Below, piece by piece: positions 1 to 64,000 of a stretch of DNA of 64,000 nucleotides. Numbering within the stretch: the stretch's first letter is position 1; the number at the start of each line of letters is the position of its first letter. The notes below the pieces were generated by a model. The model worked only from the letters and a program-made list of their open reading frames with translations, was not told the DNA's origin and searched no databases. Source of the stretch: Chloroflexota bacterium (GTDB lineage: Bacteria; Chloroflexota; Limnocylindria; Limnocylindrales; CSP1-4); contig JAJYLZ010000003.1 in the NCBI GenBank assembly GCA_021787395.1, positions 47,279 through 111,278 of the forward strand. The letters are read 5' to 3'. The position numbers and the translations under genes were made by a program.

Positions 1-2
1 TC

Positions 3-1274
3 CCGGCGAAGCTCGACGACGTCGAGCGCCGACGCGCCCTGGTCGATCTGGGCCGCGCCGGCGAGGCGCACCGCCGCGCCGTCTACAACGACGCCTACGG
101 CGCTGAGGTGGCCGTCCCGCGAGCGCGGGTGCGCGGGCTGCTCGACGCGGCGCTGGCGGCGCTCGAGCAGACGATCCGGGCCAACCGGCGTCCGGACGGC
201 CTGTACGACGCCTACAACATCCTCCGCATGGAGGACGACCGGGCGGTCGTCGAGCACCTGGGGCCCATGCTCGAGGGCCAGGTCGCGGTCCTCGAGTCGG
301 GGCTGCTGACCGCCGACGAGGCCGTCGAGCTTACCCGGTCCCTGCGCCGCAGCGCGATGCTGCGGGAGGACCAGCACAGCTATCTGCTCTACCCGGACCA
401 CGAGATCACGCCGTTCCTCGAGCGCAACACGCTCGCCGGCGAGCCGCCCCTCGCCGACCCGCGGCTGTTCACCCGGGATCGCAACGGGGCGTGGCACTTC
501 CAGGCCGATCTCGCCACGGTCGCCGACGTGGAGCAGCAGCTGGACGCCGCGGGCGCCGGCGACGAGGCCCGACAGGCGGTCGTCGAGCTCTGGAAGTCCA
601 CGTTCGGGCACCGGGAGTTCACCGGGCGCAGTGGTCGGTTCTTCATGTTCGAGGGCCTGGGCTGCATCTTCTGGCATATGGCGGGGAAGCTGCTGGTGGC
701 GGTCGGCGGCGCGCATCGAGCGGCCACGGACCCCGGAGCGGACCCGGCCTCGGCCGCGGTCCTCGCCGACGCGTACGACGACATCCGCGAGGGGATGGGG
801 TTCCGCAAGTCGCCCGCGGCGTACGGCGCGTTCCCGACCGACCCCCACACACACTCGCCCCGCCACATGGGCGCCCAGCAGCCGGGCATGACCGGCGGCG
901 CAAAGGAGGGGCTGCTGGCCCGCTTCACCGAGCTCGGGGTCGAGATGGCCGGCGGGAGGCTGCGCTTCGCGCCGCGCCTGCTCCACCTGTCGGAGTTCGC
1001 GCGCGACCCGTACCGGTTCGACTACCCGGACCTCGACGGCGGCGAGCGCGAGTGGGACCTCCCCGCCGGATCGCTCGCCTTCACCTGCTGCGGCGTCCCC
1101 GTCTGCTATCGCCTGGGCGACGAGCCGTCGATCCGGCTCCATCTGGCGGACGGCACGGTCCGGACGGTCGTCGGCGCGGAGCTCGGGCGCGAGGACACCG
1201 AGGCGATCGGCGAGCGGCGCGGCACGGTGGAGCGCCTGACGGTCAGCGTGCCGCGCGGCTCGCTGCGGCAGTAG
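3..1274 (+). CDS. hypothetical protein, 5' partial. The reading frame is open from the window edge; the first in-frame GTG is at 108.
   Basis: Long frame-0 ORF with no upstream stop, running back to position 3. The composition looks like a real protein rather than R/G-rich filler. No family recognised. Confidence 0.5.
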   Translation, partial: PAKLDDVERRRALVDLGRAGEAHRRAVYNDAYGAEVAVPRARVRGLLDAALAALEQTIRANRRPDGLYDAYNILRMEDDRAVVEHLGPMLEGQVAVLESGLLTADEAVELTRSLRRSAMLREDQHSYLLYPDHEITPFLERNTLAGEPPLADPRLFTRDRNGAWHFQADLATVADVEQQLDAAGAGDEARQAVVELWKSTFGHREFTGRSGRFFMFEGLGCIFWHMAGKLLVAVGGAHRAATDPGADPASAAVLADAYDDIREGMGFRKSPAAYGAFPTDPHTHSPRHMGAQQPGMTGGAKEGLLARFTELGVEMAGGRLRFAPRLLHLSEFARDPYRFDYPDLDGGEREWDLPAGSLAFTCCGVPVCYRLGDEPSIRLHLADGTVRTVVGAELGREDTEAIGERRGTVERLTVSVPRGSLRQ

Positions 1275-1317
1275 ACGGGAGCCGCGACGCGGGGGCGCCG
1301 ACGGCTCGAGGGAAGGG

Positions 1318-1671
1318 TCAGCCCGAGGGAGGGCAGGCGGGCCCAGAAGCCCGCGGGAGAGAGGAGGCCAAGGTGAGGACGCCTGCGAGTGGCATGCGTC
1401 GGGCGGACCGGTCAGCCTGGTCTCCGGGGGGCACAACCTGGTCCAGGACGGCAGCCGCAACCCGGCAGCCAGCGATCTGATCACCGGGGACGCCAAAATC
1501 GGTCCGCTCGCCGACAACGGCGGTCCGACCTGGACCCACGCCCTGCTCGCCGGCAGCCCGGCGACCGACGCGGCGGACGACGCGGTGTGCCCGGCGACGG
1601 ACCAGCGCGGCGTCGCCCGCCCGCAGGGACCGCACTGCGACATCGGCGCGTACGGGTACGTGGCGCCATAG
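1318..1671 (+). pseudogene. C-terminal fragment of a beta-helix surface-protein family. It has no start codon in frame.
   Basis: The frame-1 translation reads ...GGHNLVQDGSRNPAASDLITGDAKIGPLADNGGPTWTHALLAGSPATDAADDAVCPATDQRGVARPQGPHCDIGAYGYVAP*, ending at the TAG at 1669-1671. This is the conserved C-terminal GPLADNGGPT...CDIGAYE motif (choice-of-anchor-Q-like) of large parallel beta-helix proteins. The frame is open upstream but contains no ATG or GTG and only about 100 aa of the protein. Confidence 0.3.
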
Positions 1672-1735
1672 CCAGACCAGGACGCAGCCGATCCGTCCGC
1701 CGCTCGGCGGACGGATCCCTCGCGGGCGGCGCCAG

Positions 1736-3352
1736 CTACCGGCGGCGTCGCCTGCGGTCGGCCAGGACCTCGCGCGCCGCGTTCCGGCCGGGGGCGCCCG
1801 TGACACCGCCGCCCGGGTGGGCGCCCGAGCCCGCCAGGTACAGGCCGCTCACCGGCATCCGGTAGCGCGACCAGCCCAGCAGCGGACGCCACAGCCAGAA
1901 CGAGTCCAGCGCGGGCTCGGCGTGCATCGGGTGGCCGCCCGTGAGGCCGTGCTCGCGCTCGAGGTCCGCCGGGGTCAGCACCTGGCGCACCGTGACGCGC
2001 TCGGTGATCCCGGGCGCGACGGTCTCGAGCGAGCGCAGCACCGCGTCGCCCACCGCGTCGCGCTGGGCATCCCAGTCGCCGGCCGCGATCCGGCTCGGCA
2101 TCCACTGGGCGATGACGCTCATGACGTGGGTGCCCTCCCTGGCCCCGGCGACGAGCGACGGGTCCACGAGCGACGGGATCGTGGCCTCCAGCACCGGCTG
2201 CTCCGCGAAGCCGCCGTACTTAGAGGCGTCGAACGCGTGCTCCAGGGCGTCGATCGAGGCCGCGCCCACGAGGATCCGCCCGCGCAGCAGGCGCGGGTCG
2301 CCGGCCGCGGCCGGGAAGTCGGGCAGCCCGTCGAGCACGAGATTGACCTTGGCCGAGACCGCCGGGGTCCGGATGTTGCCGGCCCGCCAGCGCAGGCTCG
2401 GGCCCGCGGTCACGGGGTCGACGAGGTCGGCCAGCAGCGCCTTGGGCCCCAGGCCCGACACCACCGCCGGGGCGGCGATCTCCTCGCCCGACTCGAGCAC
2501 GACGCCGGTCACGGCGCCGTCGGCCGCGATGACGCGGGCGACCCGGGCGGCCGTGCGGATCTCGGCGCCGGCGACCCGGGCGGCGGACGCGAGCGCCTCG
2601 GACACCGCCGACGGACCACCCTTGGCGAACACGGTCTCGCCCGCCCCGCCGCCGTCGTTGCCGGCCGCGTCGGCGAGCAGGACGGCGGTCGTGCCCGCGG
2701 ACCACGGGCCCATCGCCGTGTGGCGGACGCCGCGCCAGGCGGCGGTCGCGCGGATCGCCTCGGTCGCGAACGACTCGGCCACGAAGTCGGCGACCGCCAT
2801 GGCGAGCACGCGCAGGATCGTCCGGCCGTCGTCGCGGCCCATGCCGCGGAAGGCCCGTGCGAGCCGGACGCCCATCAGGGCGTCGCCGGCGCCGGGGCCC
2901 TGGATGTCGGGCGGCGTCTCGTCGCCGATGTCGGCGAGGAACCTCGAGAGGGCCCGCACCCGGCGGTCGAACTCGACGAACGCGGTCGCGTCGTCGTCGG
3001 ACCAGGCCCGCAGCGATTCCACGCTCCGGCCGAGGTCCGCCCACAGCGTCACGGCCCGGCCGTCCGGCTGCGGGGCGAACACGCGCACCTCGGGCGCCAC
3101 CAGCGACATGCCGTACGCCCCGAGGTCGAGCTCGCGGGCGACCGACGGCCGCAGGCGGCCGACGGTGTGGGCGAGGGTCGGCGCCTTGACGCCCGGCGCG
3201 ATCTCCTCGGTGACGGCCGCGCCGCCCACCCGGTCGCGCGCCTCGAGGACGAGGACCCGCTGGCCAGCGCGGGCGAGATAGGCGGCGGCGGCCAGCCCGT
3301 TGTGGCCGGCCCCGACGACGACGACGTCGTAGACGTTGGCGGTCGTGGTCAT
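1736..3352 (-). CDS. phytoene desaturase (CrtI)-family NAD(P)/FAD-dependent oxidoreductase
   Basis: N-terminal Rossmann motif DVVVVGAGHNGLAAAAYLARAG, with CrtI-like length and architecture. The ATG at 3352 lies 1 nt downstream of the paralog's TGA. Confidence 0.85.
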   Translation of the reverse strand: MTTTANVYDVVVVGAGHNGLAAAAYLARAGQRVLVLEARDRVGGAAVTEEIAPGVKAPTLAHTVGRLRPSVARELDLGAYGMSLVAPEVRVFAPQPDGRAVTLWADLGRSVESLRAWSDDDATAFVEFDRRVRALSRFLADIGDETPPDIQGPGAGDALMGVRLARAFRGMGRDDGRTILRVLAMAVADFVAESFATEAIRATAAWRGVRHTAMGPWSAGTTAVLLADAAGNDGGGAGETVFAKGGPSAVSEALASAARVAGAEIRTAARVARVIAADGAVTGVVLESGEEIAAPAVVSGLGPKALLADLVDPVTAGPSLRWRAGNIRTPAVSAKVNLVLDGLPDFPAAAGDPRLLRGRILVGAASIDALEHAFDASKYGGFAEQPVLEATIPSLVDPSLVAGAREGTHVMSVIAQWMPSRIAAGDWDAQRDAVGDAVLRSLETVAPGITERVTVRQVLTPADLEREHGLTGGHPMHAEPALDSFWLWRPLLGWSRYRMPVSGLYLAGSGAHPGGGVTGAPGRNAAREVLADRRRRRR

Positions 3353-3353
3353 G

Positions 3354-4976
3354 TCAGGCCGCCTTCCGGCCGCGGGCGCGCAGGACTTCCAGCGCTGCGA
3401 GCCGCCCGTTGGCGCCCATCAGGCCGCCGCCCGGGTGGGTGGACGAGCCCGACAGGTACAGGTTCTGGACAGGCGTCTTGAACCGGGCGTAGCCGGGCAC
3501 GGGCCGGTTGAAGAACAGCTGCTCGAGGCTCAGCTCGCCCTGGAAGATGTTCCCCTCGGTCAGGCCCATCGTGCGCTCGATGTCGAGCGGGGTGAGGACC
3601 TGGCGGCCGATGATGATGTCCCGGATGTTGGGCGCGAACTCGGCGATCCGGTCGATCACCGCGTCCCCGAAGGCCTCGCGCTGGTCGTCCCAGGTGCCCA
3701 GCTCCGGCGCCAGCCGGTACGGCGCGTACTGGACGAAGCAGCTGATCACGTGCTTGCCGGGCGGTGCCATCTGCGGGTCCACGAGGGTGGGGATGATCAT
3801 GTCGATGTACGGCCGCCGGCTGAACCTGCCGTACTTCGCGTCGTCGTACGCCTGCTCCATCTCGGTCGTGTTGGGGCTGAACGAGATGGCGCCCCGGAGG
3901 TGCTCGCCCTCGCCCGGCAGGCAGGTGAAGTCGGGCAGGCGGTCCACGGCGAGGTTGACCTTGCCGGAGCTGCCGCGGAACTTGAACCGGCGGACCTCCT
4001 GCTCGAAGGCCGGGTCGAGCGAGCCCGGCTCCAGCAGGTCGAGGAAGGTCACCTTGGCGTCGGCGGAGCTGAGCACCACCGAGGCCTCGATCTCCTCGCC
4101 GCTCTCGAGCGCCACGCCGGTGGCCCGGCCGTTCTTGACGACGATCCGGGCGACGGGGGCCTCGGTGCGAATCTCGGCGCCCAGCGCCTGGGCCGCCCGG
4201 GCGATCGCGTAGGAGACCCCGCCCGTGCCGCCCTTGGGGATGCCCCAGGCCCGGAACGCGCCGTCGATCTCGCCCATGTAGTGGTGGAGCAGCACGTACG
4301 CGGTGCCCGGCGAGCGGATGCCCTGGTAGGTGCCGATGATCCCCGACGCGGACATCGTGGCCTTGAGCGGCTCGGTCTCGAACCACTGGTCCAGGAAGTC
4401 CTTGGCCGACATCGTCATCAGCTGCACGAACACGGCCTGCTGGCGCTCCGGCAGCTGGCCGAAGCGGCGGGCGAGGCTCGCGATGGGCAGCAGCGGCCGG
4501 GGGTCGTTCTCAGTGGGGTCGCCGGGGACGATGCCCAGGATCGGCTTGATGAACCGGGCCATCTCCACCATGAGCTGGCCGTACTCCTCGTACGCCTCGG
4601 CGTCGCTCTTCGACCAGCGGCGCAGCTCGCGGACGGTCCGCCCGTGGTCGTTGACGCGCCACAGGTAGTCGCCGCCCTTGGGCGCCCTGTCCACTCCGGG
4701 CCGCAGCGGCGTGAACGTGCCGTCGAGCGGGAGGATGTCGAGGCCGTGGCGCGGCAGGTTGAGGTCGCGGATGATCTCCGGGCGGAGCAGGCTGACGACG
4801 TAGCTCGCGACCGAGAAGCGGAAGCCCGGCACGATCTCCTCGGTGACCGCCGCGCCGCCCAGGACGTACCGGCGCTCCAGGACCAGCGTCTTGAGGCCCG
4901 CACGGGCCAGGTACGCGGCGGAGACCAGCCCGTTGTGGCCCCCGCCGATGATCACCGCGTCGTAACGCTGCGGCAC
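3354..4976 (-). CDS. phytoene desaturase (CrtI)-family FAD-dependent oxidoreductase. It is a tandem paralog of the previous gene.
   Basis: Motif DAVIIGGGHNGLVSAAYLARAG. GTG start with a GGAGGGG RBS 4 nt upstream. About 40% identical to the downstream paralog by eye. Confidence 0.85.
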   Translation of the reverse strand: MPQRYDAVIIGGGHNGLVSAAYLARAGLKTLVLERRYVLGGAAVTEEIVPGFRFSVASYVVSLLRPEIIRDLNLPRHGLDILPLDGTFTPLRPGVDRAPKGGDYLWRVNDHGRTVRELRRWSKSDAEAYEEYGQLMVEMARFIKPILGIVPGDPTENDPRPLLPIASLARRFGQLPERQQAVFVQLMTMSAKDFLDQWFETEPLKATMSASGIIGTYQGIRSPGTAYVLLHHYMGEIDGAFRAWGIPKGGTGGVSYAIARAAQALGAEIRTEAPVARIVVKNGRATGVALESGEEIEASVVLSSADAKVTFLDLLEPGSLDPAFEQEVRRFKFRGSSGKVNLAVDRLPDFTCLPGEGEHLRGAISFSPNTTEMEQAYDDAKYGRFSRRPYIDMIIPTLVDPQMAPPGKHVISCFVQYAPYRLAPELGTWDDQREAFGDAVIDRIAEFAPNIRDIIIGRQVLTPLDIERTMGLTEGNIFQGELSLEQLFFNRPVPGYARFKTPVQNLYLSGSSTHPGGGLMGANGRLAALEVLRARGRKAA

Positions 4977-5016
4977 GCCACCCCTCCGTCTGGGACGCGC
5001 GGCCCGTGGGCCGCTA

Positions 5017-5035
5017 TTCAGTCTGCATGGGATCG
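5017..5035. promoter_or_regulatory. inverted repeat CTGCAT-N7-ATGCAG in a divergent promoter region. It is a candidate operator.
   Basis: The repeat is seen directly in a lower-GC intergenic region between the CrtI paralog start (4976, minus strand) and the LigT-like start (5120, plus strand). Confidence 0.2.
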
Positions 5036-5119
5036 ATGCAGTCTAGCCGACGCGGTCGCGGTGGCGCCCGGCCCAGGGTAGACCGCGCATCGACAGTCGG
5101 GCTGGAGCAGACTCCCGCC

Positions 5120-5677
5120 ATGCATCCCGATCCCGTCGAGAGCGCGCTCGTGGTCCGCGTGCCAGAGGCAGAGGTCCTGGTGGCGAGCTGGCGCCGCAGC
5201 CTCGACCCGTCCGCCGCATGGGGCGTCCCGGCGCACATCACGCTGCTGTATCCGTTCGTCGCGCCGGCCTCCCTGGACACCGAGGTGCTGTCCAGGGTCG
5301 AAGCGGCGCTGTCCTCCTTCGACCCGTTCCGGTTCACGCTGGCCGCCGCGCGGACCTTCGGCGACGACGTGCTCTACCTCGAGCCCCACCCGGCCGACCC
5401 GTTCCGCCGCTTGACGGAGCTCCTCGCGGACGCCTTCCCGAGCGAGCCCCCCTACGGCGGCGCATTCGAGGAGATCGTCCCCCATCTGACTGTCGCCTAC
5501 CAGGCACCGCCGGCGGAGATGCGCTTGGCGCGCTCGGCGGTGGAGCAGGGCCTACCGGTGGTGTGCATGGCCACCGAAGTGGCGCTCCTGACCGGCTCCC
5601 CGGCGCCCGGGGCGTGGCGCGTCGCCGCCACGTTCGGGCTGGGGCGCCGCGCGCGAGGGACCAGCGCCCGCGGCTGA
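5120..5677 (+). CDS. 2H phosphoesterase / 2'-5' RNA ligase (LigT)-like protein
   Basis: Two H-x-T/S-x motifs (AHITLLYPF and PHLTVAY) characteristic of the 2H superfamily. The internal ATG at 5120 was chosen over the ORF-track start because the upstream 38 aa are R/G-rich. Confidence 0.7.
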   Translation: MHPDPVESALVVRVPEAEVLVASWRRSLDPSAAWGVPAHITLLYPFVAPASLDTEVLSRVEAALSSFDPFRFTLAAARTFGDDVLYLEPHPADPFRRLTELLADAFPSEPPYGGAFEEIVPHLTVAYQAPPAEMRLARSAVEQGLPVVCMATEVALLTGSPAPGAWRVAATFGLGRRARGTSARG

Positions 5678-5686
5678 CCGCCGCCG

Positions 5687-8635
5687 CTACCACCCCTCGC
5701 GCAGGGTCCGCTCCAGTGCGGCCACCACGAGATCGGCGCTCCGCCGGTCGATGCACAGCGGCGGCTTCACCTTGAGCACGTTGTTGCCGTCGCCGGTCGG
5801 CTGGACGATGACCCCCAACTCCAGCATGCGCTCGCAGATCGCGCGCGCCTCCGCCTCGGCCGGCTCGAGCGTCGCCCGGTCGCGGACCAGCTCCACGCCC
5901 AGGTACAGGCCCATGCCGTGGACAGCGCCCACGATCTCCGGGTGCGCCGCGGCCACCTGCTCGAGGCCCGCCTTGAGGTGCCCGCCCACCTCGCGCGCGT
6001 TCTCGCGCAGGCCCTCGCGGTCGATCGTCTCGAGCACGGCCAGCCCCGCGGCGCACGACACGGGCGATCCGCCCACCGACGAGAAGAACGACCCCTCGGC
6101 GGCGAACGCCTCGGCGACCGCCCGCGTGGTCACCACCGCCCCGACCGCCATGCCGTTCCCGGCGGCCTTCGCCACGGTCACGATGTCCGGCACCACCCCC
6201 TGCTGCTCGAACGCCCACTGGTGAGCGCCGAGCCGCGAGTAGCCGGTCTGGACCTCGTCGCCGATGGCCAGCCCGCCAGCCGCCCGGACCGCCGCGTACA
6301 CCTCGCGCAGGTAGCCGTCGGGCAGGACGACACCGCCGGCATTGCCGTACAGCGGCTCGGCGATGAACGCACTTGGGGCACGCCCGTCGGCGGCGAGCGA
6401 CTGCAGGACCCCCCGGACGTCATCCGCGTACCGGGTCCCGGCGTCCGGCCCGCGGTGCCTCCCGCGGTACGTGTTGGGCGGCTCGACGGGGTGCACCCAG
6501 GCGGGACGCGTGCCCAGGGCCCGGGGGTTGTCGAGGGCCGAGGTCGTGATCGCGTCCGCGGCGCCGGTCCAGCCGTGGTACGCGCCGCGGACGCACAGCA
6601 CGTCCTCGCTGCCCGTCGCGGTCCGGGCGAGGCGCAGGGCCAGCTCGTTGGCCTCGGACCCGGTGTTGACCAGGAACACGGTGTCGAGCGGCGGCGGGAA
6701 GCGGGCCGCCAGCGCCTCGGCGAACTCGACCATGACGCCGTACAGGAACCGCGAGTTGGTGTTGAGCCTGGCGAGCTGGCGCCGGACCGCCGCCTCGACG
6801 GCCGGGTGGGAGTGCCCCAGCACCGCCACGTTGTTGACGGCGTCCACGTAGGCGCGGCCGCGCGTGTCCACGAGGTGCTGCCGCCAGCCGCGCTCGATGC
6901 GCGGCGGGGCCCCGTAGTAGTGCACCTGGACGTCGGCCAGGACGCGCCCGCGCCGGGCGAGGAGCTCGGCGGCATCGTCGGGCGGGGCGGCTGCGGCGCC
7001 GGGCGCCAGCCCCAGGTACGCCGACGGGTCGGGGCAGAGCCGACGCCACGCGGACGCCAGCGACGCCGCGGTGCGGCGCGGCGCGTCCAGGCCTGGGACG
7101 AGCAGGACCTGGGCGTGGACGCGCGGCGGCAGGCCGTCGGGCGGTCCGGCGGCGACGGACCCGAGCCGCTCCCCCGCCGCCACGCTCGCGCCGTCGGGCG
7201 CCTCCGCCCGCACGCCCTCGAGGATGAGGTCGAACGCGTCGGACCTGACGACGACGCCATCCGGTCGCCGCCGCAGGAGGCCGCCGACGGGTGCCGTGAC
7301 GGGCGTCCCTGCGGGCGCGAACAGGTCGGCCCCGAGGTGGACCGAGTCCGGCTCGGCCGCGCTGTCGAGCATCGCGTCGGCAAGCCTCGCCTCGCCCCAG
7401 CGACCGATCGCGACGGGCCCGGCGGCCAGCACCACCGGCGCCACCGCGGACGCATCGCCGGTCGCCCGCGACGGAAGCGCATCCGTGGCGGTCGACAGGT
7501 CGAGCACCGGCGCCCCGGCCAGGCCGTTGATCGGCGGCACGACGATCGCCGGCACCGATGCCGCACGCGCCGGCCCCAGCCCGGCTGCCTCGCGGAACGC
7601 CTCCTCGGCCAGCGCGAATGGCACGGCCGCCACCGCCTCGAGCGCCGCCCACTCGCCGTCGCGCACGCTGGCGACGTACGCGTTGTCCGGGTCGAGGGCC
7701 GCCTGCTGGTCGCCGCTGATCGCGACGGCCGCCGCGCGCGCCACGGCCATCGGCCACAGGGCGGCCAGTTCCGGCTCGGTCAGCGGCTGGACGGCCAGGA
7801 AGCCCCGGGCCACCTCCCGGGCCGCCTGCACGGGCGCCTCGAGCGCGTGGAAGGCGTCGGCCGCGATGGTGACCGCGAGCTCGGCCGCGAGCCACGTCCG
7901 CGAGAGGTCGCCGAAGTCGATGAGGCCGGTCGGCACCGGCTGCCCCGCCTCGTCGCGCCGGACGAGGGTGTTCACGTCGGTGACGTCCTGGTGGAGGGCC
8001 TGGACCCGCAGCCCGGCCGCCAGCGGGCCCAGCGCCGCGTCCGCCCGGGCCATCGCCGATTCCAGCAGCGCCCGTCGCGCCGCCGAGCCCGCGAACGGCG
8101 CCAGGGCCGCCACGACCGCGCCGGCGTGGCGCACGTCCCACTGGAGCGCCCGGTCGAGCGCGGGGTGGTCGAAGCCGTCCATCGCCCGGGCGATCTGCGC
8201 CGCCATCCGCCCGTGGGAGCGCAGGAACGGGACGGGCAGGTGGCCCTCGGCGATCGGCTCGCCCTCGAGCCAGGTCACCAGCCGGAGGTCGTGCTCGGCG
8301 CCCGCCCCGGTCGACAGCCGCGCGATCAGCGCGCCGTCGAGGGCCGGCTGCGGCACGGGCACGTCGAACGGGAGGCCTGCGGCCGCGGCCCGGAGCATGG
8401 CGGCGTTCTCCGCCTCGAGCGCCGACCGCCCGAGCCCCTCCCGGGCGACCTTGAACACGAACCGCTCGCCCCCGGGCGTGTCCACCCGGAAGTTGCGGTC
8501 CTGGTGGCTCCACAGCTCGTGCAGCTCGCCCTCGACGCCGAAGGCCTCCCGCAGCAGTCGAGCGGCCTCCGTCGCGTCGACGGCCGGGCGGCGGTGCTGG
8601 TGGCCGAGGAACGGGTTCTCGCGCATCGCGTCCAT
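5687..8635 (-). CDS. three-part fusion protein: an N-terminal APH/hydroxylysine-kinase-like phosphotransferase, a degenerate M23 (LytM-like) domain, and a C-terminal class-III PLP aminotransferase fold
   Basis: The N-terminus has kinase-like motifs (FKVAREG, HQDVTDVNTLV, IDFGD). The middle has VHLGADLFAPAGTPVTAPVGG, an HxxxD M23 motif, but the second HxH motif is not intact. The C-terminus has class-III aminotransferase signatures (LVNTGSEANELALRLAR, GDEVQTGYSRLG, VTVAKAAGNG, where K is the PLP lysine). Confidence 0.8.
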   Translation of the reverse strand: MDAMRENPFLGHQHRRPAVDATEAARLLREAFGVEGELHELWSHQDRNFRVDTPGGERFVFKVAREGLGRSALEAENAAMLRAAAAGLPFDVPVPQPALDGALIARLSTGAGAEHDLRLVTWLEGEPIAEGHLPVPFLRSHGRMAAQIARAMDGFDHPALDRALQWDVRHAGAVVAALAPFAGSAARRALLESAMARADAALGPLAAGLRVQALHQDVTDVNTLVRRDEAGQPVPTGLIDFGDLSRTWLAAELAVTIAADAFHALEAPVQAAREVARGFLAVQPLTEPELAALWPMAVARAAAVAISGDQQAALDPDNAYVASVRDGEWAALEAVAAVPFALAEEAFREAAGLGPARAASVPAIVVPPINGLAGAPVLDLSTATDALPSRATGDASAVAPVVLAAGPVAIGRWGEARLADAMLDSAAEPDSVHLGADLFAPAGTPVTAPVGGLLRRRPDGVVVRSDAFDLILEGVRAEAPDGASVAAGERLGSVAAGPPDGLPPRVHAQVLLVPGLDAPRRTAASLASAWRRLCPDPSAYLGLAPGAAAAPPDDAAELLARRGRVLADVQVHYYGAPPRIERGWRQHLVDTRGRAYVDAVNNVAVLGHSHPAVEAAVRRQLARLNTNSRFLYGVMVEFAEALAARFPPPLDTVFLVNTGSEANELALRLARTATGSEDVLCVRGAYHGWTGAADAITTSALDNPRALGTRPAWVHPVEPPNTYRGRHRGPDAGTRYADDVRGVLQSLAADGRAPSAFIAEPLYGNAGGVVLPDGYLREVYAAVRAAGGLAIGDEVQTGYSRLGAHQWAFEQQGVVPDIVTVAKAAGNGMAVGAVVTTRAVAEAFAAEGSFFSSVGGSPVSCAAGLAVLETIDREGLRENAREVGGHLKAGLEQVAAAHPEIVGAVHGMGLYLGVELVRDRATLEPAEAEARAICERMLELGVIVQPTGDGNNVLKVKPPLCIDRRSADLVVAALERTLREGW

Positions 8636-8703
8636 GGTGGCAGACCGGTGCGCGCCTCGGGGCGTTCAGCGTGGCGCCGGAGCAGCGCAGAGAGCGGACG
8701 CGG

Positions 8704-9558
8704 TCAGAGCGGGGCCCAGCGCGCGAGCTTCCAGGCGGGCGGCGGCGGCACGAACTGCATCGGGGCCGCCCCCGGCAAACCCAGCAACTCGGGGATGGTG
8801 ACGAACGTGAAGCCGCGCGCCCGGTACGAGGCGATGACCGCCGGCAGCGCCGCGAGGTCGATCGAGCTGCCGCAGTGGCCCAGGATGACCGAGCCGTTGC
8901 CGCCGCGGCTCGCCGCCCGCGCATACGAGGTGACCGGCCACGCCTGCCCGTCCGGACGGCGCGAGGAGTCCGCGAACGATGCGTCCCAGTTGAGGACGAC
9001 ACCGTAGCCTGCGGCGCGGGCGGCGAGCAGCGTACCCGGGCTGAAGGCGCCGTACGGCGGCCGGAAGACCATCAGCGACGGCTCGCCGATGACCCGCTCG
9101 AGCGCCACGCGGTCGGACGAGATCTCGGTCCACTGCTGCTGGTAGTTCAGCCCGGGCATGTAGGGATGGCTGACCGTGTGGTTGCCTATGGGGAAGCCGA
9201 GGTCCGCGACCCGACGCCACAGCGCCGGCGTCCGGACCACGTTGACCGAGTTCGGGAAGAAGGTCGCCGGCGTCTCGGTCTGCACGAGCACGTCGACCAG
9301 GGCTCCGCAGACCGCCGGGGCGTAGCCGTCGTCGAAGGTCAGCGCGACGACCTTCTGGGCTCGCGAGCCGTGGGTGACCACCGCCGCCGACAGCGGCTCG
9401 ATGGGCTTGGGCGCGGGCTCCCCTGCGGGCCCGAAGCCCGGCCGGCCGGGAGGCTGCCCCGCGATCGCGGGGCTCCCGCCCAGGCACACCGCCGCCACGG
9501 CGAGCAGGACGGCCGCCAGACGGCGGCGGGCGGACGGGGACGATGCGATGGTCAGCAC
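8704..9558 (-). CDS. secreted polysaccharide deacetylase (NodB homology domain)
   Basis: Motifs LTFDDGY and GNHTVSHP. The signal peptide RRRLAAVLLAVAAVCLGGSPAIAG follows a GTG at 9558. The ORF track extends to 9663, so the start is uncertain. Confidence 0.75.
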   Translation of the reverse strand: MLTIASSPSARRRLAAVLLAVAAVCLGGSPAIAGQPPGRPGFGPAGEPAPKPIEPLSAAVVTHGSRAQKVVALTFDDGYAPAVCGALVDVLVQTETPATFFPNSVNVVRTPALWRRVADLGFPIGNHTVSHPYMPGLNYQQQWTEISSDRVALERVIGEPSLMVFRPPYGAFSPGTLLAARAAGYGVVLNWDASFADSSRRPDGQAWPVTSYARAASRGGNGSVILGHCGSSIDLAALPAVIASYRARGFTFVTIPELLGLPGAAPMQFVPPPPAWKLARWAPL

Positions 9559-9695
9559 GGCACCGGATTCGACGACCGCCGCCCGCGCAGGGTGACGGCG
9601 GCCGACGGCGAGGGGCGCGCGCCCGACCCGCCGTCCCATCCAGCCTGCATAGCTCTCGTGCATACTTCCCCGGTCACCAGCGCTGGAGGTTGTGC

Positions 9696-10886
9696 GTGAG
9701 CGTCGGCACCCCGTTCCATCCCCGGGCCGCGGCCCTGAATCGCAAGATGCAGTGGCGCGAGTGGTCCGGCTACTGGGCGTCGTCCGTCTACGCCGACTTC
9801 CACGACATCGAGTACAACGCGATCCGCGAGGCCGCCGCGGTCATCGACGTCAGCCCACTGTACAAGTACCGGATCACGGGGCCTGACGCGCTCGCGCTGA
9901 CTGACCGCGTCATCACCCGTGACGCGTCCAGGCTCAAGGTGGGGCAGGTCTACTACACGCCCTGGTGCGACGAGCACGGCAAGGTGATCGACGACGGCAC
10001 CGTGCACCGCGTGGCCGAGCAGGAGATCCGCTGGACGGCCGCCGACCCCCAGTACCGCTGGCTTACCCAGAACGCGGCCGGGCTCGACGTCGAGGTCGAG
10101 GACGTCTCCGAGTCGCTCGCCGCGCTGGCGCTCCAGGGCCCGTTCAGCCGCGCCGTGCTCGAGGCGGCGACCGGCGAGGACTGGTCGGACCTGCGCTACT
10201 TCCGGCGTCGCCCCGCGTCGATCGCGGGCGTCGGGATCGACGTCAGCCGGACCGGCTACACCGGCGACCTGGGGTATGAGCTGTGGATCCCGGCCGACCG
10301 GGCCGAGGCCGTCTGGGACCGGCTGTTCGAGGTTGGCAAGGCGTGGGCGATCCGGCCCGCCGGCATGCTGGCCCTCGACGTGACCCGGCTCGAGGCCGGC
10401 CTGATCCTGCTCGAGGTGGACTACACGTCCGCCCGCCACGCGATGAACCCGGAGCAGAACTACAGCCCGTTCGAGATCGGCCTCGGCCGGCTGGTGGCGC
10501 TCGACAAGGCGGACTACGTCGGGCGGCGCGCGCTGCAGGCGGAGCAGGCGGCGGGCGGGCCGTCGCGGCGGCTCGTCGGCCTCCAGCTCGACTGGTACGA
10601 CATCGAGGCGCTGTTCGACGCCCAGGGCCTGCCGCCGGCGGTCTCCCCCACCGTGGACCGCTCGCCGGTCCCCGTCTTCGCCGACGGCCGCCAGGTCGGG
10701 CGGGCCACCTCGCGCGGCTGGAGCCCGATCCTCAAGCAGGCCCTCGCGCTCGCGTCGGTGCCCGCCCGCTTCGACCGCGTGGGCGCGCGGCTCCAAGTGG
10801 AGTGGACCGTGGAGGGCCGACGGGGCCGCGTCGGCGCGGTGGTGGTGGAGCTGCCGTTCCTCGACCTCGAGCGCAAGCGCGCCTGA
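9696..10886 (+). CDS. aminomethyltransferase-family folate-binding protein (GcvT-like)
   Basis: GcvT N-terminal fold signatures (HDIEYNAIREAAAVIDVSPLYKYRITGPDA, GYTGDLGYELWIP). GTG start at 9696, with a GGAGG RBS at 9685-9689. Confidence 0.8.
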   Translation: MSVGTPFHPRAAALNRKMQWREWSGYWASSVYADFHDIEYNAIREAAAVIDVSPLYKYRITGPDALALTDRVITRDASRLKVGQVYYTPWCDEHGKVIDDGTVHRVAEQEIRWTAADPQYRWLTQNAAGLDVEVEDVSESLAALALQGPFSRAVLEAATGEDWSDLRYFRRRPASIAGVGIDVSRTGYTGDLGYELWIPADRAEAVWDRLFEVGKAWAIRPAGMLALDVTRLEAGLILLEVDYTSARHAMNPEQNYSPFEIGLGRLVALDKADYVGRRALQAEQAAGGPSRRLVGLQLDWYDIEALFDAQGLPPAVSPTVDRSPVPVFADGRQVGRATSRGWSPILKQALALASVPARFDRVGARLQVEWTVEGRRGRVGAVVVELPFLDLERKRA

Positions 10887-10902
10887 TCGGCTTCCGCAGG
10901 GC

Positions 10903-10927
10903 GCGGCGGGCGCGGCCTGCCCGCCGC
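10903..10927. terminator. GC-rich hairpin (9-bp stem GCGGCGGGC / GCCCGCCGC, 7-nt loop) between convergent genes
   Basis: The perfect inverted repeat is seen directly in the 69-nt gap between the GcvT-like stop and the DUF2807 stop. No U-tract is present. Confidence 0.35.
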
Positions 10928-10955
10928 GGCGCCTGGCCGCGCGCGGTCGCCCCGG

Positions 10956-11642
10956 CTACGGCCCGACGAGCTGCGCGCCGCCCGTCACCGACACCGACTT
11001 GGCCTCGGGCGCGACCGCCAGCGTCACGATCGAGCCGCCGTCGACCGTGCCGGTCAACTGCTTGGAGACCCGCAGCGTCGCCTTCGCGCCGCCCGCCGCC
11101 GCGATCTTCCCCGTGTCCGCGGAGAGGTCGCCGAGCTCCGCCACGGAGCTGCCGAGGACGGTGACCGTCAGCTGGGTCACGGTGCCGATGCCCCTGAGGG
11201 TGGAGCCGCCCGACACGGACACCGCGAACGACGTCCCCATCGCCTCGACCGTCCCCGTCGCGCCGCCCTTGAGCGACACCGACCCCACCTTCGGCGACGT
11301 GATCCGGACCGTGACGGGCTTGTCGGACGTGAACCCGGGCGGCGCCACCGAGACGTCCAGCTCCGTCCCGCTGACCGTGGTCTGGACCAGCGGCAGCAGG
11401 TTCGAGGCCGCCTCGACGTCGACCGAGGGCACGGTCCCCGCGCCCAGGACCAGGTTGAGCGGGCCGTCCACGACCACCGCGGTGAAGTCGCCGAGGGTCC
11501 GGAAGTCCGTACGGTTGTCCGAGGCGGCGGGGACGGGCGTCGACGATGCGGGCGCCCCCGCACACGCGCCGAGGGCGAGCGCTGCGGCTGCACTCAGCGG
11601 GGCGAGGCGGACGAGGGTGCGGCCGGGTGAGCGCAGGGGCAT
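10956..11642 (-). CDS. lipoprotein with a DUF2807/GIN-like (putative adhesin head) domain
   Basis: Lipobox LALGAC. Repetitive G/T/V/S-rich beta-strand repeats typical of DUF2807. The internal ATG at 11642 has GGAG 8 nt upstream. Confidence 0.7.
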   Translation of the reverse strand: MPLRSPGRTLVRLAPLSAAAALALGACAGAPASSTPVPAASDNRTDFRTLGDFTAVVVDGPLNLVLGAGTVPSVDVEAASNLLPLVQTTVSGTELDVSVAPPGFTSDKPVTVRITSPKVGSVSLKGGATGTVEAMGTSFAVSVSGGSTLRGIGTVTQLTVTVLGSSVAELGDLSADTGKIAAAGGAKATLRVSKQLTGTVDGGSIVTLAVAPEAKSVSVTGGAQLVGP

Positions 11643-11798
11643 GAGGTGGGCTCCGATCCGCGGACGCACTGGGAGGATGCCGCGGAGCCGATCCGCGGGC
11701 CGAGGGCCGGAGGTGGCGCGGCCGCGGGCCGCAGGTCGCCGGATCGGGGGGCGACTCGGCCCCGCCGACGCGGGACGTGGCGGGCGGCGGGTCGGAGG

Positions 11799-12503
11799 CT
11801 AGCTGGCGCTGACCTTGGCGAGCGCCGCCCCGAGGGAGACCGTGGTGGCCTGGTCGAGGCCGCTGGTGACCATCAGCCAGCTGGGCTGCTCGCCGCGGGC
11901 GACGACGATCGCATAGCCGCCGGAGTCGATCGCCACCAGGGTCCCCGGCAGCGTGCCGAACGACGCGGCCCCGGCGTCGGTCCCCGAGGGCACGCAGCCG
12001 CTGCCGTCGGTGCAGAACGAGCCCTCCGAGAGCGACACGGTGGCGCCGTCCGGGCCCCTGTAGGTGATCGTCAGCTTGCCGCCGTTGGCCAGCCGGTACT
12101 GGCCGGCCGACACGACCCAGCCCTTGGGGAGCACCGCGCAGTACACCTCCCAGCTGACCGAGGCGGCGAGGTGCGCGTAGAACGTCTGGTTGTCGACGCT
12201 TCCGGAGCAGACGTCGGCCGTCCCGACCCCGGCCGAGGAGAACGGCGTGGGCGGCCCGGACGGGACGTCAGATGCGGCAGGCGCAGGGGACGCTCCCTCG
12301 GGGCTCGACCCGGGCTCCGACGACCCGGACGAGGCGGTCGGCGCGCCGCTCGAGCCGGCCCCGCCCGGCGTGCCGGGCGCCGCGCTGGCCGCGCCCGTCG
12401 GTGCTGCCGTCCCGGACGATCCGTTGCCGCCCGAGGGCGTGCTCCCGCCGCAGGCGGCGACCAGCAGGGCCACGAGGAGGGCGAGGGCAGGCGCGCGTCG
12501 CAT
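11799..12503 (-). CDS. lipoprotein, hypothetical. It has a low-complexity Ser/Gly/Pro linker followed by a globular C-terminal domain.
   Basis: ATG at 12503 gives MRRAPALALLVALLVAACGG, a lipobox. The upstream part of the 429-aa ORF is R/P-rich filler. It is divergent from the secreted-protein operon. Confidence 0.6.
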   Translation of the reverse strand: MRRAPALALLVALLVAACGGSTPSGGNGSSGTAAPTGAASAAPGTPGGAGSSGAPTASSGSSEPGSSPEGASPAPAASDVPSGPPTPFSSAGVGTADVCSGSVDNQTFYAHLAASVSWEVYCAVLPKGWVVSAGQYRLANGGKLTITYRGPDGATVSLSEGSFCTDGSGCVPSGTDAGAASFGTLPGTLVAIDSGGYAIVVARGEQPSWLMVTSGLDQATTVSLGAALAKVSAS

Positions 12504-12672
12504 GGCACAAGCGTACCCGCCGCGCGCCGCGCGTGCTGCCCGAGCCGCTGTCGCCGGCGACCGGCTGCCATCCCTCCGGGCCGCTCGCGTAAGGGCCCGG
12601 TAAGACCCCGGTGCGAGGATCTCGCGCACCGCCTCCTCCCGCCGCATCGCACCCCGCCGGAGGAGAGGCTCG

Positions 12673-13791
12673 ATGGAGCTTGCTAGACCGATCCGATGGC
12701 TGGTGCTGGCCGCACCCGTGGCCCTGGCCGCCGCTGGCGCCCTTGGCCAGCCGACGCCCACCGGGGTCGTACTGGCGGCGCAGCCGTCTCGGGCGCCGAC
12801 GCCGCAACCGCCGGTCGAGCGGTCGTGCCGGGCGGATGCAGCTTCGCCCGGCACCCCGGCCGGTGCCGCCTGGTATCGCCTGGACCCAATCCTGGACGCA
12901 TCCGGGACGCTCGTCGGCCGTCGGCTGACCGTCGGCCGGGGCGCATCCCGCTGGTCGGTGGCGCTGCCGCCCGAGTCCTTCGCCTCGGGGCCGTCGGAAG
13001 GGCTCGTCCTGGTCGGCGACGACGACGGAGGGCGCTCGCGCCTCCGCACACTCGACACGGCACGGGGCTGCTGGACCGCGGTCGGCACGTCGTCCGACGT
13101 CGTCCGGAGCGCGGTGCTGGCGCCGGGCGGAGCCCGCGTCTACGAGCACCGCGTCGATCGGGCGTCGCGCCGCGACCTCGGGGTCTGGGTGCGGGAGCTC
13201 GGCGCGGACGGGGCAGCGGTCGAACTCCTGGCGGGCCTACCGGCCGACCCCGCCTTCGGCCCGACGTTCACGACGAGCCTGCTCGCCGCCGATGACGGGC
13301 GCGTCGTGGTGAGCTCGTGCGGCGAGCGCGCCTGCCGGACCCGGGTCGTCGATCCGCGCACCGGCCGATCGTCAGCCGCCTCCGGCACCGGCCCGGCCGT
13401 CGGGATCGCCGGCCAGCGGCTGGTCGTGCTCGAGGCCTGCGGCGGCCTTCCGTGCGCGGTCGACTCGGTCGACCTGGCCACGGGCGCCGCCACGCCGCTC
13501 GATGCGGCGGAAGGCTTCGGCGCCATCGTGCCCGGCTCCTCGGGCGCGGTCGTGGTGGCGGCGCGCGGCGGGCTCGGGGTGCTGCGACTGGGCGACGGGG
13601 CGTCGGAGGCCGACGTTCCCGGCTCGTCGGGCCTCGCTCCCGTGATCCCCGCCTCGACCGCCGAGTCCGGGGCTGAGGCGCCAACCGGGCTGATCGCCGT
13701 GGCGCCCGGCGGGCGGGTGGCCGACCCGGCGGCCGTCCGCCTCCTGGACCCCTCCTCGCTCCAGCTGTCCGCATTCGAGGTGATCCCGTGA
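12673..13791 (+). CDS. secreted hypothetical protein
   Basis: GGAGGAGAGG RBS directly before the ATG at 12673. Signal peptide LVLAAPVALAAAGALG. Cys pairs are present. Its stop overlaps the next gene's start (GTGA). Confidence 0.65.
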   Translation: MELARPIRWLVLAAPVALAAAGALGQPTPTGVVLAAQPSRAPTPQPPVERSCRADAASPGTPAGAAWYRLDPILDASGTLVGRRLTVGRGASRWSVALPPESFASGPSEGLVLVGDDDGGRSRLRTLDTARGCWTAVGTSSDVVRSAVLAPGGARVYEHRVDRASRRDLGVWVRELGADGAAVELLAGLPADPAFGPTFTTSLLAADDGRVVVSSCGERACRTRVVDPRTGRSSAASGTGPAVGIAGQRLVVLEACGGLPCAVDSVDLATGAATPLDAAEGFGAIVPGSSGAVVVAARGGLGVLRLGDGASEADVPGSSGLAPVIPASTAESGAEAPTGLIAVAPGGRVADPAAVRLLDPSSLQLSAFEVIP

Positions 13792-14831
13792 ACGCACACC
13801 CCCCGCTCCGTCGCCTCGCCGCCGGTGCCGTCGCCCTGTGGCTGCTCGCAGCGTCCGCGGGCGCCGCGCTCGCAGCCACCCCGGATCCGACGATCCCGCC
13901 CGCCTGGCCCATCGACACGTCGCTCGCGTACAGCTGGGCGACCGGCGCGGTGCCGCCCTCGATCATCAGGACGGCGGTGGACGCCGCCGCGGCCGACGCG
14001 AACGGCAGCCGCGGATCGCGCGCCCCGTCCTTCGCCTACAGCAGCGCGGGGTCGAACGCTGTCTCGTACGGGACGAGCAACCCCTGCGGCGTCAACGGGC
14101 TCGCCTGCTTCTCGCGCGACCCGGCCCGGGGCTACTGGCACCTGTGGTTCCGCGAGAACGGCCACCGCTATGACTGGGGCACCCTGAGCTGGTGCGAGAT
14201 GACCGGCAGCCCCTACGGCTGCTTCCGGGCGGAGACCATCACCATCGACGAGTTCGGGCACGTGGCCGGGCTGGACCACCACGTGAACCTGGCCAGCGAC
14301 AGCGACTACGCGGACGCCGTCGTGCAGGCGTCCAGCCACGCGCGGGCGCAGGTGGGCTGGAACGCCAGCGCCTTCGGGCGCTGCGACGTGGCCACCCTCC
14401 AGCAGCTGTACGACGTGGCCTCCTGGACCACGCTGTACTCCACGTGTCTCGACGTCCCGACCAGCGTGACGCTGGGCGTCCTGTCGACGACCGCCAAGCT
14501 GGGCACGCTGGTGACGTTCACCGCAACCCTCCAGAGCGCCGGGACGGCGCGGCTCGCCGGCAACCCGATGGCGGGGCGCGCCGTCGTGCTCCAGCGGCTG
14601 ACGGGCACCACCTGGACGGACCTCGCCACGATGTCCCCGGGAACCACGGCCGGCACGTACCGGGCGGTGTACGCGCCCAGCGCAACGCAGGCCTACCGGG
14701 CCGTGTTCCGGAAGCCGGCCAACGAGGGCGTCCGAGCATCGACGTCGTCGTCGCTGACCATCGTCGTCGTCTGCACCACCAGTCCGTGCTCGCTGCAGGC
14801 GGGCACGGCCGGCACTGGCGGCTCGCGGTGA
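13788..14831 (+). CDS. secreted metzincin-like putative zinc metalloprotease with a variant motif
   Basis: Signal peptide LAAGAVALWLLAASAGAALA. The motif ITIDEFGHVAGLDHH resembles snapalysin/metzincin HExxHxxGxxH but has Asp at the first His position. The GTG start overlaps the upstream TGA. Confidence 0.65.
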   Translation: MNAHPPLRRLAAGAVALWLLAASAGAALAATPDPTIPPAWPIDTSLAYSWATGAVPPSIIRTAVDAAAADANGSRGSRAPSFAYSSAGSNAVSYGTSNPCGVNGLACFSRDPARGYWHLWFRENGHRYDWGTLSWCEMTGSPYGCFRAETITIDEFGHVAGLDHHVNLASDSDYADAVVQASSHARAQVGWNASAFGRCDVATLQQLYDVASWTTLYSTCLDVPTSVTLGVLSTTAKLGTLVTFTATLQSAGTARLAGNPMAGRAVVLQRLTGTTWTDLATMSPGTTAGTYRAVYAPSATQAYRAVFRKPANEGVRASTSSSLTIVVVCTTSPCSLQAGTAGTGGSR

Positions 14832-15439
14832 CCGGCCGCCGCCGAGCCGCCCTCCTCGGTGCCGCCGCGGGCCTGGCGGTCGTGGTCGCGGCGTGCACGG
14901 GGGGTGCGCCGCCCCCGTCCGCCACGGCCATCCCGCTCGGCGCGCCCGTCGCGGGGAGGGAGGTCGCGTCCGAAGCCTCCGATCCGGCCGGCGCGTCGAT
15001 GACCTCCGGGACGCCGTCCGCGCCCCCGGAGACGGCCGCACCGGCGTCGTCCGTCGCGCCGACCCTGCCGGACGAGCCCCCGTCCGGGCAGCTGCACGGC
15101 CTGGCCGGCGGGCGGGAGGCCCACGGGGAGCTCGGCTCCTACACCTGGGCCGACAGCGGCACGGACGCGCCCTGGGTGGTGGGCCCCGCGACGGGCACGG
15201 CGACCGAGGGCTCGTCCCTGACCGTGGCGTTCGAGAACCTCCAGCCGGTCTCGTGGACCGCGGCCTGGGCGGCGGTCTCCGGCGGCATGGCGGCCGCCCC
15301 GTCCGACGGCTCGGCCGGCCAAGGCGCCGTCGCCCTCCGGGCGCCGTCGACCGCCGGGGACTGGTCCCTGCGGGTCAGCGCCACGTTCGGCCCGGGGGCC
15401 AACGCCACCTACTACTGGCATCTGGCGGTGGCGCCATGA
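14828..15439 (+). CDS. lipoprotein, hypothetical
   Basis: GTG at 14828 overlaps the upstream TGA. The N-terminus is RRRAALLGAAAGLAVVVAACTGG, a lipobox. The upstream part of ORF 14192.. lies in another gene's frame and is rejected. Confidence 0.55.
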   Translation: MTGRRRAALLGAAAGLAVVVAACTGGAPPPSATAIPLGAPVAGREVASEASDPAGASMTSGTPSAPPETAAPASSVAPTLPDEPPSGQLHGLAGGREAHGELGSYTWADSGTDAPWVVGPATGTATEGSSLTVAFENLQPVSWTAAWAAVSGGMAAAPSDGSAGQGAVALRAPSTAGDWSLRVSATFGPGANATYYWHLAVAP

Positions 15440-15535
15440 GCCCCGGACATGCCGCGCCGCCGGCGCGTCGAGCGCGGCCGGCGGCGGTCAGGCAGCGAAC
15501 CGGGAATGCGGGCCGGGACACCGGCCCGCCCGTGG

Positions 15536-15814
15536 TCAGGCGATGGCAGCAGCTCCGGTCGCGTTGAAGATCGACGTCTGCGCGTCCTCGGGCAGCATCA
15601 CGCCCATGATCTTCTGAAGCGCGAGGAGGTGAACGCAGGAGCCCCAACTCTCGAAGTAGTGGCACGTGCAGTGCCACACGCCGGCATCGAGACTGACGTG
15701 ATGGGTGTCGTTGTCCCCACGGAACGTCAGGGCGATCCGCTCGATCGAGATCCGGTCCAGCTCCCGAGCGTAGCGATTCGCCTTCTCGACCTTGCCGATG
15801 AGAGAGGAGTGCAT
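15536..15814 (-). CDS. small SWIM-type zinc-finger protein (about 92 aa)
   Basis: Motif WHCTCHYFESWGSCVHLLA, a CxCxnCxH SWIM signature. It sits in a locally lower-GC islet between convergent operons. ATG at 15814 with GGAGG about 10 nt upstream. Confidence 0.5.
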   Translation of the reverse strand: MHSSLIGKVEKANRYARELDRISIERIALTFRGDNDTHHVSLDAGVWHCTCHYFESWGSCVHLLALQKIMGVMLPEDAQTSIFNATGAAAIA

Positions 15815-16075
15815 CGTCGCAGTACCTCCAGTCGCCCTGTGCGGGGCGCCCACGAGGGCCGCCGTCCGGTCGGGTCCGCTCGGCCGGTGATAGCGGTCGC
15901 AGGACCAAGCCTACACCCCCGGCGCCCCCGTGGCACCCCCCGAAGCGGGCCGCCGAGGGCCGGACGATCGGCACCTCCGACGACGGCCAGGCGGCGTCAC
16001 GAGGACAGCGCGCCCGGCCCGCGCGAGCGGGCGCCAGCGTCCGCCGGGCGGGTCAGGCCCCGTGCGCGGAGCGGG

Positions 16076-17155
16076 TCAGCCGCCGGCCTCCGCCGCGGCG
16101 CATCGCTCGAGCAGCGACTCGACGACCGGCCGCGCCGACGCCGCCCCTCGGAGCAGGGCAACGGGCGCCTCGGGGCGGAACGCTCCCGGCGGCGCGTCGG
16201 AGACGACGGGCCGGCCGCCCACCCTCCGGACCACGAGATCGCCCGCCGCCGCGACCGCCTCGTCGCCCGCCTCGACCACGCCGCCGTCGATCCCCGGGGC
16301 GCCCAGGACCTCGAGCAGGGCGGGCCACGTGCCCACGTCGGTCCAGCCGACGTCCATCGCCGCCATCGCCACGATCCCCGCCGCGGCGGCCGGCTCCATC
16401 ACGGCGTAGTCGATGGACCGGCTCGGCAGCGAGGCGTAGGCCACGGCCAGATCGCCCGCGAGGCCGCGCCGGACCCCCTCGGCGACCTCCGGGGCGTGGC
16501 GGTCGAGCGCCTCGACGATCGCCCGCCGCCGCCACAGGAACATCCCCGCGTTCCACGCCACGCCGGGCATGGCGACGAGCTGCAGCGCCCGCTCCGGGCG
16601 GGGCTTCTCCTCGAACGCCCGCAGCGGGTAGGCGCGCAGTCCGCCCGCCGACACCCCGCGGGCGACGTCGGGGAGGAGGTAGCCGTACTCGGTGGCCGGG
16701 CGGGTCGGCTCGACGCCCAGCGTCACGAGCGGGGACTCGACGCCGAACGCCCCCGTCGCCAGCTCGGCGGCCGCCGCCGCCAGCACGGACCGGAACAGGC
16801 CCTCGCGGCCCGGGTCGATGCGGTGGTCCGCCGGCAGGACGGCCATCACGGCCTCGGGGTCGCGGCCAGCCTCCAGCGCGGCCAGCGCGATCGCGGCCGC
16901 CGTGTTGCGGCCCTCGGGCTCGATGACCAGGCGCGCGTCGGGCGCCTGGGCGGCCACCAGGGGCGCCCACGCCGCGGACACGACCACCGAGACGTCCAGC
17001 CCCGCGGCGCCCTCCGGGCCGCGGAGTCGGGCGACCGTCCGCTGCAGCAGCGTCTCGCCGCCCGGCAGCAGCGGCAGGAACGGCTTGGGGCGGGCGCCCG
17101 TGCTCAGGGGCCGCAGCCGCGTGCCGCCGCCGCCGGCCATGATGACGACGTCCAT
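16076..17155 (-). CDS. mannose-1-phosphate guanylyltransferase-like sugar nucleotidyltransferase
   Basis: N-terminal nucleotidyltransferase motif VIMAGGGGTRLRPLS...KPFLPL and ManC-like length. Confidence 0.8.
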   Translation of the reverse strand: MDVVIMAGGGGTRLRPLSTGARPKPFLPLLPGGETLLQRTVARLRGPEGAAGLDVSVVVSAAWAPLVAAQAPDARLVIEPEGRNTAAAIALAALEAGRDPEAVMAVLPADHRIDPGREGLFRSVLAAAAAELATGAFGVESPLVTLGVEPTRPATEYGYLLPDVARGVSAGGLRAYPLRAFEEKPRPERALQLVAMPGVAWNAGMFLWRRRAIVEALDRHAPEVAEGVRRGLAGDLAVAYASLPSRSIDYAVMEPAAAAGIVAMAAMDVGWTDVGTWPALLEVLGAPGIDGGVVEAGDEAVAAAGDLVVRRVGGRPVVSDAPPGAFRPEAPVALLRGAASARPVVESLLERCAAAEAGG

Positions 17156-17252
17156 CAGGGCATTCTACGGAGCGCGACCCGGCTGCCGGCGACGACCTCG
17201 GTCGTGCGCGGCCCGGCCGGGATCGACAGGACCGCGATCGCCGGCGGCCCGG

Positions 17253-18443
17253 TCAGTCCGCCGGCGGCTCGGGCAGTCCGGCGTCCGCGGCCAGCGCCGC
17301 CGCCCGGTCGGTGCGCTCCCACGGCAGGTCCACGTCGGTGCGCCCGAAGTGCCCGTACGCCGCGGTCTGCCGGTAGATCGGCCGAAGCAGGTCGAGGTCC
17401 CGGATGATGGCCCCGGGCCGCAGGTCGAAGTGGCGGTCGATCAGCGCCAGGATCCGGTCGTCGTCGATCTTCCCCGTGCCGAACGTCTCGACCGAGACCG
17501 AGACCGGCTTCGCGATGCCGATCCCGTAGGCGACCTCGAGCTCGAACCGGTCCGCGAGCCCCGCCGCGACCACGTTCTTGGCCACCCAGCGCGCGGCGTA
17601 GGCGGCCGAGCGGTCCACCTTGGACGGGTCCTTGCCCGAGAACGCGCCGCCGCCGTGGCGGGCCATGCCGCCGTACGTGTCCACGATGATCTTGCGTCCG
17701 GTCAGCCCGGCGTCGCCCATCGGGCCGCCGATGACGAACCGGCCGGTCGGGTTGACGTGCATCACCGGGTCGCGCGGCCGCAGCTCGGCCGGGATCGCGG
17801 GCAGGATGACCTGCTCGATGACGTCCGCGGCGATCCGGTCGTGGGTCGCGTCGGGGTCGTGCTGGGTGGACACGACGACAGTCCGCACCGCGACGGGCTT
17901 CCCGTGCGCGTACTCCACCGTGACCTGGGTCTTGCCGTCCGGTCGCAGATACGGGATCGAGCGCTCCTTGCGCACCTCGGCGAGGCGGCGGGCCATGCGG
18001 TGCGCCAGCGCGATCGGCAGCGGCATCCGCTCCGGCGTCTCGTTGCACGCGAAGCCGAACATCATCCCCTGGTCGCCGGCGCCCTGCTCGTGCCCCGCCG
18101 ACGCGTCCACGCCCTGCGCGATGTCCGGCGACTGCGCCTTGACGCTGACGAGCGTGCCGCACGTCTGGTAGTCGAACCCGTAGTCGGCGCGGGTGTAGCC
18201 GATGTCGCGCACCGTGTCCCGGACGACGTCCTGGAACTCGACGTAGCCGTCGCAGGTGATCTCGCCGAACACCAGTACGAGGCCGGTCGTCGTCGCGGTC
18301 TCGCAGGCGACGCGGGCCCGGGGGTCCAGGCGGAGGATGCTGTCGAGGATGGCGTCCGAGATCTGGTCGCACATCTTGTCCGGGTGGCCCTCGGTCACCG
18401 ACTCGGACGTGAACAGGTATTGCGAGGCGTCGACGATGCTCAT
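17253..18443 (-). CDS. metK: S-adenosylmethionine synthetase
   Basis: Canonical MetK motifs ([69 protein letters not shown]). The ATG at 18443 gives MSIVDASQ. The upstream 106 aa of the ORF is filler. Confidence 0.95.
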
Positions 18444-18534
18444 GGGGCTCCCAGGGAGGGGCGATGCGGGGCTGCCGAGCCGAGCGTAGCACCGCCCGTC
18501 CGCGGCGGGATCCGCCCCGGTCCGGGAGGGCCCG

Positions 18535-20511
18535 TCAGGCCAGCCCGGGCACGTCGAGCGGCTCGATGCCGTCCGCTGGCGAGAACCGGAACACCCGCGC
18601 CAGGAATCCCAGCTCGGCCCGGTACTGGGCGCGACGCGTCTCCGCCCGGCGGAAGCCGTGACCCTCGCCCTCGAAGCGGATCGCGACGTGGGGGTGGCCG
18701 CCGCCCCTGAAGGCCGCCTCCATGACGTCGAGCTGCGACGGGGGCACGACCCGGTCTTCAAGGCCCTGGAGCAGGAGCAGGGGCGCCCGGATGTGCTCGA
18801 GCGCGTGGATCGGCGACCGCTCTCGCCAGACCCGCCGGTCGTCGCCCCAGGGCGCGACCAGCCGCTCCTCGTAGCGCGACTCGAACTTGTGGGTGTCCTC
18901 GTGGATCAGCTCCAGGTCCGCGATGCCGAACAGGCTGATCCCGGCCGCGAAGACCTCCGGCCGGAAGGCGAGGCAGGCGAGGGTCGTGAACCCGCCAGCG
19001 CTGCCGCCGACGACGGCCATCCGGGCAGGATCCACGTCGCCGCGCTCCGCGAGGAAGCGGGCGACCGCGGTCGCGTCGTCGACGTCCACCACGCCCCAGC
19101 CGCCGTTGAGCGCGTCGCGGTAGGCGCGCCCGTAGCCGTCCGAGCCGCGGTAGTTGAGGTCCGCGACCGCAATCCCGCGGGAGGTGAAGAACGCACGGTC
19201 CAGCGACAGCGCCGCCGGCGCGGAGCCGGTCGGCCCGCCGTGGACCACGACCACCAGCGGCGGCTTCTCGCCGGCAGGCCCCTCGAAATGCGCGTTCGAG
19301 GGCCGGTAGAACAGCGCGTGCGCCGACGCGCCGCCCGAGGTCGGGAAGGCGATCGACTCGGCCACCGGGAGGACGGCCGGGTCGAGCGGCGACGGCAGCG
19401 ACCGCGCCAGCACCCCGGCGGGCTCGCCGGTGCGGCCGTCGAGGCGGACCAGCGCGGGGCCGTCATGCGGTCCCGCCGCCACCGCGAACGCGTCGCCGCC
19501 CTGGACGACCAGCCCGTCGAACTCGGTGAACGGCGTGTCGATCTCGACCACCGCGCCGTCGCGATCGATCCGCACCAGGCGGTCTCGGCCCTGGTCCCGC
19601 GGCGCGGCCAGGATCGACCCGTCGGGGAGGAACGCATACGACGACTGGCCGAACACCCAGGCCGGGTCGGCGAACTCGGCGGGCATCGGCGCCAGCGCCC
19701 GCCTCGCGGCGGCGGACAGCGTCGCGGGGTCCCCCTCGAACGCGTACAGGTTCCACCAGCCGGTCTCGTCGGACACCACGTGGAGCACGCCGTCGGGCGA
19801 CCACTCGGGCTGGGCCACGGAGCTCAGGCCGCCGCCCGCCAGCGTCCGCGCGGGGCCCAGGGCGCCGTCCTCGCCCACCGGCGCGAGGCGCAGCCGCGAG
19901 GCGTCCCAGGGCATGAACGGCAGGTCCCACTCCAGCCAGGCGAGCCAGCGCCCGTCGGGCGAGAGCCGGGGGCTGGAGACGAAGTCGGGGCCGCTCACCA
20001 GGACCCGGCCCGGCCCGTCGGACCCGTCAAGCGCCAGTGCCACGAGCTCGTTGACCACCAGCCGGTGGTCGTTGGGGCGGTCCGCGTCGTGGGTCTCGCG
20101 GACGGCCAGGAGGCGCGGCCGCAGCGGGTCGAGCCGCAGGTCGGCATACCGCCACGGCCCCTCCGGGGTGATCGCCGCCGGCTCGGCCGCGCCCTCGAGG
20201 TCGAGGCGGTACAGGCGGCCGTCGTGGTGGCTCGACGCCACCACCACGCCGCCGCCGACGGTGAACGACCCGCCCCCGTACTCGTGGACGCGGTTGCCCA
20301 CCCGGAACGGGTCGGGCGTCAGCTCGTGGGTGGCGCCGTCCGGGGCGCGCCGGAGCAGCGTCCGCCGGCCCGCCTGCGTCGGCCGGCTCTCGAGCCAGTA
20401 CAGCTCGTCGTCCGCCGCCCACGGCTCGGCGATCGAGACGGCCGCGCCCGCGACCAGCTCGACGCTGATCGACGAGTGCCAGCTGCCATAGGGTGCGATG
20501 GTCGTGCCCAA
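18535..20511 (-). CDS. S9-family serine peptidase (prolyl oligopeptidase / acylaminoacyl-peptidase-like) with an N-terminal beta-propeller
   Basis: GGSAGG nucleophile elbow with a downstream D and H. The N-terminal propeller repeats resemble TolB/DPP. Confidence 0.9.
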
Positions 20512-20565
20512 CTTGGCGTGCCCTCCCTGGCGGCGGTCGGCCGCGGCGCGGCGGCGCTGGCGGAC

Positions 20566-21843
20566 CTAGGTCCCGTGCTGCCAGCTGGAGACGTACTCGA
20601 GCTGCTCGGGCGTCATCGGGTCGAGGGTGATGCCGAGCGCCGCCAGCTTGAGCCGGGCCACCTCCATGTCGATGGCCTCGGGCACCACGTAGACCTGCGG
20701 GGAGAGCTCGGCGTGGTGCTTGGCGACGTACTCGGCGGACAGCGCCTGGTTCGCGAAGCTCATGTCCATGACGGCCGCGGGGTGGCCCTCGGCCGCGCCG
20801 AGGTTGACGAGGCGGCCCTCGGCGATGAGGTTGAGCCGCTTGCCGCCGATGTCGAACTGCCGGACGTTGTCGCGCACCTCGCGCTCATGCCCCTCGGCCA
20901 TTTCGCGCAGGGCCCGCAGGTCCAGCTCCGCGTCGAAGTGGCCGGAGTTCGCCATGAGCGCCCCGTCCTTCATGGCCGCGAAGTGCTCGCGGCGGAACAC
21001 GTTGATGTTGCCGGTGGCGGTGACGAACAGGTCGCCCCACGGCGCCGCCTGGCCGGCGGTCATCACCTGGTAGCCGTCCATCAGCGCCTCGAGGGCGCGG
21101 ACCGCGTCCACTTCCACCACGGCCACGTGGGCGCCGTGGCCCGCCATCCGCATCGCGATGCCGCGGCCCACCCAGCCGTACCCGGCCACGACCACGTTCC
21201 GGCCGGCGATGAGGATGTTGGTCGCCCGCAGGATCCCGTCGATCGTGGACTGGCCGGTGCCGTAGCGGTTGTCGAACAGGTGCTTGGTCTGCGCCTCGTT
21301 GACCGCGACGACCGGGAACGCCAGGGCGCCGTCCGCCGCCATCGCGCGCAGCCGGATCACGCCCGTCGTGGTCTCCTCGGTGCCGGCGAGGACGCCCGAC
21401 AGCAGGTCGCGGCGCTCGCTGTGGAGCAGGGTGACCAGGTCGCAGCCGTCGTCCTGGGTCAGGTGCGGCCGGGTGTCGGCGACCGCCCGCAGGTGCGCGT
21501 AGTACGTGTCCCGGTCCTCGCCCCGCCGGGCGTACGTCGAGATGCCGTACTCGGCGACCAGCGCGGCGGCCGTCGCGTCCTGCGTGGACAGCGGGTTCGA
21601 GGCCGCCAGGTGGACCTCCGCGCCGCCGGCCGCGAGGGTCCGCATCAGGTTGGCCGTCTCGGTGGTCACGTGCAGGCAGGCGCCGATCCGGAGCCCCTCG
21701 AGGGGGCGCTCGCGCTCGAAGCGCTGGCGGATCAGGCGGAGCACGGGCATCTCGCGCTCGGCCCACTCGATCCGGCGGACGCCCTCTGCCGCGAGGGAGA
21801 GGTCGGTCACGTCGTGGGGCACGAGGCTGGCGGTGTCGGTCAT
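20566..21843 (-). CDS. ahcY: adenosylhomocysteinase
   Basis: Matches SAH hydrolase throughout ([14 protein letters not shown]-binding [22 protein letters not shown]). The ATG at 21843 gives MTDTASL and overlaps the upstream GNAT gene's stop. Confidence 0.9.
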
Positions 21844-22823
21844 CTGGGCTCCTCGAGGGGTTCGCCGGGCTCCGGCCCGGCAGGGGGCTCGCCGTTGTCG
21901 GCGATGGCGTCGCTGGAAGTGCCGGAGGGCGGCTCGATCGGATGCGCCTGATCGTAGGTCAGCTGGGCCTCCTCGGCGGGCCGCGACCCGAACAGGCGGC
22001 GGAACGGGCCCGGCAGCACGGACCACGACGGGGCGCTCCGGCGGATCAGCCGCTCCTCGAACCGGCAGTGCTCCGTGTAGCCGAGCGCCCGGTAGGCGGC
22101 GATCGCGGGCGGGTTGTCCGCCCGGACGTTGAGCACCACGTCGTCGCAGTAGCGGAGCAGCTCGGCCGTGACGGCGGAGGTGACCGCCTTGGCGAGGCCG
22201 CGGTTGCGGTAGTCGGCATGGGTCATGACGTTGCCCACCACCCCCATGCTCGCCTCGCGCGAGATCACGTGGGTGCCGGCCGCGGCCACCAGCCGCCCGC
22301 CCGAGCGGATGCCGAAGTAGACGCCCTCCGCCACGGCCCCGGCCGGGAGCCAGGCCGCGAAGCCCAGCTGGTAGAGGCGGTTCAGCTCGCCGACCTCGAC
22401 CGGGAGCAGACGCTCCACCGGCGCCGGGTAGGCCCGGAACGAAGCCCGGTCGACCCGCATGCGGACCATCGCCGGGCCCGGCTCGACCCGGTACGACCTC
22501 GCCACCGCTGGCAGGGCGGCGGCCGTCGCCGAGATGTAGGCGGCGCGCGGCCGCAGGACGTCGCGCAGGATCGCGGCGATGCCGTCGTTGTGGCCCATCA
22601 CGAACATCGACTGGGGCGTCGGCCCGGCGTACTCCATGCCGACCGCGATCACGTGGTTCCCGGCCAGGGCGACGGCCCAGCGGGTCCGGCCGAACTCGCG
22701 CTCGTCGAGGTCGCACACGGCGTAGGCGGCGAACAGGCGGTCCCGCTCGAGGAAGCCCCGGAGCACCGCCCGGTCCGTGCTCGGGCGGGCGACGATCGGT
22801 CGGCCGTCAGCGGTCGCGGTCAT
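21840..22823 (-). CDS. GNAT-family N-acetyltransferase with an N-terminal accessory domain
   Basis: C-terminal acetyl-CoA fold ([23 protein letters not shown]...[19 protein letters not shown]). Its start overlaps the mtnA stop. Confidence 0.75.
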
Positions 22824-24460
22824 CCGGCGCCCTCGGGCCCGGGACCCGCTTCGGACACCGCCGGCGGCTCCCCGGTCGCGGCCGGCGGCTGCTCCGGCCC
22901 ATCAGGGGCGGGCTCCAGCATGCCGCTCACCAGGTCCATGATGGCGGCGTGCCGCGCGGCCCGCTCGGCGCGAGCCGCCGCCAGCGCCGCCTCGTCAGCG
23001 GCCGGGTCCTCGACGGCCGGGGCCCCCTCCTCGGCGCGCTCACCCGCCGGCGCCGCGTCAGGTGCCTGCGTCGGCCCCTCGGCCGCCTCGTCCGCCGCCG
23101 CATCCGGGGCGCTGCGCCCGTGCTGCGCGGCCAGGGCCCTGAAGCCGCGGGCCACCATGCGGCGCGCCGACGACCGTTCAGAGGCGGCGGCGATGGCCGG
23201 CCCGAAGGGCGCGCGCAGGACCCCCTCGTCGGTGACGAACGCCGCGACCATCGCAGCGGGGATCACGTCCGTCATCGGGTTGCGGACGTGGACGCCCTCG
23301 GGCGCGATCCGCTGGCCCCGGAAGGCGACGACCATCGACGGGCGGGCGTCCTCGACGATCAGGTCGTCGCCGCCGGCGACCCCGAGGTCCAGCGCGGTCG
23401 TCGCCACGCACACGATGAACGGCACGCCGGCAGCCTGCGCCGCCAGCGCCAGGGGATAGGCGCCCACGGGCGCGGCGAGGTCGCCGTTGGCTGCGACGCG
23501 GTCCGCAGAGACGAGGACGGCGTCCACCTCTCCGGCAGCGATGCAGCCCGGGGCGGCGGCGTCGGTCACCAGGGCGTGCGGCACGCCGGCCTGCCCCAGC
23601 TCCCAGCACGCGATGCGGGCGCCCGCCAGCCAGGGCCGCGACTCGGCGACCAGGGCGTGGATCCGCTGGCCGGCGCGGTGGCGGCTCATGATCGCGCCCA
23701 GGGCGGTGCCGAACACGCCGCTGCCCAGGGCGCCGGTACTGCCCGCCGTGAGCACGTGGAGCGGCGCGTCGGGCCCGCCGGGCAGGGCCTCGGGGGCGTA
23801 CTCGGCGATCGAGCCGTGGTCCTCGGTGGCCTCGATGATGATCTCCTCCGCCTCGCGGCGGAGCGCATCGGCCAGCACCTTCCCGTCCGCGTCGACCGGG
23901 AAGTCCTCCAGGACGGCGAGCATCCGGTCCAGCGCGAGCCCCATCTGCGCCGAGGCGGGCCGGTTCATCCGGAACGCGTTGGCCGAGCCCCGGATGGTCG
24001 CCCGCCGGGCGAAGGGCCGGGAGTCCCAGGCCCGCGCGGCCACCAGCGCCACCGCCGCGGCGGCCAGCTGCGCCTGGACGGCCGCGCCGATGACGGCCCC
24101 GTCGTTGATGGCGTTGACGCCGTCCGCGGCGCCCGCGATCTCGATCTCCTGGAGGATGTCGGGCAGCTGGCGCTGGTCCCACGCGAAGACCGCGTCGTCC
24201 TCGAAGCGGAACGGCGCCCGGTAGCCCGCGGTGTTGGCGAGGTACGGTCCCTGCGCCCGCGGCCCCGGGAGCGCCGCGGCCGCTCCGCCCGGCATCCCGG
24301 CGGCGCCGATGCCCAGCAGCTCCTGCGCGGCGGACGCGGATTCGGCCTGCAGCGTGCGGGCCACCCCGATCATCGACCCGACCGAGCTCGCGACGTCGCC
24401 CGCGAACAGCCGGAAGAACCGGCGCCGGTGGGGATCGGCGGGAACGGGCTCGTCGGGCAT
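22820..24460 (-). CDS. mtnA: S-methyl-5-thioribose-1-phosphate isomerase (eIF-2B alpha/beta/delta family) with a long Ala/Glu/Pro-rich C-terminal tail
   Basis: MtnA/eIF2B-like core (FRFEDDAVFAWDQRQLP, GADRVAANGD, VGAYPLALAA). About 170 aa of low-complexity C-terminal extension. Confidence 0.8.
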   Translation of the reverse strand: MPDEPVPADPHRRRFFRLFAGDVASSVGSMIGVARTLQAESASAAQELLGIGAAGMPGGAAAALPGPRAQGPYLANTAGYRAPFRFEDDAVFAWDQRQLPDILQEIEIAGAADGVNAINDGAVIGAAVQAQLAAAAVALVAARAWDSRPFARRATIRGSANAFRMNRPASAQMGLALDRMLAVLEDFPVDADGKVLADALRREAEEIIIEATEDHGSIAEYAPEALPGGPDAPLHVLTAGSTGALGSGVFGTALGAIMSRHRAGQRIHALVAESRPWLAGARIACWELGQAGVPHALVTDAAAPGCIAAGEVDAVLVSADRVAANGDLAAPVGAYPLALAAQAAGVPFIVCVATTALDLGVAGGDDLIVEDARPSMVVAFRGQRIAPEGVHVRNPMTDVIPAAMVAAFVTDEGVLRAPFGPAIAAASERSSARRMVARGFRALAAQHGRSAPDAAADEAAEGPTQAPDAAPAGERAEEGAPAVEDPAADEAALAAARAERAARHAAIMDLVSGMLEPAPDGPEQPPAATGEPPAVSEAGPGPEGAG

Positions 24461-24490
24461 CGGGCTGGCGCTCGACCGCTGGCTCCGCGA

Positions 24491-25012
24491 TCAGTACCGG
24501 ATGACGCTCGTGACCTTGCGCCCCTCGAGCCGCTCTCGGCCGTTGAGGAACTCGAGCTCGACGAGGAACGCCAGGCCCACCACCACGCCCTTGAGCCGCT
24601 CCACCAGCTCGATCGTGCCGCGCACGGTGCCCCCCGTGGCGAGCAGGTCATCCACGATCAGGACCCGCTGGCCGGGCGCGATGGCGTCCCGGTGGATCTC
24701 GAGGGTGTTCGAGCCGTACTCGAGCGCGTACTCGACGGTCAGCGTGTCGGCGGGGAGCTTGCCCAGCTTGCGCACCGGGACCAGGCCCGTCCCGAGCTCG
24801 TAGGCCATCGGCGAGCTGAAGATGAAGCCGCGCGACTCCATGCCCACCACGAGGTCCACCTTCTCGTCGCGGTAGGGCTCGAGCATGAGCTCGATGGCCT
24901 CGCGATAGGCCGCCGGGTCCTTGAGCAGCGTGGTGATGTCGTAGAACAGGATGCCGGGCTTCGGGAAGTCGGGGATCTCGCGGATCTTCGCGCGAAGCGT
25001 CTCGGCGGACAT
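24491..25012 (-). CDS. apt: adenine phosphoribosyltransferase
   Basis: PRTase motif VLIVDDLLATGGT. Apt-like length (173 aa) and N-terminus. The upstream part of ORF 24491..26044 is filler. Confidence 0.9.
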   Translation of the reverse strand: MSAETLRAKIREIPDFPKPGILFYDITTLLKDPAAYREAIELMLEPYRDEKVDLVVGMESRGFIFSSPMAYELGTGLVPVRKLGKLPADTLTVEYALEYGSNTLEIHRDAIAPGQRVLIVDDLLATGGTVRGTIELVERLKGVVVGLAFLVELEFLNGRERLEGRKVTSVIRY

Positions 25013-25074
25013 CGGGTGGAGTACCTCCGCAGGCGGCGCGTTCGCCGTCGGGCAAGGTGGCCCGCGCCGGACGG

Positions 25075-26511
25075 CTAGTCTACCGCAGCCGATCCCGCCT
25101 CCCCCGCAGGGGTCGCAGTGCCGAGGCGCCCGGACGCGAGCGCACCGAGGGCGGCCACGAGCGCGGTGAGCACGAACACAGCGGCCAGCGCCCAGCCCAG
25201 CCCGTCGCCCCCGGCGCGCGTGCCGGCGGCCGCGATGGCACCGCCGGCGCCGACGCCCAGGGCGGTGCCCAGGATGTCGGCGAGCTGGAGCGAGGCGGTC
25301 GCCGCCCCCTGTTCGGATTCGCGGCTCCGGCGCAGCACGACCAGCGTCGCCGCGGAGTACATCACGCCCATGCCCACGCCCGGCAGCCCCCAGGTGACGA
25401 GGAGGATCTCGGCGGGCACGCCCGGCGCCACCGCCGGGATGGACAGCAGCGCGCCGAGGAGCACCAGCGCGAAGCCGAGCCGCGTGAACGGCACGACGCC
25501 CCAGCGGTCGATCCGCCTGGCCTGGAACCACGCGGCGGCCGACCAGGTGATCGTGGTCACCGTGAACACGACGCCCGTCAGCACGGGCGTCGTGCCGCGC
25601 CACGTCTGGAGCAGGAGCGCGACGTAGCCGTCGGCGGCGAAGAAGGAGAAGGTCATGGCGCCCCGCAGCAGCACCGCTGCCGGAACGCCCGGGGCGGCGC
25701 GCAGCGTGCCGGGCGGGGTCAGGCGCCGGAACGCGGGCACCAGCAGGACGAGGCCGATCGCGGTGCCCGCCGCCGCGACCGCGGGCTCCGGCACGGTGAG
25801 CGCGGCGATGACGAGCCCGGCGCCCGCCAGGCTCAGCAGCGCCGTCGGCAGGCGCCGCGACACGGCCTGGCGCTCGGCGTCGCCCGCACCCGGCCCCGGC
25901 CCCGGCACGGAGCCGAGCGCCTGGAGGGCGATCAGGGCCGCGGCCGCGAGCAGCGGCAGCAGGCCGAGGAACACCCAGCGCCAGCCCACGGTGGCGCCCA
26001 CGAACGCCGCGATCGACGGGCCGATCAGCCCGGGCACCACCCACGCGGCCGACATCAGGGCGAACATCGGCGGCTGCAGGTGGCTGGGCAGCCGGCGGCC
26101 GATCGCGACGTAGGCCGTCGGCGACAGCGATCCGCCGCCGCTGCCCTGGACGAAGCGCGCCGCGACCAGGAGGGGCATCGACGGGGCGATGCCGGCGACC
26201 AGCAGGCCCGCAGCGTAGAGCGCCACCCCCACCGCGAACGGGTGGCGGATCGGCACCCGGTCGAGGGCGGTGCCCACCAGCACGATCCCCAGCATGTTGC
26301 CGAGGTAGAACGCGGCGTAGACCCAGCCGTAGAGCTCCTGGTCGCCCAGCTCGCGCACGACGATGGGCATCACGGTGCCGATGGCCAGCGACTCGACGGC
26401 GATCAGCGTGATCGTGGTCACCAGGCCCAGCGTCAGGCCCAGGTAGCCGGGCGCGAACAGATCCCCGGTGCGCGCCGGGACGAGGGCGTCCGAGGCCGCC
26501 GGCGCGCTCAA
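25075..26511 (-). CDS. MFS transporter
   Basis: 12 predicted hydrophobic TM segments. MFS-like motif GTALDRVPIRHP. Confidence 0.8.
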   Translation of the reverse strand: MSAPAASDALVPARTGDLFAPGYLGLTLGLVTTITLIAVESLAIGTVMPIVVRELGDQELYGWVYAAFYLGNMLGIVLVGTALDRVPIRHPFAVGVALYAAGLLVAGIAPSMPLLVAARFVQGSGGGSLSPTAYVAIGRRLPSHLQPPMFALMSAAWVVPGLIGPSIAAFVGATVGWRWVFLGLLPLLAAAALIALQALGSVPGPGPGAGDAERQAVSRRLPTALLSLAGAGLVIAALTVPEPAVAAAGTAIGLVLLVPAFRRLTPPGTLRAAPGVPAAVLLRGAMTFSFFAADGYVALLLQTWRGTTPVLTGVVFTVTTITWSAAAWFQARRIDRWGVVPFTRLGFALVLLGALLSIPAVAPGVPAEILLVTWGLPGVGMGVMYSAATLVVLRRSRESEQGAATASLQLADILGTALGVGAGGAIAAAGTRAGGDGLGWALAAVFVLTALVAALGALASGRLGTATPAGEAGSAAVD

Positions 26512-27001
26512 CGGGGGCGGCCGGGCCTGGGCTCGAGGGCGCGGATGGGCACTCCGACAGGTGTGATGTCCACGATTTGCCCCAGGAGGGAGATCGGCCG
26601 AGGGCCGGCCGTGACGGGCGGCGTCAACGATACCTAGGGAGCGGGTGCCCCAGGGCCGTTGCGTGCCGGGCGGCCGCGACCGGGCGGCTTTCCGGAAGGA
26701 GCGAACGGCACCGAGCTGCCGGCCGCCCCGCGGAGGGCGGGCGTCACCGCGCGGCGGATGGCGCCGGGCCCGGCGCCCGTCGCGGGGGCATCGCCACGCC
26801 CGCCGCCACCCGGCGGCCTGCGGGGAGCCCGTCCCGTTGGCGCGTGGCGAGGCGCGGGGCGAGGATCGGCGCCAGCCGCCCCCGCCCGATCCGCGACGGG
26901 TGTTCGGAAGGAGCGGAAAGGCGGCGTGCCGGGCCGCGGTCGACGGGCGGCGTGCCGGGCCGCGCCGTCCGCCCCGGACTCCCCTGCCGCGGCCCTGCCG
27001 A

Positions 27002-27946
27002 TCAGCCGCCGATCAGCCGCAGGAGCTGGCCGAGCGTGGCGATCTGCGCCGGGGTCCGGTACAGGTTGTTGTTGAACGTGAAGCCGGTGAACCCGGCGTC
27101 GAGGTAGGGCCGCAGCTCGTTGGCGGCCTGCTCCGGCGTGCCGGCGAACAGGAACGGCCGCCGATCTGGCGCCATGGCATCGAGCAGCGCCCGGGCCGAC
27201 GCCTCGTCCTCGCCCACCACGACCGGCGCCGCCATCGTGCGCTCGATCGCCGCGGGGTCCCGGCCGATCTCCTCGGCGTAGGAGCGCAGCAGGTCCGTCT
27301 TGCGGTTGAGCGCCTCCATCCCGAGCGGGAACCAGTGCGCCAGGTCGGCGTGCTTGGCCGCGATGCGAAGGGTGCGCTGCTCCCCGCCCCCGCCGACCAG
27401 GATCCGGGGCCCGCCCGGCTGGACCGGCCGCGGGATGTTGATGACGTCCACCGTGCGGTAGTGCGCCCCCTCGAAGCTGGAGCGCTCGAGGGTGAACATG
27501 CCGCGCACGATCGTGAGCGCCTCGTCGAGGCGGTCCATGCGCTCCTTGATCGGCGGGAAGTCGAACCCGAAGGCGTGGTGCTCGGCCTCGTACCAGGCCG
27601 CGCCGAGACCGAAGACGGCGCGTCCGCCGGAGATGACGTCGAGCGTCGTGGCGGTCTTCGCCAGCAGGGCGGGATTGCGGTAGGTCACGCCCGAGACGAG
27701 CGTCGAGAGGCGGACCGTCTTGGTCTCGCGGGCGAGCGCCGCCAGCACCGACCAGCCCTCGAGCATCGGCTCGGTGGGGACGCCGATGCCGGGGATCTGG
27801 TTGAGGTGGTCCATGACGGTTACCAGCCCGAAGCCGGCCGCCTCGGCTGCCTGAGCCTGCTCGACCGTCTGGGCGAAGAGGTCCGCCGAGGAGGTGCCGG
27901 GATGCGTGTAGCTGGGGCAGTGGAGGCCGAACCAGGGAGTCGTCAT
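27002..27946 (-). CDS. LLM-class (luciferase-like) F420-dependent oxidoreductase
   Basis: LLM/F420 family signatures (GFGLVTVMDHL, FGLGAAWYEAEH, RLDEALTIVRGMF). Confidence 0.85.
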   Translation of the reverse strand: MTTPWFGLHCPSYTHPGTSSADLFAQTVEQAQAAEAAGFGLVTVMDHLNQIPGIGVPTEPMLEGWSVLAALARETKTVRLSTLVSGVTYRNPALLAKTATTLDVISGGRAVFGLGAAWYEAEHHAFGFDFPPIKERMDRLDEALTIVRGMFTLERSSFEGAHYRTVDVINIPRPVQPGGPRILVGGGGEQRTLRIAAKHADLAHWFPLGMEALNRKTDLLRSYAEEIGRDPAAIERTMAAPVVVGEDEASARALLDAMAPDRRPFLFAGTPEQAANELRPYLDAGFTGFTFNNNLYRTPAQIATLGQLLRLIGG

Positions 27947-27975
27947 GGAGCGATGATGCCCTCGATCCCCGCACC

Positions 27976-28569
27976 GTGCGCTGGCACCCGAAACACCCGC
28001 CAGCGCGCCTTCGTCTCTTGGGCATGAGGAGGCTGGCGGGGATCCTCGGGCTGCTGCTGTTCGTCGGCGCAGGGGCGGTCGGCGGCATCAGGCTCTGGGG
28101 CGCGGCGGGCAGGACCTATGACGCGCTGACCTCCACGGCGCACGTCGAGCGTGGCCTCGAGCCGCGGATGACCGCCGACCAGGCCGAGAACCTCACCTAC
28201 GGGTACCTGAACCGGATGCGGGTGCTGCTCGCCGACCCCGCCCAGCACGTGACGCCGTACGTGGCCCAGGTCTGGGCGGTCACCGCCGACCGGGCGGCGG
28301 CCCTCGACGGGTGCATCCCAGCCGGCATGGGGTCCGGGGTGGTGTGGGTCACCGTTGGCCGCGGCGACTACCTCAACCTGTCGGACCGCGCCTGGTCCCG
28401 GGCCTACCGGCCGGGGGACGACCTGACGACCCAGGCGTGCACGGCGCCCGCTCATGCCGGCACGATCGTCATCGACGACGCGACCGGCGAGATCCTCGGC
28501 GTCTACCCGGACAGCGGCTCGCTGAACCCCCACCCGTCACCCCGGGCGACGCTGGCGCCCGGGATCTGA
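27976..28569 (+). CDS. hypothetical membrane-anchored protein
   Basis: N-terminal TM or signal anchor LAGILGLLLFVGAGAVGGI. The start is ambiguous between the GTG at 27976 and the ATG at 28024. Confidence 0.45.
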   Translation: MRWHPKHPPARLRLLGMRRLAGILGLLLFVGAGAVGGIRLWGAAGRTYDALTSTAHVERGLEPRMTADQAENLTYGYLNRMRVLLADPAQHVTPYVAQVWAVTADRAAALDGCIPAGMGSGVVWVTVGRGDYLNLSDRAWSRAYRPGDDLTTQACTAPAHAGTIVIDDATGEILGVYPDSGSLNPHPSPRATLAPGI

Positions 28570-28595
28570 ACTCGCCTCGCCGCGACGCGCCGCGG

Positions 28596-29000
28596 TCAGA
28601 GCAGGGTGCCCTGGTGGAAGCGGATCCGCCACCGGCCCCGGTCGTAGACCCAGACCGAGACGCGCCGCGCCGGGCGCTCGCCGCGGGTCTCGAACGTGGC
28701 GAGGGCGACGCCGGGGCCGACGACCTCCAGTTGGAACCGATCGATGGGCACCTCGGAGGTCGGGGCGCCGCGCAACGCCTCCAGGGTCGCCTCCCGCGTC
28801 CAGGCCCGGCCGCTGGCGCCGGTCTCGCGGAACGCAGGGTGGAGCACCTCGTCGTAGCCGCCGTCGGGCAGCGCCTCGGGGCGGCGCTGGGCGAGCGCCA
28901 GCTCGAGCCGCAGCAGCTGGGCGCGGAGATCCCCGAGGTCGTCGTCCGAGGTGCCCACCGCCGGAGGATACCCGTCGCGCGTGGGCCCCTCGTGCGCCAC
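28596..29000 (-). CDS. NTF2-like / DUF4440-like small protein
   Basis: C-terminal WVYDRGRWRIRFHQGTL matches the DUF4440 (SnoaL-like) ending. GTG at 29000. The upstream part of ORF 28596..29414 looks like non-coding filler. Confidence 0.5.
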   Translation of the reverse strand: MAHEGPTRDGYPPAVGTSDDDLGDLRAQLLRLELALAQRRPEALPDGGYDEVLHPAFRETGASGRAWTREATLEALRGAPTSEVPIDRFQLEVVGPGVALATFETRGERPARRVSVWVYDRGRWRIRFHQGTLL

Positions 29001-29009
29001 ACTTGCCCC

Positions 29010-29563
29010 ATGGACACGACGGCCGCCGCCCTCGACCGAGACTTCTCCGTCCAGTCCGACACGGTGCTCGCGGCACCGCGCGACGGAGCGGCCGTCGAGT
29101 TGATCGTCCGCCGGCCCGAGCGCGACGTGCGCGAGGTGGTCTCCGAGGCCCGGCTCGACCCGGTCGAGGGGCTCGTCGGCGACGGCTGGCTTCGCCGCGG
29201 CAGCTCGTCCACGCCGGACGGCTCGGCCGACCCGCAGAGCCAGCTCACGATCATGAGCACTCGGGTCCTGGCGGCCGTGGAGCCCGACCGCTCGCGGTGG
29301 CCGCTCGCCGGCGACCAGCTCTACGCCGACCTCGACCTGAGCGTGGACAACCTGCCGCCGGGAGCGCTCCTGCGAGTGGGCGAGGCGCTGGTCGAGGTCA
29401 CGGAGCGCCCGCACACGGGCTGCGCCAAGTTCGCCGCCCGGTTCGGGACGCCCTGCGCTGGATCAGCACGCCGGCCGGCCGGGCCGCCCGGATGCGCGGC
29501 ATGTACGTCCGCGTGCTCGAGGCCGGGACGGTCCGCGTGGGGGACGCGATCCGCAGGGCCTGA
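29010..29563 (+). pseudogene. MOSC-domain protein gene interrupted by a single-base frameshift in a G-run near 29445-29447
   Basis: Frame 0 from the ATG at 29010 gives the MOSC N-terminal part (YADLDLSVDNLPPGALLRVGEALVEVTERPHTGCAKFAARFG). The conserved MOSC C-terminus (DALRWISTPAGRAARMRGMYVRVLEAGTVRVGDAIRRA*) continues in frame +2. Restoring ttcggg|acg to ttcggggac joins the two parts. Confidence 0.7.
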
Positions 29564-29786
29564 GGTCGCTGGCGCGGCTCGCCCGTGCGGGCTCGCCAGT
29601 CGTCTCGCAGGCGACGATTCCGGCAGCGTCCCGCCCGACCGTCCCGCGGCAGGAGACGATCCGACGTGGAGCGGGCCGAAACGGTCGCGCAGAATGCCGC
29701 TCTGTCGCCGCGCGGGAGACGAGGCGACGGCCGGGCCGCGGAATCGTCCCCCGCGGGGCGACCCGCAACGGCAGCGGGCGCCACGC

Positions 29787-30155
29787 TCAGCGCCCGCCGT
29801 CCCGCGCCTCGCCCTCCGCCACCCGCGCCGCGACGATGCGGCGGACCAGGCCGTCCGCGAGCGGCCGCTCGACCGTGAAGCGGATCGTCGCCTTCGCCCC
29901 GAGGAACGGCGCGAGCTCGCCGCCCAGCTCGGCCACCAGCCTGCCACTGGCCGGGTACATGGAGCAGTGCCGCCCGTGCGCCGCGTACCAGACCAGCATG
30001 CGCCCGTTCAGCCGGAACGCGGGCATGCCGTACGAGATGGTCTCGGTCGCGTCTGGACACGCCTCGCGGACCAGCGCCCGGATCCGGGTCAGCAGCGTCC
30101 GGTGCGGCTCCGGGACACGAGCGAGGTACGCGTCGACGGCGGCGGGGTCGTCCAC
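29787..30155 (-). CDS. DUF1801 (YdhG-like) domain protein
   Basis: Typical DUF1801 pattern (ISYGMPAFRLNGRMLVWYAAHGRHCSMYP). Confidence 0.7.
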   Translation of the reverse strand: MDDPAAVDAYLARVPEPHRTLLTRIRALVREACPDATETISYGMPAFRLNGRMLVWYAAHGRHCSMYPASGRLVAELGGELAPFLGAKATIRFTVERPLADGLVRRIVAARVAEGEARDGGR

Positions 30156-30186
30156 GGACGCAGCCTAACCGAGCGCGCGCAGCTCG

Positions 30187-31542
30187 TCATGCGCCGGCCC
30201 TGCGGGGGCGCAGGCCACTCACCGCGAACACCCGGTGGGGCACCGACAGCTCGCCCGGGTACTCGCTGGCGAGGAGCGCGGCGAGGTCTCGGTCGAACGC
30301 ATCGACCTGCGCGGGCTCGAGCGAGGTGCCGATCCCGTTGCACGTCCGCATGCGCCCGCGCCACGCCTCGTGCGAGAACGGGACGTCGACCGTGTAGCTG
30401 AAGCTCTCCACCTGCCGGAAGCCGGCCACGTCGAGCGCCTCCACCTGCTCCGGGTGGATGCCCCGCCAGCCCGCCATCGGCCAGCCCGGGTTGTGCTCGA
30501 TCACGAGCTCCTCGGATCGGGTGCACACGTTGCCCGGCAGCAGCAGGTAGCTGAAGTCGCAGATGAGCAGGCGGCCGCCGGGCGCCAGCAGCCGCACCGC
30601 CTCGCGCGCGGCGAGGTCGCTGTCGAACCACCACCAGCACTGCCCGGCGGTCACGAGGTCGAAGCTGCCGCCGGGCAGCCCCGTGTCCTCGGCGCGTCCC
30701 TGCCGGAACGTGGCGTCCAGACCGCGATCGGCGGCGACCCGGCGGGCGACCCCGAGCAGGTCCGGCGAGAGGTCGAGCCCGGTGACCCGCAGCCCCCTCT
30801 CGGCGAAGGCGAGGGCGAGCGCGCCGGTGCCGGTGCCCAGGTCCAGCGCCCGCATCCCGGGCTCGATCCAGCGGAGACGCTCGAGGCGGTCGAACAGGCT
30901 GGCGGGGAAGCCCGGTCGATAGCGCTCGTAGTCGGCGGCCGTCCGCCCGAAGTCGATCTCCCGGCCCTCGTGGTCCGTCAGCCCCGAGGGCGTGCGGCGC
31001 TCCTGCCCCGTCGGGACCCAGTAGCGCAGCTTGCCCCGGCGCTCGTCCTCCAGGACGCCGCCGTTCCGCTCGATCACGGTCTGCGACGCCGTGTTGCCGG
31101 CGTCGCAGGTGACGAGCGCCGAGTCGATGCCGAGCTCGCGCGCGACCGCCAGCGCCCGCCGGAGCATCGCGGTCGCGTACCCGCGCCGCCGCGCCGACGG
31201 CCGCACGTCGTAGCCGATGTGGCCGCCGACCTCGAGCAGCTCGGGCGTCAGGCGGTGGCGGACGCCGATCCGGCCCAGGAACTCGTCGCCCTCCGCCCAC
31301 CACAGCTCCGTGCCGGGCACGAAGCCGGCCGGCCGCGGCGTCTCGTCGAGGCGGTCCGCCAGGATCCCGTCGACGAACGCGCCGAACGCCGCGTCGTCGG
31401 CGGGCGCGCCGGCATGGTCGCGCAGGTACCGACCGATGACCGACCGGTCGTCCGGCCCGCCCCGGCCCTCCGCCCGGAACTCCGCCATCGCGGCGGCGAA
31501 CGATCGGCGGAAGCGGACGTCCGGGGCGACGAGCTCCGGCAT
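30187..31542 (-). CDS. fusion of an N-terminal GNAT acetyltransferase and a C-terminal class-I SAM-dependent methyltransferase
   Basis: N-terminal GNAT fold (VRPSARRRGYATAMLRRAL, TCDAGNTASQTVIERNGG). C-terminal methyltransferase motif I (ALDLGTGTGALALAFAERGLRVTGLDLS) and a post-I acidic residue. Confidence 0.75.
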   Translation of the reverse strand: MPELVAPDVRFRRSFAAAMAEFRAEGRGGPDDRSVIGRYLRDHAGAPADDAAFGAFVDGILADRLDETPRPAGFVPGTELWWAEGDEFLGRIGVRHRLTPELLEVGGHIGYDVRPSARRRGYATAMLRRALAVARELGIDSALVTCDAGNTASQTVIERNGGVLEDERRGKLRYWVPTGQERRTPSGLTDHEGREIDFGRTAADYERYRPGFPASLFDRLERLRWIEPGMRALDLGTGTGALALAFAERGLRVTGLDLSPDLLGVARRVAADRGLDATFRQGRAEDTGLPGGSFDLVTAGQCWWWFDSDLAAREAVRLLAPGGRLLICDFSYLLLPGNVCTRSEELVIEHNPGWPMAGWRGIHPEQVEALDVAGFRQVESFSYTVDVPFSHEAWRGRMRTCNGIGTSLEPAQVDAFDRDLAALLASEYPGELSVPHRVFAVSGLRPRRAGA

Positions 31543-31638
31543 CGGCCTAGGCCCGGCCGGGGTCGGCGGCTGCGGGCGGCTTGAGGCGCGGGTCAGTCGT
31601 CACCCGCCGATCATAGGGCGCGACGCGGCCGGCGGACG

Positions 31639-34600
31639 TCACCCCGACCCGGGACCAGAGGCGCCCTCCGCCGCCACCAGCCGCGCCACGACCGCCTGCG
31701 TGAGCGTCCACGACTTGAGCGGCTCGCGCGGCAGCCGGATCCGCACCTGGTTCGAGGCGAACGTCATGTCGCCGGGCCGCACGCCCGGCAGCGGTGCGGC
31801 ACCGCCGGCGGCCCCCGGCGCCAGCAGCTGCATGGCGGTCGCCCGGGAGAGCTGGGCGCCGAACCGGACGACCAGCCAGCCCTCCTCGCGCGCCAGGCTG
31901 GCCACGCCCGCCGACTCCGCCGACAGCCGCAGCTCCGCCACCTCGACCAGCCGCAGCACCGGCTGCGGCATCGGCCCGAACCGGTCGGTGACCTCCTGGC
32001 GGAACGCCGCCACGTCGCCCGTCGTGCGGGCCCGCGCCAGCCGCCGGTAGAGCTCCAGCTTCTGCGCCTCGTCCGGCACGTACGAATCGGGCAGGTGCGC
32101 GTCCACCGGCAGGTCCACGACCGCCTGCGGCACCTCGCGCAGCGGCTCGCGGTGCTCGCGGCGCGCCTTGGCCTCCTCCACCGCCTCGGCCAGCAGGCGC
32201 GTGTAGAGGTCGAAGCCGACCGAGGCCATGAACCCGCTCTGCTCGCCCCCGAGGATGTTCCCCGCCCCGCGGATCTCGAGATCCGCGAGGGCGATCTGGA
32301 ACCCGGCCCCCAGCTCGGACGCGTTGAAGATCGCCTGGAGGCGCTTGCGGGCCTCCTCGCTCATGCGCTCGCGCCGCCGGTACAGGAGGTAGGCGTAGGC
32401 GCGGCGGGACGAGCGTCCGACCCGCCCGCGGAGCTGGTACAGCTGCGCCAGGCCGAGCGCGTCGGCGCGGTCGATGACGATCGTGTTGGCGTTGGGGATG
32501 TCGAGCCCGGACTCGATGATCGTCGTGCACACCAGCACGTCGGCCTCGCCGTCGGCGAACGACAGCATGACCCGCTCCAGCGCGCCCTCGGCCATCTGAC
32601 CGTGGCCGACCACGATCCGCGCGCCCGGCAGGAGCCGCCGCAACTGGTCGGCCTGCGGCTCGATGGTCTCGACCCGGTTGTGGACGTAGAACACCTGGCC
32701 GCCGCGGTCGAGCTCGCGCAGGATCGCGTCCCGGACGAGGCCGGCCGACGCCTCGGCGACCCGCGTCTGGATGGGCAGGCGGTCCTCGGGCGGCGTCTCG
32801 ATGACCGACAGGTCGCGGATGCCCGCCAGGGCCAGGTTGAGCGTCCGCGGGATGGGCGTGGCCGACAGCGTGAGCACGTCCACCGACGCCCGGAGGTGCT
32901 TCAGCCGCTCCTTGGCGGCCACGCCGAAGCGCTGCTCCTCGTCCACCACCACCAGGCCCAGGTCCCGGAACGCCACGTCCTTCGACAGCAGCCGGTGGGT
33001 GCCGATCACGATGTCCACCGTGCCCAGGGACAGCCCGGCGACGGTGGCCTCCTGCTCGCGCGCCGAGACGAACCGCGACAGCAGCTTGACCGTCAGCGGG
33101 AAGGCGGCGAAGCGCTGCGAGAAGGTGGTGAAGTGCTGGCCCGCCAGCACGGTGGTCGGCACCAGCACGGCCACCTGCTTGCCGTCCTGGGTCGCCTTGA
33201 ACGCCGCCCGCAGCGCGACTTCGGTCTTGCCGTAGCCCACGTCGCCCACCACCAGCCGGTCCATCGGCCGGCGCGCCTCCATGTCGGTCTTGACCTCGAC
33301 TGCGGCGCGCAGCTGGTCGGGCGTCTCCTCATACGGGAACGACGCCTCCATCTCGGTCTGCCACGGCGAGTCCGGCGAGTACGCGAACCCCTCGGCCGCC
33401 TCGCGCTTCGCGTACAGGGCGAGCAGCTCGTCGGCCAGGTCGGTGACCGCCTTGCGGACCCGCTGCTTGGTGCGCAGCCAGTCGGTGCCGCCCAGGCGCG
33501 ACAGCGTGGGGCTCTCCCCGCCCGAGTAGCGCGAGACGCGGTTGATCTGCTCGACGGGCACGAAGATGCGGTCGCCGGCCGCGAACGACAGCTCGAGGTA
33601 GTCGCGCTCCTCGCCCGAGCCGCCGCGCCGGAGCATCCGCTCGTAGCGCGCGATGCCGTGGTCGATGTGGACCACCAGGTCGCCGGGCGTGAGGCGCTCG
33701 AGGATGTCGCGCGGGACGATGCGGCGCATCGCCTTGGGCCGGCGGACGCGCACCGAGCCGAACAGCTCGCGGTCCGTGACGACGGCCAGCCCGTCGGGAC
33801 CGCCCGTGAAGCCGCCGTTGAGGCTGCGCTCGACGAGGGCGATGGCGCCGGGCGGCGGGGCGGCCGACACGCGCGAGACGATGCCCACGGCGTGGCCAGC
33901 CTCGCCCAGCAGCTCCGCGAGGCGCGGCGCCTGGTCGGAGGCGAGCACGACGCGCGCCCCCTCCGTCACCCAGTGCTCCACGCCGTCCACGAGGCGTTCC
34001 GTGCGGCCCGGCGGCAGGACGGGCTCGCGCCAGCCGAACAGGTCGCCGCTGGTGAGGCCGCGCGACGCGAACACCATGCCGTCGGCCTCGGACGCGTCCG
34101 ACTGCCAGGTCAGCTCGAGGGTGCGCGCGCCGTGCAGCCTCGACTTCCAGTCGCGGGGCGGCAGGTACGCCGGCGGCCAGTCGCGCGGCAGCTCACCCTG
34201 CTCGACGAGTTCGCGGTGGCGCTCGTCGGCCTGGCGCCACAGGAACTCCGCAGCGTCGGCGAGGTCGCCGGGCTCGTCCAGGACGAGCAGCGTGGTCGGG
34301 TCGAGGTGGTCGAGCGCCGTCGCCGGCGCCACGATGCGCGCCCACACCTCGGCCGCGTCGCCCGCCTGGAGCGCCCGCCCGGCGAGCGACGCGCCGGCCC
34401 CTTCGCTCGTCGATTCCCCGGCGAACCGGGCGAGGTCCAGCGCGAGGCGCTCGGGCAGCCCCCTGGCGAGCCTGCCCAGCCGCGCCCGGAGCTCGTCGGG
34501 CCCGCCCGTGGGCAGCAGCAGCTCGGTCGCGGGCAGCAGCGCCACCTCGCGCACCTCGCCCACGCTCCGCTGATCGGTGGGGTCGAACGAGCGCATCGAG

Positions 34601-35499
34601 TCGATCTCGTCGCCGAACAGCTCGACCCGCACCGGCAGCGCGGCGGACGGCGGGAACACGTCCACGATGCCGCCGCGCCGGGCGAACTCGCCGCGGCCCG
34701 CCACCTCGAGCACCGGCGCGTAGCCCAGGTCGAACAGCTCGGCGAGCAGCGCGTCGAGGCCGACGCGGACACCGGGCCGCAGCACCCGCGTGCGCTCCGG
34801 CAGGTCGGCGGGCGCGATCGTCGCCTGGAGCAGCGCCTGGACGCTCGCGACGAGGATCCTCGCCCGGCCGCTGCGCCACGCCGCCAGGGCCGCCACCCGC
34901 GCTGCCGTCTCGTCGGGGACGAGCTCGGAGCGCTCGTAGGCGAGCGCGGTCCGGGGCTCCAGCACCGCCACGGCGGAGGCGTCGCCCAGCCAGGCGCCCA
35001 GCTCGTCGGCGACGCGGTCACCGATCTCCGCGTCGCGGGCGACCCAGCAGATCCGCTCGCCGTCCTCGGCCAGGGCCAAGGCGGCCGCGAGATACGACTT
35101 CGCGCCGTGCGGCACCGACGTCAGCCCGACGTGGCGGCCGTGGATGCCGGGCGCCGAGCCGCCGCCGAGCCGCTCGAGCAGCGACGCGAACGAGCCCGTC
35201 CCGTGGAGCAGGCGCGGCAGCACGGACAGGTCGGGCAGGCGCCGGCCGGCCCCGCGCGCCGCGGCGTCCGAGCCCGACCTCGTCGCCGGGCGGGAGGGGC
35301 GCCGGCGTGACTGCGCCGCCTCGCCGGCAACCCGTGCCGCGGGGTCGAGCAGCTCCACCTCGGCCTCGGCCGACGCCAGGTCGAGGTCGACCTCGGGCTG
35401 GGCCGCCTCGGATGCGGCGCGGCGCTCGGCCCACTCGCGCGCGACCTTCTCCGCGAGCTTGCGCTCGCGCGTCGACCGGCCGCGGTAGGGGTTGGTCAC
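31639..35499 (-). CDS. mfd: transcription-repair coupling factor
   Basis: Strong Mfd similarity. The D2 domain, RNAP-interaction region, DEAD/DEAH helicase motifs (GDVGYGKTEVALRAAF, VVDEEQRFG, LTLSATPIPRT) and TRG motif are all present. The most upstream start is a GTG at 35499 overlapping the pth TGA, which adds about 100 aa of non-canonical N-terminus. A later start (around 35200) is possible. Confidence 0.9.
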   Translation of the reverse strand: MTNPYRGRSTRERKLAEKVAREWAERRAASEAAQPEVDLDLASAEAEVELLDPAARVAGEAAQSRRRPSRPATRSGSDAAARGAGRRLPDLSVLPRLLHGTGSFASLLERLGGGSAPGIHGRHVGLTSVPHGAKSYLAAALALAEDGERICWVARDAEIGDRVADELGAWLGDASAVAVLEPRTALAYERSELVPDETAARVAALAAWRSGRARILVASVQALLQATIAPADLPERTRVLRPGVRVGLDALLAELFDLGYAPVLEVAGRGEFARRGGIVDVFPPSAALPVRVELFGDEIDSMRSFDPTDQRSVGEVREVALLPATELLLPTGGPDELRARLGRLARGLPERLALDLARFAGESTSEGAGASLAGRALQAGDAAEVWARIVAPATALDHLDPTTLLVLDEPGDLADAAEFLWRQADERHRELVEQGELPRDWPPAYLPPRDWKSRLHGARTLELTWQSDASEADGMVFASRGLTSGDLFGWREPVLPPGRTERLVDGVEHWVTEGARVVLASDQAPRLAELLGEAGHAVGIVSRVSAAPPPGAIALVERSLNGGFTGGPDGLAVVTDRELFGSVRVRRPKAMRRIVPRDILERLTPGDLVVHIDHGIARYERMLRRGGSGEERDYLELSFAAGDRIFVPVEQINRVSRYSGGESPTLSRLGGTDWLRTKQRVRKAVTDLADELLALYAKREAAEGFAYSPDSPWQTEMEASFPYEETPDQLRAAVEVKTDMEARRPMDRLVVGDVGYGKTEVALRAAFKATQDGKQVAVLVPTTVLAGQHFTTFSQRFAAFPLTVKLLSRFVSAREQEATVAGLSLGTVDIVIGTHRLLSKDVAFRDLGLVVVDEEQRFGVAAKERLKHLRASVDVLTLSATPIPRTLNLALAGIRDLSVIETPPEDRLPIQTRVAEASAGLVRDAILRELDRGGQVFYVHNRVETIEPQADQLRRLLPGARIVVGHGQMAEGALERVMLSFADGEADVLVCTTIIESGLDIPNANTIVIDRADALGLAQLYQLRGRVGRSSRRAYAYLLYRRRERMSEEARKRLQAIFNASELGAGFQIALADLEIRGAGNILGGEQSGFMASVGFDLYTRLLAEAVEEAKARREHREPLREVPQAVVDLPVDAHLPDSYVPDEAQKLELYRRLARARTTGDVAAFRQEVTDRFGPMPQPVLRLVEVAELRLSAESAGVASLAREEGWLVVRFGAQLSRATAMQLLAPGAAGGAAPLPGVRPGDMTFASNQVRIRLPREPLKSWTLTQAVVARLVAAEGASGPGSG

Positions 35500-36215
35500 C
35501 GGCGGTCGCTCGGGCCCGACCCGCCGTCGCCGGGCAGGATCCGCCGCCAGCCGGTCCGGGTTCGACGCACCCCGCTCTCGTCGGCGGGCCCGCCGGGCTC
35601 GCCCGGGGCAGGCGCTGCCGGCCCGGCCGCAGGGCCGCCCGGGCTGCACTGCAGGTCGAACGCGTTGAAGCGGTTCGCGGCCTTGCTGGTCCCCTCGCGT
35701 GCCCACGCCTCCACCGCCTCGGCGGCGGCGTCGAGCAGGATGGGCAGGCAGGCGCGCTCGTCGACGGCGAACCGCGAGAGCACGTGGTCGATCGCGCCGC
35801 GCCCGGGCTCGCCGATCCCCACCCGCAGCCGGCTGAACTTCTCCGAGCCCAGCTCGTCGATGATCGAGCGCAGCCCGTTGTGGCCGCCGTGGCTGCCGGC
35901 CTCGCGGAAGCGCAGCTTGCCGAACGGCAGCGCGAAGTCGTCGGCCACCACCAGCACGTCCACCATCGGCACGTGGCTGCGGGCCATCAGCTTGCGGACC
36001 GCGATGCCCGAGTCGTTCATGTACGTGAGCGGCTTGGCGAGGATCAGGTCCATCCCCTTCCAGCGCAGCTCGAGCACCTCCGAGGCGTCGCGCTGACGCC
36101 CGCGGCCCGATCGACCGGCGCGGTCGGCGATCCGGTCGAGCACCATCCAGCCGACGTTGTGGCGCGTCTCCAAGTACTGGCCGCCCGGGTTCCCCAGGCC
36201 CACCACGAGCTTCAC
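35496..36215 (-). CDS. pth: peptidyl-tRNA hydrolase
   Basis: Pth motifs (VVGLGNPGGQYLETRHNVG, HGGHNGLRS). GTG start at 36215. The upstream 91 aa of the ORF is filler. The stop overlaps the mfd start. Confidence 0.85.
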   Translation of the reverse strand: MKLVVGLGNPGGQYLETRHNVGWMVLDRIADRAGRSGRGRQRDASEVLELRWKGMDLILAKPLTYMNDSGIAVRKLMARSHVPMVDVLVVADDFALPFGKLRFREAGSHGGHNGLRSIIDELGSEKFSRLRVGIGEPGRGAIDHVLSRFAVDERACLPILLDAAAEAVEAWAREGTSKAANRFNAFDLQCSPGGPAAGPAAPAPGEPGGPADESGVRRTRTGWRRILPGDGGSGPSDRR

Positions 36216-36378
36216 GATGCGGCGCGTTCTCCCTAGAAGCACGGCGAATGGCCCCGGGACCGCGTCCGACGGGGCTGCGTCGCCATGGTACCGCCCGGGC
36301 GCGAACGCCCTCGGCGGTGCGGTCGGGCGGGTCGCGCCGCTGCGGAAGGGGCGCCCCGCGGGAGGTGCCGCGCCGCCG

Positions 36379-36565
36379 GGTGTTCCGCGCCACCGCCGCC
36401 GGCGGTGGCACGCGCGACCTGCGCGGGGGCCCCTCCGTGGCACCGCCGCCGGCGGTGGTATGCGCGACCTCGGCGGGGCGGCGTGCACGGCTTCTGCCCG
36501 TGATACCGCTGCCGGCGGTGCCGCGACCCGGATCGATCGTCAGCACCGCCGGCGGCGGTGCCACG
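36379..36565. repeat. array of about 4 GC-rich palindromic repeat units with core CACCGCCGCCGGCGGTG
   Basis: Seen directly: units at about 36379-36428 and 36430-36482 (near-identical, about 52-nt period), plus degenerate copies at about 36499-36531 and 36541-36565. They lie between the SPFH 3' end and the pth promoter. Confidence 0.5.
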
Positions 36566-36574
36566 GAGGGAGGG

Positions 36575-36593
36575 CCTCCCGGCCGTCTCGGCC
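36575..36593. terminator. hairpin CCCGGCCG-tct-CGGCCGGG immediately 3' of the SPFH gene
   Basis: Perfect 8-bp GC stem with a 3-nt loop, 32 nt beyond the SPFH stop on the minus strand. Confidence 0.35.
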
Positions 36594-36624
36594 GGGAGGC
36601 CGTGCCGTCCCGGTCAGCGCCGTG

Positions 36625-37785
36625 TCACGACGCCGCGCCCGGATGGCCGACGGCGGCCGCACTGCCCGTGCCGGGGCCGGCCGGTGCCGGTGTCGCCGCC
36701 CGGACGTGGCGCCCCAGCACCTCGAACAGCGGCTCCAGCTGCCCGAGCAGCCTGCCGTCGTCCCCGTAGACCGACAGGTTCGCCCCCTGGAGCACCTTCG
36801 AGGCGGACTCCACGATCCGCGGCGCCTGCTCGATGGGCAGGATCTCGCGGCGCATCTCCTGCTCGGCGCGCTGCTGCATCAGGTCGCGCTCCACCTCGAG
36901 CGTCCGGATGCGCGTCTCGAGCTCGCGCAGCTCGACCTCGCGAGCCAGCGCCTCGCGCTCCTGCTCGATCCGGGCGAGCCGGACCGGCTTCTCAGCCGCC
37001 AGTCGAGCCTCCTCGGCGGCCATCTCGGCGCGGAACCGCTCCTGCTCAAGGCCGATCGCATGCTGGGCGGTCGCCACGTCCTCGGCCGCCTTGCGCCGGT
37101 CGCGCGCCACCCTGGCCGTCGCCAGCTCCTCCTCGCGCCGCAGGTCCTCGCGATCCTTCGCCAGCTGGCGCTCGTCGACGCGCGTCTGCGACGCCATCTG
37201 GGCGAGCTGGGTCTCCTCGCCCGTCCGGATGTTCGACTGCTCCGCCTTGAGGCGGATGTCGTTGCGCGTCTCGGCCTCCAGCTGCGCGCGGAGGGCCGTG
37301 TCCACGATGAACACCTGGGCGACCTGGGCCGCCTCGATCACGATCCCCCACCCTTCGCCGCCCTCGCCTCCCGCCACCGCGGTGCCGAGCGCCCGGGCGG
37401 CCACGCCCGTGAGCGTGGTCTTGCGGTTCTCGATGCACTCCTCCATCGTGAGGTGCGAGACCGCGTCCCGGAGCTCGCCCAGCAGGATGTGCGTCAGCAG
37501 GTCCGTCGCCTGCGCCACGCCCGCGTCGATGTTCCAGAAGTCGAAGTGGCGGGCCGCGGTGATGGGGTCGGTCACCCGGAACACGAAGATCCCCTTGAAG
37601 CGCAGCGGGATCCCGTCCCTGGTCTCCTGGGTGAACTCGAACGCCGCCTCCACCTTGGTGCTCGGCACTCGGATGTAGATGGAGCCCGGGCGGAGCCACG
37701 TCTGGATCGCCGTGCCCTTGTTCTCGAGCCTCCCGCCCTTGCCCACCAGCAGGAATTCGCCTGATCCCGCCTTCACGAACGGCAT
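36625..37785 (-). CDS. SPFH/band-7 family protein (flotillin-like) with a long C-terminal coiled coil
   Basis: SPFH core at the N-terminus. An E/R/A-rich heptad region (EAETRNDIRLKAEQ...EVELRELETRIRTLEVERDL) is typical of flotillin/YqiK. Confidence 0.8.
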   Translation of the reverse strand: MPFVKAGSGEFLLVGKGGRLENKGTAIQTWLRPGSIYIRVPSTKVEAAFEFTQETRDGIPLRFKGIFVFRVTDPITAARHFDFWNIDAGVAQATDLLTHILLGELRDAVSHLTMEECIENRKTTLTGVAARALGTAVAGGEGGEGWGIVIEAAQVAQVFIVDTALRAQLEAETRNDIRLKAEQSNIRTGEETQLAQMASQTRVDERQLAKDREDLRREEELATARVARDRRKAAEDVATAQHAIGLEQERFRAEMAAEEARLAAEKPVRLARIEQEREALAREVELRELETRIRTLEVERDLMQQRAEQEMRREILPIEQAPRIVESASKVLQGANLSVYGDDGRLLGQLEPLFEVLGRHVRAATPAPAGPGTGSAAAVGHPGAAS

Positions 37786-38318
37786 GTCGCGTCACACCCC
37801 ACGCTGTCGGCCCGCTGACGGGAGCGCGGCCCGCCTGGGCCGCGCTCTCCCGGTCGAGCGCAGCCTGAGCCGGGTGTCGGGCGGATGGTCGGCCGGGCAC
37901 TGACCGACGACCCCCGACAACGGGCGCCCCCCTGTTGGAACCCGCCGCCAACCCGTCAGGGACCTCAGGAGGGGCGGCCGGTCACAGGCCGATCGTGGCC
38001 CTGAGCGGCCGTGTCGTCTCCCATACGGAAGTCCGGGCTCCCGCGTCCGGAGACGGCGCGGAGGGCCGCCGTCAGACCGAGAGCCTCGGCGCTTCACGAT
38101 TCCGCACAGGACTTCCGGAGCAGCCCGAGCCGGCGATCCGTCCGGACCCATCGCGGCCGCTTCGTCCCCGGCGAAGACGACGGACGACACGTGTGCCAGT
38201 CACGCGCGACGGCTTGAATGCGCCGAGAGGCGGCTGTCACGGGCGCCCGGGTCAAGGCGTCTCAGTCGCGGCCGCCCAAGACGGTCCCGTCACGGACCGG
38301 CGGCCGGGAGCGGGTGCG

Positions 38319-41300
38319 ATGGGAGGGGTCCACGGTCGGCGTCCCCTGCGCTGGAGTCCGCGATCCGGGGCGCCGAGTCGCCTCGCCGGAGCGGTCGCAG
38401 CGCTGCTGCTGATCGTCGGGTGCGCCGGGCCCGCGCCCGCCGTTCCGCCAGTCGCATCCTGGACGCCGGTGCCCTCATCAGGCGCCGCGCCTGCGGCGAC
38501 GCCGGCCGAGGCATCGACCTCCGGGCCAGCACCGACCGGCCAGCCCGCCGGCAACGAAGCCTGGGCGCCCGTCCAACCCGCCGGCCTGCCGCAGGCCGCG
38601 ACGCTCGTCCCGACCCGGGGCGGTGCCGACGTCGTGGCGCGGACCACCGGGTTCCTGCTCACCAGCCTCGACGGGCGGCCGGCCGCGTCCCTCGCCGGAC
38701 GCATCGTGGCCGACCCGCCGGTGGCATTCCGCGTCACGCCCTCGGGCGCGGCCGCCGCGGTCCTCCAGCCCACGGCCGTTCTCGCGGCCGCCACGCGCTA
38801 CCACCTGTCGCTGACGCGGCCCGACGGCACGGTCGAGGCCTCGTGGACCGCGCTGACGGCCGGCCCGCTGCACGTCAGCGACACCGTCCCCGGCGACCAG
38901 GCCACGTCGGTGCCGCTCGACACCGGGATCGAGGTCAACTTCGACCAGCCCGGCGTGACGGCGTCCGCGCTCGCGTCGCACTTCCGGATCTCGCCCGCGG
39001 TAAAGGGTCACTTCGAGGCGGACGGCCGCTCCGTCGCCTTCGCGCCGGACAAGCCGCTCGCGAAGGCGACGCTGTACACGGTGACGATCACCCGTGGCCT
39101 GCCGATCGCGGGGACGGGCGAGGCGCTGGAGCAGGACGTCACCATCCGGTTCGAGACCGCGGCAGCGCGCCCGTGGACCGCCCGTGTCTGGCTGCCCGAG
39201 ACCCTGGTGGACGCCACCCCGCGCGAGCTGGCGGCGATGACGCTGTGGTGGGACGTGCAGGGGAGCTCGTCCCGACCGACCAGTGTCCCGCTGCGCGTCC
39301 ACCGCCTGGGCAGCCTCGACGGCGCGATCAGCGCATGGGCCGCGATCTCCAGGGCACCGGCCTGGACGTTGGCCAGCACGCAGGCCGCGGTGGCCACCTC
39401 GAGCCTGCCGCAGGTGCTGTCGGCCAGCGTGCCGATCCAGGGGCTGGACGACGGGACCCCCTGGATCCAGCTGCCGCGGACGCTCGCGGCCGGCTGGTAT
39501 GTGGTGACCGTGGCGTTCGCCGGCGTCCCCCGCCAGCTGGTCCTGCAGGTCACCGACACCGCGACCTACGCCCTGGTCACCTCGACCCAGACCGCGGTCT
39601 GGGTCAACGACCTGAAGACGCGCGGCCCGGCCATGGGCGCGACCGCATCGCTGGCCGGGACGGTCCTGGCCGGCGCAACCGACGCCCGGGGGCTGCTGGT
39701 GGCCGCGTCGCCGCCTGCGGTCGCCGGCGGCGACGCAACCGATCCGATGCTCCTGGTGCACTACGGCGGCTCCACGACCTTCCGGCCGGTCGCCGGCGGC
39801 TCGATGTGCGGCGGCTGCGACGGCACCTGGTCCCCTCGCGACAGCCTCGTGCCCGACACCTGGTGGACGATGCTCACCACCGACCGCTGGGAGTACCGCC
39901 AGACGGACACGGTCAACGCCGTGGGCGTGGTCAGGCAGCGCGTGTCCGGGACTGTGCCGGCGTCCGTGCTGCTCGAGCTGGTCCGCAACGACGGCGCCGA
40001 CGCCGTCACCATCCTCACCCGGACGGCAACGCCGGATGCGCGGGGGATGTACTCGGCGTCGCTGCAGATCGCCGGGCTGCCCGTCGGCGGCTATCGCCTC
40101 CGCGCGAGCGTGGACGGCGCCAGCGTCGGCGAGACGTGGCTCAGCGTCGCGACCATCCGCAAGCCGGCGTACCTCATCACGGTCATGCCCGAGCGCCACG
40201 CGGTGATCAGCGGCCAGCCGCTGCAGGCGACGGTCAGCGCCGCGTTCTTCGACGGGACCCCAGCCGCCGGCACGCAGGTCCAGTTGACGACCGAAGACAG
40301 CGAGGCGCCCCAGACGACGGTCACCACGGATGCGGGCGGCCTCGCCACGGGCACCCTGAAGCCGAAGGCAGCCGACATGCAGCAGCGTGTCGCGACCATC
40401 GGCGCCACGCCCACGCTGCCTGAGGAGGCCGGCCTCGCGGCCAACAACTTCGTGGCCGTGTTCGCCGGCTCCGCCTTCCTGTCCCTGGACGGCAGCGCCA
40501 ACGGCAAGACGCTGACCGTCACGGGCGGCGTGAACACGGTCGACTGGGGACGCTACGACCAGCCGGACGTCGACCTCTGGTCGATCGACCCGCGCGGCGC
40601 GGCGCGCCCCGGGGCAGCCGTGCAGATCAAGGTCGTCGCGCGGTCCATGGTCCAGCGCCAGACGGGCACCGCCTACGACTTCATCACCAAGCGCGTCATG
40701 CCCCGCTACGAGTACACCGACAACGAGGTTGCGCTCGCATCCCGGAGCGTCCGGACCGGCGCTGACGGGACCTTCCGCCTGACGCTCCCAGCCGGCCGCA
40801 ACGCCTACGCCTACTCGGTGACGGCCACGTACGTGGATGAGGCCGGGCGCAGGATCGAGACGGAGGCGTGGATCAGCGGCACGGCGCCACGCGCCGACTA
40901 CCCGATCCCGTCGCTCGACCCGGCTGAAGGGCACGACTACGCCCATGGGTACTCGGTCGGCGACACGGTCCGCGTGCGCTTCAGCGGCGGCGCCCCCCGC
41001 ACCACCGCCACCCGCTACCTCTACCTCGCGCTCCAGCAGGGGCTGCGCGGCGCCGACGTCAGCTCCAGCGCGGAGTTCCAGACGACCTTCACCGACGCGA
41101 GCATCCCCGACATCGCGATCACCGCGGTCCGGTTCAACGGCTCCGGCTACGACGCCGTGCCGTGGCCCTACACCGCCCGGCTCGACCAGCAGGACCGGCA
41201 GCTGACCGTCACCATGGCCGCCGACAAGCTGCGCTACGAGCCGGGGGAGTCCGCCACGGTGTCCGTGTCGACAGCCGACCGGGACGGCCGGCCCGTGGCC

Positions 41301-43370
41301 GCCAGCGTGTTCGTCCGCGCCGTGGACGAGAAGCTGTTCGCGATGGGCGCCGCCGCCGAGGGCGACCCGCTGGCCCAGCTGTACGCCGACGTCCCCACCG
41401 GCGTCGTGGGCAGCGTGCGGTCGCACCAGCCGCCGGAGCAGGGATGGGGCGGCGGGAGGGGCGACACCACCGGCGGCGGCGGGACCGGCGGCCGGACCGA
41501 CTTCCGCGACTGGCTGGTGGCCAAGGTGGTGCACACCGACGCGGCGGGTCGGGCCACGGTGACCGTCCCCCTGTCTGATGACCTCACCTCGTGGCGAGTC
41601 GCGGCCACCGCGGTCGACGGCGCCCTCGACGCCGGCGCCGCCTCGATCAAGATCCCGGTCGGGCTGCCGTTCTTCGTGGACGCGGTGCTGGCGTCGGAGT
41701 ACCTCGCCAGCGACCGGCCGGTCCTGCGCGTCCGATCCTACGGGACAGCGCTCCGGGCGGGCGACCGGGTGGCCTTCGCGGTCACCTCCGACACGCTGCC
41801 GATGGCCGAGGTCACGGTCACCGCGGACGCGTTCGGCTCCGCCTACGTGCCGCTCCCGGCGCTGGCCGTGGGCACCCAGCGCGTCCGGATCGCCGGCAGC
41901 GTCGTCGCGAGCGACCAGACGCTCCAGGATGCGATGACGCGCACGTTCACGGTCATCGCCAGCCGGGCGACCCAGCAGCGCACCACCTGGTCCCTGCTGG
42001 CCGGCCCGACGACCGTGCAGGCCGGGCAGGGCATGACGCGGCTGGCGCTCGTGGACTCGGGCCGCGGGCGCGTGGTGCCCGTGCTCGAGGAGCTCGCCGC
42101 GTCCGGAGCGGCGCGGGCCGACCAGGTGCTGGCGTCCGGGCTCGCCACGCGCGTCCTGGCCCACCAGTTCGGCCTCGCGCCGGCCACCACGAGCGACCCT
42201 AACGCGCTCGACACGTTCACCTCGAACGGCGGCCTGTCCATCGTGCCCTGGGGCGCGATGCAGCTCGACGTCACCGCCCTCGCCGCCATGACCGGCGACC
42301 CGCGTCTCGCCATGGGCGATATCCGTGAACGCCTCCGGATGGCGCTCGACGACGACGCCCAGCCGCGCGCTGGGCGCATCCTGGCGCTGGCGGGCCTTGC
42401 AGCGCTCGGCGAGCCGGTCCACGGCGACATCAGCACGCTCGACGCCGCGACCGACCTCACCGTCGAGGAGCGCGCCGACCTTGCGCTGGCCGCCCTCGAG
42501 GCCGGCGACGAGGCCCTGGCCGGCCGTCTTGAGCAGCAGCTGCTGGCGTCGAACGCCCTCCGCTCGGCGAACATGGTCCGGATCGATCCGGGGCCCGGCA
42601 CGGACACCACCGTTGTCACGGCCCGCCTGGCCATCGTGGCGGCCTCGCTGGGCGACCCGATTGCGGCCGAGATGGACGAGTACCTCGCCGCCAATCCGCC
42701 CAAGACCACGCTGGTGGTCCTCGAGCGCGCGCTCGCGGCGCGCGGCTGGGCGATGCGTGTGGCCAGCTCGACCGCCCGGGCGACGCTCACCGTCGACGGC
42801 GTGCGGACGGCCGTCAGCCTGTCGGGCGGCGACGCGGCCGGGTACATGCTCACCCCGGCCCAGGCACGGTCGGCGTCGGTCGCGCCGGTCGCCGGCTCGC
42901 TGCTCCTGGTCCAGACGTGGGACGGCGCTCTCGAGCCGTCCAGCCTGGCCGCTCCGAACGGCATCACCTTCACGCGCGACGTGTCCCCCGCCGGCGTGAT
43001 CCCCGGCGACCGAACCGTCGTCGTGACCTTCCACGTGTCGATCCCGCCGACCCTGCGCGCCAGCGGCTGGCGGATCGTCGACGTGGCGCCGTCGGGCCTC
43101 GCGCCAGTGCTCTACTGCGGCGCCTGGGCTGACCCCCAGCAGCCGGCCGGCGTGATCTCGCCGGACTCCATCGACGGGCAGCGCGTGGAGCTGATGGTCG
43201 GCTGGGACCCCCGACGGTCGGAGTACTGGGCCAGGTACGTGGCGCACGTCGTCTCGCCCGGCTCGTACACGTGGGAGCCGTCGGTGCTGCAGTCGCTGGT
43301 CGATCCGGCTTCGGGGCTGACCGTGCCGGCGACGACCGTGACGATCTCCACCCCCGTGCCGGGCGGCTGA
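38319..43370 (+). CDS. alpha-2-macroglobulin family lipoprotein (about 1683 aa) with no thioester motif
   Basis: ATG at 38319 with a GGGAG RBS gives MGGVHGRRPL...LAGAVAALLLIVGCAG (lipobox). There is an SbsA-Ig-like N-terminal domain, repeated MG-like beta domains, and the hallmark A2M motif (RTDFRDWLVAKVVHTDAAGRATVTVPLSDDLTSWRVAATAV). An alpha/alpha-toroid TED-like region is present with no CxEQ. The upstream 128 aa of the ORF is filler. Confidence 0.8.
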   Translation: MGGVHGRRPLRWSPRSGAPSRLAGAVAALLLIVGCAGPAPAVPPVASWTPVPSSGAAPAATPAEASTSGPAPTGQPAGNEAWAPVQPAGLPQAATLVPTRGGADVVARTTGFLLTSLDGRPAASLAGRIVADPPVAFRVTPSGAAAAVLQPTAVLAAATRYHLSLTRPDGTVEASWTALTAGPLHVSDTVPGDQATSVPLDTGIEVNFDQPGVTASALASHFRISPAVKGHFEADGRSVAFAPDKPLAKATLYTVTITRGLPIAGTGEALEQDVTIRFETAAARPWTARVWLPETLVDATPRELAAMTLWWDVQGSSSRPTSVPLRVHRLGSLDGAISAWAAISRAPAWTLASTQAAVATSSLPQVLSASVPIQGLDDGTPWIQLPRTLAAGWYVVTVAFAGVPRQLVLQVTDTATYALVTSTQTAVWVNDLKTRGPAMGATASLAGTVLAGATDARGLLVAASPPAVAGGDATDPMLLVHYGGSTTFRPVAGGSMCGGCDGTWSPRDSLVPDTWWTMLTTDRWEYRQTDTVNAVGVVRQRVSGTVPASVLLELVRNDGADAVTILTRTATPDARGMYSASLQIAGLPVGGYRLRASVDGASVGETWLSVATIRKPAYLITVMPERHAVISGQPLQATVSAAFFDGTPAAGTQVQLTTEDSEAPQTTVTTDAGGLATGTLKPKAADMQQRVATIGATPTLPEEAGLAANNFVAVFAGSAFLSLDGSANGKTLTVTGGVNTVDWGRYDQPDVDLWSIDPRGAARPGAAVQIKVVARSMVQRQTGTAYDFITKRVMPRYEYTDNEVALASRSVRTGADGTFRLTLPAGRNAYAYSVTATYVDEAGRRIETEAWISGTAPRADYPIPSLDPAEGHDYAHGYSVGDTVRVRFSGGAPRTTATRYLYLALQQGLRGADVSSSAEFQTTFTDASIPDIAITAVRFNGSGYDAVPWPYTARLDQQDRQLTVTMAADKLRYEPGESATVSVSTADRDGRPVAASVFVRAVDEKLFAMGAAAEGDPLAQLYADVPTGVVGSVRSHQPPEQGWGGGRGDTTGGGGTGGRTDFRDWLVAKVVHTDAAGRATVTVPLSDDLTSWRVAATAVDGALDAGAASIKIPVGLPFFVDAVLASEYLASDRPVLRVRSYGTALRAGDRVAFAVTSDTLPMAEVTVTADAFGSAYVPLPALAVGTQRVRIAGSVVASDQTLQDAMTRTFTVIASRATQQRTTWSLLAGPTTVQAGQGMTRLALVDSGRGRVVPVLEELAASGAARADQVLASGLATRVLAHQFGLAPATTSDPNALDTFTSNGGLSIVPWGAMQLDVTALAAMTGDPRLAMGDIRERLRMALDDDAQPRAGRILALAGLAALGEPVHGDISTLDAATDLTVEERADLALAALEAGDEALAGRLEQQLLASNALRSANMVRIDPGPGTDTTVVTARLAIVAASLGDPIAAEMDEYLAANPPKTTLVVLERALAARGWAMRVASSTARATLTVDGVRTAVSLSGGDAAGYMLTPAQARSASVAPVAGSLLLVQTWDGALEPSSLAAPNGITFTRDVSPAGVIPGDRTVVVTFHVSIPPTLRASGWRIVDVAPSGLAPVLYCGAWADPQQPAGVISPDSIDGQRVELMVGWDPRRSEYWARYVAHVVSPGSYTWEPSVLQSLVDPASGLTVPATTVTISTPVPGG

Positions 43371-43381
43371 GGGCGCGCGGC

Positions 43382-43939
43382 TCAGGCCAGGAGGCGGCGC
43401 TCCAGGTCGCGCATCGCCGCCTCCTCGACCGGGTCGGCGTGGTCCCAGCCGCACACGTGCAGCGCGCCGTGGGTGACCAGCAGCCGCAGCTCGTCGCGGG
43501 CGTCCCACCGCACGTCGCCGGTCTGGCCGCCGCGGCCGGCCCCGGCCTGGTCGACCGCACGCTCCACCGACACCACGATGTCGCCCAGGTGAGGGCGGGC
43601 GCCGGGCGGAAGGGCGAAGCCGTCGGGGTCGGCATCCGGCGTCGGCAAGCCGCCTGAGCCCTTGCCCGGATGGTCGGGGTACTCGTCCGGGCCAAGCAGC
43701 GGGAAGGACAGCACGTCGGTGGGGCCGTCCTTGCCCATGTGCGCCGCGTTGAGCTCGGCGAGCTCGGCGTCGTCGGACAGGATCAGCCCGATCGAGGCTG
43801 GACGCGGCGCCCCGGCCGCGTCCAGCGCCGCGGCGACGGCCCGGGCCAGGGCGGCGGCGGGCAGCAGGCGCGGCACTCCCTCGCGCCGCTCGACGTCGAC
43901 CCGCCAGCCGGACAGGTAGTGGGTGCTCATGGCCGACAC
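43382..43939 (-). CDS. ybeY: rRNA maturation endoribonuclease YbeY
   Basis: HGALHVCGWDH zinc motif (HxxxHxxxxDH) and UPF0054-like length. Confidence 0.85.
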   Translation of the reverse strand: MSAMSTHYLSGWRVDVERREGVPRLLPAAALARAVAAALDAAGAPRPASIGLILSDDAELAELNAAHMGKDGPTDVLSFPLLGPDEYPDHPGKGSGGLPTPDADPDGFALPPGARPHLGDIVVSVERAVDQAGAGRGGQTGDVRWDARDELRLLVTHGALHVCGWDHADPVEEAAMRDLERRLLA

Positions 43940-43989
43940 GGTAGCGCGGGCGCGAGGGGGCCGCGCCCCGCGCGCGCTACCATCGGCCC

Positions 43990-44505
43990 ATGGCCCTCCG
44001 ACCGATCATCACCCTCGGCGACCCCCGGCTCCGCCTGCCCGGGCGGCCCGTCGTCAAGTTCGACCGCGAGCTGGGCGAGCTGATCGACGACATGATCGAG
44101 ACGATGGACGCCGCGCCGGGCGTGGGGCTGGCGGCCCAGCAGATCGGGCTCGACCTGCAGCTGTGCGTCATCCGCGTGGACGACGAGCTGTACGAGGTGG
44201 CCAACCCCGAGATCCTCCACCTGTCCGGCGAGGAGGGCGCCTGGGAGGGCTGCCTGTCGGTCCCTGGCTACCGCGCCTGGCGCTGGCGCGCCGAGCACGC
44301 CGTGATGACCGGCCAGGACCGCCACGGTCGCCGGGTCAACGTCAGCGGCCACGGCTACCTCGCCCGGGCCATCCAGCACGAGTTCGACCACCTCCACGGC
44401 GAGCTGTACCTCGACGCCCTGCCCGAGGACGCCGAGATCCTCACCGAGGAGGAGCTCGACGAGCGGCTGGAGGCGGAGCGGGAGGACGCGGCCGCGCCGG
44501 ACTGA
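43990..44505 (+). CDS. def: peptide deformylase
   Basis: All three PDF motifs are present (GVGLAAQQIG, EGCLSVPG, QHEFDHLHG). Confidence 0.9.
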   Translation: MALRPIITLGDPRLRLPGRPVVKFDRELGELIDDMIETMDAAPGVGLAAQQIGLDLQLCVIRVDDELYEVANPEILHLSGEEGAWEGCLSVPGYRAWRWRAEHAVMTGQDRHGRRVNVSGHGYLARAIQHEFDHLHGELYLDALPEDAEILTEEELDERLEAEREDAAAPD

Positions 44506-44552
44506 TCGGGGCGGATCGCGGGCGGGGGCCGCTGCAGACGTTCCGTCGTTCG

Positions 44553-44640
44553 GGCGTCCCGACGTGCCGGCGCCCCGGCGCCCCGGCGCCCCGGCGTGCC
44601 GGCGTCCCGGCGTCCCGACGTCCCGACGCCCCGGCGTCCC
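44553..44640. repeat. 8-nt microsatellite (CGYSCCGR)n of about 11 units
   Basis: Seen directly: ggcgtccc gacgtgcc ggcgcccc ggcgcccc ggcgcccc ggcgtgcc ggcgtccc ggcgtccc gacgtccc gacgcccc ggcgtccc. It lies in the convergent intergenic region between def and the S53 peptidase. Confidence 0.6.
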
Positions 44641-44641
44641 G

Positions 44642-44740
44642 GGATACCGCCACGGGCGGTGATATCCGGAGCGGCTCGAGCGTTCTGAGCGTGCCGTCAG
44701 CGCTCGGCACCGCCGGCGGCGGTGCCACGGCGCGATCGAG
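44642..44740. repeat. two palindromic elements of the same family as the 36.4 kb repeats
   Basis: GGATACCGCCacgGGCGGTGATATCC at about 44642-44668, and GGCACCGCCGGCGGCGGTGCCAC at about 44706-44728. Confidence 0.4.
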
Positions 44741-44876
44741 CGGATAGCACCGCCGTCAGCGGTTTCTCGGAGAAGGCGAAGGCCCGGCCCGAGGCGAGAG
44801 GCCCAGCCGAGGCGTCAGAAGCGAGCCGGCTGCCGCCCAGCGGGCGGTGGAGGGAGGGAGGCGCGGAGCCGACGTG

Positions 44877-46973
44877 CTACTTGGTGACCCTGAGGCTCAC
44901 GCTCGTCGAGTGGCTGAGGCCGCCGCTGACACCGGTGATGGTCAGGGTGTAGGTCCTGGTCTTCGTGCCCGTCGAGGTCTGGACCGTCATCGTCGTGCTC
45001 GACCCCGCCGATACCGGGCTAGCGCTGAACGTGGCCGTCACGCCCGAGGGCAGGCCGGACACGCTGAGCGATACGCTGCCGTTGAAGCCGCTGAGGGAGC
45101 CGACGCTGACGGTGTAGATGACGGAGCCCCCGCGCTTCACGGACTGCGAGGTCGGACTGGCCGACAGCGAGAAGTCGGGGACGGTCACGGTGACGCTCGC
45201 CGTGCCGGACACGCCACCTGACGACGCGGTCACCGTGAAGGTGCCCGCCGTGCTGCCCGCCGTGAACAGGCCGGAAGAGCTGATCGACCCGCCGCCGCTC
45301 ACCGACCAGGTGAACGTGGGCTGCGGGCTCATCAGGCTGCCGTTCTGGTCATATCCGGTCGCGGTGAACTGCTGGGTCCCGCCGGCCGCAACCGACGCGC
45401 TCGCGGGCGACACGGTGATCGAGGTGGGCGTCTGCGAGTCAGGCGCGGTCACCGTGACCTGGGCCGTTCCAGCGATCCCGCCGCCGGCCGCGGTCACGGT
45501 GTACGGGCCGCCGGCCGTGGTGCCGCTGAACAGGCCGGTCTGGTCGATCGACCCGCCGCCGCTGACCGACCAGGTGAACGCCGGCTGCGAGGTCATCGGC
45601 ACGCCGTTCTGGTCAAGCGCGGTCGCCGAGAACTGCTGCGCGCCGCCGACCGCAACGGAGGCGCTCGTCGGGGAGACCGAGATGGTGGTCAGGACCGGGG
45701 CCGAAGACGCGGAGGCGATGCTGCCGAGGCCGGTGGGGCCGTCCCAGCCGGGGCCGGCAGTGCACAGGACCGAGGTCCGGCAGCGACCGTTAGAACCGGA
45801 CGTGACGTCGTAGTACTTGGCCGCGGTCCATGCGTACTGGCTGGCCGTGGGATACGAGGTGTTAGGGCCATAGCCGCCCTGCATCGTGTACAGGGCGCCC
45901 ATCAGCGGCGACGACAGGCTCGTGCCGCCGAAGATGTACCAGCCGGTGGCGTTGTTGTAGGTGGTGTAGATCTGGAGGCCGGAGTTCGGGTCGGCGTCCG
46001 CGGAGAGGTCCGCAATCGCCTTCCTGGTGCCGCACGGACTGCCGCTGATCACCTGCCACGACGGGGCCGCGTTGTAGGACGAGCAGCCGCTGCCCGATCC
46101 GGACCAGGCCGTCTCCGAGGAACGGACGCCGGTCGCGTCCACCTGGACGTTGGTGCCGCCCACGCCGAGCACATACGTGCCCGTGGCCGGGAACCCGACG
46201 CCGTAGCCGCCGTCGCCGGTGGAGGCCATCACCGCGATGCCCTTCTTGGCCGCGTTGTCCCACTGCGGGTAGCTCGAGCCCGGGGCATCGCCGTTCGAGC
46301 TGTAGCTGTTGGAGATGGCGCGGACGCCGCCCACGGTCGATGCGAACGTCACCGCGGTGCCGAGGTCGGCGAACGAGGCGGAGTTGGCCTCGACGAGCAG
46401 GATGCTGCAGTCGGGGCAGACCGCCGAGGCGGCCTGAAGGTCGAGGTCGATCTCAGTGGCCCAGCCCGAGTCGGCGGTCGGGTAGGAGCTGCCGCCGGTC
46501 TGGTTCACCTTGGCGAAGCACGGGCCCGGCCCGCTGGTGAGCTTGGACAGCGAACTCGAGCAGTCGGCCATGGCCGGCATCAGCGTCGAGTCGCTGCTGC
46601 GATACGTGGACAGGTGGCTGTAGGCGTTCGGGTTGTCGAATGCGTCAACGATGGCGATGACCTTGGAGGGGTCGCCGACGCCTGTGATCCCGTAGGCCGT
46701 GCGGATGCCGACTGCCGTGTACGAGACCGACGCCGCCGGCTTGGCGATGCGGCCGAAGTCCTGGGGGGACCTGGCGACGTACGGCAGGCCGTCCTGGAAG
46801 AGCATGCGGGCCACGCTGTCGCAGGCGGCGGTGTCGGCCGTGCCGGGCGGGCACACCCGAGCGTCGCGGTGGCTCCACGTGGGCGCGGCGGCGGTCGCCG
46901 TCGACGCGATCAGGCCGGACATCAACAGCAGGGCGGCCGCGGCCGCCGTGACCCTACGAACCGCCGAGTGCAT
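44877..46973 (-). CDS. secreted S53 (sedolisin-like) or S8-like serine peptidase with C-terminal tandem Big_2 Ig-like domains
   Basis: Signal peptide MHSAVRRVTAAAAALLLMSGLIASTATA. GGTSLSSPLMGA serine motif with an upstream AIVDAFDNP. Three repeats of about 80 aa each (TVSPTSASVAVGGAQQFSATALDQNG...) typical of Big_2. The alternative start is 47030. Confidence 0.75.
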   Translation of the reverse strand: MHSAVRRVTAAAAALLLMSGLIASTATAAAPTWSHRDARVCPPGTADTAACDSVARMLFQDGLPYVARSPQDFGRIAKPAASVSYTAVGIRTAYGITGVGDPSKVIAIVDAFDNPNAYSHLSTYRSSDSTLMPAMADCSSSLSKLTSGPGPCFAKVNQTGGSSYPTADSGWATEIDLDLQAASAVCPDCSILLVEANSASFADLGTAVTFASTVGGVRAISNSYSSNGDAPGSSYPQWDNAAKKGIAVMASTGDGGYGVGFPATGTYVLGVGGTNVQVDATGVRSSETAWSGSGSGCSSYNAAPSWQVISGSPCGTRKAIADLSADADPNSGLQIYTTYNNATGWYIFGGTSLSSPLMGALYTMQGGYGPNTSYPTASQYAWTAAKYYDVTSGSNGRCRTSVLCTAGPGWDGPTGLGSIASASSAPVLTTISVSPTSASVAVGGAQQFSATALDQNGVPMTSQPAFTWSVSGGGSIDQTGLFSGTTAGGPYTVTAAGGGIAGTAQVTVTAPDSQTPTSITVSPASASVAAGGTQQFTATGYDQNGSLMSPQPTFTWSVSGGGSISSSGLFTAGSTAGTFTVTASSGGVSGTASVTVTVPDFSLSASPTSQSVKRGGSVIYTVSVGSLSGFNGSVSLSVSGLPSGVTATFSASPVSAGSSTTMTVQTSTGTKTRTYTLTITGVSGGLSHSTSVSLRVTK

Positions 46974-47131
46974 CGCCACCGCCTCAGATCCGAGTTCGGC
47001 GCACGCTGGCGCAGGCGCCGGGGTGCTCATCGTGGAGGGTACGCCGTCACGCGGTCAACAGGAGGGCCATCCGGCCGTTGCCCGGCGTCACCGAGGAGCG
47101 TGGCGAAGGGTCGGTGCGGGACGACTGCCCG

Positions 47132-49294
47132 CTACTCCTCGCCCGACGCGGCCCGGCGCGACTCCAGCTCCACCACCTTGTTCTGCGGGTACGCGATCCG
47201 CTGGTGGTACATCCCGAGCAGCTGGCCCACGAACGCCTCGCGGATCCGCTCGAGGTCGCGCAGGGTCAGGTCGCACTCGTCGAACTGGTCGTCGCTGATG
47301 CGCTCCTCGAAGATGCGGCCCACCATCGCGCGGATCGCCGCCTCGTCGCGGGAAGACAGGGATCGGACCGACGCCTCGACCGAGTCCGCCAGCATGATGA
47401 TCGCCGCCTCCCGCGACTGCGGCTTGGGGCCGCCGTGGCGGAACTTGCGGACGTCGACCGCGTCGGCCGCCTTGCGGCCCTCGGGCGTGTCGAGGCCGCC
47501 GTGCGGGGCCGCCGCGATCTCCCTCGCCCGGGCGTAGAAGTACGACATGACGCCCGTGCCGTGGTGCTGCGGGATGAACGCGATCAGCTGCTTGGGCAGG
47601 CCCGCCTCGTAGGCGATGTCGATGCCCGCCGAGATGTGGCTCTTGAGCAGTGCCGCCGACTGCTCGGGGTCCAGCTCGTCGTGGATGTTCTCGCCGCCGG
47701 CCTGGTTCTCGATGAACGCGACCGGATTGGAGAGCTTGCCCACGTCGTGGTAGTAGGCGGCGACCCGAGCCACCAGCGGGTCGGCACCGATCGCCTCGGC
47801 GGCCCTCTCGGCCAGGTTGCCCACCATCAGGCTGTGGTGGTACGTGCCCGGCGTCTCGACCAGGAGCCGGCGCAGCAGCGGCGCGCTCGGGTTCGCCAGC
47901 TCGAGCAGCTGGAACACGGTCAGGATGCCGAACACCGAGCCGACCACGGCCACCGAGCCCGCGGTCGCGACGGCAGCGCCGCCGGACGAGACCGCGGACG
48001 CGCCGATCAGCTCCAGCACGCCCCGCACGTCCTGGCGGCCCAGCAGCGCGAACGTCACGATGACCACGGACTGGACCACGAACACGGCCGCGCCCGCCCG
48101 GACGAACACCGAGAGGCGGTCGCCGCGGCGGACCGCCACCATGCCCGCGATGCCGCCCAGCAGGATGTAGGCCGCCAGCTCGAGGCCGCCGCCGTAGCCG
48201 CCGCCGTTGACCGCGGCCGCCAGGATCGCCAGCAGCGAGGTGAGCACGAGCGCCGCGCCGCCGTCGAGCAGCACCGTGACGAGCATGCCCACGGCGCTCA
48301 GGGGCAGCGCGTAGGGCAGCCAGTAGCGGCCCGCCGTGAGCTTGAGCGCGAGCACGGCCACCAGCAGGATCAGGCTCAGCAGCAGGAGCACGTTGTTGCG
48401 GTGCCAGAACTCCCGCCGGAACCGCCAGGTCCACACCAGGAGCAGGGCCACGGTGAGGATCGACAGCACCAGGAAGCCGATCAGCCGGGCGACGTCGAGG
48501 CCGCCCTGGTTGAGCCCGAAGTAGGTGATCGCCTCGTACGCGACGTCGTCGATGCGGACCCCGTTGGCGACGATCGTCTCGCCCTGCTCCCAGCTCTGCT
48601 GGACCGGCTGGACGGCGGCCGCCGCGGCGGCCTTCGCCTGCTGGGTCAGCTGCTCCGAGTAGGTGGAGTTGGGCACGAGCAGCGGGCGCACGATGGCCGC
48701 GGCCAGCGAGATCTCGTCCGGCGAGAGGCCGCCGGCCATCCGGTCGGTGAGGTTCGCCTGGACCAGCGCCAGCTCGCTGTCGCGCAGCTCGGCGGTCTCG
48801 AGCGAGGACAGGACCCGCGCCGCCTCCGTCCGGACCGCCGTCCAGCGCTCCGGGGTGAGGTTCATCAGGGTCTTGCGGTCGGCCGAGGTCAGGTTGCCGA
48901 GCGCGCTCGCGAGGATCGCCTGCCGCCCGAGGTCGGTGACGCCGGGCGCGTAGGCCGCGTCGACGACCTGCGCCTCCTGCTCGAACGCCCGGGCCTGCTG
49001 GGCGGCGACGGCGGCGGCGCCGGCGGCCGTGTAGGTGTACTGGGGCTCGACGGCGGCGCTGGCGGCCTGGCGCGCCTGCTCGGTGAGGACCTGGCTCGTG
49101 TAGGCGGCGGCGCGCGGCGCCTGGACCACGGCCGGCGCGGGCATGCCCAGCTCGAGGCTGGGCTGGGCGGGCAGGACGTCGAGGCCCAGGATCGCCGACA
49201 TCGCCGCGATCAGGAGCGCGGACGCGGCCAGCAGCCGGCCCAGGTCGCGGCGGGTGAAGGCGGCGTCGGTGTGGGCGGACGAGGACGTGAGCAT
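47132..49294 (-). CDS. 7TM receptor with intracellular HD hydrolase (PgpH/YqfF-like HDIG membrane phosphohydrolase)
   Basis: N-terminal extracellular domain, 7 TM helices, and a C-terminal HD domain (HHSLMVGNLAERAAEAIGAD...YYHDVGK). ATG at 49294. Confidence 0.85.
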   Translation of the reverse strand: MLTSSSAHTDAAFTRRDLGRLLAASALLIAAMSAILGLDVLPAQPSLELGMPAPAVVQAPRAAAYTSQVLTEQARQAASAAVEPQYTYTAAGAAAVAAQQARAFEQEAQVVDAAYAPGVTDLGRQAILASALGNLTSADRKTLMNLTPERWTAVRTEAARVLSSLETAELRDSELALVQANLTDRMAGGLSPDEISLAAAIVRPLLVPNSTYSEQLTQQAKAAAAAAVQPVQQSWEQGETIVANGVRIDDVAYEAITYFGLNQGGLDVARLIGFLVLSILTVALLLVWTWRFRREFWHRNNVLLLLSLILLVAVLALKLTAGRYWLPYALPLSAVGMLVTVLLDGGAALVLTSLLAILAAAVNGGGYGGGLELAAYILLGGIAGMVAVRRGDRLSVFVRAGAAVFVVQSVVIVTFALLGRQDVRGVLELIGASAVSSGGAAVATAGSVAVVGSVFGILTVFQLLELANPSAPLLRRLLVETPGTYHHSLMVGNLAERAAEAIGADPLVARVAAYYHDVGKLSNPVAFIENQAGGENIHDELDPEQSAALLKSHISAGIDIAYEAGLPKQLIAFIPQHHGTGVMSYFYARAREIAAAPHGGLDTPEGRKAADAVDVRKFRHGGPKPQSREAAIIMLADSVEASVRSLSSRDEAAIRAMVGRIFEERISDDQFDECDLTLRDLERIREAFVGQLLGMYHQRIAYPQNKVVELESRRAASGEE

Positions 49295-49304
49295 GGGCGC
49301 GTCC

Positions 49305-49781
49305 CTAGCCGCCGGCCTCGCGGACGGCGGCTTCCGCGCTGGCGAGCGCCTGGGCGACGAGGCCGGAGGCGACCTTGCCGTCGGCACGGCCGCGGATCCG
49401 CGGCGACAGCCAGCCCATGACCCTGCCCAGGTCGCGGCCGGTGGAGGCGCCGGTGGCGGCGATCCCCTCGTCCACGAGGGAGCGCAGCTCGTCCTCGGTC
49501 AGCTGCTGGGGCAGGTAGCCGGTGAGGATGGCGATCTCCGCCTCCTCCTTCGCGGCGAGGTCCTCGCGGCCGCCCTTGCGGAACGCCTCGACGCTCTCGC
49601 GGCGGGTCTTCACCTCGCGGGTGACGACGGCCAGGGCCTCGTCCTCGGACAGGGCCGCCTGCCTCGCCTTCTCAGTCTTGTAGATCGCGTCCTGCACCAT
49701 CCGCAGGACGTCGCGGCGCAGCGCGTCGCCCGACCGCATCGCGGCGGTCGTGTCGTCGTGGAGTCGTTCGCGTAGGGTCAT
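49305..49781 (-). CDS. GatB/YqeY domain protein
   Basis: Typical YqeY sequence (MTLRERLHDDTTAAMRSGDALRRDVLRMV...). It lies immediately downstream of rpsU, as in many bacteria. Confidence 0.8.
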   Translation of the reverse strand: MTLRERLHDDTTAAMRSGDALRRDVLRMVQDAIYKTEKARQAALSEDEALAVVTREVKTRRESVEAFRKGGREDLAAKEEAEIAILTGYLPQQLTEDELRSLVDEGIAATGASTGRDLGRVMGWLSPRIRGRADGKVASGLVAQALASAEAAVREAGG

Positions 49782-49889
49782 CGGACCCTCCTGGGGTGAG
49801 GCGCCCCCGGCGGGGGTGCCGCGGGTCCGCGGCGGGTTGCGCCGGCCGTGCCCGGCCGCTCGCTCGCCCGGCCGCGAACCCGGTCTGGC

Positions 49890-50075
49890 TCAGCCCTGGC
49901 TCGCTCGCGCGTTCTTCTTGCGCTTCGCTTCCTTGCGCTTGCGCTTCACCGACGGCTTCTCGTAGTGCTCACGACGACGCGCCTCGGCGAGGATCCCGCT
50001 CTGCTGGATCTTCTTGTTGAAGCGGCGAAGGGCGCTTTCGAACGTCTCGTTCTCGCCCACTCGGACTTCGGCCAA
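49890..50075 (-). CDS. rpsU: 30S ribosomal protein S21
   Basis: [48 protein letters not shown] is canonical S21. TTG start with a GGAGGTG RBS. Confidence 0.9.
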
Positions 50076-50298
50076 ACCTGGTTCACCTCCTCGGGCAGGG
50101 GTCTCGGACCCGCTCCCCGTGCGCGATGCCCAGCGGCGCGGGGGCGTCCCGGCGGGGGCCGCACACCCGATCTCGCGGGCGCGCGAAGCCTGCCGACAGG
50201 CCGCCGGAGTGTACGCGGCTCGCGCGGAGGCGTCGAATCGAGCGGAGGGTCGGGCGACCGGTCGGGCCCCGCCCCCGGCGCCCAGCGTCCCGGCGGGC

Positions 50299-51258
50299 CT
50301 ACCGCTGCTGCCCCAGCTGCAGCAGGAAGTCGATCAGCCCGGCGAAGAACGCCTCCTGGTCGTCGTACAGCGCGCAGTGGCTGCCGTTGGGGCAGTGCAG
50401 GTAGCGGCCCTGCGGCAGCCGGCGCGCCATGTCCTCCATGAACGCCGGGTCCATCGTGTCGTGGCGGGCGCCGATCACGAGCGTCGGCACGTCGATCCGC
50501 GCCAGGTCCTCGGTGCGGTCCCAGTCGAGCAGCCTGCCGCTCAGCCCCAGCTCGCTCGGCCCCTGCATCAGCGTGTAGACCTGCTGGTTGATGTGGCGGA
50601 ACATGCGGACCGCCGGCTCCGGCCAGTCCTCGGCCGGCATCCGCAGCACGTGCTCGACGTAGTGGTGCTCCATCAGGAGCTCCATGTAGCGGGGATCGGC
50701 GGTCTCGCCCCGCGCCTCGTAGCCCTTGATCTCGGCCAGGGCCGCCTGGTCCATCCCCGGCATCAGGACGTCCTCGGCGTACGAGTTGTAGGCGCGGCAG
50801 CTGGACATCATGTTCGAGATGACCAGCCCCTTGAGTGCGTCGCCGTGGTGCAGGGCGTACTCCATCGCGAGCAGGCCGCCCCAGCTCTGGCCGAACAGGA
50901 CGAAGCTGGAGCGGTCGAGGCCGAGCGCGAGGCGGACCTGCTCCACCTCGTCGACGAACCGGTCGAGCTGCCAGAGGTCGGGGTCGTCCGGCTGGTCGCT
51001 GTAGGCCGAGCCGAGCTGGTCGTAGTAGTAGTACTCGATGCCCGCGGCCGGCAGGAAGCTGTCGAAGGCCTCGAAGCCCTCGTGCGTGGCGCCCGGGCCG
51101 CCGTGCAGCAGCAGCACCTTGAGCGCCGGGTTGTTGCCGACGCGCTTGGTCCACACGCGGAAGCCGCCCTTGGGCGTGGTGATCGGGATCATCACCGCGC
51201 CGCCGCTCAGCCGGTCGGGTCGGCCGGCGTCGTCAAGGTAGGGGTGGATCGCGGCCAT
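50299..51258 (-). CDS. alpha/beta hydrolase of the prolyl aminopeptidase (S33) family
   Basis: Motifs [12 protein letters not shown] and GQSWGG (nucleophile elbow), with a C-terminal D/H. Confidence 0.85.
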
Positions 51259-51540
51259 GGCGGTGGGTCCCTCCGCGCTTCGCTGCGTCTGGGTCGGTGC
51301 TCACACCGGCGTGGCGGCGCGACCCGAGCGGCAGACGACGCCAGAGCCCGAGCATATGCCCGATCCGCCGACCCGGAACGCGGCGTCCTCCATGACCACC
51401 GGCGGAGTTAGGACCGCGCGGCAGGCGAGCACGTCGATCACGCTGCCCTCCGTGCTCCGGCCTTCGTCCCCGCTCGACCCGGGCCAGGGCCTTGCCGTAG
51501 GCGGCTATGCTGGCGCTCTGGAGGTGGCGGCTCGGCAATC

Positions 51541-54339
51541 GTGAGCGGGAGCGGCGCCAAGTTCGTTGGGCGCTCCGGGGAACTCGGGGCGCTGCGCGCC
51601 CTGGGATCGCTCGCCGCGGGCGGACGAACCGCGGCGGCGGCGGTCGTCGCCGAGCCGGGCATCGGCAAGTCGTGGCTCCTTGCGGAAGCGGCGTCGACGA
51701 TCCGCCTTCCGTCCGTGCATGTCCAGGGATACGAGCCGGGGCGCGAGATCGCATTCGCCGCGGCCGGCGGGCTCCTGCGTGCGCTGTCGCGCGCCCCGGC
51801 CGATGGCAGCCGGCTCGAGGCGATGCTCCTCGGCGAGGCCGGAACCGCCGGCACGCTCGAAACGGTCCGGCTGTTCGAGGTCGGATTCCGATGCCTCGTC
51901 GAGCTGGCTCCGGTCGCCATTCTCGCGGACGACCTGCAGTGGGCGGACACGGAGACGCTCGCATTCCTCCACTACCTCGTCGCGGCGGCACAGGCCGACC
52001 GGGTCGCCCTGCTCCTCCTGTGCGCCAGTCGCCCCTCGGAGGCGGTCGAGCCGTTCGCCCGCGGTCTGGCCGAGCTCCTCACGCACCCGTACTTCCGGCG
52101 CATCGAGCTCGGGCCGCTGGGGCGGGAGGAGGGCATTGAGCTCGTCTCGGCGGTCACGCCGGGTCTCGGCGAGGAGGCGGCGGAGCGGCTGTGGCGTCGG
52201 GCCAAGGGGTCGCCGTTCTGGCTGGCCGCGCTGGCCGCCGAGAGCGGCGGGGGGGCCGACCCGACGGAGCTGATCCGCGGTCGGTGCGCCGGTCTTGACG
52301 CGGATTCCCGTCACCTGTTCGCCCTGCTGCTCGTGGCCGGCCAGCCGATGGCGGTCCAGGACCTCGCAGAGATTCTCGGCTGGCCGGACGAACGCGCCAG
52401 CCGGGCCGGCCGCAGCCTCGTCAATCGCGGGCTCGGTCTGATGAACGGCAACTTGCGGGTCGCCCATGACCTCATCCGGGAGTCCGCCGTGGTGACGATC
52501 CCAGACGACGAGCGGCGGGGCCTGGCGCGGCGGCTCGCCGAGTGGCTCGAGAGGTCGGCCGGCGAGGACATCCGAGCGCTCTCGCACGCGCTCGAGCACC
52601 GTCTCGCTGCCGGGCTGCCGGCCGGCGAGCTGGCGCTCCGCATCGCCAGCTCGTCGCAGCGGCGACTGCTCGGGGGCGAGGGCCTCTCGACCCTGGCGTC
52701 GATCGCAGACACGGCCACCGGCGAGACTGGGGTCGCCCTGCGGCGCTCGGTCGCGCGGCTAGCGAGCGAGCTGGGCCAATGGGATGTCGCGCTCGAGCGC
52801 TGGGCCGAGCTCGCCGACCGCCTCCCCGCAGACGCTGATCGCGCCGAGGCAGCGCTCGCGGCCGCTGCGGCGGCGTTCCGCCTCGAACGGCCCGGCGAGG
52901 TCCACGCGTTTGCGCGTCGTGCCCGAGCGGCTGGCCAGTCAGACCCTCGCATCGCGATCGAGGCTGACTGCCGCGACGTCCAGGCATTCAACTGGCTGGA
53001 AGGCCGGCCGGCCGACGCACAGCCGCTCGTCGATCGAGCGGTCGAATCCGCCGAGGCGCTCGCCGAGGGGGCGGGCGGCGTCGATGCCCTCGACGATGCG
53101 TCCTGCGACGCCTACGTCAGGGCTGTCCGGGCGAAGCTCGATGCAGCCATCCGGCGAGCTGACGCCGAGACGGTCGCGGACTGCGCCGGCCTGATCCAGC
53201 GTGTCGCGCGCGATCCCGCCGAGGCGCTCGCAGCGGCGTCGGACGCGATCTTCTCGACGCTCCAGTTCGAGGGCCTGCCCGGATCTGCCGAGCCGCGCGC
53301 GAACCGGGCGCTCGAGGAGGCGCGGCGGCTCGCCCTGCCAAACCTCGAGGTCGAGGCGACGCACTGGGCAGGCTGGTGCGCCCAGCATCGGGGGCGCCTC
53401 GACGAAGCGAGCGACCTGCTGCGGGAGGCGATCGCCCTCGCACAGCGCGTCGGATCGCCGCGCCGCTTCACCCTCGCGCAGTTGAACGCCATCCTGGCCA
53501 GCGTCGAGGCGAGCCGCGGCGATTGGCGCAGCGCGATCGCCGTCATCGAGCAGGCGATCGCGGACGAGCCGAACCCCCACTTCAGGCTTGTGATCCACAC
53601 GCTGCACCTCTGGGTCCTCGGCCGCTTCGCAGCCCCGGGATCGGTTCGCCTCGACGCGCTCATGGCGGCGATCGCGCCGGCGATCGACGCGGCGGGCTGC
53701 GGCCGCTGCCATGGAGAGGTCCTGCTCCACGGCGCCGAGGCGGCGGCCCGGCTGGGCGAACTCGAGCTGGCCGAGGCACTGCTCCGCGAGTGGGACGTCG
53801 GGCAGCCGACGCCGCATCCCGGGCCGACTGCCCGGCGCGCGTACGCGGCGGCACTGGTGGCGGCGGGACGAGACCCTGGCGACAGCCTGCCTTGGTTCGA
53901 TCGCGCCGCTGAGCAGGCGAAGGCGGCGGGGCATGACCTGATGCGGCTCTGGATCGAACTCGACCGGGCGATTGCACTCGCCGATGTCGACCGGGCCCGC
54001 GCGGTGAGCGCACTCCAGGTCCTTGCCAGCGAGGCCGATGCGATGGGGGCGGTGAGCGAGCAGCAACTCGCAACCCGGAAGCTCCGGGCGCTGGGCGTCC
54101 GCACGTGGCGGCGCGGGCGAACGGCGAACGCCGGCGAGCTCACCACCCGGGAGCGCGAGATTGCCGCGCTGGTCGCCGCGGGAGCCAGCAACCCGGAGAT
54201 CGCGCAGGCGCTCTTCCTGTCGCGGAAGACCGTGGAGCGGCACGTCTCGAACATCCTGGTCACGCTCGGGGCGCGTAACCGTGCCGAGCTCGCGGCGCGA
54301 CTTGTCGGGAGCGAGAGCCCCATCCGACGGGGCCCGTGA
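51541..54339 (+). CDS. large LuxR-family transcriptional regulator with an N-terminal AAA/P-loop ATPase and a TPR-like middle (LAL/MalT-like)
   Basis: Walker A AEPGIGKSWLL. C-terminal LuxR HTH (LTTREREIAALVAAGASNPEIAQALFLSRKTVERHVSNIL). GTG start. Confidence 0.8.
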   Translation: MSGSGAKFVGRSGELGALRALGSLAAGGRTAAAAVVAEPGIGKSWLLAEAASTIRLPSVHVQGYEPGREIAFAAAGGLLRALSRAPADGSRLEAMLLGEAGTAGTLETVRLFEVGFRCLVELAPVAILADDLQWADTETLAFLHYLVAAAQADRVALLLLCASRPSEAVEPFARGLAELLTHPYFRRIELGPLGREEGIELVSAVTPGLGEEAAERLWRRAKGSPFWLAALAAESGGGADPTELIRGRCAGLDADSRHLFALLLVAGQPMAVQDLAEILGWPDERASRAGRSLVNRGLGLMNGNLRVAHDLIRESAVVTIPDDERRGLARRLAEWLERSAGEDIRALSHALEHRLAAGLPAGELALRIASSSQRRLLGGEGLSTLASIADTATGETGVALRRSVARLASELGQWDVALERWAELADRLPADADRAEAALAAAAAAFRLERPGEVHAFARRARAAGQSDPRIAIEADCRDVQAFNWLEGRPADAQPLVDRAVESAEALAEGAGGVDALDDASCDAYVRAVRAKLDAAIRRADAETVADCAGLIQRVARDPAEALAAASDAIFSTLQFEGLPGSAEPRANRALEEARRLALPNLEVEATHWAGWCAQHRGRLDEASDLLREAIALAQRVGSPRRFTLAQLNAILASVEASRGDWRSAIAVIEQAIADEPNPHFRLVIHTLHLWVLGRFAAPGSVRLDALMAAIAPAIDAAGCGRCHGEVLLHGAEAAARLGELELAEALLREWDVGQPTPHPGPTARRAYAAALVAAGRDPGDSLPWFDRAAEQAKAAGHDLMRLWIELDRAIALADVDRARAVSALQVLASEADAMGAVSEQQLATRKLRALGVRTWRRGRTANAGELTTREREIAALVAAGASNPEIAQALFLSRKTVERHVSNILVTLGARNRAELAARLVGSESPIRRGP

Positions 54340-54410
54340 TCGATCCCCAGCGAAGATGTGGGGGAGTTGCCCGATGATCGCCGGCCACGAGCGCGCCATG
54401 GTGCCCTCCG

Positions 54411-54689
54411 ATGGGGCTGCTGGTCGTGCTCGTACCTGCTGATCACCGCGGCTTGACGCTCGGCCAAGCCGCCGTCGAGGCGTTCGCCCGCCTCGGGGTG
54501 ACCAGCGTCTCCCTTGTGCGGGACGAGCAGATCGCGGGCGTCATCCTGGAGGGCTGGGCGTTCGATGGCAGGCGTGCGGACGCGGCACTGGCCGCGCTCG
54601 GAGTGACGCCGGGCGAGGCGCGGACGTTGCAGCCGGTGGTGCAGATGGCGGTCACGTCCGCCGCGATCGAAGGAGGAGTCCTCGAATGA
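54411..54689 (+). CDS. small hypothetical protein (92 aa)
   Basis: The composition looks coding. ATGA overlap with the downstream secreted peptide gene. No clear RBS. Confidence 0.4.
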   Translation: MGLLVVLVPADHRGLTLGQAAVEAFARLGVTSVSLVRDEQIAGVILEGWAFDGRRADAALAALGVTPGEARTLQPVVQMAVTSAAIEGGVLE

Positions 54690-54946
54690 AGCGCCTCGCA
54701 CTGGCACTCGCGCTCGTCGCCACGCTGGCGTTCGCCGGCACGGCGGCAGCCGCAGACCCGCCGGCGACGCCCACGGGCTACGCGGGGGCGGCGAACATGG
54801 TCAACCCCAACGCGCTGCCGGGCATGCTGAATGCCATGACCCAGGACGCGAACGGCAACGGCAACGGCGGCATGTGGTGTGCGGTGTACATCACGAATGG
54901 CCTGCAGGCGCCGGCCGGCTGCTCGGCCGTCAACGTCAGCTACTAG
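54686..54946 (+). CDS. small secreted Cys-containing protein (86 aa)
   Basis: AGGAGG RBS about 9 nt upstream. Signal peptide MKRLALALALVATLAFAGTAAAA. Mature region has 2 Cys and a GNGNGG stretch. Confidence 0.5.
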   Translation: MKRLALALALVATLAFAGTAAAADPPATPTGYAGAANMVNPNALPGMLNAMTQDANGNGNGGMWCAVYITNGLQAPAGCSAVNVSY

Positions 54947-55091
54947 CGCCGGAGCGGGCTGAGCGCGACGGGCGCTCGGCTGCGTGGCGTCGAGCCGCGT
55001 AGACCCGGGGAGAGGCGACGGGTTGGGCCAAGGCGGCCCAACCCGTCGCGCATGCGACTCCCGCCGCGACCGCCGGCTGACAGCCGGTCCC

Positions 55092-55160
55092 GTCTAGTCC
55101 GTTTAGACTGCGCATTGCAGTACAGATGTAACGTATGGAATGGGCCAGATGTACTGTCGA
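55092..55160. promoter_or_regulatory. AT-richer promoter/operator region with GTCTA-N7-TAGAC and a CAGTACAGATG / CAGATGTACTG repeat pair
   Basis: Seen directly about 90-150 nt upstream of the 55242 gene. Local GC is far below the window average. Confidence 0.25.
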
Positions 55161-55241
55161 AATGCCGGCCCGAACCGGGGTTGATCAGGCCGCGGCAGCC
55201 GAGCAGGCCGCGGCGGGGTGCGCACACAGCAAGGAGAGGCG

Positions 55242-56138
55242 ATGTCATCGGTGTTCCGCAAGCTTGCCGTCATGGGGGCGGGCGCAGCGCTCCTGCTCGG
55301 GGCGACGGCCGGGCTGTCAGCGGCCTCCTCGTCCAACAAGACGTACACCCTCGCGGTCAGCCCCGGGACCCTCCCCTACAGCCCGTCCACTGAGACGGCG
55401 CAGTTCACGGCGACCTTCAAGGACACGACACCGAGCGCCTCGATCAACTCGCTGACCCTGACCGCCCCGACGGGGTACACGGTCACGACCGCCCCGTCGC
55501 TCACCGCGAGCTCCGGGAACCTGGGCAACAACTACTCGGTCTCGGTGAGCTCCACGCTGCCGTCGACGATCACCGTGACCAACCTGTACCCGGTGGGCTA
55601 CAACCAGACCCTCACGCTCGCGTTCACGGCGACGGTGGACACCAGCAGCCTCACCTGCTCCAACAACGTCGGCACCTGGAGCTCCAACGCCTGGACCGGC
55701 TCGAACCAGAGCGGCGCCCAGTTCGCCCCCGCCTCGGCAACCACCACCGTGGGCGCCGCCCTGGCCGGCAGCACCAGCTACCCCAACATCGTCACCGGCG
55801 TCACGGTGACCAACAACGCGACCACCTGCGCGCTGGTCGGCATCAGCCGGTCCGGGAACAGCGTCACGGTCCTCAAGCCGGCCGGCTCGACCGTCAACGT
55901 CACGGTCGACGTCCTCTGGAACGCTGAGCCGGCGGTGTACCCGCTGCCGGCAACCCAGGTGGACACCCCGTCGCCGACGCACGACATCCAGTGGTGCGGC
56001 GGAACGTCGAGCTCGCCCACCATGCCGACGGGCGAGGTCTCCTGCCTGATCTCGGAGTCGTCGCAGATCGCCGGGTCCAACACCGTCCAGGTCCACGACG
56101 TGATCGCCCTGGACGGCGACTGGACCGCCCTGCGCTGA
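55242..56138 (+). CDS. secreted Ser/Thr-rich hypothetical protein
   Basis: AGGAGAGG RBS. Signal peptide MSSVFRKLAVMGAGAALLLGATAGLSAAS. T/S-rich beta-type sequence with 4 Cys. Confidence 0.6.
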   Translation: MSSVFRKLAVMGAGAALLLGATAGLSAASSSNKTYTLAVSPGTLPYSPSTETAQFTATFKDTTPSASINSLTLTAPTGYTVTTAPSLTASSGNLGNNYSVSVSSTLPSTITVTNLYPVGYNQTLTLAFTATVDTSSLTCSNNVGTWSSNAWTGSNQSGAQFAPASATTTVGAALAGSTSYPNIVTGVTVTNNATTCALVGISRSGNSVTVLKPAGSTVNVTVDVLWNAEPAVYPLPATQVDTPSPTHDIQWCGGTSSSPTMPTGEVSCLISESSQIAGSNTVQVHDVIALDGDWTALR

Positions 56139-56174
56139 CGCCGGCGCAAGCCAGCCAGACTCCTCCGGAGCGAC

Positions 56175-56199
56175 GAGCGGCCCCCGTCGGGGGCCGCTC
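56175..56199. terminator. bidirectional terminator hairpin (11-bp stem GAGCGGCCCCC / GGGGGCCGCTC, loop gtc), followed by GTTT
   Basis: Perfect inverted repeat between convergent genes (56138 end plus strand, 56203 end minus strand). Confidence 0.45.
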
Positions 56200-56202
56200 G
56201 TT

Positions 56203-59200
56203 TCACGTACCGGGGGCGGACGGGGCCAGCGGCACCTCGGCGACCTGCCGCACCCCGAGCCCGGCCAGCGCCGCCGCGGCGGCGGCCTCGTCCTTCGGCG
56301 ACGGCGTCCGGCCCTCGCTGCGGTCGAGGCGGGCGATCGCCGTCATGGTCAGGGCCCGCTGGAGGAGGTCGTCCCGCTCACGAGCGGCCGCGAGGCTCCG
56401 CTCGAGCGCCGCCCGGGCCCCGACGGGATCGCCGGTCTGGGCGAGCGCGTAGCCGCGCACCCGCTCCAGCTGCGGGAGGATCGGCCCGACCTCGTCCGTG
56501 CCGCGGCCCAGGGCCAGGACTTCGTCCACGATCCCGAGCGCCCGCCGCCCGTCGCCCATCAGGACGCGGCACTCGGCCCGGCGCGCCTCGTTGAGCGCGA
56601 GCTCCGCGCTGGCGCCGACGTGGACCCACTCGGTGCGCGCGTCATCGAACATCAACAGCGCCTCGTCGAAGCGCCCGGTCCGGGCCAGGAGGAGGGCGAG
56701 CACGCTCAGCGACGGCCCGACGCCCCAGCGGAGCCCGGCCGACCGGGCGACGCGCAGCGCATCGCGGAGCAGCGCCTCCGCCTCCTCGTAGGCGCCCTGC
56801 TCGTTGCGCAGCTCGGCCATGTTGGCCGCGGCGACTGAAGCAAGCGCGTAGTTGCCGATCCGGAGCAGCAGCTCCCGGGACTGGTCCGCGTAGCCGAGGG
56901 CCTCGTCCCAGCTGCCCGCGTAGAAGGCCCCCATGCCCAGGTTGCTCAGGACCAGCGCCTGGCCCGCGAGGTCACCGAGGTCCCGGTAGATCTCGAGGGC
57001 GCGGGTCCACGCGTCGCCGGTCGCCTCGCCCCGCTGGAGGCGAGCCCAGTCGAGGGCGTTGTAGGCTCGGGCCACGGCCTCGGGGGCGACGGCCCTCTCC
57101 CCCTCCGCGATCGCCTGCTCGGCCCACGCGACCGCCTCGTTCGGCCGGCCCTCGGCCTGCAGGAGCGTCGCCGTCCAGGCGGCCTGGTCGGCGCGCTCCC
57201 GGGCCGCCTCGATGCCGTCCACCCCCTCGAGCGCCTGCCTCGCCCGGGTCGCCCAGCGCAGCGCCCCCGAGAACCTGCCGAGCTTCTCCTCGATCCGGGA
57301 CCGCTTCAGCAGCAGCCGGGCCCGGGCCAGCGCGTCGTCGCCCGTCAGCCTGCGCACGAGGTCGAGCGCATCGCCCGCGTCCCGGAAGTCGCCGGCCCAG
57401 TAGAGGGCGTCGGCGCGCGCCTCCGCCACGGCCGCCATCTCGGCGGCCGGCACGCTCCGGGATGCCCGCGCCGCCGCGAGGGCCCGCCCGTACAGGGTCG
57501 CCGCCTCGGTGTTCGCGAACACGCGGGCAGCCCGCTCGCCGGCGGCGCGCGCGTAGCGCCACGCCCGCGCGTGGTCGCCGCCCAGCGCGAAGTGGAGGCT
57601 CAGGAGGCCGGCGAGCTCGTCCGGCTCGGCCGCCTCGCGCTCCAGGCGCGAGCCGACGGCGGCGTGGAGCCGCTGGCGCAGCCGGAACGGCAGGCCGGCG
57701 TAGGCGGCGTCCCGGACGATCGCCTGCCGGAAGCGGAGGTAGCCGCCCGCCTCGGGCTCGAGGAGCTCGGCCAGGCGCTCCCAGGTGCCCTCGGTGGGCT
57801 GGGGCGTCGCCTCGTCGAGCACGTCCGGCAGGAGGCGGGGGTGGAACGCGAGGCCGAACACGGACACGCGCCGGACGAGCTGGCGGTCGCGCGGGGCCAG
57901 GGCGTCGATCCGGACGGTCGCCGCCGCCTCGACCGAGTCGGGGAGCGAGCCGTCGCCCACCCTGGCGGCGTGGATCAGGTCGAGCAGGAGCTGCGGGTTG
58001 CCGGCCGACCGCTCGATCGTCTCGACCAGGACCCGCTCCGGCAGCGGCGCCTCGTCGGTGGCGGCGGCGGCCAAGGCCCGAGCGGCCGGCGGGGTCAGCG
58101 GGGCCAGGTCGAGGGTCTGCACCCCGGGCGCCTCGGGCGGCGCCGAGCCCGCGCCCTCGGGTCGCCGCAGCGCCAGCACGAGCCACGGCCGATCGTCCCG
58201 GGCGTCGGCGGCAAGCGCCCGGAGGAGGTCGACGGACGCCTCGTCCATGAGGTGCGCGTTGTCGAATGCGAACAGCGTCGGGCGGTCCAGGAGCGCGCGG
58301 AGCAGGTCCGCGACCGCCTGGTGCAGCCGCGGGCGGCGGTACTCGGGGGCGAGGGCCGCGACCTCGGGGGTGGCCTCCGCCTCGGCGCCCGCGGCGGCCG
58401 CGAGCAGCGGCACCCACGGGAGGAGGTCGGGGTCGAGCGCCTCGACCAGCTCGGCGAGCCGCTCGGCGACCGCCGGCGCCGGGGCGTCCCGCTCGACGCC
58501 GACGGCCTCGCGCAAGGCGTCCCGCCACGCCGCGTACGGGGTCGTCGAGGTGAACGCCTCGCCGGTGGCGCCGAGGACCCTGAAGTCCGGTGCGCGCTTG
58601 AGCACCTCGTCGAGGAGCCGCGTCTTGCCGAGCCCAGCCTCGCCCTGCAGCACGATCGCCTGGCGCCGGCCGGACCGCGCCGCGTCGAGGGCGTCCGCCA
58701 GCAGCCGCAGCTCCGCGTCGCGGCCCGTGAGCGGGAGGTCCTGGGCCGCCGTCCGCCTCGGCCGCCCGATGCGCGGCCCGACGGCCCAGGCGTGGACCGG
58801 CCGGGCCTTGCCCTTGACCAGGAACGGCTCGAGCTCGGCGGTCTCGAAGCGCGTCGCCGAGCCCTCGAGGACCGCGGCCGTCGCGAGGACCTGGCCCGGG
58901 GCCGCCCTGGCCATCAGCCGCGCGGCGAGGTTGACCGGGTCGCCCATGACCGTGTACGTCCGCCGGTACGGCGGGCCCACGTCGCCCGAGAACACGGGGC
59001 CGCGGTTGACGCCGACGCGGACCGGCAGCCGGCGCTCGCCCTCGGCGATGCGGCGGAGCGCCAGCAGCATCCGCTCCTCGTCGTCCCCCAGCATCCGGGG
59101 CACACCGGCGGTCAGGATGAGCTTGCCGCCGTCGGCGTCCACGTCCGAGGCCAGGAAGCACACGCCGTGCTCGTCGGCGGCCGCCTGGACGTCGCGCACG

Positions 59201-59982
59201 ACCTCGTCGAGGGCGGCGGCCGCCGCCTCAGGCCCGTCGCGCTCGATGAGCCCGTCGGTGCCGTCGAAGTGGACGAACGCGACGGTCGCCGACCGGTGCT
59301 CGGGCTCGGGCCCGGCCCGGATCGGCTCGCGGAGCGCCAGGGGCAGGTACAGCTCGAGGTCGGGCAGGTGCGCCGGCAGCGCCGAATCCGTGCCGGAACC
59401 GCTCGGCCCGTGGGGCGCCGACCTGAGCAGCCAGCCCGGGCCCTTCGCCTTCCCGACCAGGCGGCTCGGCAGGTGCGACGCCGTCGTCGGGCTCAGCAGG
59501 ATCTCGCCCGCCGTCGCCGCGGACTCCATCCGGACGGTCCCGGTCGCCGCCGGGCCGGCCACGAGCAGCTCGCGGTGCGAGCCCCCGACGAGGAAGAACT
59601 GGAACCGGCCGCTGTTGACCCCGATCGACATCCGGAGCGTGACGGCGCCGGCGGTCGTGGCCAGCGCGCCGGTCGAGCGCAGGGCGGCGCGCATGCCGTG
59701 GGCGGCCCGGACGGCGCGGGTCGCATGGCCGCCCTCGGCGAACCACAGCAGCAGCGCGTCGCCGCCGAACTTGAGCAGCCCGGCGCCCTCGGCGTAGGCG
59801 ACCGCGAGGAGCCGGGCGAAGACGCCCCCGAGGACCTCGGTGACCTCCTCGGCGCCGATCCGGCCGTGGCGGGCGAGGCGCTCGGACATCTTGGTGAAGC
59901 CGGAGATGTCCACGAAGACGAGCGAGCCGTCCTCCTCGCGCACGAGGCGCTCAGGGGCCTCGGCCGCCCACCGGACCGCCAT
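56203..59982 (-). CDS. class III adenylate/guanylate cyclase (two cyclase-homology domains) fused to an AAA ATPase and TPR repeats
   Basis: Two CHD domains (LVFVDISGFTKMSE... and ATVAFVHFDGTDGL...TVMGDPVNLAARL). Walker A GEAGLGKTRLL. C-terminal TPR-like helical repeats with no HTH. ATG at 59982. The alternative start is 60144. Confidence 0.85.
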   Translation of the reverse strand: MAVRWAAEAPERLVREEDGSLVFVDISGFTKMSERLARHGRIGAEEVTEVLGGVFARLLAVAYAEGAGLLKFGGDALLLWFAEGGHATRAVRAAHGMRAALRSTGALATTAGAVTLRMSIGVNSGRFQFFLVGGSHRELLVAGPAATGTVRMESAATAGEILLSPTTASHLPSRLVGKAKGPGWLLRSAPHGPSGSGTDSALPAHLPDLELYLPLALREPIRAGPEPEHRSATVAFVHFDGTDGLIERDGPEAAAAALDEVVRDVQAAADEHGVCFLASDVDADGGKLILTAGVPRMLGDDEERMLLALRRIAEGERRLPVRVGVNRGPVFSGDVGPPYRRTYTVMGDPVNLAARLMARAAPGQVLATAAVLEGSATRFETAELEPFLVKGKARPVHAWAVGPRIGRPRRTAAQDLPLTGRDAELRLLADALDAARSGRRQAIVLQGEAGLGKTRLLDEVLKRAPDFRVLGATGEAFTSTTPYAAWRDALREAVGVERDAPAPAVAERLAELVEALDPDLLPWVPLLAAAAGAEAEATPEVAALAPEYRRPRLHQAVADLLRALLDRPTLFAFDNAHLMDEASVDLLRALAADARDDRPWLVLALRRPEGAGSAPPEAPGVQTLDLAPLTPPAARALAAAATDEAPLPERVLVETIERSAGNPQLLLDLIHAARVGDGSLPDSVEAAATVRIDALAPRDRQLVRRVSVFGLAFHPRLLPDVLDEATPQPTEGTWERLAELLEPEAGGYLRFRQAIVRDAAYAGLPFRLRQRLHAAVGSRLEREAAEPDELAGLLSLHFALGGDHARAWRYARAAGERAARVFANTEAATLYGRALAAARASRSVPAAEMAAVAEARADALYWAGDFRDAGDALDLVRRLTGDDALARARLLLKRSRIEEKLGRFSGALRWATRARQALEGVDGIEAARERADQAAWTATLLQAEGRPNEAVAWAEQAIAEGERAVAPEAVARAYNALDWARLQRGEATGDAWTRALEIYRDLGDLAGQALVLSNLGMGAFYAGSWDEALGYADQSRELLLRIGNYALASVAAANMAELRNEQGAYEEAEALLRDALRVARSAGLRWGVGPSLSVLALLLARTGRFDEALLMFDDARTEWVHVGASAELALNEARRAECRVLMGDGRRALGIVDEVLALGRGTDEVGPILPQLERVRGYALAQTGDPVGARAALERSLAAARERDDLLQRALTMTAIARLDRSEGRTPSPKDEAAAAAALAGLGVRQVAEVPLAPSAPGT

Positions 59983-60222
59983 CCGCGGCAGGTACGGGAT
60001 CAGCCCGCTTCCCCTCGACGCGGGGGAGCCCACCGGGGGCACCAGCTGCTCGTCCACCCGCGGATCATAACGACAGGTTCGGATCGGGCGATGGAGCGAC
60101 GGCTTCCGCCGCGAGGCGACGTGCAGCACAATCCGTGCAGCCACCGCGCCCGGCCCGTATCCTGCGGCCCGAGGTCTGAGCGGTAGGTGGCTGGCGTCCC
60201 GGCCAGCTGTTGGAGGGTCGGC

Positions 60223-62043
60223 ATGGCGAGCAGCGTCCCCGGAGCAAGGCCAGGCCCGTTCGCCGTCCTACGCCGACGAAACTTCGCCCTCCTGTGGACC
60301 GGCCAGCTGGTCTCGACGATCGGGAGCGCCCTGACGTCGATCGCGGCAGGGATCCTCGTCTACCGGCTGACCGGCTCGGCCCTCTCGGTTGCCCTCACGC
60401 TGATGGCCACGGTGATCCCGAACCTTCTCATCGGCCTGATCGCCGGCGTCTATGTCGACCGCGTGGACCGCAAGCGGATCCTCATGGTCTCGGATCTGCT
60501 CCGGGGCCTGCTGGTCCTCCTCGTCCCGGTCCTGGTCGCCCTGCACATCGCGTGGCTCTATGTCGTCATCCTGCTCGCGAGCGCCATAACGACGTTCTTC
60601 GACCCGGCCTTCGAGGCCATCCTGCCCGAGCTCGCGCCGGACGAGGAGCTCGGCGCCGCGAATGCGCTCATGTCCATCAGCTCGTTCGGGTCCAATGCCA
60701 TCGGGTTCGCGGCGGCCGGCCTCATCTCCTCGACGATCGGCATCGACTGGGCGTTCCGCATCGACGCGGCGACGTTCGTCTTCTCGGCCGGGTGCGTCTT
60801 CCTGGCGCGTCTCCCCGTGACGGCGATGCCCGACCTCGCGTCGAGCGTCTCGTCCGTGTCGTCGAACCTGCGAACGGGCCTCCGCTACCTCTTCCACACG
60901 CCGATCCTCCGCTCGCTGGTCGTCGCCATGGCGATCTACGCCCTGGGGGTCGGGATCTGGAACTCGCTCCTGCTGCCGTTCTCGGAGCGCGCGCTGCACG
61001 CCACCGAGTTCGAGTACAGCCTGCAGGAAGGGCTGACCTCGGTCGGCTTCGTCGCCGCCAGCCTCCTCATGGCGAACTACGTCGATCGGCTTCGGGAGGG
61101 CCAGTGGCTGGCCCTCTCGTTCCTGGCCATGGGCGCGACCGGGATCCTGTACGCGAGCACCTCGTCCGTTCCCTTCGCGATCCTGCTGGTCATGATCTCG
61201 GGGTTCGCCAACGCTCCGGGGAACGTCGGCAAGCGCCTGATCATCCAGCGCCACACCCCGCGTGATCTCCGGGGGCGGGTCAACAGCGCCTACTTCGTCC
61301 AGCGCGACATCGTCTTCCTCGCCGGCATGGGCCTGGCGGGCCTGGCCGACATCGTCGATGTGCGCTACCTGGTGATGATGAGTGCGGTGCTGCTGGTCGG
61401 CGCGGGCCTGTTCGCGCTGGTCCTCCCGGGACTCGGTCAGCCCGCGGCCGCGTGGCGCCGCTCGGTGGCGATGCTCCGCGCCGCGCCGGCGACGGGCGGC
61501 CTGACGGTTGGCCGCATGCCGACCCTGGAGGACCTCGACCGCATGTTCGGGCACCTCCCGGCCCTCCAGGGCCTCGGCGACCGCGACCGGGGCGCGCTGC
61601 TCGACCGCTCGCTGGTCCGCGAGGCGGCCCCGGGCGTCCGGATCGTGTCCCACGGCGAGACGAGCCGCGCCGCCTACTTCATCCTCGACGGCCAGGTCCT
61701 CGTCGGGCACCCGCGCGACGACGGCTCGTACCGGAACCTCGCCACCCTCGTCACCGGCGACTACTTCGGCGAGGTGGCCGCGATCACGGGACGCCCGCGG
61801 ACGGCCGACGTGGTGGCGACCGAGCCGACGACGGTGCTGGAGGTCCCCGCCGAGGTCCTCCGCGGCCTGATGGCGAACGAGGCCGTCAGCCACATCATCC
61901 TGGCGACGATGAGCCGTCGCCTCACGGAGCGCTATGCGGTCGACCTGCCCCGCCTCGCCGGGCTGGGCCAGGAGGACCTGCTCGACCTCCGCACGCCGCG
62001 CGCCGAGGGCGCAGCGCCCGTCCTCCAGGGCGACGCCACGTGA
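60223..62043 (+). CDS. MFS transporter with a C-terminal cyclic-nucleotide-binding (CAP-type) domain
   Basis: GGAGGG RBS 5 nt upstream of the ATG at 60223. 12 TM segments. C-terminal cNMP motif YFILDGQV...GDYFGEVAAITGRPRTADVVATEPTTVLEV. Confidence 0.8.
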   Translation: MASSVPGARPGPFAVLRRRNFALLWTGQLVSTIGSALTSIAAGILVYRLTGSALSVALTLMATVIPNLLIGLIAGVYVDRVDRKRILMVSDLLRGLLVLLVPVLVALHIAWLYVVILLASAITTFFDPAFEAILPELAPDEELGAANALMSISSFGSNAIGFAAAGLISSTIGIDWAFRIDAATFVFSAGCVFLARLPVTAMPDLASSVSSVSSNLRTGLRYLFHTPILRSLVVAMAIYALGVGIWNSLLLPFSERALHATEFEYSLQEGLTSVGFVAASLLMANYVDRLREGQWLALSFLAMGATGILYASTSSVPFAILLVMISGFANAPGNVGKRLIIQRHTPRDLRGRVNSAYFVQRDIVFLAGMGLAGLADIVDVRYLVMMSAVLLVGAGLFALVLPGLGQPAAAWRRSVAMLRAAPATGGLTVGRMPTLEDLDRMFGHLPALQGLGDRDRGALLDRSLVREAAPGVRIVSHGETSRAAYFILDGQVLVGHPRDDGSYRNLATLVTGDYFGEVAAITGRPRTADVVATEPTTVLEVPAEVLRGLMANEAVSHIILATMSRRLTERYAVDLPRLAGLGQEDLLDLRTPRAEGAAPVLQGDAT

Positions 62044-62927
62044 GGCCTGGCTCGAGCGGGGCGGTCGCAGACGGCAGCCTCGAGGTCATCGTCCTCGGCG
62101 CGGCGCCGTCGGCCCCCCAGCCCGACGGGCAGGGCTCCGGGCTGCTGGTCCGCTCGCGCGGGACGAGCCTGCTCCTCGACATCGGGGTAGGAGTCGTGCC
62201 GCAGCTCGGGCGGATCATGGACCCGTATGCGCTGTCCGCCATCCTGGTGACCCACTTCCACGCGGACCACTACCTCGACCTCGTCTCGTACCGGTACGGC
62301 CTGCCGTGGATCGGCGTCACCGGGGAGCGCGTCCCGGTCCTGCTCCCCCCCGGCGGGCGCCAGCAGCTCGAGGGCCTCGCCGCGGCCATCTGCGAGGGCG
62401 CCGACTTCTTCTCGCGGGCGCTCGACCTCTGCGAGTACGACCCGGCGGCCTCCGTCGAGGTCGGCGACCTGGCGGTCTCGTTCGTGCCGTCGCAGCACTA
62501 CGTGGACGCGTGGGGGGTCGTGGTCGCGGGCCCGGGCGGGCACCCGCGGGTCGTCGTCTCGAGCGACACCGGGCCGAACCCGGCGCTCGTGGAGGCTTCC
62601 CGCGACGCGGACCTCCTGGTCGCCGAGGCGACGCTCGAGCATGCCGCCGAGGACGTGCAGCCGCGCGGCCACCTGACGGCCGACGAGGCCGTGGCGATCG
62701 GACGGGAGGCTGGCGCCCGCCGCGTGCTCCTCACCCACCTGCCCACGGCTCGCCGCCCGGCGCTCCGAGCGGCCTATACCGGGATCCGGCCGCGGGTCAC
62801 CGTGGCGCGGCCGGGCCTCAGGATCACGCTGACCGCCCGGTCCCCGCATCCCGCCGCAAGCGCGGGGCGGGCGGTGAGGCCGGCGCTCCCGGACGACGGT
62901 GGGGCCGCCTCCGGCGAGCGGCCGTGA
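62040..62927 (+). CDS. MBL-fold metallo-hydrolase
   Basis: GTG overlaps the upstream TGA. Motif LVTHFHADHYLDL (HxHxDH). Confidence 0.7.
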   Translation: MRPGSSGAVADGSLEVIVLGAAPSAPQPDGQGSGLLVRSRGTSLLLDIGVGVVPQLGRIMDPYALSAILVTHFHADHYLDLVSYRYGLPWIGVTGERVPVLLPPGGRQQLEGLAAAICEGADFFSRALDLCEYDPAASVEVGDLAVSFVPSQHYVDAWGVVVAGPGGHPRVVVSSDTGPNPALVEASRDADLLVAEATLEHAAEDVQPRGHLTADEAVAIGREAGARRVLLTHLPTARRPALRAAYTGIRPRVTVARPGLRITLTARSPHPAASAGRAVRPALPDDGGAASGERP

Positions 62928-64000
62928 TCGAGGGGCCGGAGGGGCCGGCAGGCGGGGGCGATCGCCCCGCGGGTGTACGAGGCGCGGGCGGCCCGGCATC
63001 GGAGGACCACAGGCAGAGTCTCCGGGCCGCCGCCCTGCTGCTGTTCGGCGACGGCGGGGTCGCGGCGTCGATCGCGCGGCTCGCGACCGTCGCCGGGGTC
63101 CCGGCGGGCGCGACCGTGTTCCGCCAGGGCAGCCCGGCCGACTCCGCGTACCTCGTCCTGAGCGGGCGCCTCCGCGTGGTCCGCCACGACGACGGCGCGG
63201 ACGAGGTCCTCGCGGACGTCGTGCGCGGGGAGATCGTGGGCGAGCTGGCGCTGCTCACCGGTGAGGATCGCTCGGCCACCGTGTACGCGGTGCGCGACAC
63301 GGTGGTCGCCCGCATCGGCGCGAGCGACTTCGACGCGCTCCTGCGGTCGAACCCCGAGGCAGCGCTGCCGATCATGCGGTTCCTCGCCGGCCGCCTGCGG
63401 CGCTTCACCGTGCAGCGGGGGACTGCGGCCGACACGGACAGCACCGTGGCGGTGTTCGCGCTCGGCGCGGTCGACGCCGTGGCCTACGCGCGGGAGCTGG
63501 CCGAGGCGATCGGCGTCCGCGTCCCGGTGGAGACCGTCCTCCCCGGGCAGGCCCGCGGCGCCGACCTCGCTGCCGCCTTCGAGCACCGCGGACCGACGGG
63601 GCGCGTGCTCGTTTGCCCCGGCGAGCCCGGGTGGACGCCGTGGAACGACGCGGCGCTCCGCCACGCCGATGAGGTGCTGCTGCTGGCCGATGCGGACGAG
63701 GATCCGGGACCGGGAGCCGTCGACGCCGCCGTGTTCTCGCCCCGCGAGCACAGTGGACCGCGGGTGACGCTGGTCGTCCGCCACCCGGACGGCCGGAGCC
63801 CGAGCGGGACCGTGCGCTGGCTCGCACCGCGCCCGGGCGTTGACCATCTCCACGTCCGCGCCGGCAGCGGCGCCGATGTCGCCCGCGTGGGGCGGTGGGT
63901 GACCGGCCGGAGCGTCGGTCTGGTGCTCGGCGGCGGCGGGGCGAGGGGCTGGGCGCATCTGGGAGCGCTCCGGGCGATCGAGGAGCTGGGCATCCCCATC
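62924..64000 (+). CDS. cyclic-nucleotide-binding domain plus patatin-like phospholipase, 3' partial
   Basis: Frame 2 is open from the GTG at 62924 (overlapping the upstream TGA) to the window end. It is not in the ORF track because it has no stop. cNMP-binding segment VFRQGSPADSAYLVLSGRLRVV...GEIVGELALLTGEDRSATVYAV. Patatin oxyanion motif LVLGGGGARGWAHLGALRAIEELGIP at the end. Confidence 0.7.
   Translation, partial: MIEGPEGPAGGGDRPAGVRGAGGPASEDHRQSLRAAALLLFGDGGVAASIARLATVAGVPAGATVFRQGSPADSAYLVLSGRLRVVRHDDGADEVLADVVRGEIVGELALLTGEDRSATVYAVRDTVVARIGASDFDALLRSNPEAALPIMRFLAGRLRRFTVQRGTAADTDSTVAVFALGAVDAVAYARELAEAIGVRVPVETVLPGQARGADLAAAFEHRGPTGRVLVCPGEPGWTPWNDAALRHADEVLLLADADEDPGPGAVDAAVFSPREHSGPRVTLVVRHPDGRSPSGTVRWLAPRPGVDHLHVRAGSGADVARVGRWVTGRSVGLVLGGGGARGWAHLGALRAIEELGIPI

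What the first reader, a model, noticed from the sequence alone, without database searches (positions are those of the whole stretch)
11799..15439. Divergent lipoprotein plus a translationally coupled operon of three secreted proteins with a non-canonical metzincin motif
Three consecutive plus-strand genes encode a signal-peptide protein, a signal-peptide protein bearing the motif DEFGHVAGLDHH, and a lipoprotein. The genes are joined by GTGA stop/start overlaps. The DEFGHVAGLDHH motif is a near-perfect snapalysin/metzincin zinc site, except that the first His is Asp. A lipoprotein gene with a long low-complexity linker is divergent from them. A DUF2807 adhesin-like lipoprotein lies just upstream. 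None of the five has a recognised function. An Asp-for-His substitution could mean an altered metal ligand set or a catalytically dead protease homologue, that is a pseudoprotease or inhibitor partner.
Basis: partly seen in the sequence, partly recalled or inferred. Interest (0 to 1): 0.55.

Follow-up and report, generated by a model that had tools for sequence, protein, structure and literature searches.

The report
Split matrixin-like protease with Asp zinc site
Three tightly coupled genes of an uncultured soil and freshwater bacterium (Chloroflexota, Limnocylindria) encode an unannotated relative of matrix-metalloprotease-type enzymes that has replaced two hallmark active-site residues together, and whose usual front domain is made as a separate protein.

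Summary
Genes A (12673-13791), B (13788-14831) and C (14828-15439) are real. They are joined by GTGA overlaps and encode two signal-peptide proteins and a lipoprotein. A divergent lipoprotein and a DUF2807 lipoprotein lie upstream.

B is a true metzincin-fold protein. A confident model (pLDDT 93) matches MMP and karilysin catalytic domains, and an Ig-like domain follows.

The Asp in DEFGHVAGLDHH is not an error. It is fixed across a large clade restricted to Limnocylindria-type Chloroflexota (215 species genomes). In 157 full-length domains, Asp always occurs with Val in place of the Met-turn methionine and with His after the third ligand. The catalytic Glu and the other two His ligands are invariant.

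Sister proteins at the same chromosomal position keep the canonical HExxHxxGLxHP motif and the Met-turn. They carry a gene-A-like domain fused in front of the catalytic domain (hhalign 99.8%). So A plus B is the split form of a single canonical protease.

Most likely reading: an exported, probably still catalytic metallohydrolase with an Asp/His/His metal site. Protein A would be an in-trans N-terminal (prodomain-position) partner, and lipoprotein C a tether or inhibitor.

It is a new variant of a known kind. Activity, metal and substrate are untested.

The parts
12673..13791 (+). Gene A: exported 372-aa Cys-rich protein. Residues 43-232 are homologous to the N-terminal (prodomain-position) domain of fused canonical orthologues.
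   Evidence: About 200 homologues and six invariant Cys. hhalign against the fused proteins gives probability 99.8%, E 7e-28. No Pfam or PDB match; only faint beta-propeller hints.
13788..13791 (+). GTGA overlap: gene A stop codon and gene B start codon.
   Evidence: Read directly. An NTGA overlap is present in 72 of 75 related loci.
13788..14831 (+). Gene B: 347-aa exported metzincin-fold protein. It has a signal peptide, a catalytic domain and an Ig-like domain, and no prodomain.
   Evidence: More than 700 homologues. 339 representative clusters. Eight invariant Cys.
13788..13874 (+). Signal peptide of B (residues 1-29, cleavage inferred at ALA|ATPDP).
   Evidence: Sequence reading. P32 and P34 just after the cleavage site are invariant.
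13875..14465 (+). Catalytic domain of B (residues about 30-226): five-stranded sheet plus three helices.
   Evidence: AlphaFold model with pLDDT 93.1 and pTM 0.91. Foldseek top hits are MMP-3, MMP-1 and karilysin, E down to 2.5e-6, with 158 hits at E<=1e-3.
14247..14282 (+). Metal-site motif DEFGHVAGLDHH. Asp154 (GAC, 14247-14249) replaces the first His ligand. Glu155 is the catalytic base. His158 and His164 are ligands. His165 is the clade-specific residue after the third ligand.
   Evidence: Asp154, Glu155, His158, His164 and His165 are invariant in 35 homologues. The column analysis covers 157 domains.
14322..14324 (+). Val179 (GTG) at the position of the Met-turn methionine (DAVVQ here, D[ST][VI]M[HQ] in canonical relatives).
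   Evidence: Alignment A3. Val in all 133 Asp-type domains, Met in 23 of 24 His-type domains.
14466..14777 (+). C-terminal Ig-like domain of B.
   Evidence: pLDDT above 90 in the full-length model. Foldseek hits Ig-like domains. Some homologues carry PF16640.
14828..14831 (+). GTGA overlap: gene B stop codon and gene C start codon.
   Evidence: Read directly. A 4-nt overlap occurs in 28 related loci; most of the others have the start within about 30 nt.
14828..15439 (+). Gene C: 203-aa lipoprotein (lipobox Cys23 at 14894-14896). A Pro/Ala/Ser/Thr-rich linker is followed by a conserved C-terminal domain of about 115 aa (15053-15436).
   Evidence: The lipobox and linker are conserved in related loci. 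Alignment A5. No Pfam or PDB match. The orthologue next to the fused protease has two copies of the domain.
11799..12503 (-). Divergent 234-aa lipoprotein: a syntenic neighbour, probably not part of the unit.
   Evidence: Its homologue lies about 3.5 kb upstream of A in most loci, with a transporter in between.
10956..11669 (-). DUF2807 lipoprotein: a neighbour, not part of the unit.
   Evidence: Pfam PF10988, E 7e-22. Present in only some related loci.

Best explanation
A-B-C is a conserved, translationally coupled operon of Limnocylindria-type Chloroflexota. It encodes an extracytoplasmic metallohydrolase system derived from a canonical matrixin/serralysin-like metzincin.

**Shown.**
- B has the metzincin catalytic fold followed by an Ig-like domain.
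- In its clade the first zinc-binding His became Asp. In strict association, the Met-turn Met became Val and the residue after the third His became His.
- The general-base Glu and the other two His ligands are invariant.
- Orthologues at the same chromosomal position keep HExxHxxGLxHP and the Met-turn. They carry a gene-A-like domain fused N-terminally, so A and B are the two halves of one protease.

**Inferred.**
- All three proteins are exported through Sec, and C is lipid-anchored on a long flexible linker.
- B binds a catalytic metal through Asp154/His158/His164, with Glu155 activating water, and remains a hydrolase, most likely a peptidase.
- Signal-peptidase cleavage gives B the same mature N-terminus (xPxP) that prodomain removal would give in the fused form.
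- A, made in 1:1 coupling just before B, acts in trans as the N-terminal domain does in cis: as a folding, latency or substrate-recruiting partner.
- C tethers the complex to the membrane or restrains it, in the way operon-encoded lipoprotein or periplasmic inhibitors restrain other M10-type enzymes.

The substrate is unknown. The single-copy, class-wide, syntenic conservation suggests an envelope housekeeping role rather than an accessory one.
For: - **Fold.** The model has pLDDT 93.1. Foldseek probability is 1.00 to MMP-3, MMP-1, MMP-2, MMP-8 and MMP-13, karilysin and a serralysin-type protease.
- **Sequence.** There are weak but consistent Pfam hits to Peptidase_M10 (14 of 22 domains), Astacin, M7, M43 and M66. 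A PDB profile search aligns the motif to the BMP1 zinc site. The C-terminal helix RCDVAxLQxxY resembles the helix I recall as conserved in matrixins (the matrixin consensus is from memory).
- **Conservation.** Asp154, Glu155, His158, His164 and His165 are invariant in 35 homologues of 51-79% identity. Among representative clusters, 72 have Asp and 38 have His.
- **Coupled changes.** Asp/Val/His-His versus His/Met is a perfect association over 157 domains, and Glu is present in all of them.
- **Origin.** In an NJ tree the Asp type is essentially one clade nested among His types, with an intermediate (P0258) near its base.
- **Split versus fused.** A profile of A hits the N-termini of the long His-type proteins. 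hhalign gives 99.8% for A and E 7e-83 for B against 18 fused proteins. The fused gene occupies the same syntenic slot and is followed by a C-like lipoprotein.
- **Coupling.** The trio is kept in 82 loci. The A/B NTGA overlap is kept in 72 of 75 loci.
- **Distribution.** 215 species genomes, all Chloroflexota/Limnocylindria-type.
- **Precedent for C.** Potempins are lipoprotein inhibitors of 98-132 residues encoded next to their peptidase genes, including the MMP-like karilysin (PMC9890683). The PotA-karilysin complex 8b2q is among the fold hits.
Against: - No activity, metal content or substrate is known for any member. All are 'hypothetical protein'.
- Two defining metzincin features are lost at once: the first His and the Met-turn Met. 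This is also what a pseudoenzyme could look like.
- B has no cis prodomain, which would be unproblematic if it were inactive.
- The folds of A and C are unknown, so their roles rest on the gene fusion, on position and on analogy.
- The B-C 'fusions' found in databases are gene-calling artefacts and give no support.
Confidence: 0.6

Rival explanations
1. B is a pseudoprotease. It would be a non-catalytic binding or scaffold protein that kept the metzincin fold but lost zinc-dependent catalysis when the first His and the Met-turn Met were replaced. A and C would be its binding partners.
For: - Two clan-defining residues are replaced together.
- B has no prodomain, so no latency device is needed.
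- Natural metzincin homologues with altered zinc motifs that lack activity are documented (snake-venom PII homologues, PMC5086652).
Against: - Those documented dead homologues lost the catalytic Glu or the third His. Here Glu155, His158 and His164 are invariant in all 157 domains.
- New residues are fixed around the site (His165, Asn167, Tyr/Phe174, Gln180), which points to selection on a working site.
- From general knowledge, Asp is a competent zinc ligand in metallopeptidases (snapalysin His/His/Asp, thermolysin His/His/Glu).
Confidence: 0.22
2. The Asp/His/His site is a 2-His-1-carboxylate site that has shifted metal preference (Mn, Fe, Co or Ni) or substrate class (a non-peptide bond). 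B would then no longer be a zinc endopeptidase but would still be an enzyme.
For: - Ligand 1, the Met-turn base and the residue after ligand 3 are remodelled in a coordinated way.
- A second His adjacent to the site is fixed.
- The locus lies beside a riboswitch-controlled corrinoid-type ABC transporter in 63 of 67 relatives.
Against: - Nothing in the data speaks to metal identity.
- The overall cleft-forming architecture is that of endopeptidases.
- The transporter is absent from this window and from four other loci, although the trio is kept.
- The riboswitch is on the transporter's strand only.
Confidence: 0.13
3. The Asp is a sequencing or assembly error, or a strain-level variant, of an ordinary HExxH protease.
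Against: - Asp is present in all 35 aligned homologues, in 72 representative clusters and in 133 of 134 domains of the clade, from hundreds of independent assemblies.
- His-type relatives are at most about 40% identical and have a different architecture.
Confidence: 0.01

Closest known systems
Matrixins and serralysins (MEROPS family M10; Pfam Peptidase_M10), including bacterial karilysin
   Same: - Same catalytic fold: best Foldseek hits, target-normalised TM 0.6-0.68.
- The active-site helix carries xExxHxxGLxH, with the C-terminal helix D..x.LQ..Y.
- The canonical sister proteins read HExxHxxGLxHP, as I recall for serralysins, and reach 23.9 bits against a Pfam cut-off of 24. A few carry a precomputed PF00413 hit.
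   Different: - The window protein scores below Pfam reporting.
- The first ligand is Asp, and Val replaces the Met-turn Met.
- His follows the third ligand (from memory, Ser in MMPs and Pro in serralysins).
- I saw no cysteine-switch-like propeptide in A or B; this was by eye, not by a pattern search.
- It has four disulfides and a C-terminal Ig-like domain.
- The N-terminal domain is a separate gene product.
   Same: - Small secreted bacterial metzincin from a high-G+C organism.
- Short spacing between the zinc motif and the Met-turn position.
- One carboxylate among the three ligands.
   Different: - From general knowledge, in snapalysin the Asp is the third ligand (HExxHxxGxxD). Here it is the first, and the third is His.
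- Pfam Peptidase_M7 matched only 1 of 22 domains, at E 0.045.
- From general knowledge, snapalysin keeps the Met-turn Met.
Astacins (M12A)
   Same: The profile search aligns DELGHVLGLDHH.. to HELGHVVGFWHEH of BMP1/TLL1. Pfam Astacin matches 8 of 22 domains weakly.
   Different: It has no EXXRXDRD or SIMHY motif, no family-specific Glu and no aspartate-switch prosegment (motifs as defined in PMC9848320).
Potempin-KLIKK peptidase pairs (Tannerella) and AprI/Inh-serralysin pairs
   Same: A metzincin gene is adjacent to a gene for a small exported partner. Potempins are lipoproteins of 98-132 residues (PMC9890683). Gene C is a lipoprotein with a domain of about 115 aa.
   Different: - No sequence or fold similarity could be tested.
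- C is downstream, not upstream, of the peptidase gene.
- C has a long linker of about 55 residues.
- An inhibitory role is pure analogy.

Membership tests
Metzincin clan | Catalytic fold: five-stranded sheet, three helices, active-site helix B followed by a Gly turn | tested here: met
   The model (pLDDT 93.1) has strands 18-23, 54-57, 63-68, 79-84 and 89-95 and helices 31-47, 121-132 and 171-181. Foldseek gives 158 PDB hits at E<=1e-3; the 50 listed are MMP, karilysin or serralysin-type catalytic domains.
Metzincin clan | Extended zinc motif HExxHxxGxx(H/D) with three protein ligands | tested here: not met
   The window has DEFGHVAGLDH. Asp154 replaces the first His, and this is fixed in the clade. 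Glu, the second His, Gly and the third His are present. The sister clade has the full motif.
Metzincin clan | Met-turn methionine beneath the metal site | tested here: not met
   Val179 aligns with the Met of D[ST][VI]M[HQ] in His-type relatives. Val is present in all 133 Asp-type domains.
Metzincin clan | Zinc binding and peptide-bond hydrolysis | not testable with these tools
   No experimental data exist for any member.
Matrixin/serralysin family M10 (Pfam PF00413) | Score at or above the Pfam gathering threshold | tested here: not met
   No hit for the window protein. Trimmed domains give a best E of 0.0065. The best His-type relative scores 23.9 bits against a cut-off of 24.
Matrixin/serralysin family M10 (Pfam PF00413) | Family-specific residue after the third His (Ser or Pro; assignment from memory) and a cysteine-switch propeptide (matrixins) | tested here: not met
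   His165 follows His164, whereas His-type relatives have Pro. B starts its catalytic domain directly after the signal peptide, and I saw no cysteine-switch-like segment in A or B when reading the translations; no pattern search was run.
Snapalysin family M7 | HExxHxxGxxD with Asp as the third ligand; Pfam PF02031 | tested here: not met
   The third ligand is His164. PF02031 matched 1 of 22 domains at E 0.045.
Astacin family M12A | HExxHxxGFxHExxRxDRD plus SIMHY | tested here: not met
   The motifs are absent from alignments A1 and A3. Only weak Pfam and PDB matches were found.
Operon-encoded lipoprotein inhibitor of a metzincin (potempin-like), for gene C | Lipoprotein with a domain of about 100-130 residues encoded next to the peptidase gene | tested here: met
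   Lipobox Cys23 and a conserved domain of about 115 aa. The gene overlaps or abuts B in related loci.
Operon-encoded lipoprotein inhibitor of a metzincin (potempin-like), for gene C | Binds and inhibits the cognate peptidase | not testable with these tools

The most novel reading that the evidence does not exclude
A whole bacterial class uses a 'metzincin without its Met'. In this reading the His-to-Asp change at ligand 1 and the Met-to-Val change are a functionally compensated pair that creates a 2-His-1-carboxylate site with altered metal preference or chemistry. The enzyme's N-terminal latency or chaperone domain has been released as a separate, translationally coupled protein (A), and the complex is held at the membrane by lipoprotein C. 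Given the near-universal neighbourhood, it might serve metal-chelate or corrinoid acquisition.
Probability: 0.15. Interest if true: 0.75.

Novelty: new variant of a known kind. Interest (0 to 1): 0.5.

Why it matters
The metzincin clan is defined by HExxHxxGxxH/D and by the Met-turn methionine. [quoted passage not shown] This clade offers a natural experiment:
- It replaced the first His ligand and the methionine together, in perfect association.
- It kept the catalytic Glu.
- Canonical orthologues survive at the same locus, and one intermediate sequence exists.

Swapping Asp/Val for His/Met in both backgrounds would test directly what the methionine does for the ligand sphere.

The split versus fused forms of the N-terminal domain also give a clean system for asking how a prodomain-position module works in trans.

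Finally, this assigns a fold and a likely activity to a core, unannotated three-gene cluster of Limnocylindria.

Tried and rejected
- **Single-sequence searches.** Single-sequence PDB and Pfam/NCBIfam searches of B, A, C and the divergent lipoprotein found nothing significant.
- **First model.** The full-length model from 35 close homologues was poor in the catalytic domain (pLDDT 68). Its fold search returned only Ig-like domains. Re-modelling the catalytic domain alone with 45 diverse sequences solved this.
- **Gene A.** Profile searches against PDB and Pfam gave only faint beta-propeller hints (PQQ_2 in 2 of 30 sequences; a lactonase at E 0.45). I do not claim a fold.
- **Gene C.** No PDB or Pfam match. 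A faint PPC hit (E 0.012) on the two-domain orthologue is not used.
- **Promoters and terminators.** The consensus scan of 11600-16000 found none, which is uninformative for this phylum.
- **B-C fusions.** I considered them as Rosetta-stone evidence and rejected them. P0254, P0256 and P0387 contain frameshifted stretches and an internal lipoprotein signal.
- **B12 link.** I considered a functional link to the B12 transporter. The synteny is strong (63 of 67 loci). But the riboswitch is on the other strand, and this window keeps the trio without any transporter homologue. It is kept only as a low-probability reading.
- **Other rejections.** Sequencing error is rejected. Snapalysin membership is rejected.
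- **Literature.** A search for a DExxH metzincin found no paper.


Full report
**1. What is in the sequence**

The window has about 75% G+C. The proteins' closest relatives come from metagenome-assembled Chloroflexota named Candidatus Limnocylindrales/Limnocylindria.

Between 10956 and 15439 there are five genes:
- A DUF2807 lipoprotein on the minus strand (10956-11669; Pfam E 7e-22).
- A 234-aa lipoprotein on the minus strand (11799-12503; true ATG at 12503).
- Three plus-strand genes: A (12673-13791, 372 aa), B (13788-14831, 347 aa) and C (14828-15439, 203 aa).

A and B have N-terminal signal sequences. C has a lipobox (VVAAC, Cys23) followed by a Pro/Ala/Ser/Thr-rich linker.

Both junctions are GTGA stop/start overlaps. 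DEFGHVAGLDHH is residues 154-165 of B, bases 14247-14282.

The divergent lipoprotein and A, B and C have no Pfam or NCBIfam family.

**2. The genes are real and form a unit**

B has more than 700 homologues in the 90%-clustered protein collection and 339 representative clusters at 50% identity. A has about 200.

A scan of one genome per species found relatives of B in 215 genomes. All 80 listed records are Chloroflexota-type MAGs, apart from one labelled Patescibacteria group.

In 82 fetched loci, A, B and C occur in the same order wherever the contig leaves room. An NTGA overlap joins the stop of A to the start of B in 72 of 75 loci. B and C overlap by 4 nt in 28 loci and are mostly within about 30 nt in the others.

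There are no paralogues of A, B or C in the window.

**3. B is a metzincin-fold protein**

A first full-length model was good only for the C-terminal Ig-like domain, and its fold search returned only Ig-like folds.

I modelled residues 28-226 with a deliberately diverse alignment of 45 domains. This gave pLDDT 93.1 and pTM 0.91, with a five-stranded sheet and three helices. The DEFGH segment lies in the second helix.

Foldseek against the PDB gave 158 hits at E<=1e-3. The 50 listed are catalytic domains of MMP-3, MMP-1, MMP-2, MMP-8, MMP-9, MMP-11 and MMP-13, bacterial karilysin, or a serralysin-type protease. Probability was 1.00 and target-normalised TM 0.6-0.68.

Sequence evidence agrees:
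- Trimmed domains hit Pfam Peptidase_M10 (14 of 22, best E 0.0065), Astacin, M7, M43 and M66 weakly.
- A profile search of the PDB aligns the motif to the zinc site of BMP1/TLL1.
- The conserved C-terminal helix RCDVAxLQxxY resembles the helix I recall as conserved in matrixins. That consensus is from memory.

**4. [quoted passage not shown] Among representative clusters, 72 have Asp and 38 have His at the first ligand position.

In 157 full-length domains the association is perfect:
- Asp at ligand 1 always occurs with Val at the position aligned to the Met-turn methionine (DAVVQ versus D[ST][VI]M[HQ]), with His after the third His, and nearly always with Asn two residues further on and Tyr/Phe upstream of the turn.
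- The 24 His-type domains read HExxHxxGLxHP-like, and 23 of them have Met at the Met-turn position.
- Glu and the second and third His are present in all 157.

In an NJ tree the Asp type is essentially one clade nested within His-type diversity. One sequence near its base, P0258 (HELGH..GHH..SDW..TIMH), has intermediate characters.

So this is not a sequencing variant. By the textbook definition (HExxHxxGxxH/D plus Met-turn; PMC9848320, PMC5086652), the window protein fails two defining features while being unambiguously homologous to proteins that meet them.

The His-type relatives themselves lie just under the Pfam M10 threshold (23.9 against 24 bits). A few carry precomputed PF00413 hits. 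All are annotated as hypothetical.

**5. Gene A is the detached N-terminal domain of the ancestral-type protease**

A profile of A matches the N-terminal 200-270 residues of the long (470-613 aa) His-type proteins.

Profile-profile comparison with 18 such proteins gives:
- Probability 99.8%, E 7e-28, for A residues 43-232 against fused residues 46-234. The three Cys and the ELGVWR motif are shared.
- E 7e-83 for B residues 21-338 against fused residues 245-570.

The fused proteins have a consistent length in many independent assemblies. There is no internal signal peptide.

The fused gene lies at the same syntenic position as A-B:
- It is divergent from a Peripla_BP_2/FecCD/ABC_tran operon.
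- It is followed, with a 4-nt overlap, by a lipoprotein carrying two copies of the gene-C domain.
- Then comes the same small SWIM-like gene on the opposite strand.

The junction ..LV SPRPVP.. in the fused form corresponds to the signal-peptide cleavage site ALA|ATPDP of B. The split B would therefore emerge with the N-terminus that prodomain removal would otherwise create. This last point is inference.

**6. Gene C**

Its relatives share a lipobox, a low-complexity linker and a domain of about 115 residues (GxLGSYTW..GSDAPWI...W.A.WAPV...G.WSL.V...F....A.YYWRL). There is no Pfam or PDB match.

Apparent B-C fusion proteins in the databases are frameshift or gene-calling artefacts.

C's role as a membrane tether or an operon-encoded inhibitor rests on analogy. 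Potempins are lipoprotein inhibitors of 98-132 residues encoded beside their peptidases, including the MMP-like karilysin (PMC9890683).

**7. Mechanism proposed**

- **Shown:** fold, homology, coupled substitutions, split/fused relation, translational coupling, export signals.
- **Inferred:** Asp154/His158/His164 hold a catalytic metal and Glu155 activates water. A acts in trans as the N-terminal domain does in cis. C anchors or restrains the complex at the outer face of the membrane.

I favour a remodelled but working site over a dead one for two reasons. The general base and two ligands are invariant, and new residues are fixed around the site. Documented dead metzincin homologues, by contrast, lost the Glu or the third His (PMC5086652). 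From general knowledge, one carboxylate plus two His is a common catalytic zinc site.

A pseudoprotease (about 0.2) and a change of metal or chemistry (about 0.1-0.15) remain open.

**8. Surroundings**

In 63 of 67 related loci with enough sequence, a btuFCD-like ABC transporter lies between the divergent lipoprotein and gene A. In the two loci scanned with Rfam (L001, L002) an AdoCbl riboswitch precedes it on its own strand.

This window and four other loci lack the transporter, and the window has no homologue of it at all. The divergent lipoprotein and DUF2807 are thus syntenic neighbours, not demonstrable parts of the system.

**9. Novelty and score**

The family is unannotated and confined to one class of Chloroflexota. 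It is a new variant of a known kind, not a new kind.

Three features would interest a metallopeptidase specialist:
- the natural, perfectly coupled replacement of the first zinc ligand and the Met-turn methionine;
- the canonical orthologues and the intermediate that are available for comparison;
- the fission of the N-terminal domain into a separate, coupled gene.

Interest is 0.5.

Noticed in passing
window 15536-15814 (-): A 92-aa protein with a CxC...CxH pattern has only a faint Pfam SWIM hit (E 0.23). It lies convergent to gene C. It is 77-98% identical across nearly all of the 82 related loci. That is more conserved than MetK (72-92%) and far more than A, B or C (30-79%). Function unknown.
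   Followed up: partly
L001 1638-4767, L002 1673-4783; absent from window 12504-12672: A Peripla_BP_2/FecCD/ABC_tran transporter lies divergent from gene A in 63 of 67 related loci and next to the fused His-type orthologues. In L001 and L002 an AdoCbl riboswitch (Rfam RF01482, 50.8 and 57.8 bits) precedes it. It is missing from this window, which has only a 169-bp spacer and no homologue within 64 kb, and from L010, L011, L014 and L038.
   Followed up: yes
protein P0258 (351 aa, ENA contig of 3.5 kb): This is an intermediate active site. It has His at ligand 1 and Met at the Met-turn, but already has the His-His doublet and an SDW segment (SDY in the Asp clade). It has the short unfused architecture and sits near the base of the Asp clade in an NJ tree.
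   Followed up: partly
proteins P0254, P0256, P0387 and several long Asp-type entries (P0250, P0368, P0386): Database proteins that look like B-C fusions, and probably the long Asp-type A-B entries too, are artefacts of frameshifts or missed stops at the 4-nt overlaps. The three B-C entries keep an internal lipoprotein signal, and P0254, P0256 and P0250 contain out-of-frame stretches. They should not be read as domain fusions.
   Followed up: partly
L083 7719-8768, L085 7677-8591: In the lineage with the fused canonical protease, the downstream lipoprotein carries two tandem copies of the gene-C domain (349 and 304 aa) instead of one.
   Followed up: partly
window 11799-12503 (-): The divergent lipoprotein has homologues in about half of the related loci, usually about 3.5 kb upstream of A. 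It has no Pfam family, and its conserved Cys-containing C-terminal domain is uncharacterised.
   Followed up: partly

Follow-up and report, generated by a model that had tools for sequence, protein, structure and literature searches.

Descriptions of bacterial alpha-2-macroglobulins (A2Ms) distinguish two types, both from Gram-negative bacteria: Type I with a thioester and the penicillin-binding protein PBP1c as partner, and Type II without the thioester and encoded in the mag/yfa operon. The 64-kb stretch of DNA analysed here (the window) contains a gene initially annotated as a stand-alone A2M lipoprotein of about 1680 residues lacking the thioester, and the question is to which type, if to any, its product belongs and what such a protein may do at the cell surface.

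The gene is located at 38319-43370 on the + strand and encodes 1683 amino acids. Its translation, its third-position GC content (GC3) and its conserved start identify it as a genuine reading frame. GC3 is 0.89-0.96 within the frame versus 0.71 in the in-frame extension upstream, and a longer N-terminus starting at TTG 37935 is ruled out by this lower value and by the conserved promoter-like block lying inside the extension. The ATG and its GGGAG Shine-Dalgarno are kept in an alignment of five related loci. An antisense frame of the same length (38478-43508) translates into Arg/Gly-rich junk and is non-coding. The gene is monocistronic; its neighbours are the SPFH and ybeY genes, both as initially named, together with pth-mfd and def. 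The features of the locus are collected in Table 1.

Table 1. Positions of the features identified in and around the A2M gene, numbered along the window.
Feature	Positions	Strand	Basis
SPFH gene, upstream neighbour	36625-37785	-	
ECF-sigma-type promoter-like motif TGTCAC-N17-CGTC, 84 nt 5' of ATG	38235..38261	+	conserved position
Shine-Dalgarno GGGAG, 8 nt 5' of ATG	38306..38310	+	sequence reading; block CCGGGAGCGGGAGCGATGGG conserved in five-locus alignment
Signal peptide with lipobox L-I-V-G-C35, residues 1-35	38319..38423	+	translation; similar match in most closer relatives
Pro/Ala/Thr-rich disordered tether, residues 36-87	38424..38579	+	composition; pLDDT <50 over residues 1-52 of N-terminal model
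Two Ig-like domains, residues ~94-280, the second Big_5 (183-280)	38598..39158	+	Pfam E=1.2e-14; beta-sandwich strands in model
Run of macroglobulin (MG) beta-sandwich domains, residues ~288-860	39180..40898	+	Pfam bMG3, MG2, MG4; Foldseek
Bait-region domain A2M_BRD, residues 877-1009	40947..41345	+	PF07703 E=1e-8
Gly-rich disordered bait-like loop, residues 1033-1057 (SHQPPEQGWGGGRGDTTGGGGTGGR)	41415..41489	+	pLDDT <50 at model residues 174-198
A2M/MG7 domain, FRDW...LSDDLTSWRV, residues 1062-1122	41502..41684	+	PF00207 21.2 bits, cut-off 21
Helical thioester-domain homologue without thioester, residues ~1249-1480	42063..42758	+	model, Foldseek, hhalign to YfhM thioester domain (TED)
R1266-A-D1268-Q under thioester C-x-E-Q columns	42114..42125	+	hhalign against YfhM C1187-L-E-Q; hmmalign
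C-terminal beta domains: rest of CUB-like, MG8/receptor-binding-like, stop codon	42759..43370	+	profile, model strands
ybeY, downstream neighbour	43382-43939	-	
S53 sedolisin with Big_2 domains	44877-47030	-	verified
S9 peptidase	18535-20565	-	verified

The product is related to A2Ms along almost its whole length. Pfam matches were obtained for Big_5, bMG3, MG2, MG4, A2M_BRD and A2M. A single-sequence phmmer search against PDB gave marginal TEP1 matches alone, and a family profile was required, which identified ECAM/YfhM of Escherichia coli at E=4e-21; the alignment with a YfhM-led profile by hhalign reached E=2.6e-74 across residues 189-1677. A search of NCBIfam with the protein gave no meaningful match. 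The AlphaFold models of the two halves (pLDDT 88-89) both fold as alpha-2-macroglobulin. For the all-beta N-terminal half (pLDDT 88) the best Foldseek matches were ECAM (5a42, 6e-24) and Salmonella SaA2M (4u48), and for the C-terminal half ECAM (9e-36), the alignment covering nearly the whole model. In the family profile, the run of MG domains aligns with ECAM residues 153-486, the loop at 1033-1057 with the ECAM segment ...RFGGDGDELKRGG... just before MG7, and residues 1508-1677 with ECAM 1416-1606. The region ~1249-1480 is modelled as 11 helices with pLDDT >90. The order characteristic of the superfamily is present: MG run, bait region and linker, MG7, CUB-like domain with helical insert and MG8-like domain. 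The hallmark that had first suggested an A2M, FRDW...LSDDLTSWRV, lies in MG7, where D1064, D1087 and T1090 are invariant in a 28-sequence family alignment.

The same overall fold is shared by eukaryotic A2M, A2ML1, CD109, insect TEP1 and complement C3/C4/C5 (Foldseek 1e-28 to 1e-31 with the C-terminal half), at 11-14% identity. Complement C5 also lacks the thioester. The window protein differs from this group in being bacterial and lipid-anchored and in lacking anaphylatoxin and C345C domains.

The thioester is absent, as had been claimed. The motif CxEQ was found neither in the protein nor in 90 relatives, and none of the four cysteines (35, 497, 500 and 1600) lies within the helical domain. 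The alignment with YfhM confirms the loss, the aligned site being R-A-D-Q, and hmmalign places Arg in the column of the thioester Cys in about 69 of 73 family proteins; the classical 'YPYGCVEQ' of the L087 protein, used as positive control, falls in the same columns. A CxEQ is present at three loci: that of the L063 homologue (CLEQ) lies outside the aligned site, and those of L086 and L087 belong to classical A2Ms. In the 28-sequence alignment R1266 and D1246 are invariant and D1268 nearly so. The window protein carries both marks of its clade, Arg-x-Asp/Glu-(Gln) in the thioester columns and, about 20 residues upstream of the R1266 site, D1246-S-G-R-G-R, which matches the clade motif D-[AS]-G-R-G-R. 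At the level of aligned sequences, the thioester Cys is thus replaced by a family-conserved Arg (R-x-D/E-Q). The A2M superfamily tolerates loss of the thioester; C5 and MagD are examples.

For both halves of the protein, the closest match in structure and profile is Type I (E. coli ECAM/YfhM and Salmonella SaA2M; PDB 5a42, 4ziq, 4u48), which shares with the window protein the domain order from MG to MG8-like, the N-terminal lipoprotein anchor and a flexible bait segment before MG7. Identity is only ~16%, however, and the CxEQ essential for covalent capture in Type I corresponds to R-A-D-Q. The window protein has in addition an N-terminal stalk and Ig-like domain, and its host lineage is single-membraned by general knowledge, unlike the hosts of Type I. 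In E. coli pbpC adjoins yfhM, whereas the window gene has no adjacent pbpC/PBP1c, and no transglycosylase/PBP gene was identified among the ORFs scanned in the window.

Type II (Pseudomonas aeruginosa MagD and E. coli YfaS) resembles the window protein in lacking the thioester and keeping the bait region, and the family HMM scores the product of the E. coli YfaS pseudogene at 123 bits, compared with 77 for YfhM. The protein could accordingly be a Type II member acting in a Mag-like multi-protein complex, with its partner genes elsewhere in the genome. Type II, however, is encoded by a six-gene mag/yfa operon (DUF2135, DUF2300, DUF1175, DUF2138), and none of these families was identified among the ORFs scanned in the window, annotated in nine context loci with gene tables, or recovered as a shared neighbour by clustering the ORFs around 85 family loci. 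The recurrent partners in that clustering are Memo-like and ECF sigma genes instead. Membrane association of Type II depends on MagB, while the window protein has a lipobox, and the literature describes Type II as a Gram-negative system, which the hosts of the window family are not. Membership in Type II is therefore very improbable, and the initial statement that pbpC and yfa-like neighbours are missing stands for the ORFs scanned. With a fixed Cys-to-Arg change and neither Mag nor PBP1c partners, the branch fits neither type.

The window gene is no oddity of the window but belongs to a conserved family. The family spans hundreds of 50%-identity clusters (219 cluster representatives at E<=1e-30) from Chloroflexota, Bacillota and Patescibacteria, including metagenome-assembled genomes of the class Clostridia and of Peptococcaceae, and keeps the whole A2M domain order at 27-64% identity over the full length. 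In Limnocylindria-type Chloroflexota the gene occupies a fixed locus between pth-mfd and ybeY-pgpH down to 34% identity, and this vertical conservation argues for a maintained function. The family is an uncharacterised A2M branch of bacteria generally regarded as single-membraned, outside both described bacterial types. The same phyla (Chloroflexota and Patescibacteria) also contain thioester-bearing A2Ms with several Big_5 domains (P0092, P0094, P0097 and P0098; ~1900-2100 aa). These belong to the same superfamily and share the N-terminal Big_5 and the Gly-rich segment before MG7, but they are longer, retain CxEQ, match the Pfam thioester domain (PF07678) and cover just 8-17% of the query (E 1e-14 to 1e-10).

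A protein that has lost its thioester, begins with Ig-like (Big_5) domains on a long stalk and is encoded in a housekeeping neighbourhood without inhibitor-related partners might be a scaffold, an adhesin or a cell-wall spacer, in which the A2M fold was kept and trapping was lost with the thioester. This is quite unlikely. The complete A2M order conserved in the family, including the bait-region domain, the thioester-domain homologue and the MG8-like domain, is more than a mere spacer needs, and the invariant or nearly invariant D1246, R1266 and D1268 are clustered around the former thioester site. The top Foldseek matches are bacterial A2Ms and not adhesins.

The N-terminal lipobox reported initially is present (IVGC, with Cys35), as in Type I A2M, and the pattern was also found at the N-terminus of most closer, Limnocylindria-type relatives. 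It is followed by a disordered tether of about 50 residues. By general knowledge, and not from the window itself, Chloroflexota, Bacillota and Patescibacteria are held to be monoderm, without outer membrane. The periplasmic location first proposed is doubtful for this reason, and the protein is better described as a trap held by its tether at the outside of the cytoplasmic membrane.

The preferred reading is a non-covalent, stress-induced protease trap, lipid-anchored on the external side of the cytoplasmic membrane and equipped with the full A2M machine. Its probability is put at about one half; trapping, the target proteases, the dependence on an ECF sigma factor and the cellular location are inferred, the first of them from homology. 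The flexible stalk and the lipid anchor would hold the protein at the membrane surface, where an arriving endopeptidase would cut the bait loop. The cut would cause an A2M-type conformational change, and the protease would then be held non-covalently, shielding membrane and cell-wall proteins. Such a mode of action has been described for the thioester-less MagD of Pseudomonas, which traps protease non-covalently after bait cleavage (PMC5764988). If proteases are indeed trapped, envelope protection by macroglobulins extends beyond the periplasm.

One feature of the loop bears on the breadth of this function. Bait regions are normally hypervariable, but among the Chloroflexota members the GDTTGGGG of the loop shows unusual conservation in the 28-sequence alignment. 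This hints at a specific partner or at self-processing rather than at a broad bait role.

Transcription of the putative trap would probably start from a conserved ECF-sigma-type promoter, and such a promoter would make it part of an envelope-stress regulon. The non-coding gap upstream of the gene, given initially as about 530 bp, measures 533 bp, and comparison of related loci divides it in two. The last ~100 nt, with the ECF-type motif and the ribosome-binding site, are conserved; the distal ~430 nt are not, being present only in loci where the SPFH gene is inserted. The motif lies at -82 to -84 in L003, L005, L090, L091 and L092, with the variants TGTAAC in L006, GGTAAC in L004 and TGAAAC in L007. 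The consensus TGWMAC-N17-CGTC has one match in the window, a number that chance could give and that is not significant, so the weight of the motif comes from its conserved position across loci. Scanning of the leader for sigma-70 promoters and terminators found none.

The regulatory RNA or long 5' UTR suggested for this gap is not supported. A search of Rfam with positions 37600-38500 returned a chance-level miRNA match and nothing else, and the putative short 5' UTR folds no better than shuffled sequences (z=-0.3). On the + strand the distal leader does fold well (z=-3.2), but the main hairpin of this fold shows no conservation in L091 or L092.

The ORF clustering around the 85 family loci connects other members with ECF sigma factors in a different manner. 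In 13 loci a homologous ECF sigma gene lies directly upstream on the same strand, in many cases overlapping; in the syntenic L004, L005 and L049 such a gene lies at a distance of 4-5 kb. Members encoded in the sigma-headed loci are extended at the N-terminus by a cytoplasmic segment and have a single transmembrane helix; in L031 this extension matches zf-HC2 above the Pfam cut-off, and in L015 the match is close to that cut-off. Sigma-headed operons of Peptococcaceae/Clostridia carry CGTAAC-N16/17-CGTTAAT, and a search in front of the sigma genes of L004, L005 and L049 gave no ECF-type motif. This A2M branch seems to be tied to envelope-stress (ECF sigma) regulation, and the fusion of the same ectodomain to anti-sigma-like N-termini in relatives suggests sensing rather than inhibition.

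Accordingly, the ectodomain may be a switch triggered by cleavage or by a ligand that feeds into ECF sigma signalling. In relatives it would itself be the anti-sigma factor, and the window lipoprotein would modulate a separate anti-sigma factor as a co-sensor or decoy. The sigma-headed loci, the conserved Gly-rich loop and the ECF-type motif in front of the window gene are consistent with this reading. The window protein, however, has a lipobox only and, having no cytoplasmic domain, cannot itself bind sigma. No ECF sigma or anti-sigma gene was identified within the window, and in the Bacillota members no anti-sigma model of Pfam matches the N-terminal extension. A sensor in place of an inhibitor is for these reasons rather unlikely. 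A scheme joining both roles, proposed with similarly low confidence, would make the family a module that senses proteases and is connected to ECF sigma factors. In the fused forms, where a sigma gene is followed by an anti-sigma N-terminus with transmembrane helix and A2M-like ectodomain and then by a Memo-like gene, an extracellular protease would cleave the Gly-rich bait loop; the resulting A2M-type conformational change would open the anti-sigma factor to regulated proteolysis and set sigma free. Lipoprotein paralogues of the window type would be effector traps induced from the same type of promoter. If the scheme is true, the family would add a third class to the bacterial A2Ms, specific to single-membrane bacteria, and bait cleavage a new input logic for anti-sigma factors. 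Fused forms that sense proteolysis would represent a directly testable new signal input for ECF sigma factors. The literature search found nothing relevant on macroglobulins with anti-sigma, ECF or Memo proteins, nor on A2Ms of Gram-positive bacteria.

The second recurrent partner is an extracytoplasmic Memo-like gene (PF01875), translationally coupled downstream of the A2M gene in 38 of the 85 loci, mostly in Bacillota, Patescibacteria and Dehalococcoidia. It is absent from the window and from the syntenic Limnocylindria loci.

Returning to the trap reading and its presumed targets, the window had been described as unusually rich in secreted or envelope proteases. The S53 sedolisin, the S9 peptidase and an alpha/beta hydrolase gene were verified; the metzincin-like and M23 genes were not found among the ORFs scanned, and several ORFs in the 11.8-15 kb region have no Pfam match. 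The secreted sedolisin gene lies 1.5 kb from the A2M gene both in the window and in L003, and is the only one of the window proteases that is close to it and partly syntenic.

The A2M-like gene encodes a full-length A2M-type protein which is anchored by a lipobox, lacks the thioester, occupies a fixed locus and is preceded by a conserved ECF-like motif. The G+C content of the window is 75%, so that long ORFs occur on either strand. On the + strand, the ORF with its end at 43370 yields a normal protein of 1683 aa; the antisense ORF 38478-43508 was rejected as a gene, its translation being Arg/Gly-rich junk. GC3 is 0.89-0.96 along 38319-43367 against 0.71 in the in-frame upstream stretch, and related loci retain both the start ATG (38319) and the GGGAG located 8 nt upstream of it, all of which supports the ORF as real. 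The N-terminus, MGGVHGRRPLRWSPRSGAPSRLAGAVAALLLIVGC, is formed by a positively charged n-region, a hydrophobic core and the lipobox already noted in the initial annotation, with Cys35. Most closer relatives share the pattern; those further away present one N-terminal membrane helix in its place. In the AlphaFold2 model a disordered Pro/Ala/Thr-rich stalk spans residues 36-87.

Pfam identified Big_5 (1e-14), A2M_BRD (1e-8) and, at the cut-off, A2M, with MG2, MG4 and bMG3 sub-threshold and no TED or receptor-domain model matched. A 28-sequence family profile matched E. coli ECAM/YfhM and Salmonella A2M (SaA2M) in the PDB at 4e-21 to 2e-19, in four colinear blocks, and hhalign against a YfhM-led profile aligned residues 189-1677 with YfhM 68-1651 (probability 100, E=2.6e-74). 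The AlphaFold2 models of residues 860-1683 (pLDDT 89) and 36-870 (pLDDT 88) are both A2M-type, comprising all-beta domains and a single helical domain at about 1249-1480. Their best Foldseek matches in the PDB were ECAM (9e-36 and 6e-24, respectively) and SaA2M, followed by A2ML1, CD109, TEP1 and complement C3/C5. Its predicted fold places the protein in the A2M superfamily, and the homology claimed from sequence alone is upheld by profile, hhalign and models. Residues 1033-1057 (SHQPPEQGWGGGRGDTTGGGGTGGR), disordered in the model, follow the bait-region domain and precede MG7, in line with the aligned bait segment of ECAM; this loop is exposed and flexible. In two family members (P0088 and P0091) and a thioester-bearing relative (P0094) a Hint/intein-type domain was identified exactly inside the Gly-rich bait loop, with boundaries ...GAEKG/CFLEGT...VFVHN/EEKGGGG.... 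The ...HN end is followed by E, A or Q instead of Cys/Ser/Thr, a feature known from bacterial intein-like (BIL) domains, which points to self-cleavage in the bait loop and not to splicing.

The protein contains four Cys (35, 497, 500 and 1600), none within the helical domain, and CxEQ was identified in 0 of 91 family proteins, two of which lack Cys entirely. In the hhalign alignment G-A-A-R1266-A-D-Q lies beneath Y-P-Y-G-C1187-L-E-Q of YfhM. An independent hmmalign of 73 family proteins places the classical 'YPYGCVEQTMS' of a Caldilineaceae A2M in the columns of the R-A-D-Q site, the Cys column being Arg in about 69, mostly as R-x-D/E-Q. The 28-sequence alignment shows R1266 and D1246 (the latter part of a D-[AS]-G-R-G-R motif) as invariant and D1268 as nearly so. 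A CLEQ in one Clostridiales homologue was rejected as thioester, its position being elsewhere and the match due to chance. The absence of the thioester is thus confirmed by the alignment to YfhM, and as judged from these columns the site is kept in altered form, Arg for Cys, across most of the family.

The features are listed in the table. SPFH and ybeY flank the gene as first described and, with both of these on the opposite strand, it is monocistronic. The mechanical 1641-aa ORF 31639-36564 (-) was rejected as a single gene, since it comprises mfd and overlaps pth. The order pth-mfd / A2M-like / ybeY-pgpH-yqeY-rpsU is retained in relatives at 64, 60, 59, 48, 42 and 34% identity, the exception being one locus at 36%. 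The SPFH gene, identified only in the window and two syntenic loci (L091 and L092), is an insertion relative to most of the others and accounts for the intergenic gap. L092, a close relative of the window, contains a second A2M-like paralogue, and one Limnocylindria MAG, JBGPMJ01, likewise has two paralogues, on separate contigs (L014, L023).

Coordinates of the A2M-like gene, its surroundings and features of related loci
Feature	Sequence	Position	Strand	Remark
S9 peptidase	window	18535-20565		
mfd	window	31639-35499	-	gene call on source contig
pth	window	35496-36215	-	gene call on source contig; separate gene
SPFH/Band_7 gene	window	36625-37785	-	
Palindrome	window	37820-37852		35-65 nt upstream of SPFH start
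Gap, SPFH to A2M-like gene	window			533 bp
TGTCAC-N17-CGTC	window	38235-38261		
A2M-like gene	window	38319-43370	+	
ybeY	window	43382-43939	-	11 bp from A2M-like gene
def	window		+	after ybeY
Secreted S53 sedolisin	window	44877-47030	-	1.5 kb from A2M-like gene
pgpH, yqeY, rpsU	window		-	beyond the sedolisin
Cyclase-AAA_16-TPR regulator	window	56203-60267	-	
MFS transporter fusion	window	60187-62043	+	adjoins the regulator
TGTAAC-N17-CGTC	L092	10218		before second paralogue
Second A2M-like paralogue	L092	10516-13037	+	just downstream of def
Memo-like gene	L038	10704-11615		
Memo-like gene	L022	5444-6367		
Memo-like gene	L076	11250-12125		

No pbpC-type or yfa/mag-type gene was identified among the window ORFs scanned, as the initial annotation had stated; the others are mostly housekeeping or metabolic. 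The thioester and adjacent pbpC that define Type I (yfhM-pbpC in E. coli) are both missing. Thioester loss is common to Type II (MagD/YfaS), whereas the operon of that type (yfaP-Q-S-T-A) is missing here, and membership of a dispersed Mag system is highly improbable. Scored with the family HMM, the K-12 YfaS pseudogene product reaches 123 bits and YfhM 77, by which the family would be slightly closer to Type II, yet distant from both types.

The regulatory RNA or long 5' UTR proposed for the leader was not supported. Rfam gave no match in it beyond a chance-level miRNA, a sigma-70 promoter/terminator scan found none, and a five-locus alignment confines conservation to the last ~100 nt before the ATG. 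The distal ~430 nt are confined to the three loci with the SPFH insertion, where their conservation is patchy; a role for the divergent SPFH gene is therefore more probable. This distal region folds on the + strand better than all shuffles (z=-3.2) and includes a near-perfect GC-rich palindrome (GGGAGCGCGGCCCGCC/TGGGCCGCGCTCTCCC), the hairpin of which has no clear counterpart in L091 or L092. The TGTCAC-N17-CGTC block lies at -82 to -84 in the window, L003, L005 and L090-L092, with the variants TGTAAC in L006, GGTAAC in L004 and TGAAAC in L007. Classical ECF sigma promoters have '..AAC' at -35 and 'CGT' at -10, a shape which the block matches. Its single occurrence in 64 kb is within chance, and the argument therefore comes from positional conservation. 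Taken as a promoter, it leaves a putative 5' UTR of only ~50 nt, which folds no better than shuffles.

The best 80 loci among species-representative genomes belong to Chloroflexota (Limnocylindria, Dehalococcoidia, Thermomicrobiales), Bacillota (Clostridia, Peptococcaceae, Tepidanaerobacter, Dehalobacter, Oscillospiraceae) and Patescibacteria, with one odd 'Verrucomicrobiia' MAG contig; an Actinomycetota MAG protein appears among the protein-level matches. These lineages are generally regarded as single-membrane, and the organism of the window presumably is so as well. With residues 1130-1683, phmmer retrieved 897 cluster representatives at E<=1e-3 (219 at E<=1e-30) under uninformative names ('hypothetical', 'Ig-like domain-containing', COG-style 'YfaS'). 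Our literature search, itself incomplete, found no description of A2M homologues in Chloroflexota/Bacillota/Patescibacteria-type lineages and no macroglobulin-anti-sigma or macroglobulin-Memo association.

Flanking ORFs of 85 loci were clustered. A Memo-like gene (PF01875) lies directly downstream on the same strand in 38, typically with a 4-nt overlap, mostly in Bacillota, Patescibacteria and Dehalococcoidia and in one Limnocylindria. Its products carry their own N-terminal signal or anchor; of three tested, two score 1e-26 to 1e-28 and the third 6e-13. In 13 loci (among them L031, L015, L038, L040, L043, L044, L068, L070, L076, L078, L081 and L083) the gene immediately upstream on that strand codes for an ECF sigma factor, and operons so headed in Peptococcaceae/Clostridia present CGTAAC-N16/17-CGTTAAT. 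The A2M-like proteins encoded there begin with a cytoplasmic extension and have one TM helix; zf-HC2 (anti-sigma zinc finger) exceeds the Pfam cut-off in L031 and falls just short of it in L015. Such proteins resemble anti-sigma factors whose ectodomain is A2M-like. The syntenic Limnocylindria L004, L005 and L049 contain a homologous ECF sigma gene 4-5 kb downstream, just past rpsU. Neither gene type is present in the window. These family-level ties are more surprising than the window gene itself. The fused relatives suggest that the ectodomain could be primarily a sensor coupled to ECF signalling, and the unusually conserved GDTTGGGG of the bait-position loop (28-sequence alignment) is more readily explained by a specific partner than by a universal bait; this main alternative is possible, though rather doubtful.

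The preferred reading, with a probability of about 0.5, is a lipid-anchored non-covalent protease trap. After lipidation the protein would be suspended from the membrane's outer leaflet by its ~50-residue stalk; an endopeptidase would cut the loop, and the resulting conformational change would hold the protease non-covalently. Bait cleavage, conformational change and non-covalent hold have been demonstrated experimentally for the thioester-less MagD (PMC5764988). A purely structural or adhesive role is unlikely.

Among the proteases attributed to the window, the S53/Big_2 protein, the S9 peptidase and an alpha/beta hydrolase were identified; the metzincin and the M23 fragment were not confirmed among the ORFs scanned. 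The first is a kumamolisin-like sedolisin (PDB 1zvj, E=3e-19), after which come two Big_2 domains and additional Ig-like ones; Pfam sees the Big_2 part only. L003 has a similar gene in the corresponding position, as may L090 (613 aa, without a Pfam match). Long ORFs at 11799-15041 (two on the - strand, of 429 and 633 aa, and one of 372 aa on the + strand) had no Pfam match at 1e-4, and the 'metzincin-like' gene may be among them. Finally, a large adenylate/guanylate cyclase-AAA_16-TPR regulator and the adjoining MFS transporter, fused to a cyclic-nucleotide-binding domain, could form a cNMP signalling pair.

What the first reader, a model, noticed from the sequence alone, without database searches (positions are those of the whole stretch)
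56203..64000. Compact cAMP module: a giant adenylate cyclase divergent from an operon of cNMP-binding effectors (MFS, MBL, patatin)
A roughly 1260-aa adenylate cyclase with two cyclase domains, an AAA ATPase and TPR repeats is transcribed divergently, with about 240 bp between the starts. The facing three-gene operon is translationally coupled, with a GTGA overlap at both junctions. Its members are an MFS transporter fused to a CAP-type cNMP-binding domain, an MBL-fold hydrolase, and a cNMP-binding patatin-like phospholipase. Mycobacteria carry single polypeptides that combine MFS, cNMP-binding and patatin/NTE parts (for example the Rv3239c type). Here the same parts are split into an operon, with an MBL hydrolase inserted between them, and sit next to their likely second-messenger source. 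Putting a cyclic-nucleotide generator beside a cNMP-gated phospholipase effector resembles the logic of Pycsar/CBASS defence. The cyclase is a large regulatory type, though, so a defence role is speculative. A cAMP-controlled lipid-remodelling and export unit is the more conservative reading.
Basis: partly seen in the sequence, partly recalled or inferred. Interest (0 to 1): 0.75.

Follow-up and report, generated by a model that had tools for sequence, protein, structure and literature searches.

The report
Self-contained cyclic-AMP signalling gene cassette
A soil-type Chloroflexota bacterium keeps the likely maker, the likely breaker and two likely sensors of a cyclic-nucleotide signal side by side; the parts are known protein families and only their arrangement as one cassette is unusual.

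Summary
A ~1260-1280-aa cyclase (two cyclase domains, AAA_16, TPR) lies divergent from three overlapping genes (GTGA at both junctions). These encode an MFS_3 transporter fused to a cNMP-binding domain, an MBL-fold protein, and a cNMP-binding NTE-type patatin lipase.

The interpretation needs four corrections.
1. The host is most likely Chloroflexota (Limnocylindria), not Actinobacteria.
2. The cyclase is a soluble-adenylyl-cyclase (ADCY10)-type enzyme. It has complementary C1/C2 halves plus a STAND-like AAA_16/TPR tail.
3. The MBL protein is probably the cassette's cyclic-nucleotide phosphodiesterase, of the YhfI/Rv1339 "atypical class II" kind, not an unrelated insertion. Its relatives in Limnocylindria sit between a CRP regulator gene and a cyclase gene.
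4. Only cyclase + MFS-cNMP + MBL are co-conserved, in six lineages. The patatin gene fills a variable fourth slot: it is present in two lineages, cleanly absent in the closest relative, and replaced by other genes elsewhere.

A Pycsar/CBASS-like defence role is not supported. PADLOC matches are weak and cover single domains, the neighbourhood is housekeeping, and an eraser is co-transcribed.

No biochemical activity is shown, and the nucleotide produced is inferred. Verdict: a new variant of a known kind, of moderate interest.

The parts
56203..60042 (-). Cyclase gene: sAC (ADCY10)-type tandem cyclase with an AAA_16 (STAND-like) and TPR tail. It is 1279 aa from GTG 60042. Alternative starts are ATG 59982 and GTG 60144, the upstream limit of the ORF.
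   Evidence: ORF; gene call; Pfam domains.
59425..59943 (-). First cyclase domain (C1-like). It carries both metal-binding Asp residues: FVDISGFT at 59893-59916 and KFGGD at 59758-59772. It lacks the catalytic Asn (Thr instead, in GPAATGTVRMES).
   Evidence: It aligns to human sAC C1 residues 19-192, including Asp47, Lys95 and Asp99. D45, G93, G94 and D95 are invariant in 45 family members.
58765..59301 (-). Second cyclase domain (C2-like). Both metal Asp positions are lost (His in FVHFDGTD, Gly in DADGGK). It keeps Thr364, Asn371 and Arg375 in YTVMGDPVNLAARL (58915-58956).
   Evidence: It aligns to sAC C2 residues 381-454. No Lys is found at the canonical purine-specifying position.
58177..58731 (-). 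AAA_16 P-loop NTPase domain; Walker A motif GEAGLGKT at 58621-58644.
   Evidence: Pfam AAA_16, E 6e-23.
56317..56973 (-). TPR / MalT-like repeat region, the presumed sensor or interaction module.
   Evidence: Pfam TPR_12 (6e-18) and TPR_MalT. The family profile also matches AfsR and the PH0952 TPR sensor in the PDB.
60043..60222 (.). Divergent control region. It contains the direct repeat CGTGCAGC-N6-CGTGCAGC at 60120-60141.
   Evidence: Repeat found. In the alignment with L010 the repeat and its flanks are identical, and this stretch looks more conserved than the adjacent coding DNA. Function untested.
60223..62043 (+). MFS_3 / DHA3-type transporter (hydrophobic segments within aa 29-401) fused to a C-terminal cNMP-binding domain (aa ~466-552). 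The phosphate-binding cassette FGEVAAITGRPRTA lies at 61765-61806.
   Evidence: Pfam and NCBIfam; hydropathy. The cassette ends in RTA in all 120 listed family members.
62040..62927 (+). MBL-fold protein, 295 aa, inferred cyclic-nucleotide phosphodiesterase. THFHADH at 62250-62270; invariant H153, D176, H211 and H233.
   Evidence: Best NCBIfam match is NF041851 'cyclic nucleotide-degrading phosphodiesterase', 119 bits and full length. Best solved relatives are 1ZKP and YhfI 6KNS. Invariant columns. Gene context.
62924..64000 (+). First 359 codons of a 628-aa NTE-type patatin lipase. cNMP-binding domain at 63098-63352 (cassette VGELALLTGEDRSA at 63236-63277), NTE_Ploop at 63635-63868, patatin domain from 63920 (GGGGARG at 63929-63949). 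Ser366 and Asp478 lie beyond the window.
   Evidence: The full gene is L001:10885-12771.

Best explanation
This is a chromosomal cyclic-nucleotide (most likely cAMP) signalling cassette of a Limnocylindria-type Chloroflexota bacterium.

Writer. The cyclase is of the soluble-adenylyl-cyclase type. One polypeptide folds its two complementary cyclase domains into a single active site: C1 supplies the two metal-binding Asp residues, and C2 supplies Thr, Asn and Arg. Its activity is presumably set by the AAA_16 (STAND-like) and TPR tail.

Readers and eraser. The divergent, translationally coupled operon encodes three proteins. The eraser is a YhfI/Rv1339-type MBL-fold phosphodiesterase that hydrolyses the messenger. 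Because it is co-expressed with the readers, the signal would be local and self-limiting. The accessory second reader is an NTE/PNPLA6-type patatin (lyso)phospholipase with an N-terminal cNMP-binding domain.

Shown here: gene order and overlaps, domain content, intact catalytic and ligand-binding motifs, the predicted sAC-like and YhfI-like folds, and conservation of the cyclase + MFS-cNMP + MBL core.

Inferred: that the product is cAMP, that the MBL protein hydrolyses it, that the cNMP domains bind it and change the activity of their partner domains, and what the transporter and lipase act on.
For: Cyclase.
- The best solved relative of the tandem region is human ADCY10, with two collinear matches to C1 and C2. 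E is 1.2e-20 for the single sequence and 2.4e-30 for a 45-sequence family profile, against 2.7e-23 for the next cyclase.
- The AlphaFold model (pLDDT 93.3, pTM 0.90) matches sAC crystal structures over ~465 columns. The top 24 hits are all sAC, TM 0.76-0.80.
- D45, G93-G94-D95 and R375 are invariant, and K91, T364 and N371 are at least 90% conserved.
- Full-length sAC likewise carries a predicted STAND P-loop region after C1-C2 (PMC12802110).

MBL as eraser.
- Best NCBIfam hit is 'cyclic nucleotide-degrading phosphodiesterase', 119 bits and end to end, against 84 bits for RNase Z.
- Best solved relatives by sequence and by fold are BA1088 (1ZKP) and YhfI (6KNS/6KNT), target-normalised TM 0.83-0.89. 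The paper that characterised Rv1339 used YhfI as the structural template for the 'atypical class II PDE' group (PMC9293780).
- The metal ligands are invariant.
- In 42 of 80 species-representative loci a CRP-type gene is divergent from the MBL gene, and 32 of those also have a Zn-ribbon-cyclase-AAA_16 gene convergent on it.

Readers.
- Both phosphate-binding cassettes are intact, and the MFS one is invariant in 120 of 120 relatives.
- The patatin GGxRG, GxSxG and DGG motifs are present and align to PlpD.

Cassette.
- Cyclase <-> MFS-cNMP -> MBL is found in six lineages at 55-87% identity.
- The fourth slot often holds another cNMP-binding protein: two more MFS-cNMP genes in one contig, and a GNAT gene followed by a stand-alone cNMP domain gene in another.
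- More distant MFS-cNMP genes sit in clusters with a cyclase, SulP-STAS-cNMP, cNMP-SpoIIE and CRP genes.
Against: - No activity has been measured for any of the four proteins.
- The MBL protein scores far below the NCBIfam equivalog cut-off (119 against 400 bits). Its THxHxDH motif is shared with RNase Z.
- The 42 CRP-linked loci lie in a broadly syntenic ~20 kb region, so they are not independent observations.
- In L096/L097 the MBL gene has lost its N-terminal ~107 residues, including the metal motif, while the rest of the operon persists. The eraser is therefore dispensable there.
- I found no Lys at the canonical purine-specifying position of C2, so cAMP as the product is unproven.
- The window has an Arg at or next to the position of sAC's bicarbonate-site Arg176, but that position is not conserved in the family. 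Bicarbonate control cannot be claimed.
- In the wider MFS-cNMP family 13 of 22 well-flanked loci have no cyclase nearby, and none has an MBL or patatin gene.
Confidence: 0.6

Rival explanations
1. All four genes form one cAMP-controlled lipid-remodelling and export pathway. The patatin lipase releases a lipid product, the MBL hydrolase processes it, and the MFS protein exports or flips it. This would be a split version of the mycobacterial MFS-cNMP-NTE fusion proteins.
For: - All three + strand genes overlap by GTGA.
- The four-gene order recurs in L096/L097 at ~71-74% identity.
- The MFS part has weak similarity to the lysophospholipid transporter LplT and to LplT-acyltransferase fusions (5e-7 and 5e-14).
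- Mycobacterial reviews list transporters and phospholipases among predicted cAMP effectors (PMC9995111).
Against: - The patatin gene is cleanly absent from the closest relative L010, with otherwise identical synteny. It is replaced by unrelated genes in three other lineages.
- A 64%-identical patatin homologue stands alone, away from any such module.
- The MBL clade is otherwise found with CRP and cyclase genes and no lipid genes.
- The MFS part is much closer to EntS, Tap and Mef exporters than to LplT.
- No MFS+cNMP+patatin fusion appeared among the top hits.
Confidence: 0.15
2. The MBL protein is an RNase Z/BN-like nuclease or another phosphodiesterase that only happens to lie in the operon, as the JGI annotation 'ribonuclease BN' suggests. 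On this view the cassette has a writer and readers but no dedicated eraser.
For: - RNase Z families match at 1e-23.
- ELAC and RNase Z structures are among the fold hits, TM ~0.62-0.70 normalised to the query.
- The THxHxDH motif is shared with RNase Z.
- The gene is truncated in L096 without loss of the operon.
Against: - RNase Z matches are split or partial and score lower than the PDE family.
- The best structural matches are the short YhfI/BA1088 type.
- The gene is repeatedly placed beside cNMP receptors and cyclases, in two different arrangements.
Confidence: 0.15
3. It is an anti-phage system with Pycsar-like logic. The cyclase senses infection and makes a cyclic nucleotide, which activates a membrane effector and a phospholipase that kill the cell.
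For: - PADLOC gives weak matches of the cyclase domains to PycC (24-32 bits) and of both cNMP domains to PycTIR (51-67 bits).
- Pfam's Anti-Pycsar_Apyc1 model weakly matches the MBL protein (17 bits against a cut-off of 50).
- STAND NTPases and patatin effectors occur in known defence systems (general knowledge).
Against: - The matches cover single domains only, and the MBL protein hits no PADLOC model.
- The neighbours are housekeeping or metabolic genes (Mfd, aminotransferase, glyoxalase, AraC, MFS, acyl-CoA ligase, ClC channel). No integrase or other mobile-element gene appeared among the called genes around the operon or among the eight large window ORFs I scanned.
- The locus is syntenic among relatives.
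- The cyclase family is very large and uniform: 1909 cluster representatives at E<=1e-30.
- The MFS-cNMP family is also abundant: 2489 hits at E<=1e-20.
- A co-transcribed messenger-degrading enzyme would work against an abortive-infection signal (inference).
Confidence: 0.04

Closest known systems
Mammalian soluble adenylyl cyclase (ADCY10, full-length isoform) and the bicarbonate-activated bacterial adenylyl cyclases related to it (Chloroflexus; Kobayashi et al., as cited in PMC11006738)
   Same: - C1-C2 tandem in one chain.
- C1 carries the metal-binding Asp pair and the Lys95 equivalent; C2 carries Thr, Asn and Arg.
- A P-loop STAND-like region follows the catalytic core.
- sAC is the best match by sequence, by profile and by predicted fold (PMC12802110).
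   Different: - Only 23% identity to human sAC.
- The Arg176 bicarbonate-site position is not conserved in the family.
- No Lys was identified at the Lys334 position.
- No haem or autoinhibitory region was looked for.
- Activity and regulation are untested.
Atypical class II cyclic-nucleotide phosphodiesterases: B. subtilis YhfI, M. tuberculosis Rv1339, C. glutamicum CpdA
   Same: - MBL fold and the [T/S]HxHxDH motif.
- An invariant Asp at the MBL motif-4 position (D176), where Rv1339's bridging Asp180 is expected from the fold; no direct alignment with Rv1339 was made.
- Size of ~250-300 aa.
- Best NCBIfam and PDB matches.
   Different: - Scores below the NCBIfam equivalog cut-off (119 against 400 bits).
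- Here the gene is embedded in operons with cyclases and cNMP receptors. I do not know of that arrangement for Rv1339 or CpdA (own knowledge, not checked).
- The CRP-linked sister clade has GHxHADH rather than [T/S]HxHxDH.
NTE / PNPLA6 / Swiss-cheese family and its bacterial homologues (Rv2565 type; patatin domain like P. aeruginosa PlpD)
   Same: - cNMP-binding domain + NTE_Ploop + patatin domain.
- Oxyanion-hole motif GGxRG and the Ser-Asp catalytic dyad.
   Different: - One cNMP domain and 628 aa, against ~750 aa for most of the weaker bacterial hits listed, several of which carry two or three cassette-like motifs.
- No membrane anchor was noted.
- Here the gene lies next to a cyclase and a putative PDE.
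M. tuberculosis cNMP-domain transporters Rv3239c and Rv3728
   Same: Both are listed as MFS efflux proteins (PMC6300501), and Rv3728 also as a hypothetical esterase (PMC10865251). From my own knowledge they combine MFS, cNMP-binding and NTE-esterase parts.
   Different: - Their architecture was not verified with the tools here.
- In the window the parts are separate genes, and the lipase gene is dispensable in relatives.
Pycsar (PycC cyclase plus a cNMP-domain effector) and the phage MBL nuclease Apyc1
   Same: A class III-type cyclase beside cNMP-domain effectors. The MBL protein shares the fold of Apyc1 (7U2S/7U2R, TM ~0.62-0.66 normalised to the query).
   Different: - The cyclase is a giant regulatory type, not a compact PycC.
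- The effectors are a transporter and an NTE-type lipase rather than TIR or small TM proteins.
- The setting is housekeeping and syntenic.
- PADLOC matches are weak and limited to single domains.

Membership tests
Class III nucleotidyl cyclase, soluble-adenylyl-cyclase (ADCY10) type | Two cyclase homology domains in one polypeptide that form a pseudo-heterodimer | tested here: met
   Pfam finds two Guanylate_cyc stretches. The AlphaFold model (pLDDT 93.3) superposes on sAC structures at TM 0.76-0.80 over ~465 columns.
Class III nucleotidyl cyclase, soluble-adenylyl-cyclase (ADCY10) type | C1 supplies two metal-binding Asp residues; C2 supplies the transition-state Asn and Arg plus Thr at the second specificity position | tested here: met
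   D45 and D95 are invariant. T364 and N371 are at least 90% conserved and R375 is invariant. C2 has His and Gly at the metal positions.
Class III nucleotidyl cyclase, soluble-adenylyl-cyclase (ADCY10) type | Adenine-specifying Lys in C2 (sAC Lys334) | tested here: inconclusive
   No Lys or Arg lies in the corresponding strand (GVCFLASD). A different conserved Lys sits in DGGK. The alignment of this loop is uncertain.
Class III nucleotidyl cyclase, soluble-adenylyl-cyclase (ADCY10) type | Bicarbonate site (sAC Lys95 and Arg176) | tested here: inconclusive
   The Lys95 equivalent (K91) is at least 90% conserved. The window has an Arg at or next to the Arg176 position, one register off in the HMMER alignment, but that position is variable in the family.
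Class III nucleotidyl cyclase, soluble-adenylyl-cyclase (ADCY10) type | C-terminal STAND-like P-loop region | tested here: met
   AAA_16 (6e-23) followed by TPR_12 and TPR_MalT. Full-length sAC is described with a predicted STAND P-loop (PMC12802110). Direct homology of the two tails was not tested.
Atypical class II cNMP phosphodiesterase (YhfI / Rv1339 / CpdA) | MBL fold with the [T/S]HxHxDH motif and an invariant Asp at the bridging (motif 4) position | tested here: met
   THFHADH is present. H72, H74, D76, H77, H153, D176 and H233 are invariant in 28 relatives. The model's best matches are 1ZKP and YhfI. The motif is as defined in PMC9293780 and is not unique to this family.
Atypical class II cNMP phosphodiesterase (YhfI / Rv1339 / CpdA) | Scores above the curated NCBIfam NF041851 cut-off | tested here: not met
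   119 bits against a cut-off of 400. It is nevertheless the best-scoring family, and the match is full length.
Atypical class II cNMP phosphodiesterase (YhfI / Rv1339 / CpdA) | Hydrolyses 3',5'-cyclic nucleotides | not testable with these tools
   The only support is gene context: CRP and cyclase neighbours in 42 and 32 of 80 loci (not independent), plus the window's own arrangement.
CAP/PKA-type cyclic-nucleotide-binding domain (PF00027) | Phosphate-binding cassette with the conserved Glu and Arg | tested here: met
   FGEVAAITGRPRTA and VGELALLTGEDRSA. Pfam scores are 63 and 81 bits against a cut-off of 27.5. The cassette is invariant in 120 of 120 MFS-cNMP relatives.
NTE / PNPLA6-type patatin phospholipase | GGxRG oxyanion hole, GxSxG nucleophile, DG[GA] catalytic Asp, NTE_Ploop linker, N-terminal cNMP domain | tested here: met
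   GGGGARG, GTSQG (Ser366) and DGG (Asp478) are in the full protein from L001. Patatin scores 84.6 bits and NTE_Ploop 30.3 bits against a cut-off of 27.
MFS_3 / DHA3 exporters (EntS, Tap, Mef) | Pfam MFS_3 and TIGR00900 membership | tested here: inconclusive
   MFS_3 scores 100 bits against a cut-off of 27 (met). TIGR00900 scores 206 bits against a cut-off of 320 (not met). The substrate cannot be inferred.
Pycsar anti-phage system | PycC-type cyclase and a cNMP-domain killing effector, in a defence setting | tested here: not met
   PycC models score 14-32 bits on single domains. The effector models match only through the cNMP domain. The neighbourhood is housekeeping and syntenic. Protection against phage cannot be tested here.
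Mycobacterial MFS-cNMP-NTE fusion proteins (Rv3239c / Rv3728) | A single polypeptide that combines MFS, cNMP-binding and NTE/patatin parts, homologous to the window's genes | not tested
No such fusion appeared among the 120 best hits of either search. The held literature lists them only as MFS pumps or a hypothetical esterase.

The most novel reading that the evidence does not exclude
The cassette could be a self-contained bacterial 'signalosome'. An sAC-type cyclase, an operon-encoded eraser and receptors fused directly to their outputs would let one cyclic nucleotide gate a secondary (MFS) exporter and switch on an NTE/PNPLA6-type lysophospholipase.

If so, it would give a first ligand-gated MFS transporter. 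It would also give a tractable prokaryotic model for what the cNMP-binding domains of NTE-family enzymes do. Because no canonical purine-specifying Lys was found, the messenger might not be cAMP.
Probability: 0.3. Interest if true: 0.6.

Novelty: new variant of a known kind. Interest (0 to 1): 0.4.

Why it matters
Every part belongs to a known family. The arrangement, however, assigns roles that are otherwise hard to establish.
- It gives genomic support that a YhfI/Rv1339-like MBL clade in Chloroflexota acts as a cyclic-nucleotide eraser.
- It places two poorly understood receptor types beside a probable messenger source: cNMP-domain MFS transporters and cNMP-domain NTE-type lipases. The function of the corresponding domains in the fly orthologue of human PNPLA6 is still being worked out (PMC12710771, abstract seen).
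- It shows that the sAC-type C1-C2 plus P-loop/TPR architecture is abundant in bacteria (1909 cluster representatives at E<=1e-30). That offers many bacterial relatives for studying the little-understood tail of full-length sAC.

The cassette is small enough to test in vitro. It is not a new kind of system and is unlikely to be a defence system.

Tried and rejected
1. Defence reading. PADLOC gave only weak single-domain matches and nothing for the MBL protein, and the neighbourhood is housekeeping. Rejected as the main reading.
2. Treating the 42 of 80 CRP-MBL and 32 of 80 CRP-MBL-cyclase loci as independent evidence. The flanking ~20 kb is also syntenic among those loci. I therefore count them as essentially one lineage-level observation, plus the window's separate arrangement.
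3. L075 (a Solirubrobacteraceae MAG) has an MBL relative 4.4 kb from an sAC-type cyclase. Hsp20 and Lon genes lie between them, so I do not count it.
4. Bicarbonate regulation. The Lys95 equivalent is conserved but the Arg176 position is not. Not claimed.
5. Product specificity from sequence. No canonical Lys was found in C2 and the loop alignment is uncertain. Left open.
6. Rosetta-stone test with Rv3239c/Rv3728. The sequences could not be obtained, no fusions appeared in the top hits, McCue et al. 2000 is not held, and combined literature searches returned nothing.
7. Rfam (gathering threshold) found no RNA family in the window. The promoter and terminator scans found no promoter-like site and only one terminator-like site, inside the cyclase gene and within chance expectation.
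8. Cluster look-up for source names returned none. The taxonomy therefore rests on named relatives.
It informs on the wider family, not on close relatives.
10. MBL relative P0003 and patatin relative P0183 share the same longest-contig length (4599 bp).

Full report
**1. What is in the sequence**

The region holds four genes.
- On the minus strand, an ORF at 56203..60144 (1313 aa at most) encodes the cyclase.
- A gene caller on contig L001 starts it at GTG 60042, giving 1279 aa. L001 matches the window at 11960 of 11961 overlapping bases.
- On the plus strand lie a 606-aa gene (ATG 60223..62043), a 295-aa gene (GTG 62040..62927) and a gene that starts at GTG 62924 and runs off the window.
- Both junctions are GTGA overlaps.

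- Cyclase: Guanylate_cyc x2, AAA_16 and TPR_12.
- Transporter: MFS_1/MFS_3 plus cNMP_binding.
- Third gene: Lactamase_B_2.
- Fourth gene: cNMP_binding, NTE_Ploop and Patatin.

L001 supplies the rest of the patatin gene (628 aa). It has GGGGARG, GTSQG (Ser366, just past the window end) and DGG (Asp478). Both cNMP domains keep the Glu and Arg of the phosphate-binding cassette. In the MFS family the cassette ends in RTA in all 120 listed relatives.

**2. Whose genome**

- The named relatives of the MFS-cNMP protein at ~70% identity are 'Candidatus Limnocylindrales bacterium' MAGs.
- The species-representative genomes with the closest MBL relatives (41-51% identity) are Limnocylindrales/Limnocylindria and other Chloroflexota MAGs. 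Solirubrobacteraceae and Eremiobacterota appear only at lower identity.
- The exact proteins occur in NCBI MAG GCA_021785115.1 and in ENA and Logan assemblies. None carries a name.
- The rest of the window is ordinary chromosome: Mfd, an alpha-2-macroglobulin-like giant, an aminotransferase, an S9 peptidase and a PgpH-like 7TM-HD protein.

**3. The cyclase is of the soluble-adenylyl-cyclase type**

- Against solved structures, the tandem catalytic region matches human ADCY10 best (E 1.2e-20). There are two collinear stretches: domain 1 to C1 (residues 19-192) and domain 2 to C2 (381-454).
- A profile of 45 family members raises this to 2.4e-30, ahead of every single-domain bacterial cyclase.
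- An AlphaFold model of residues 1-447 (pLDDT 93.3, pTM 0.90) superposes on sAC crystal structures at TM 0.76-0.80 over ~465 columns. The top 24 hits are all sAC, and AC9 follows at ~0.70.
- The two halves are complementary, as in sAC. Domain 1 keeps both metal-binding Asp residues and the Lys95 equivalent but has Thr in place of the catalytic Asn. Domain 2 has His and Gly at the metal positions but keeps Thr364, Asn371 and Arg375.
- These residues are invariant or at least 90% conserved in the family.
- The AAA_16 and TPR tail parallels the predicted STAND P-loop region of full-length sAC (PMC12802110). Bicarbonate activation has been reported for adenylyl cyclases of Chloroflexus (Kobayashi et al., as cited in PMC11006738).

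Two cautions apply. The position of sAC's bicarbonate-site Arg176 is not conserved in this family. I also could not find a Lys at the purine-specifying position of domain 2. The product is therefore inferred to be cAMP, not shown.

The family is large. 1909 cluster representatives match at E<=1e-30, and most of the best 150 are ~1260-1300 aa long.

**4. The MBL protein is probably the eraser**

- Its best NCBIfam match is NF041851 'cyclic nucleotide-degrading phosphodiesterase' (119 bits, end to end). That is above RNase Z (84 bits) but far below the equivalog cut-off of 400.
- Its best solved relatives are BA1088 (1ZKP) and B. subtilis YhfI (6KNS), both by sequence and by fold. The model has pLDDT 91.5, and target-normalised TM is 0.83-0.89. 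PhnP, Apyc1 and RNase Z rank lower.
- YhfI, Rv1339 and C. glutamicum CpdA define the 'atypical class II PDE' group, with the motif [T/S]HxHxDH (PMC9293780). The window protein has THFHADH, and all metal ligands are invariant among 28 relatives.
- That motif also occurs in RNase Z, so it is consistent with the assignment but not diagnostic.

The strongest argument is gene context. Among 80 species-representative loci that hold a relative, 42 have a CRP-type regulator gene (cNMP_binding + HTH_Crp_2) divergent immediately upstream. Of those, 32 also have a Zn-ribbon-cyclase-AAA_16 gene convergent immediately downstream. These loci are syntenic over ~20 kb, so together they amount to roughly one lineage-level observation. 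The window's clade, however, places the same MBL family in a second and different cyclic-nucleotide setting. The MBL gene is not always kept: in L096/L097 it lacks the first ~107 residues, including the metal motif.

**5. What is conserved and what is not**

The core cyclase(-) <-> MFS-cNMP(+) -> MBL(+) occurs in six lineages:
- the window lineage (L001-L005);
- L010 (MFS 87% identical);
- two JGI contigs (~70%);
- L011/L012 (~65%);
- L096/L097 (~71%).

The fourth position varies.
- The cNMP-NTE patatin gene is there in the window and in L096/L097.
- L010 has nothing there. The MBL gene abuts the same glyoxalase, AraC, MFS and AMP-binding genes that follow the patatin gene in the window. This is a clean ~1.95 kb indel, most simply a deletion in L010.
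- One JGI contig has two further MFS-cNMP genes. The other has a low-molecular-weight phosphatase gene.
- L011 has a GNAT gene, a stand-alone cNMP domain gene and an oxidoreductase gene.
- A 64%-identical patatin homologue stands alone elsewhere.

In the wider MFS-cNMP family (50-59% identity) two long contigs show 'cAMP islands'. There the MFS-cNMP gene is followed by a cyclase-AAA_16-TPR gene and then by SulP-STAS-cNMP, cNMP-SpoIIE and CRP genes. Of 22 metagenomic loci with at least 2.5 kb on both sides, 9 have a cyclase gene within ~7 kb and 14 have a cyclase or another cNMP gene. None has an MBL or patatin relative.

A three-gene core is co-conserved, and the lipase is an accessory reader.

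**6. Most likely mechanism**

- The sAC-type cyclase integrates an unknown input through its STAND/TPR tail and makes a cyclic nucleotide.
- The nucleotide binds the C-terminal domain of the MFS_3/DHA3 transporter and the N-terminal domain of the NTE-type lipase, and changes transport and (lyso)phospholipase activity.
- The co-translated MBL phosphodiesterase removes the messenger, keeping the signal local and transient.
- The divergent control region contains a conserved direct repeat, CGTGCAGC-N6-CGTGCAGC, that could be an operator.

Every step after gene content, motifs and predicted folds is inference. My confidence is about 0.6 for the writer/eraser/reader reading as a whole.

**7. Rival readings**

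- A single lipid-remodelling pathway involving all four genes is weakened by the dispensability of the lipase and by the MBL clade's lipid-free contexts (~0.15).
- The MBL protein as an RNase Z/BN-like enzyme remains possible (~0.15).
- A Pycsar-like defence system is unlikely (~0.04). PADLOC hits are weak and cover single domains, the locus is syntenic and housekeeping, both the cyclase and the MFS-cNMP families are very abundant, and an eraser is co-transcribed.

**8. Comparison with known systems, and novelty**

Each protein is a new member of a known family: sAC-type class III cyclase, YhfI/Rv1339-like MBL, CAP-type cNMP domains, an MFS_3 exporter and an NTE-type patatin lipase. cNMP-domain transporters and phospholipases are already listed as predicted but uncharacterised cAMP effectors in mycobacteria (PMC9995111; PMC10865251). 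I could not verify the Rv3239c-type fusion with the tools.

What I did not find described is the operonic writer/eraser/reader layout with a variable reader slot, or the link of this MBL clade to cAMP genes in Chloroflexota. The full-text searches for these combinations returned nothing, but they cover only part of the literature.

I rate the finding as a new variant of a known kind, with interest 0.4. It is testable and useful for assigning functions, but it is neither a new principle nor a defence system.

Noticed in passing
window 51541-54339 (+): A 932-aa AAA_16-TPR-GerE (LuxR-type STAND) regulator gene lies ~2 kb from the cyclase gene. A 963-aa protein of the same architecture also lies near the module in L096/L097, in a different position. 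It might regulate the cassette; this is untested.
   Followed up: partly
window 55242-56138 (+): A 298-aa Ser/Thr-rich protein with an N-terminal signal-peptide-like segment matches no Pfam, NCBIfam or PADLOC family. It converges on the 3' end of the cyclase gene. Unannotated genes of 298-307 aa occupy the same position in three other lineages, and one of 372 aa in a fourth. Homology was confirmed only for L010.
   Followed up: partly
window 60120-60141: The direct repeat CGTGCAGC-N6-CGTGCAGC lies in the divergent intergenic region. It is identical in L010, in a stretch that looks more conserved than the flanking coding DNA. It is a possible operator.
   Followed up: partly
L013-L066 and L088 (e.g. 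L013:9193-12915): A conserved Limnocylindria triad: a CRP-type regulator gene divergent from an MBL relative, on which a Zn-ribbon-cyclase-AAA_16 gene (703 aa in L013) converges. The full triad is seen in 32 species representatives, within a syntenic housekeeping region.
   Followed up: yes
L094:8001-17800 and L095:8001-17797: 'cAMP islands' in other Chloroflexota. The MFS-cNMP gene is followed by a cyclase-AAA_16-TPR gene, a ~140-aa unknown gene, and SulP-STAS-cNMP, cNMP-SpoIIE and CRP genes, all on one strand.
   Followed up: partly
L096:3420-4001 and L097:1944-2525: The MBL gene is shortened to 193 aa. It has lost the first ~107 residues, including the HxHxDH metal motif, yet still overlaps the MFS-cNMP gene and precedes the patatin gene. 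It is probably an inactive remnant.
   Followed up: yes
L011:9875-10438 and L007:9864-10427: A 187-aa GNAT protein with a zf-UBP zinc finger (Acetyltransf_CG + zf-UBP) directly follows, and overlaps, the MBL gene in two lineages. One lineage has the cyclase and the other does not. This recalls the cAMP-regulated acetyltransferases of mycobacteria, but the protein has no cNMP domain of its own.
   Followed up: no
window 47135-49498 (-): A 7TM receptor with an intracellular HD hydrolase domain (7TMR-HDED + 7TM-7TMR_HD + HD). From my own knowledge this is the architecture of the c-di-AMP phosphodiesterase PgpH. It would be another nucleotide-messenger enzyme ~7 kb from the cassette.
   Followed up: no
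window 54411-54946 (+): Two small overlapping ORFs (92 and 86 aa) with no Pfam match lie between the LuxR-type regulator gene and the secreted-protein gene. They were called as genes on L001.
   Followed up: no
window 37869-43367 (+): A very large ORF (~1830 aa) with Big_5 and an alpha-2-macroglobulin bait-region domain. It appears unrelated to the finding.
   Followed up: no
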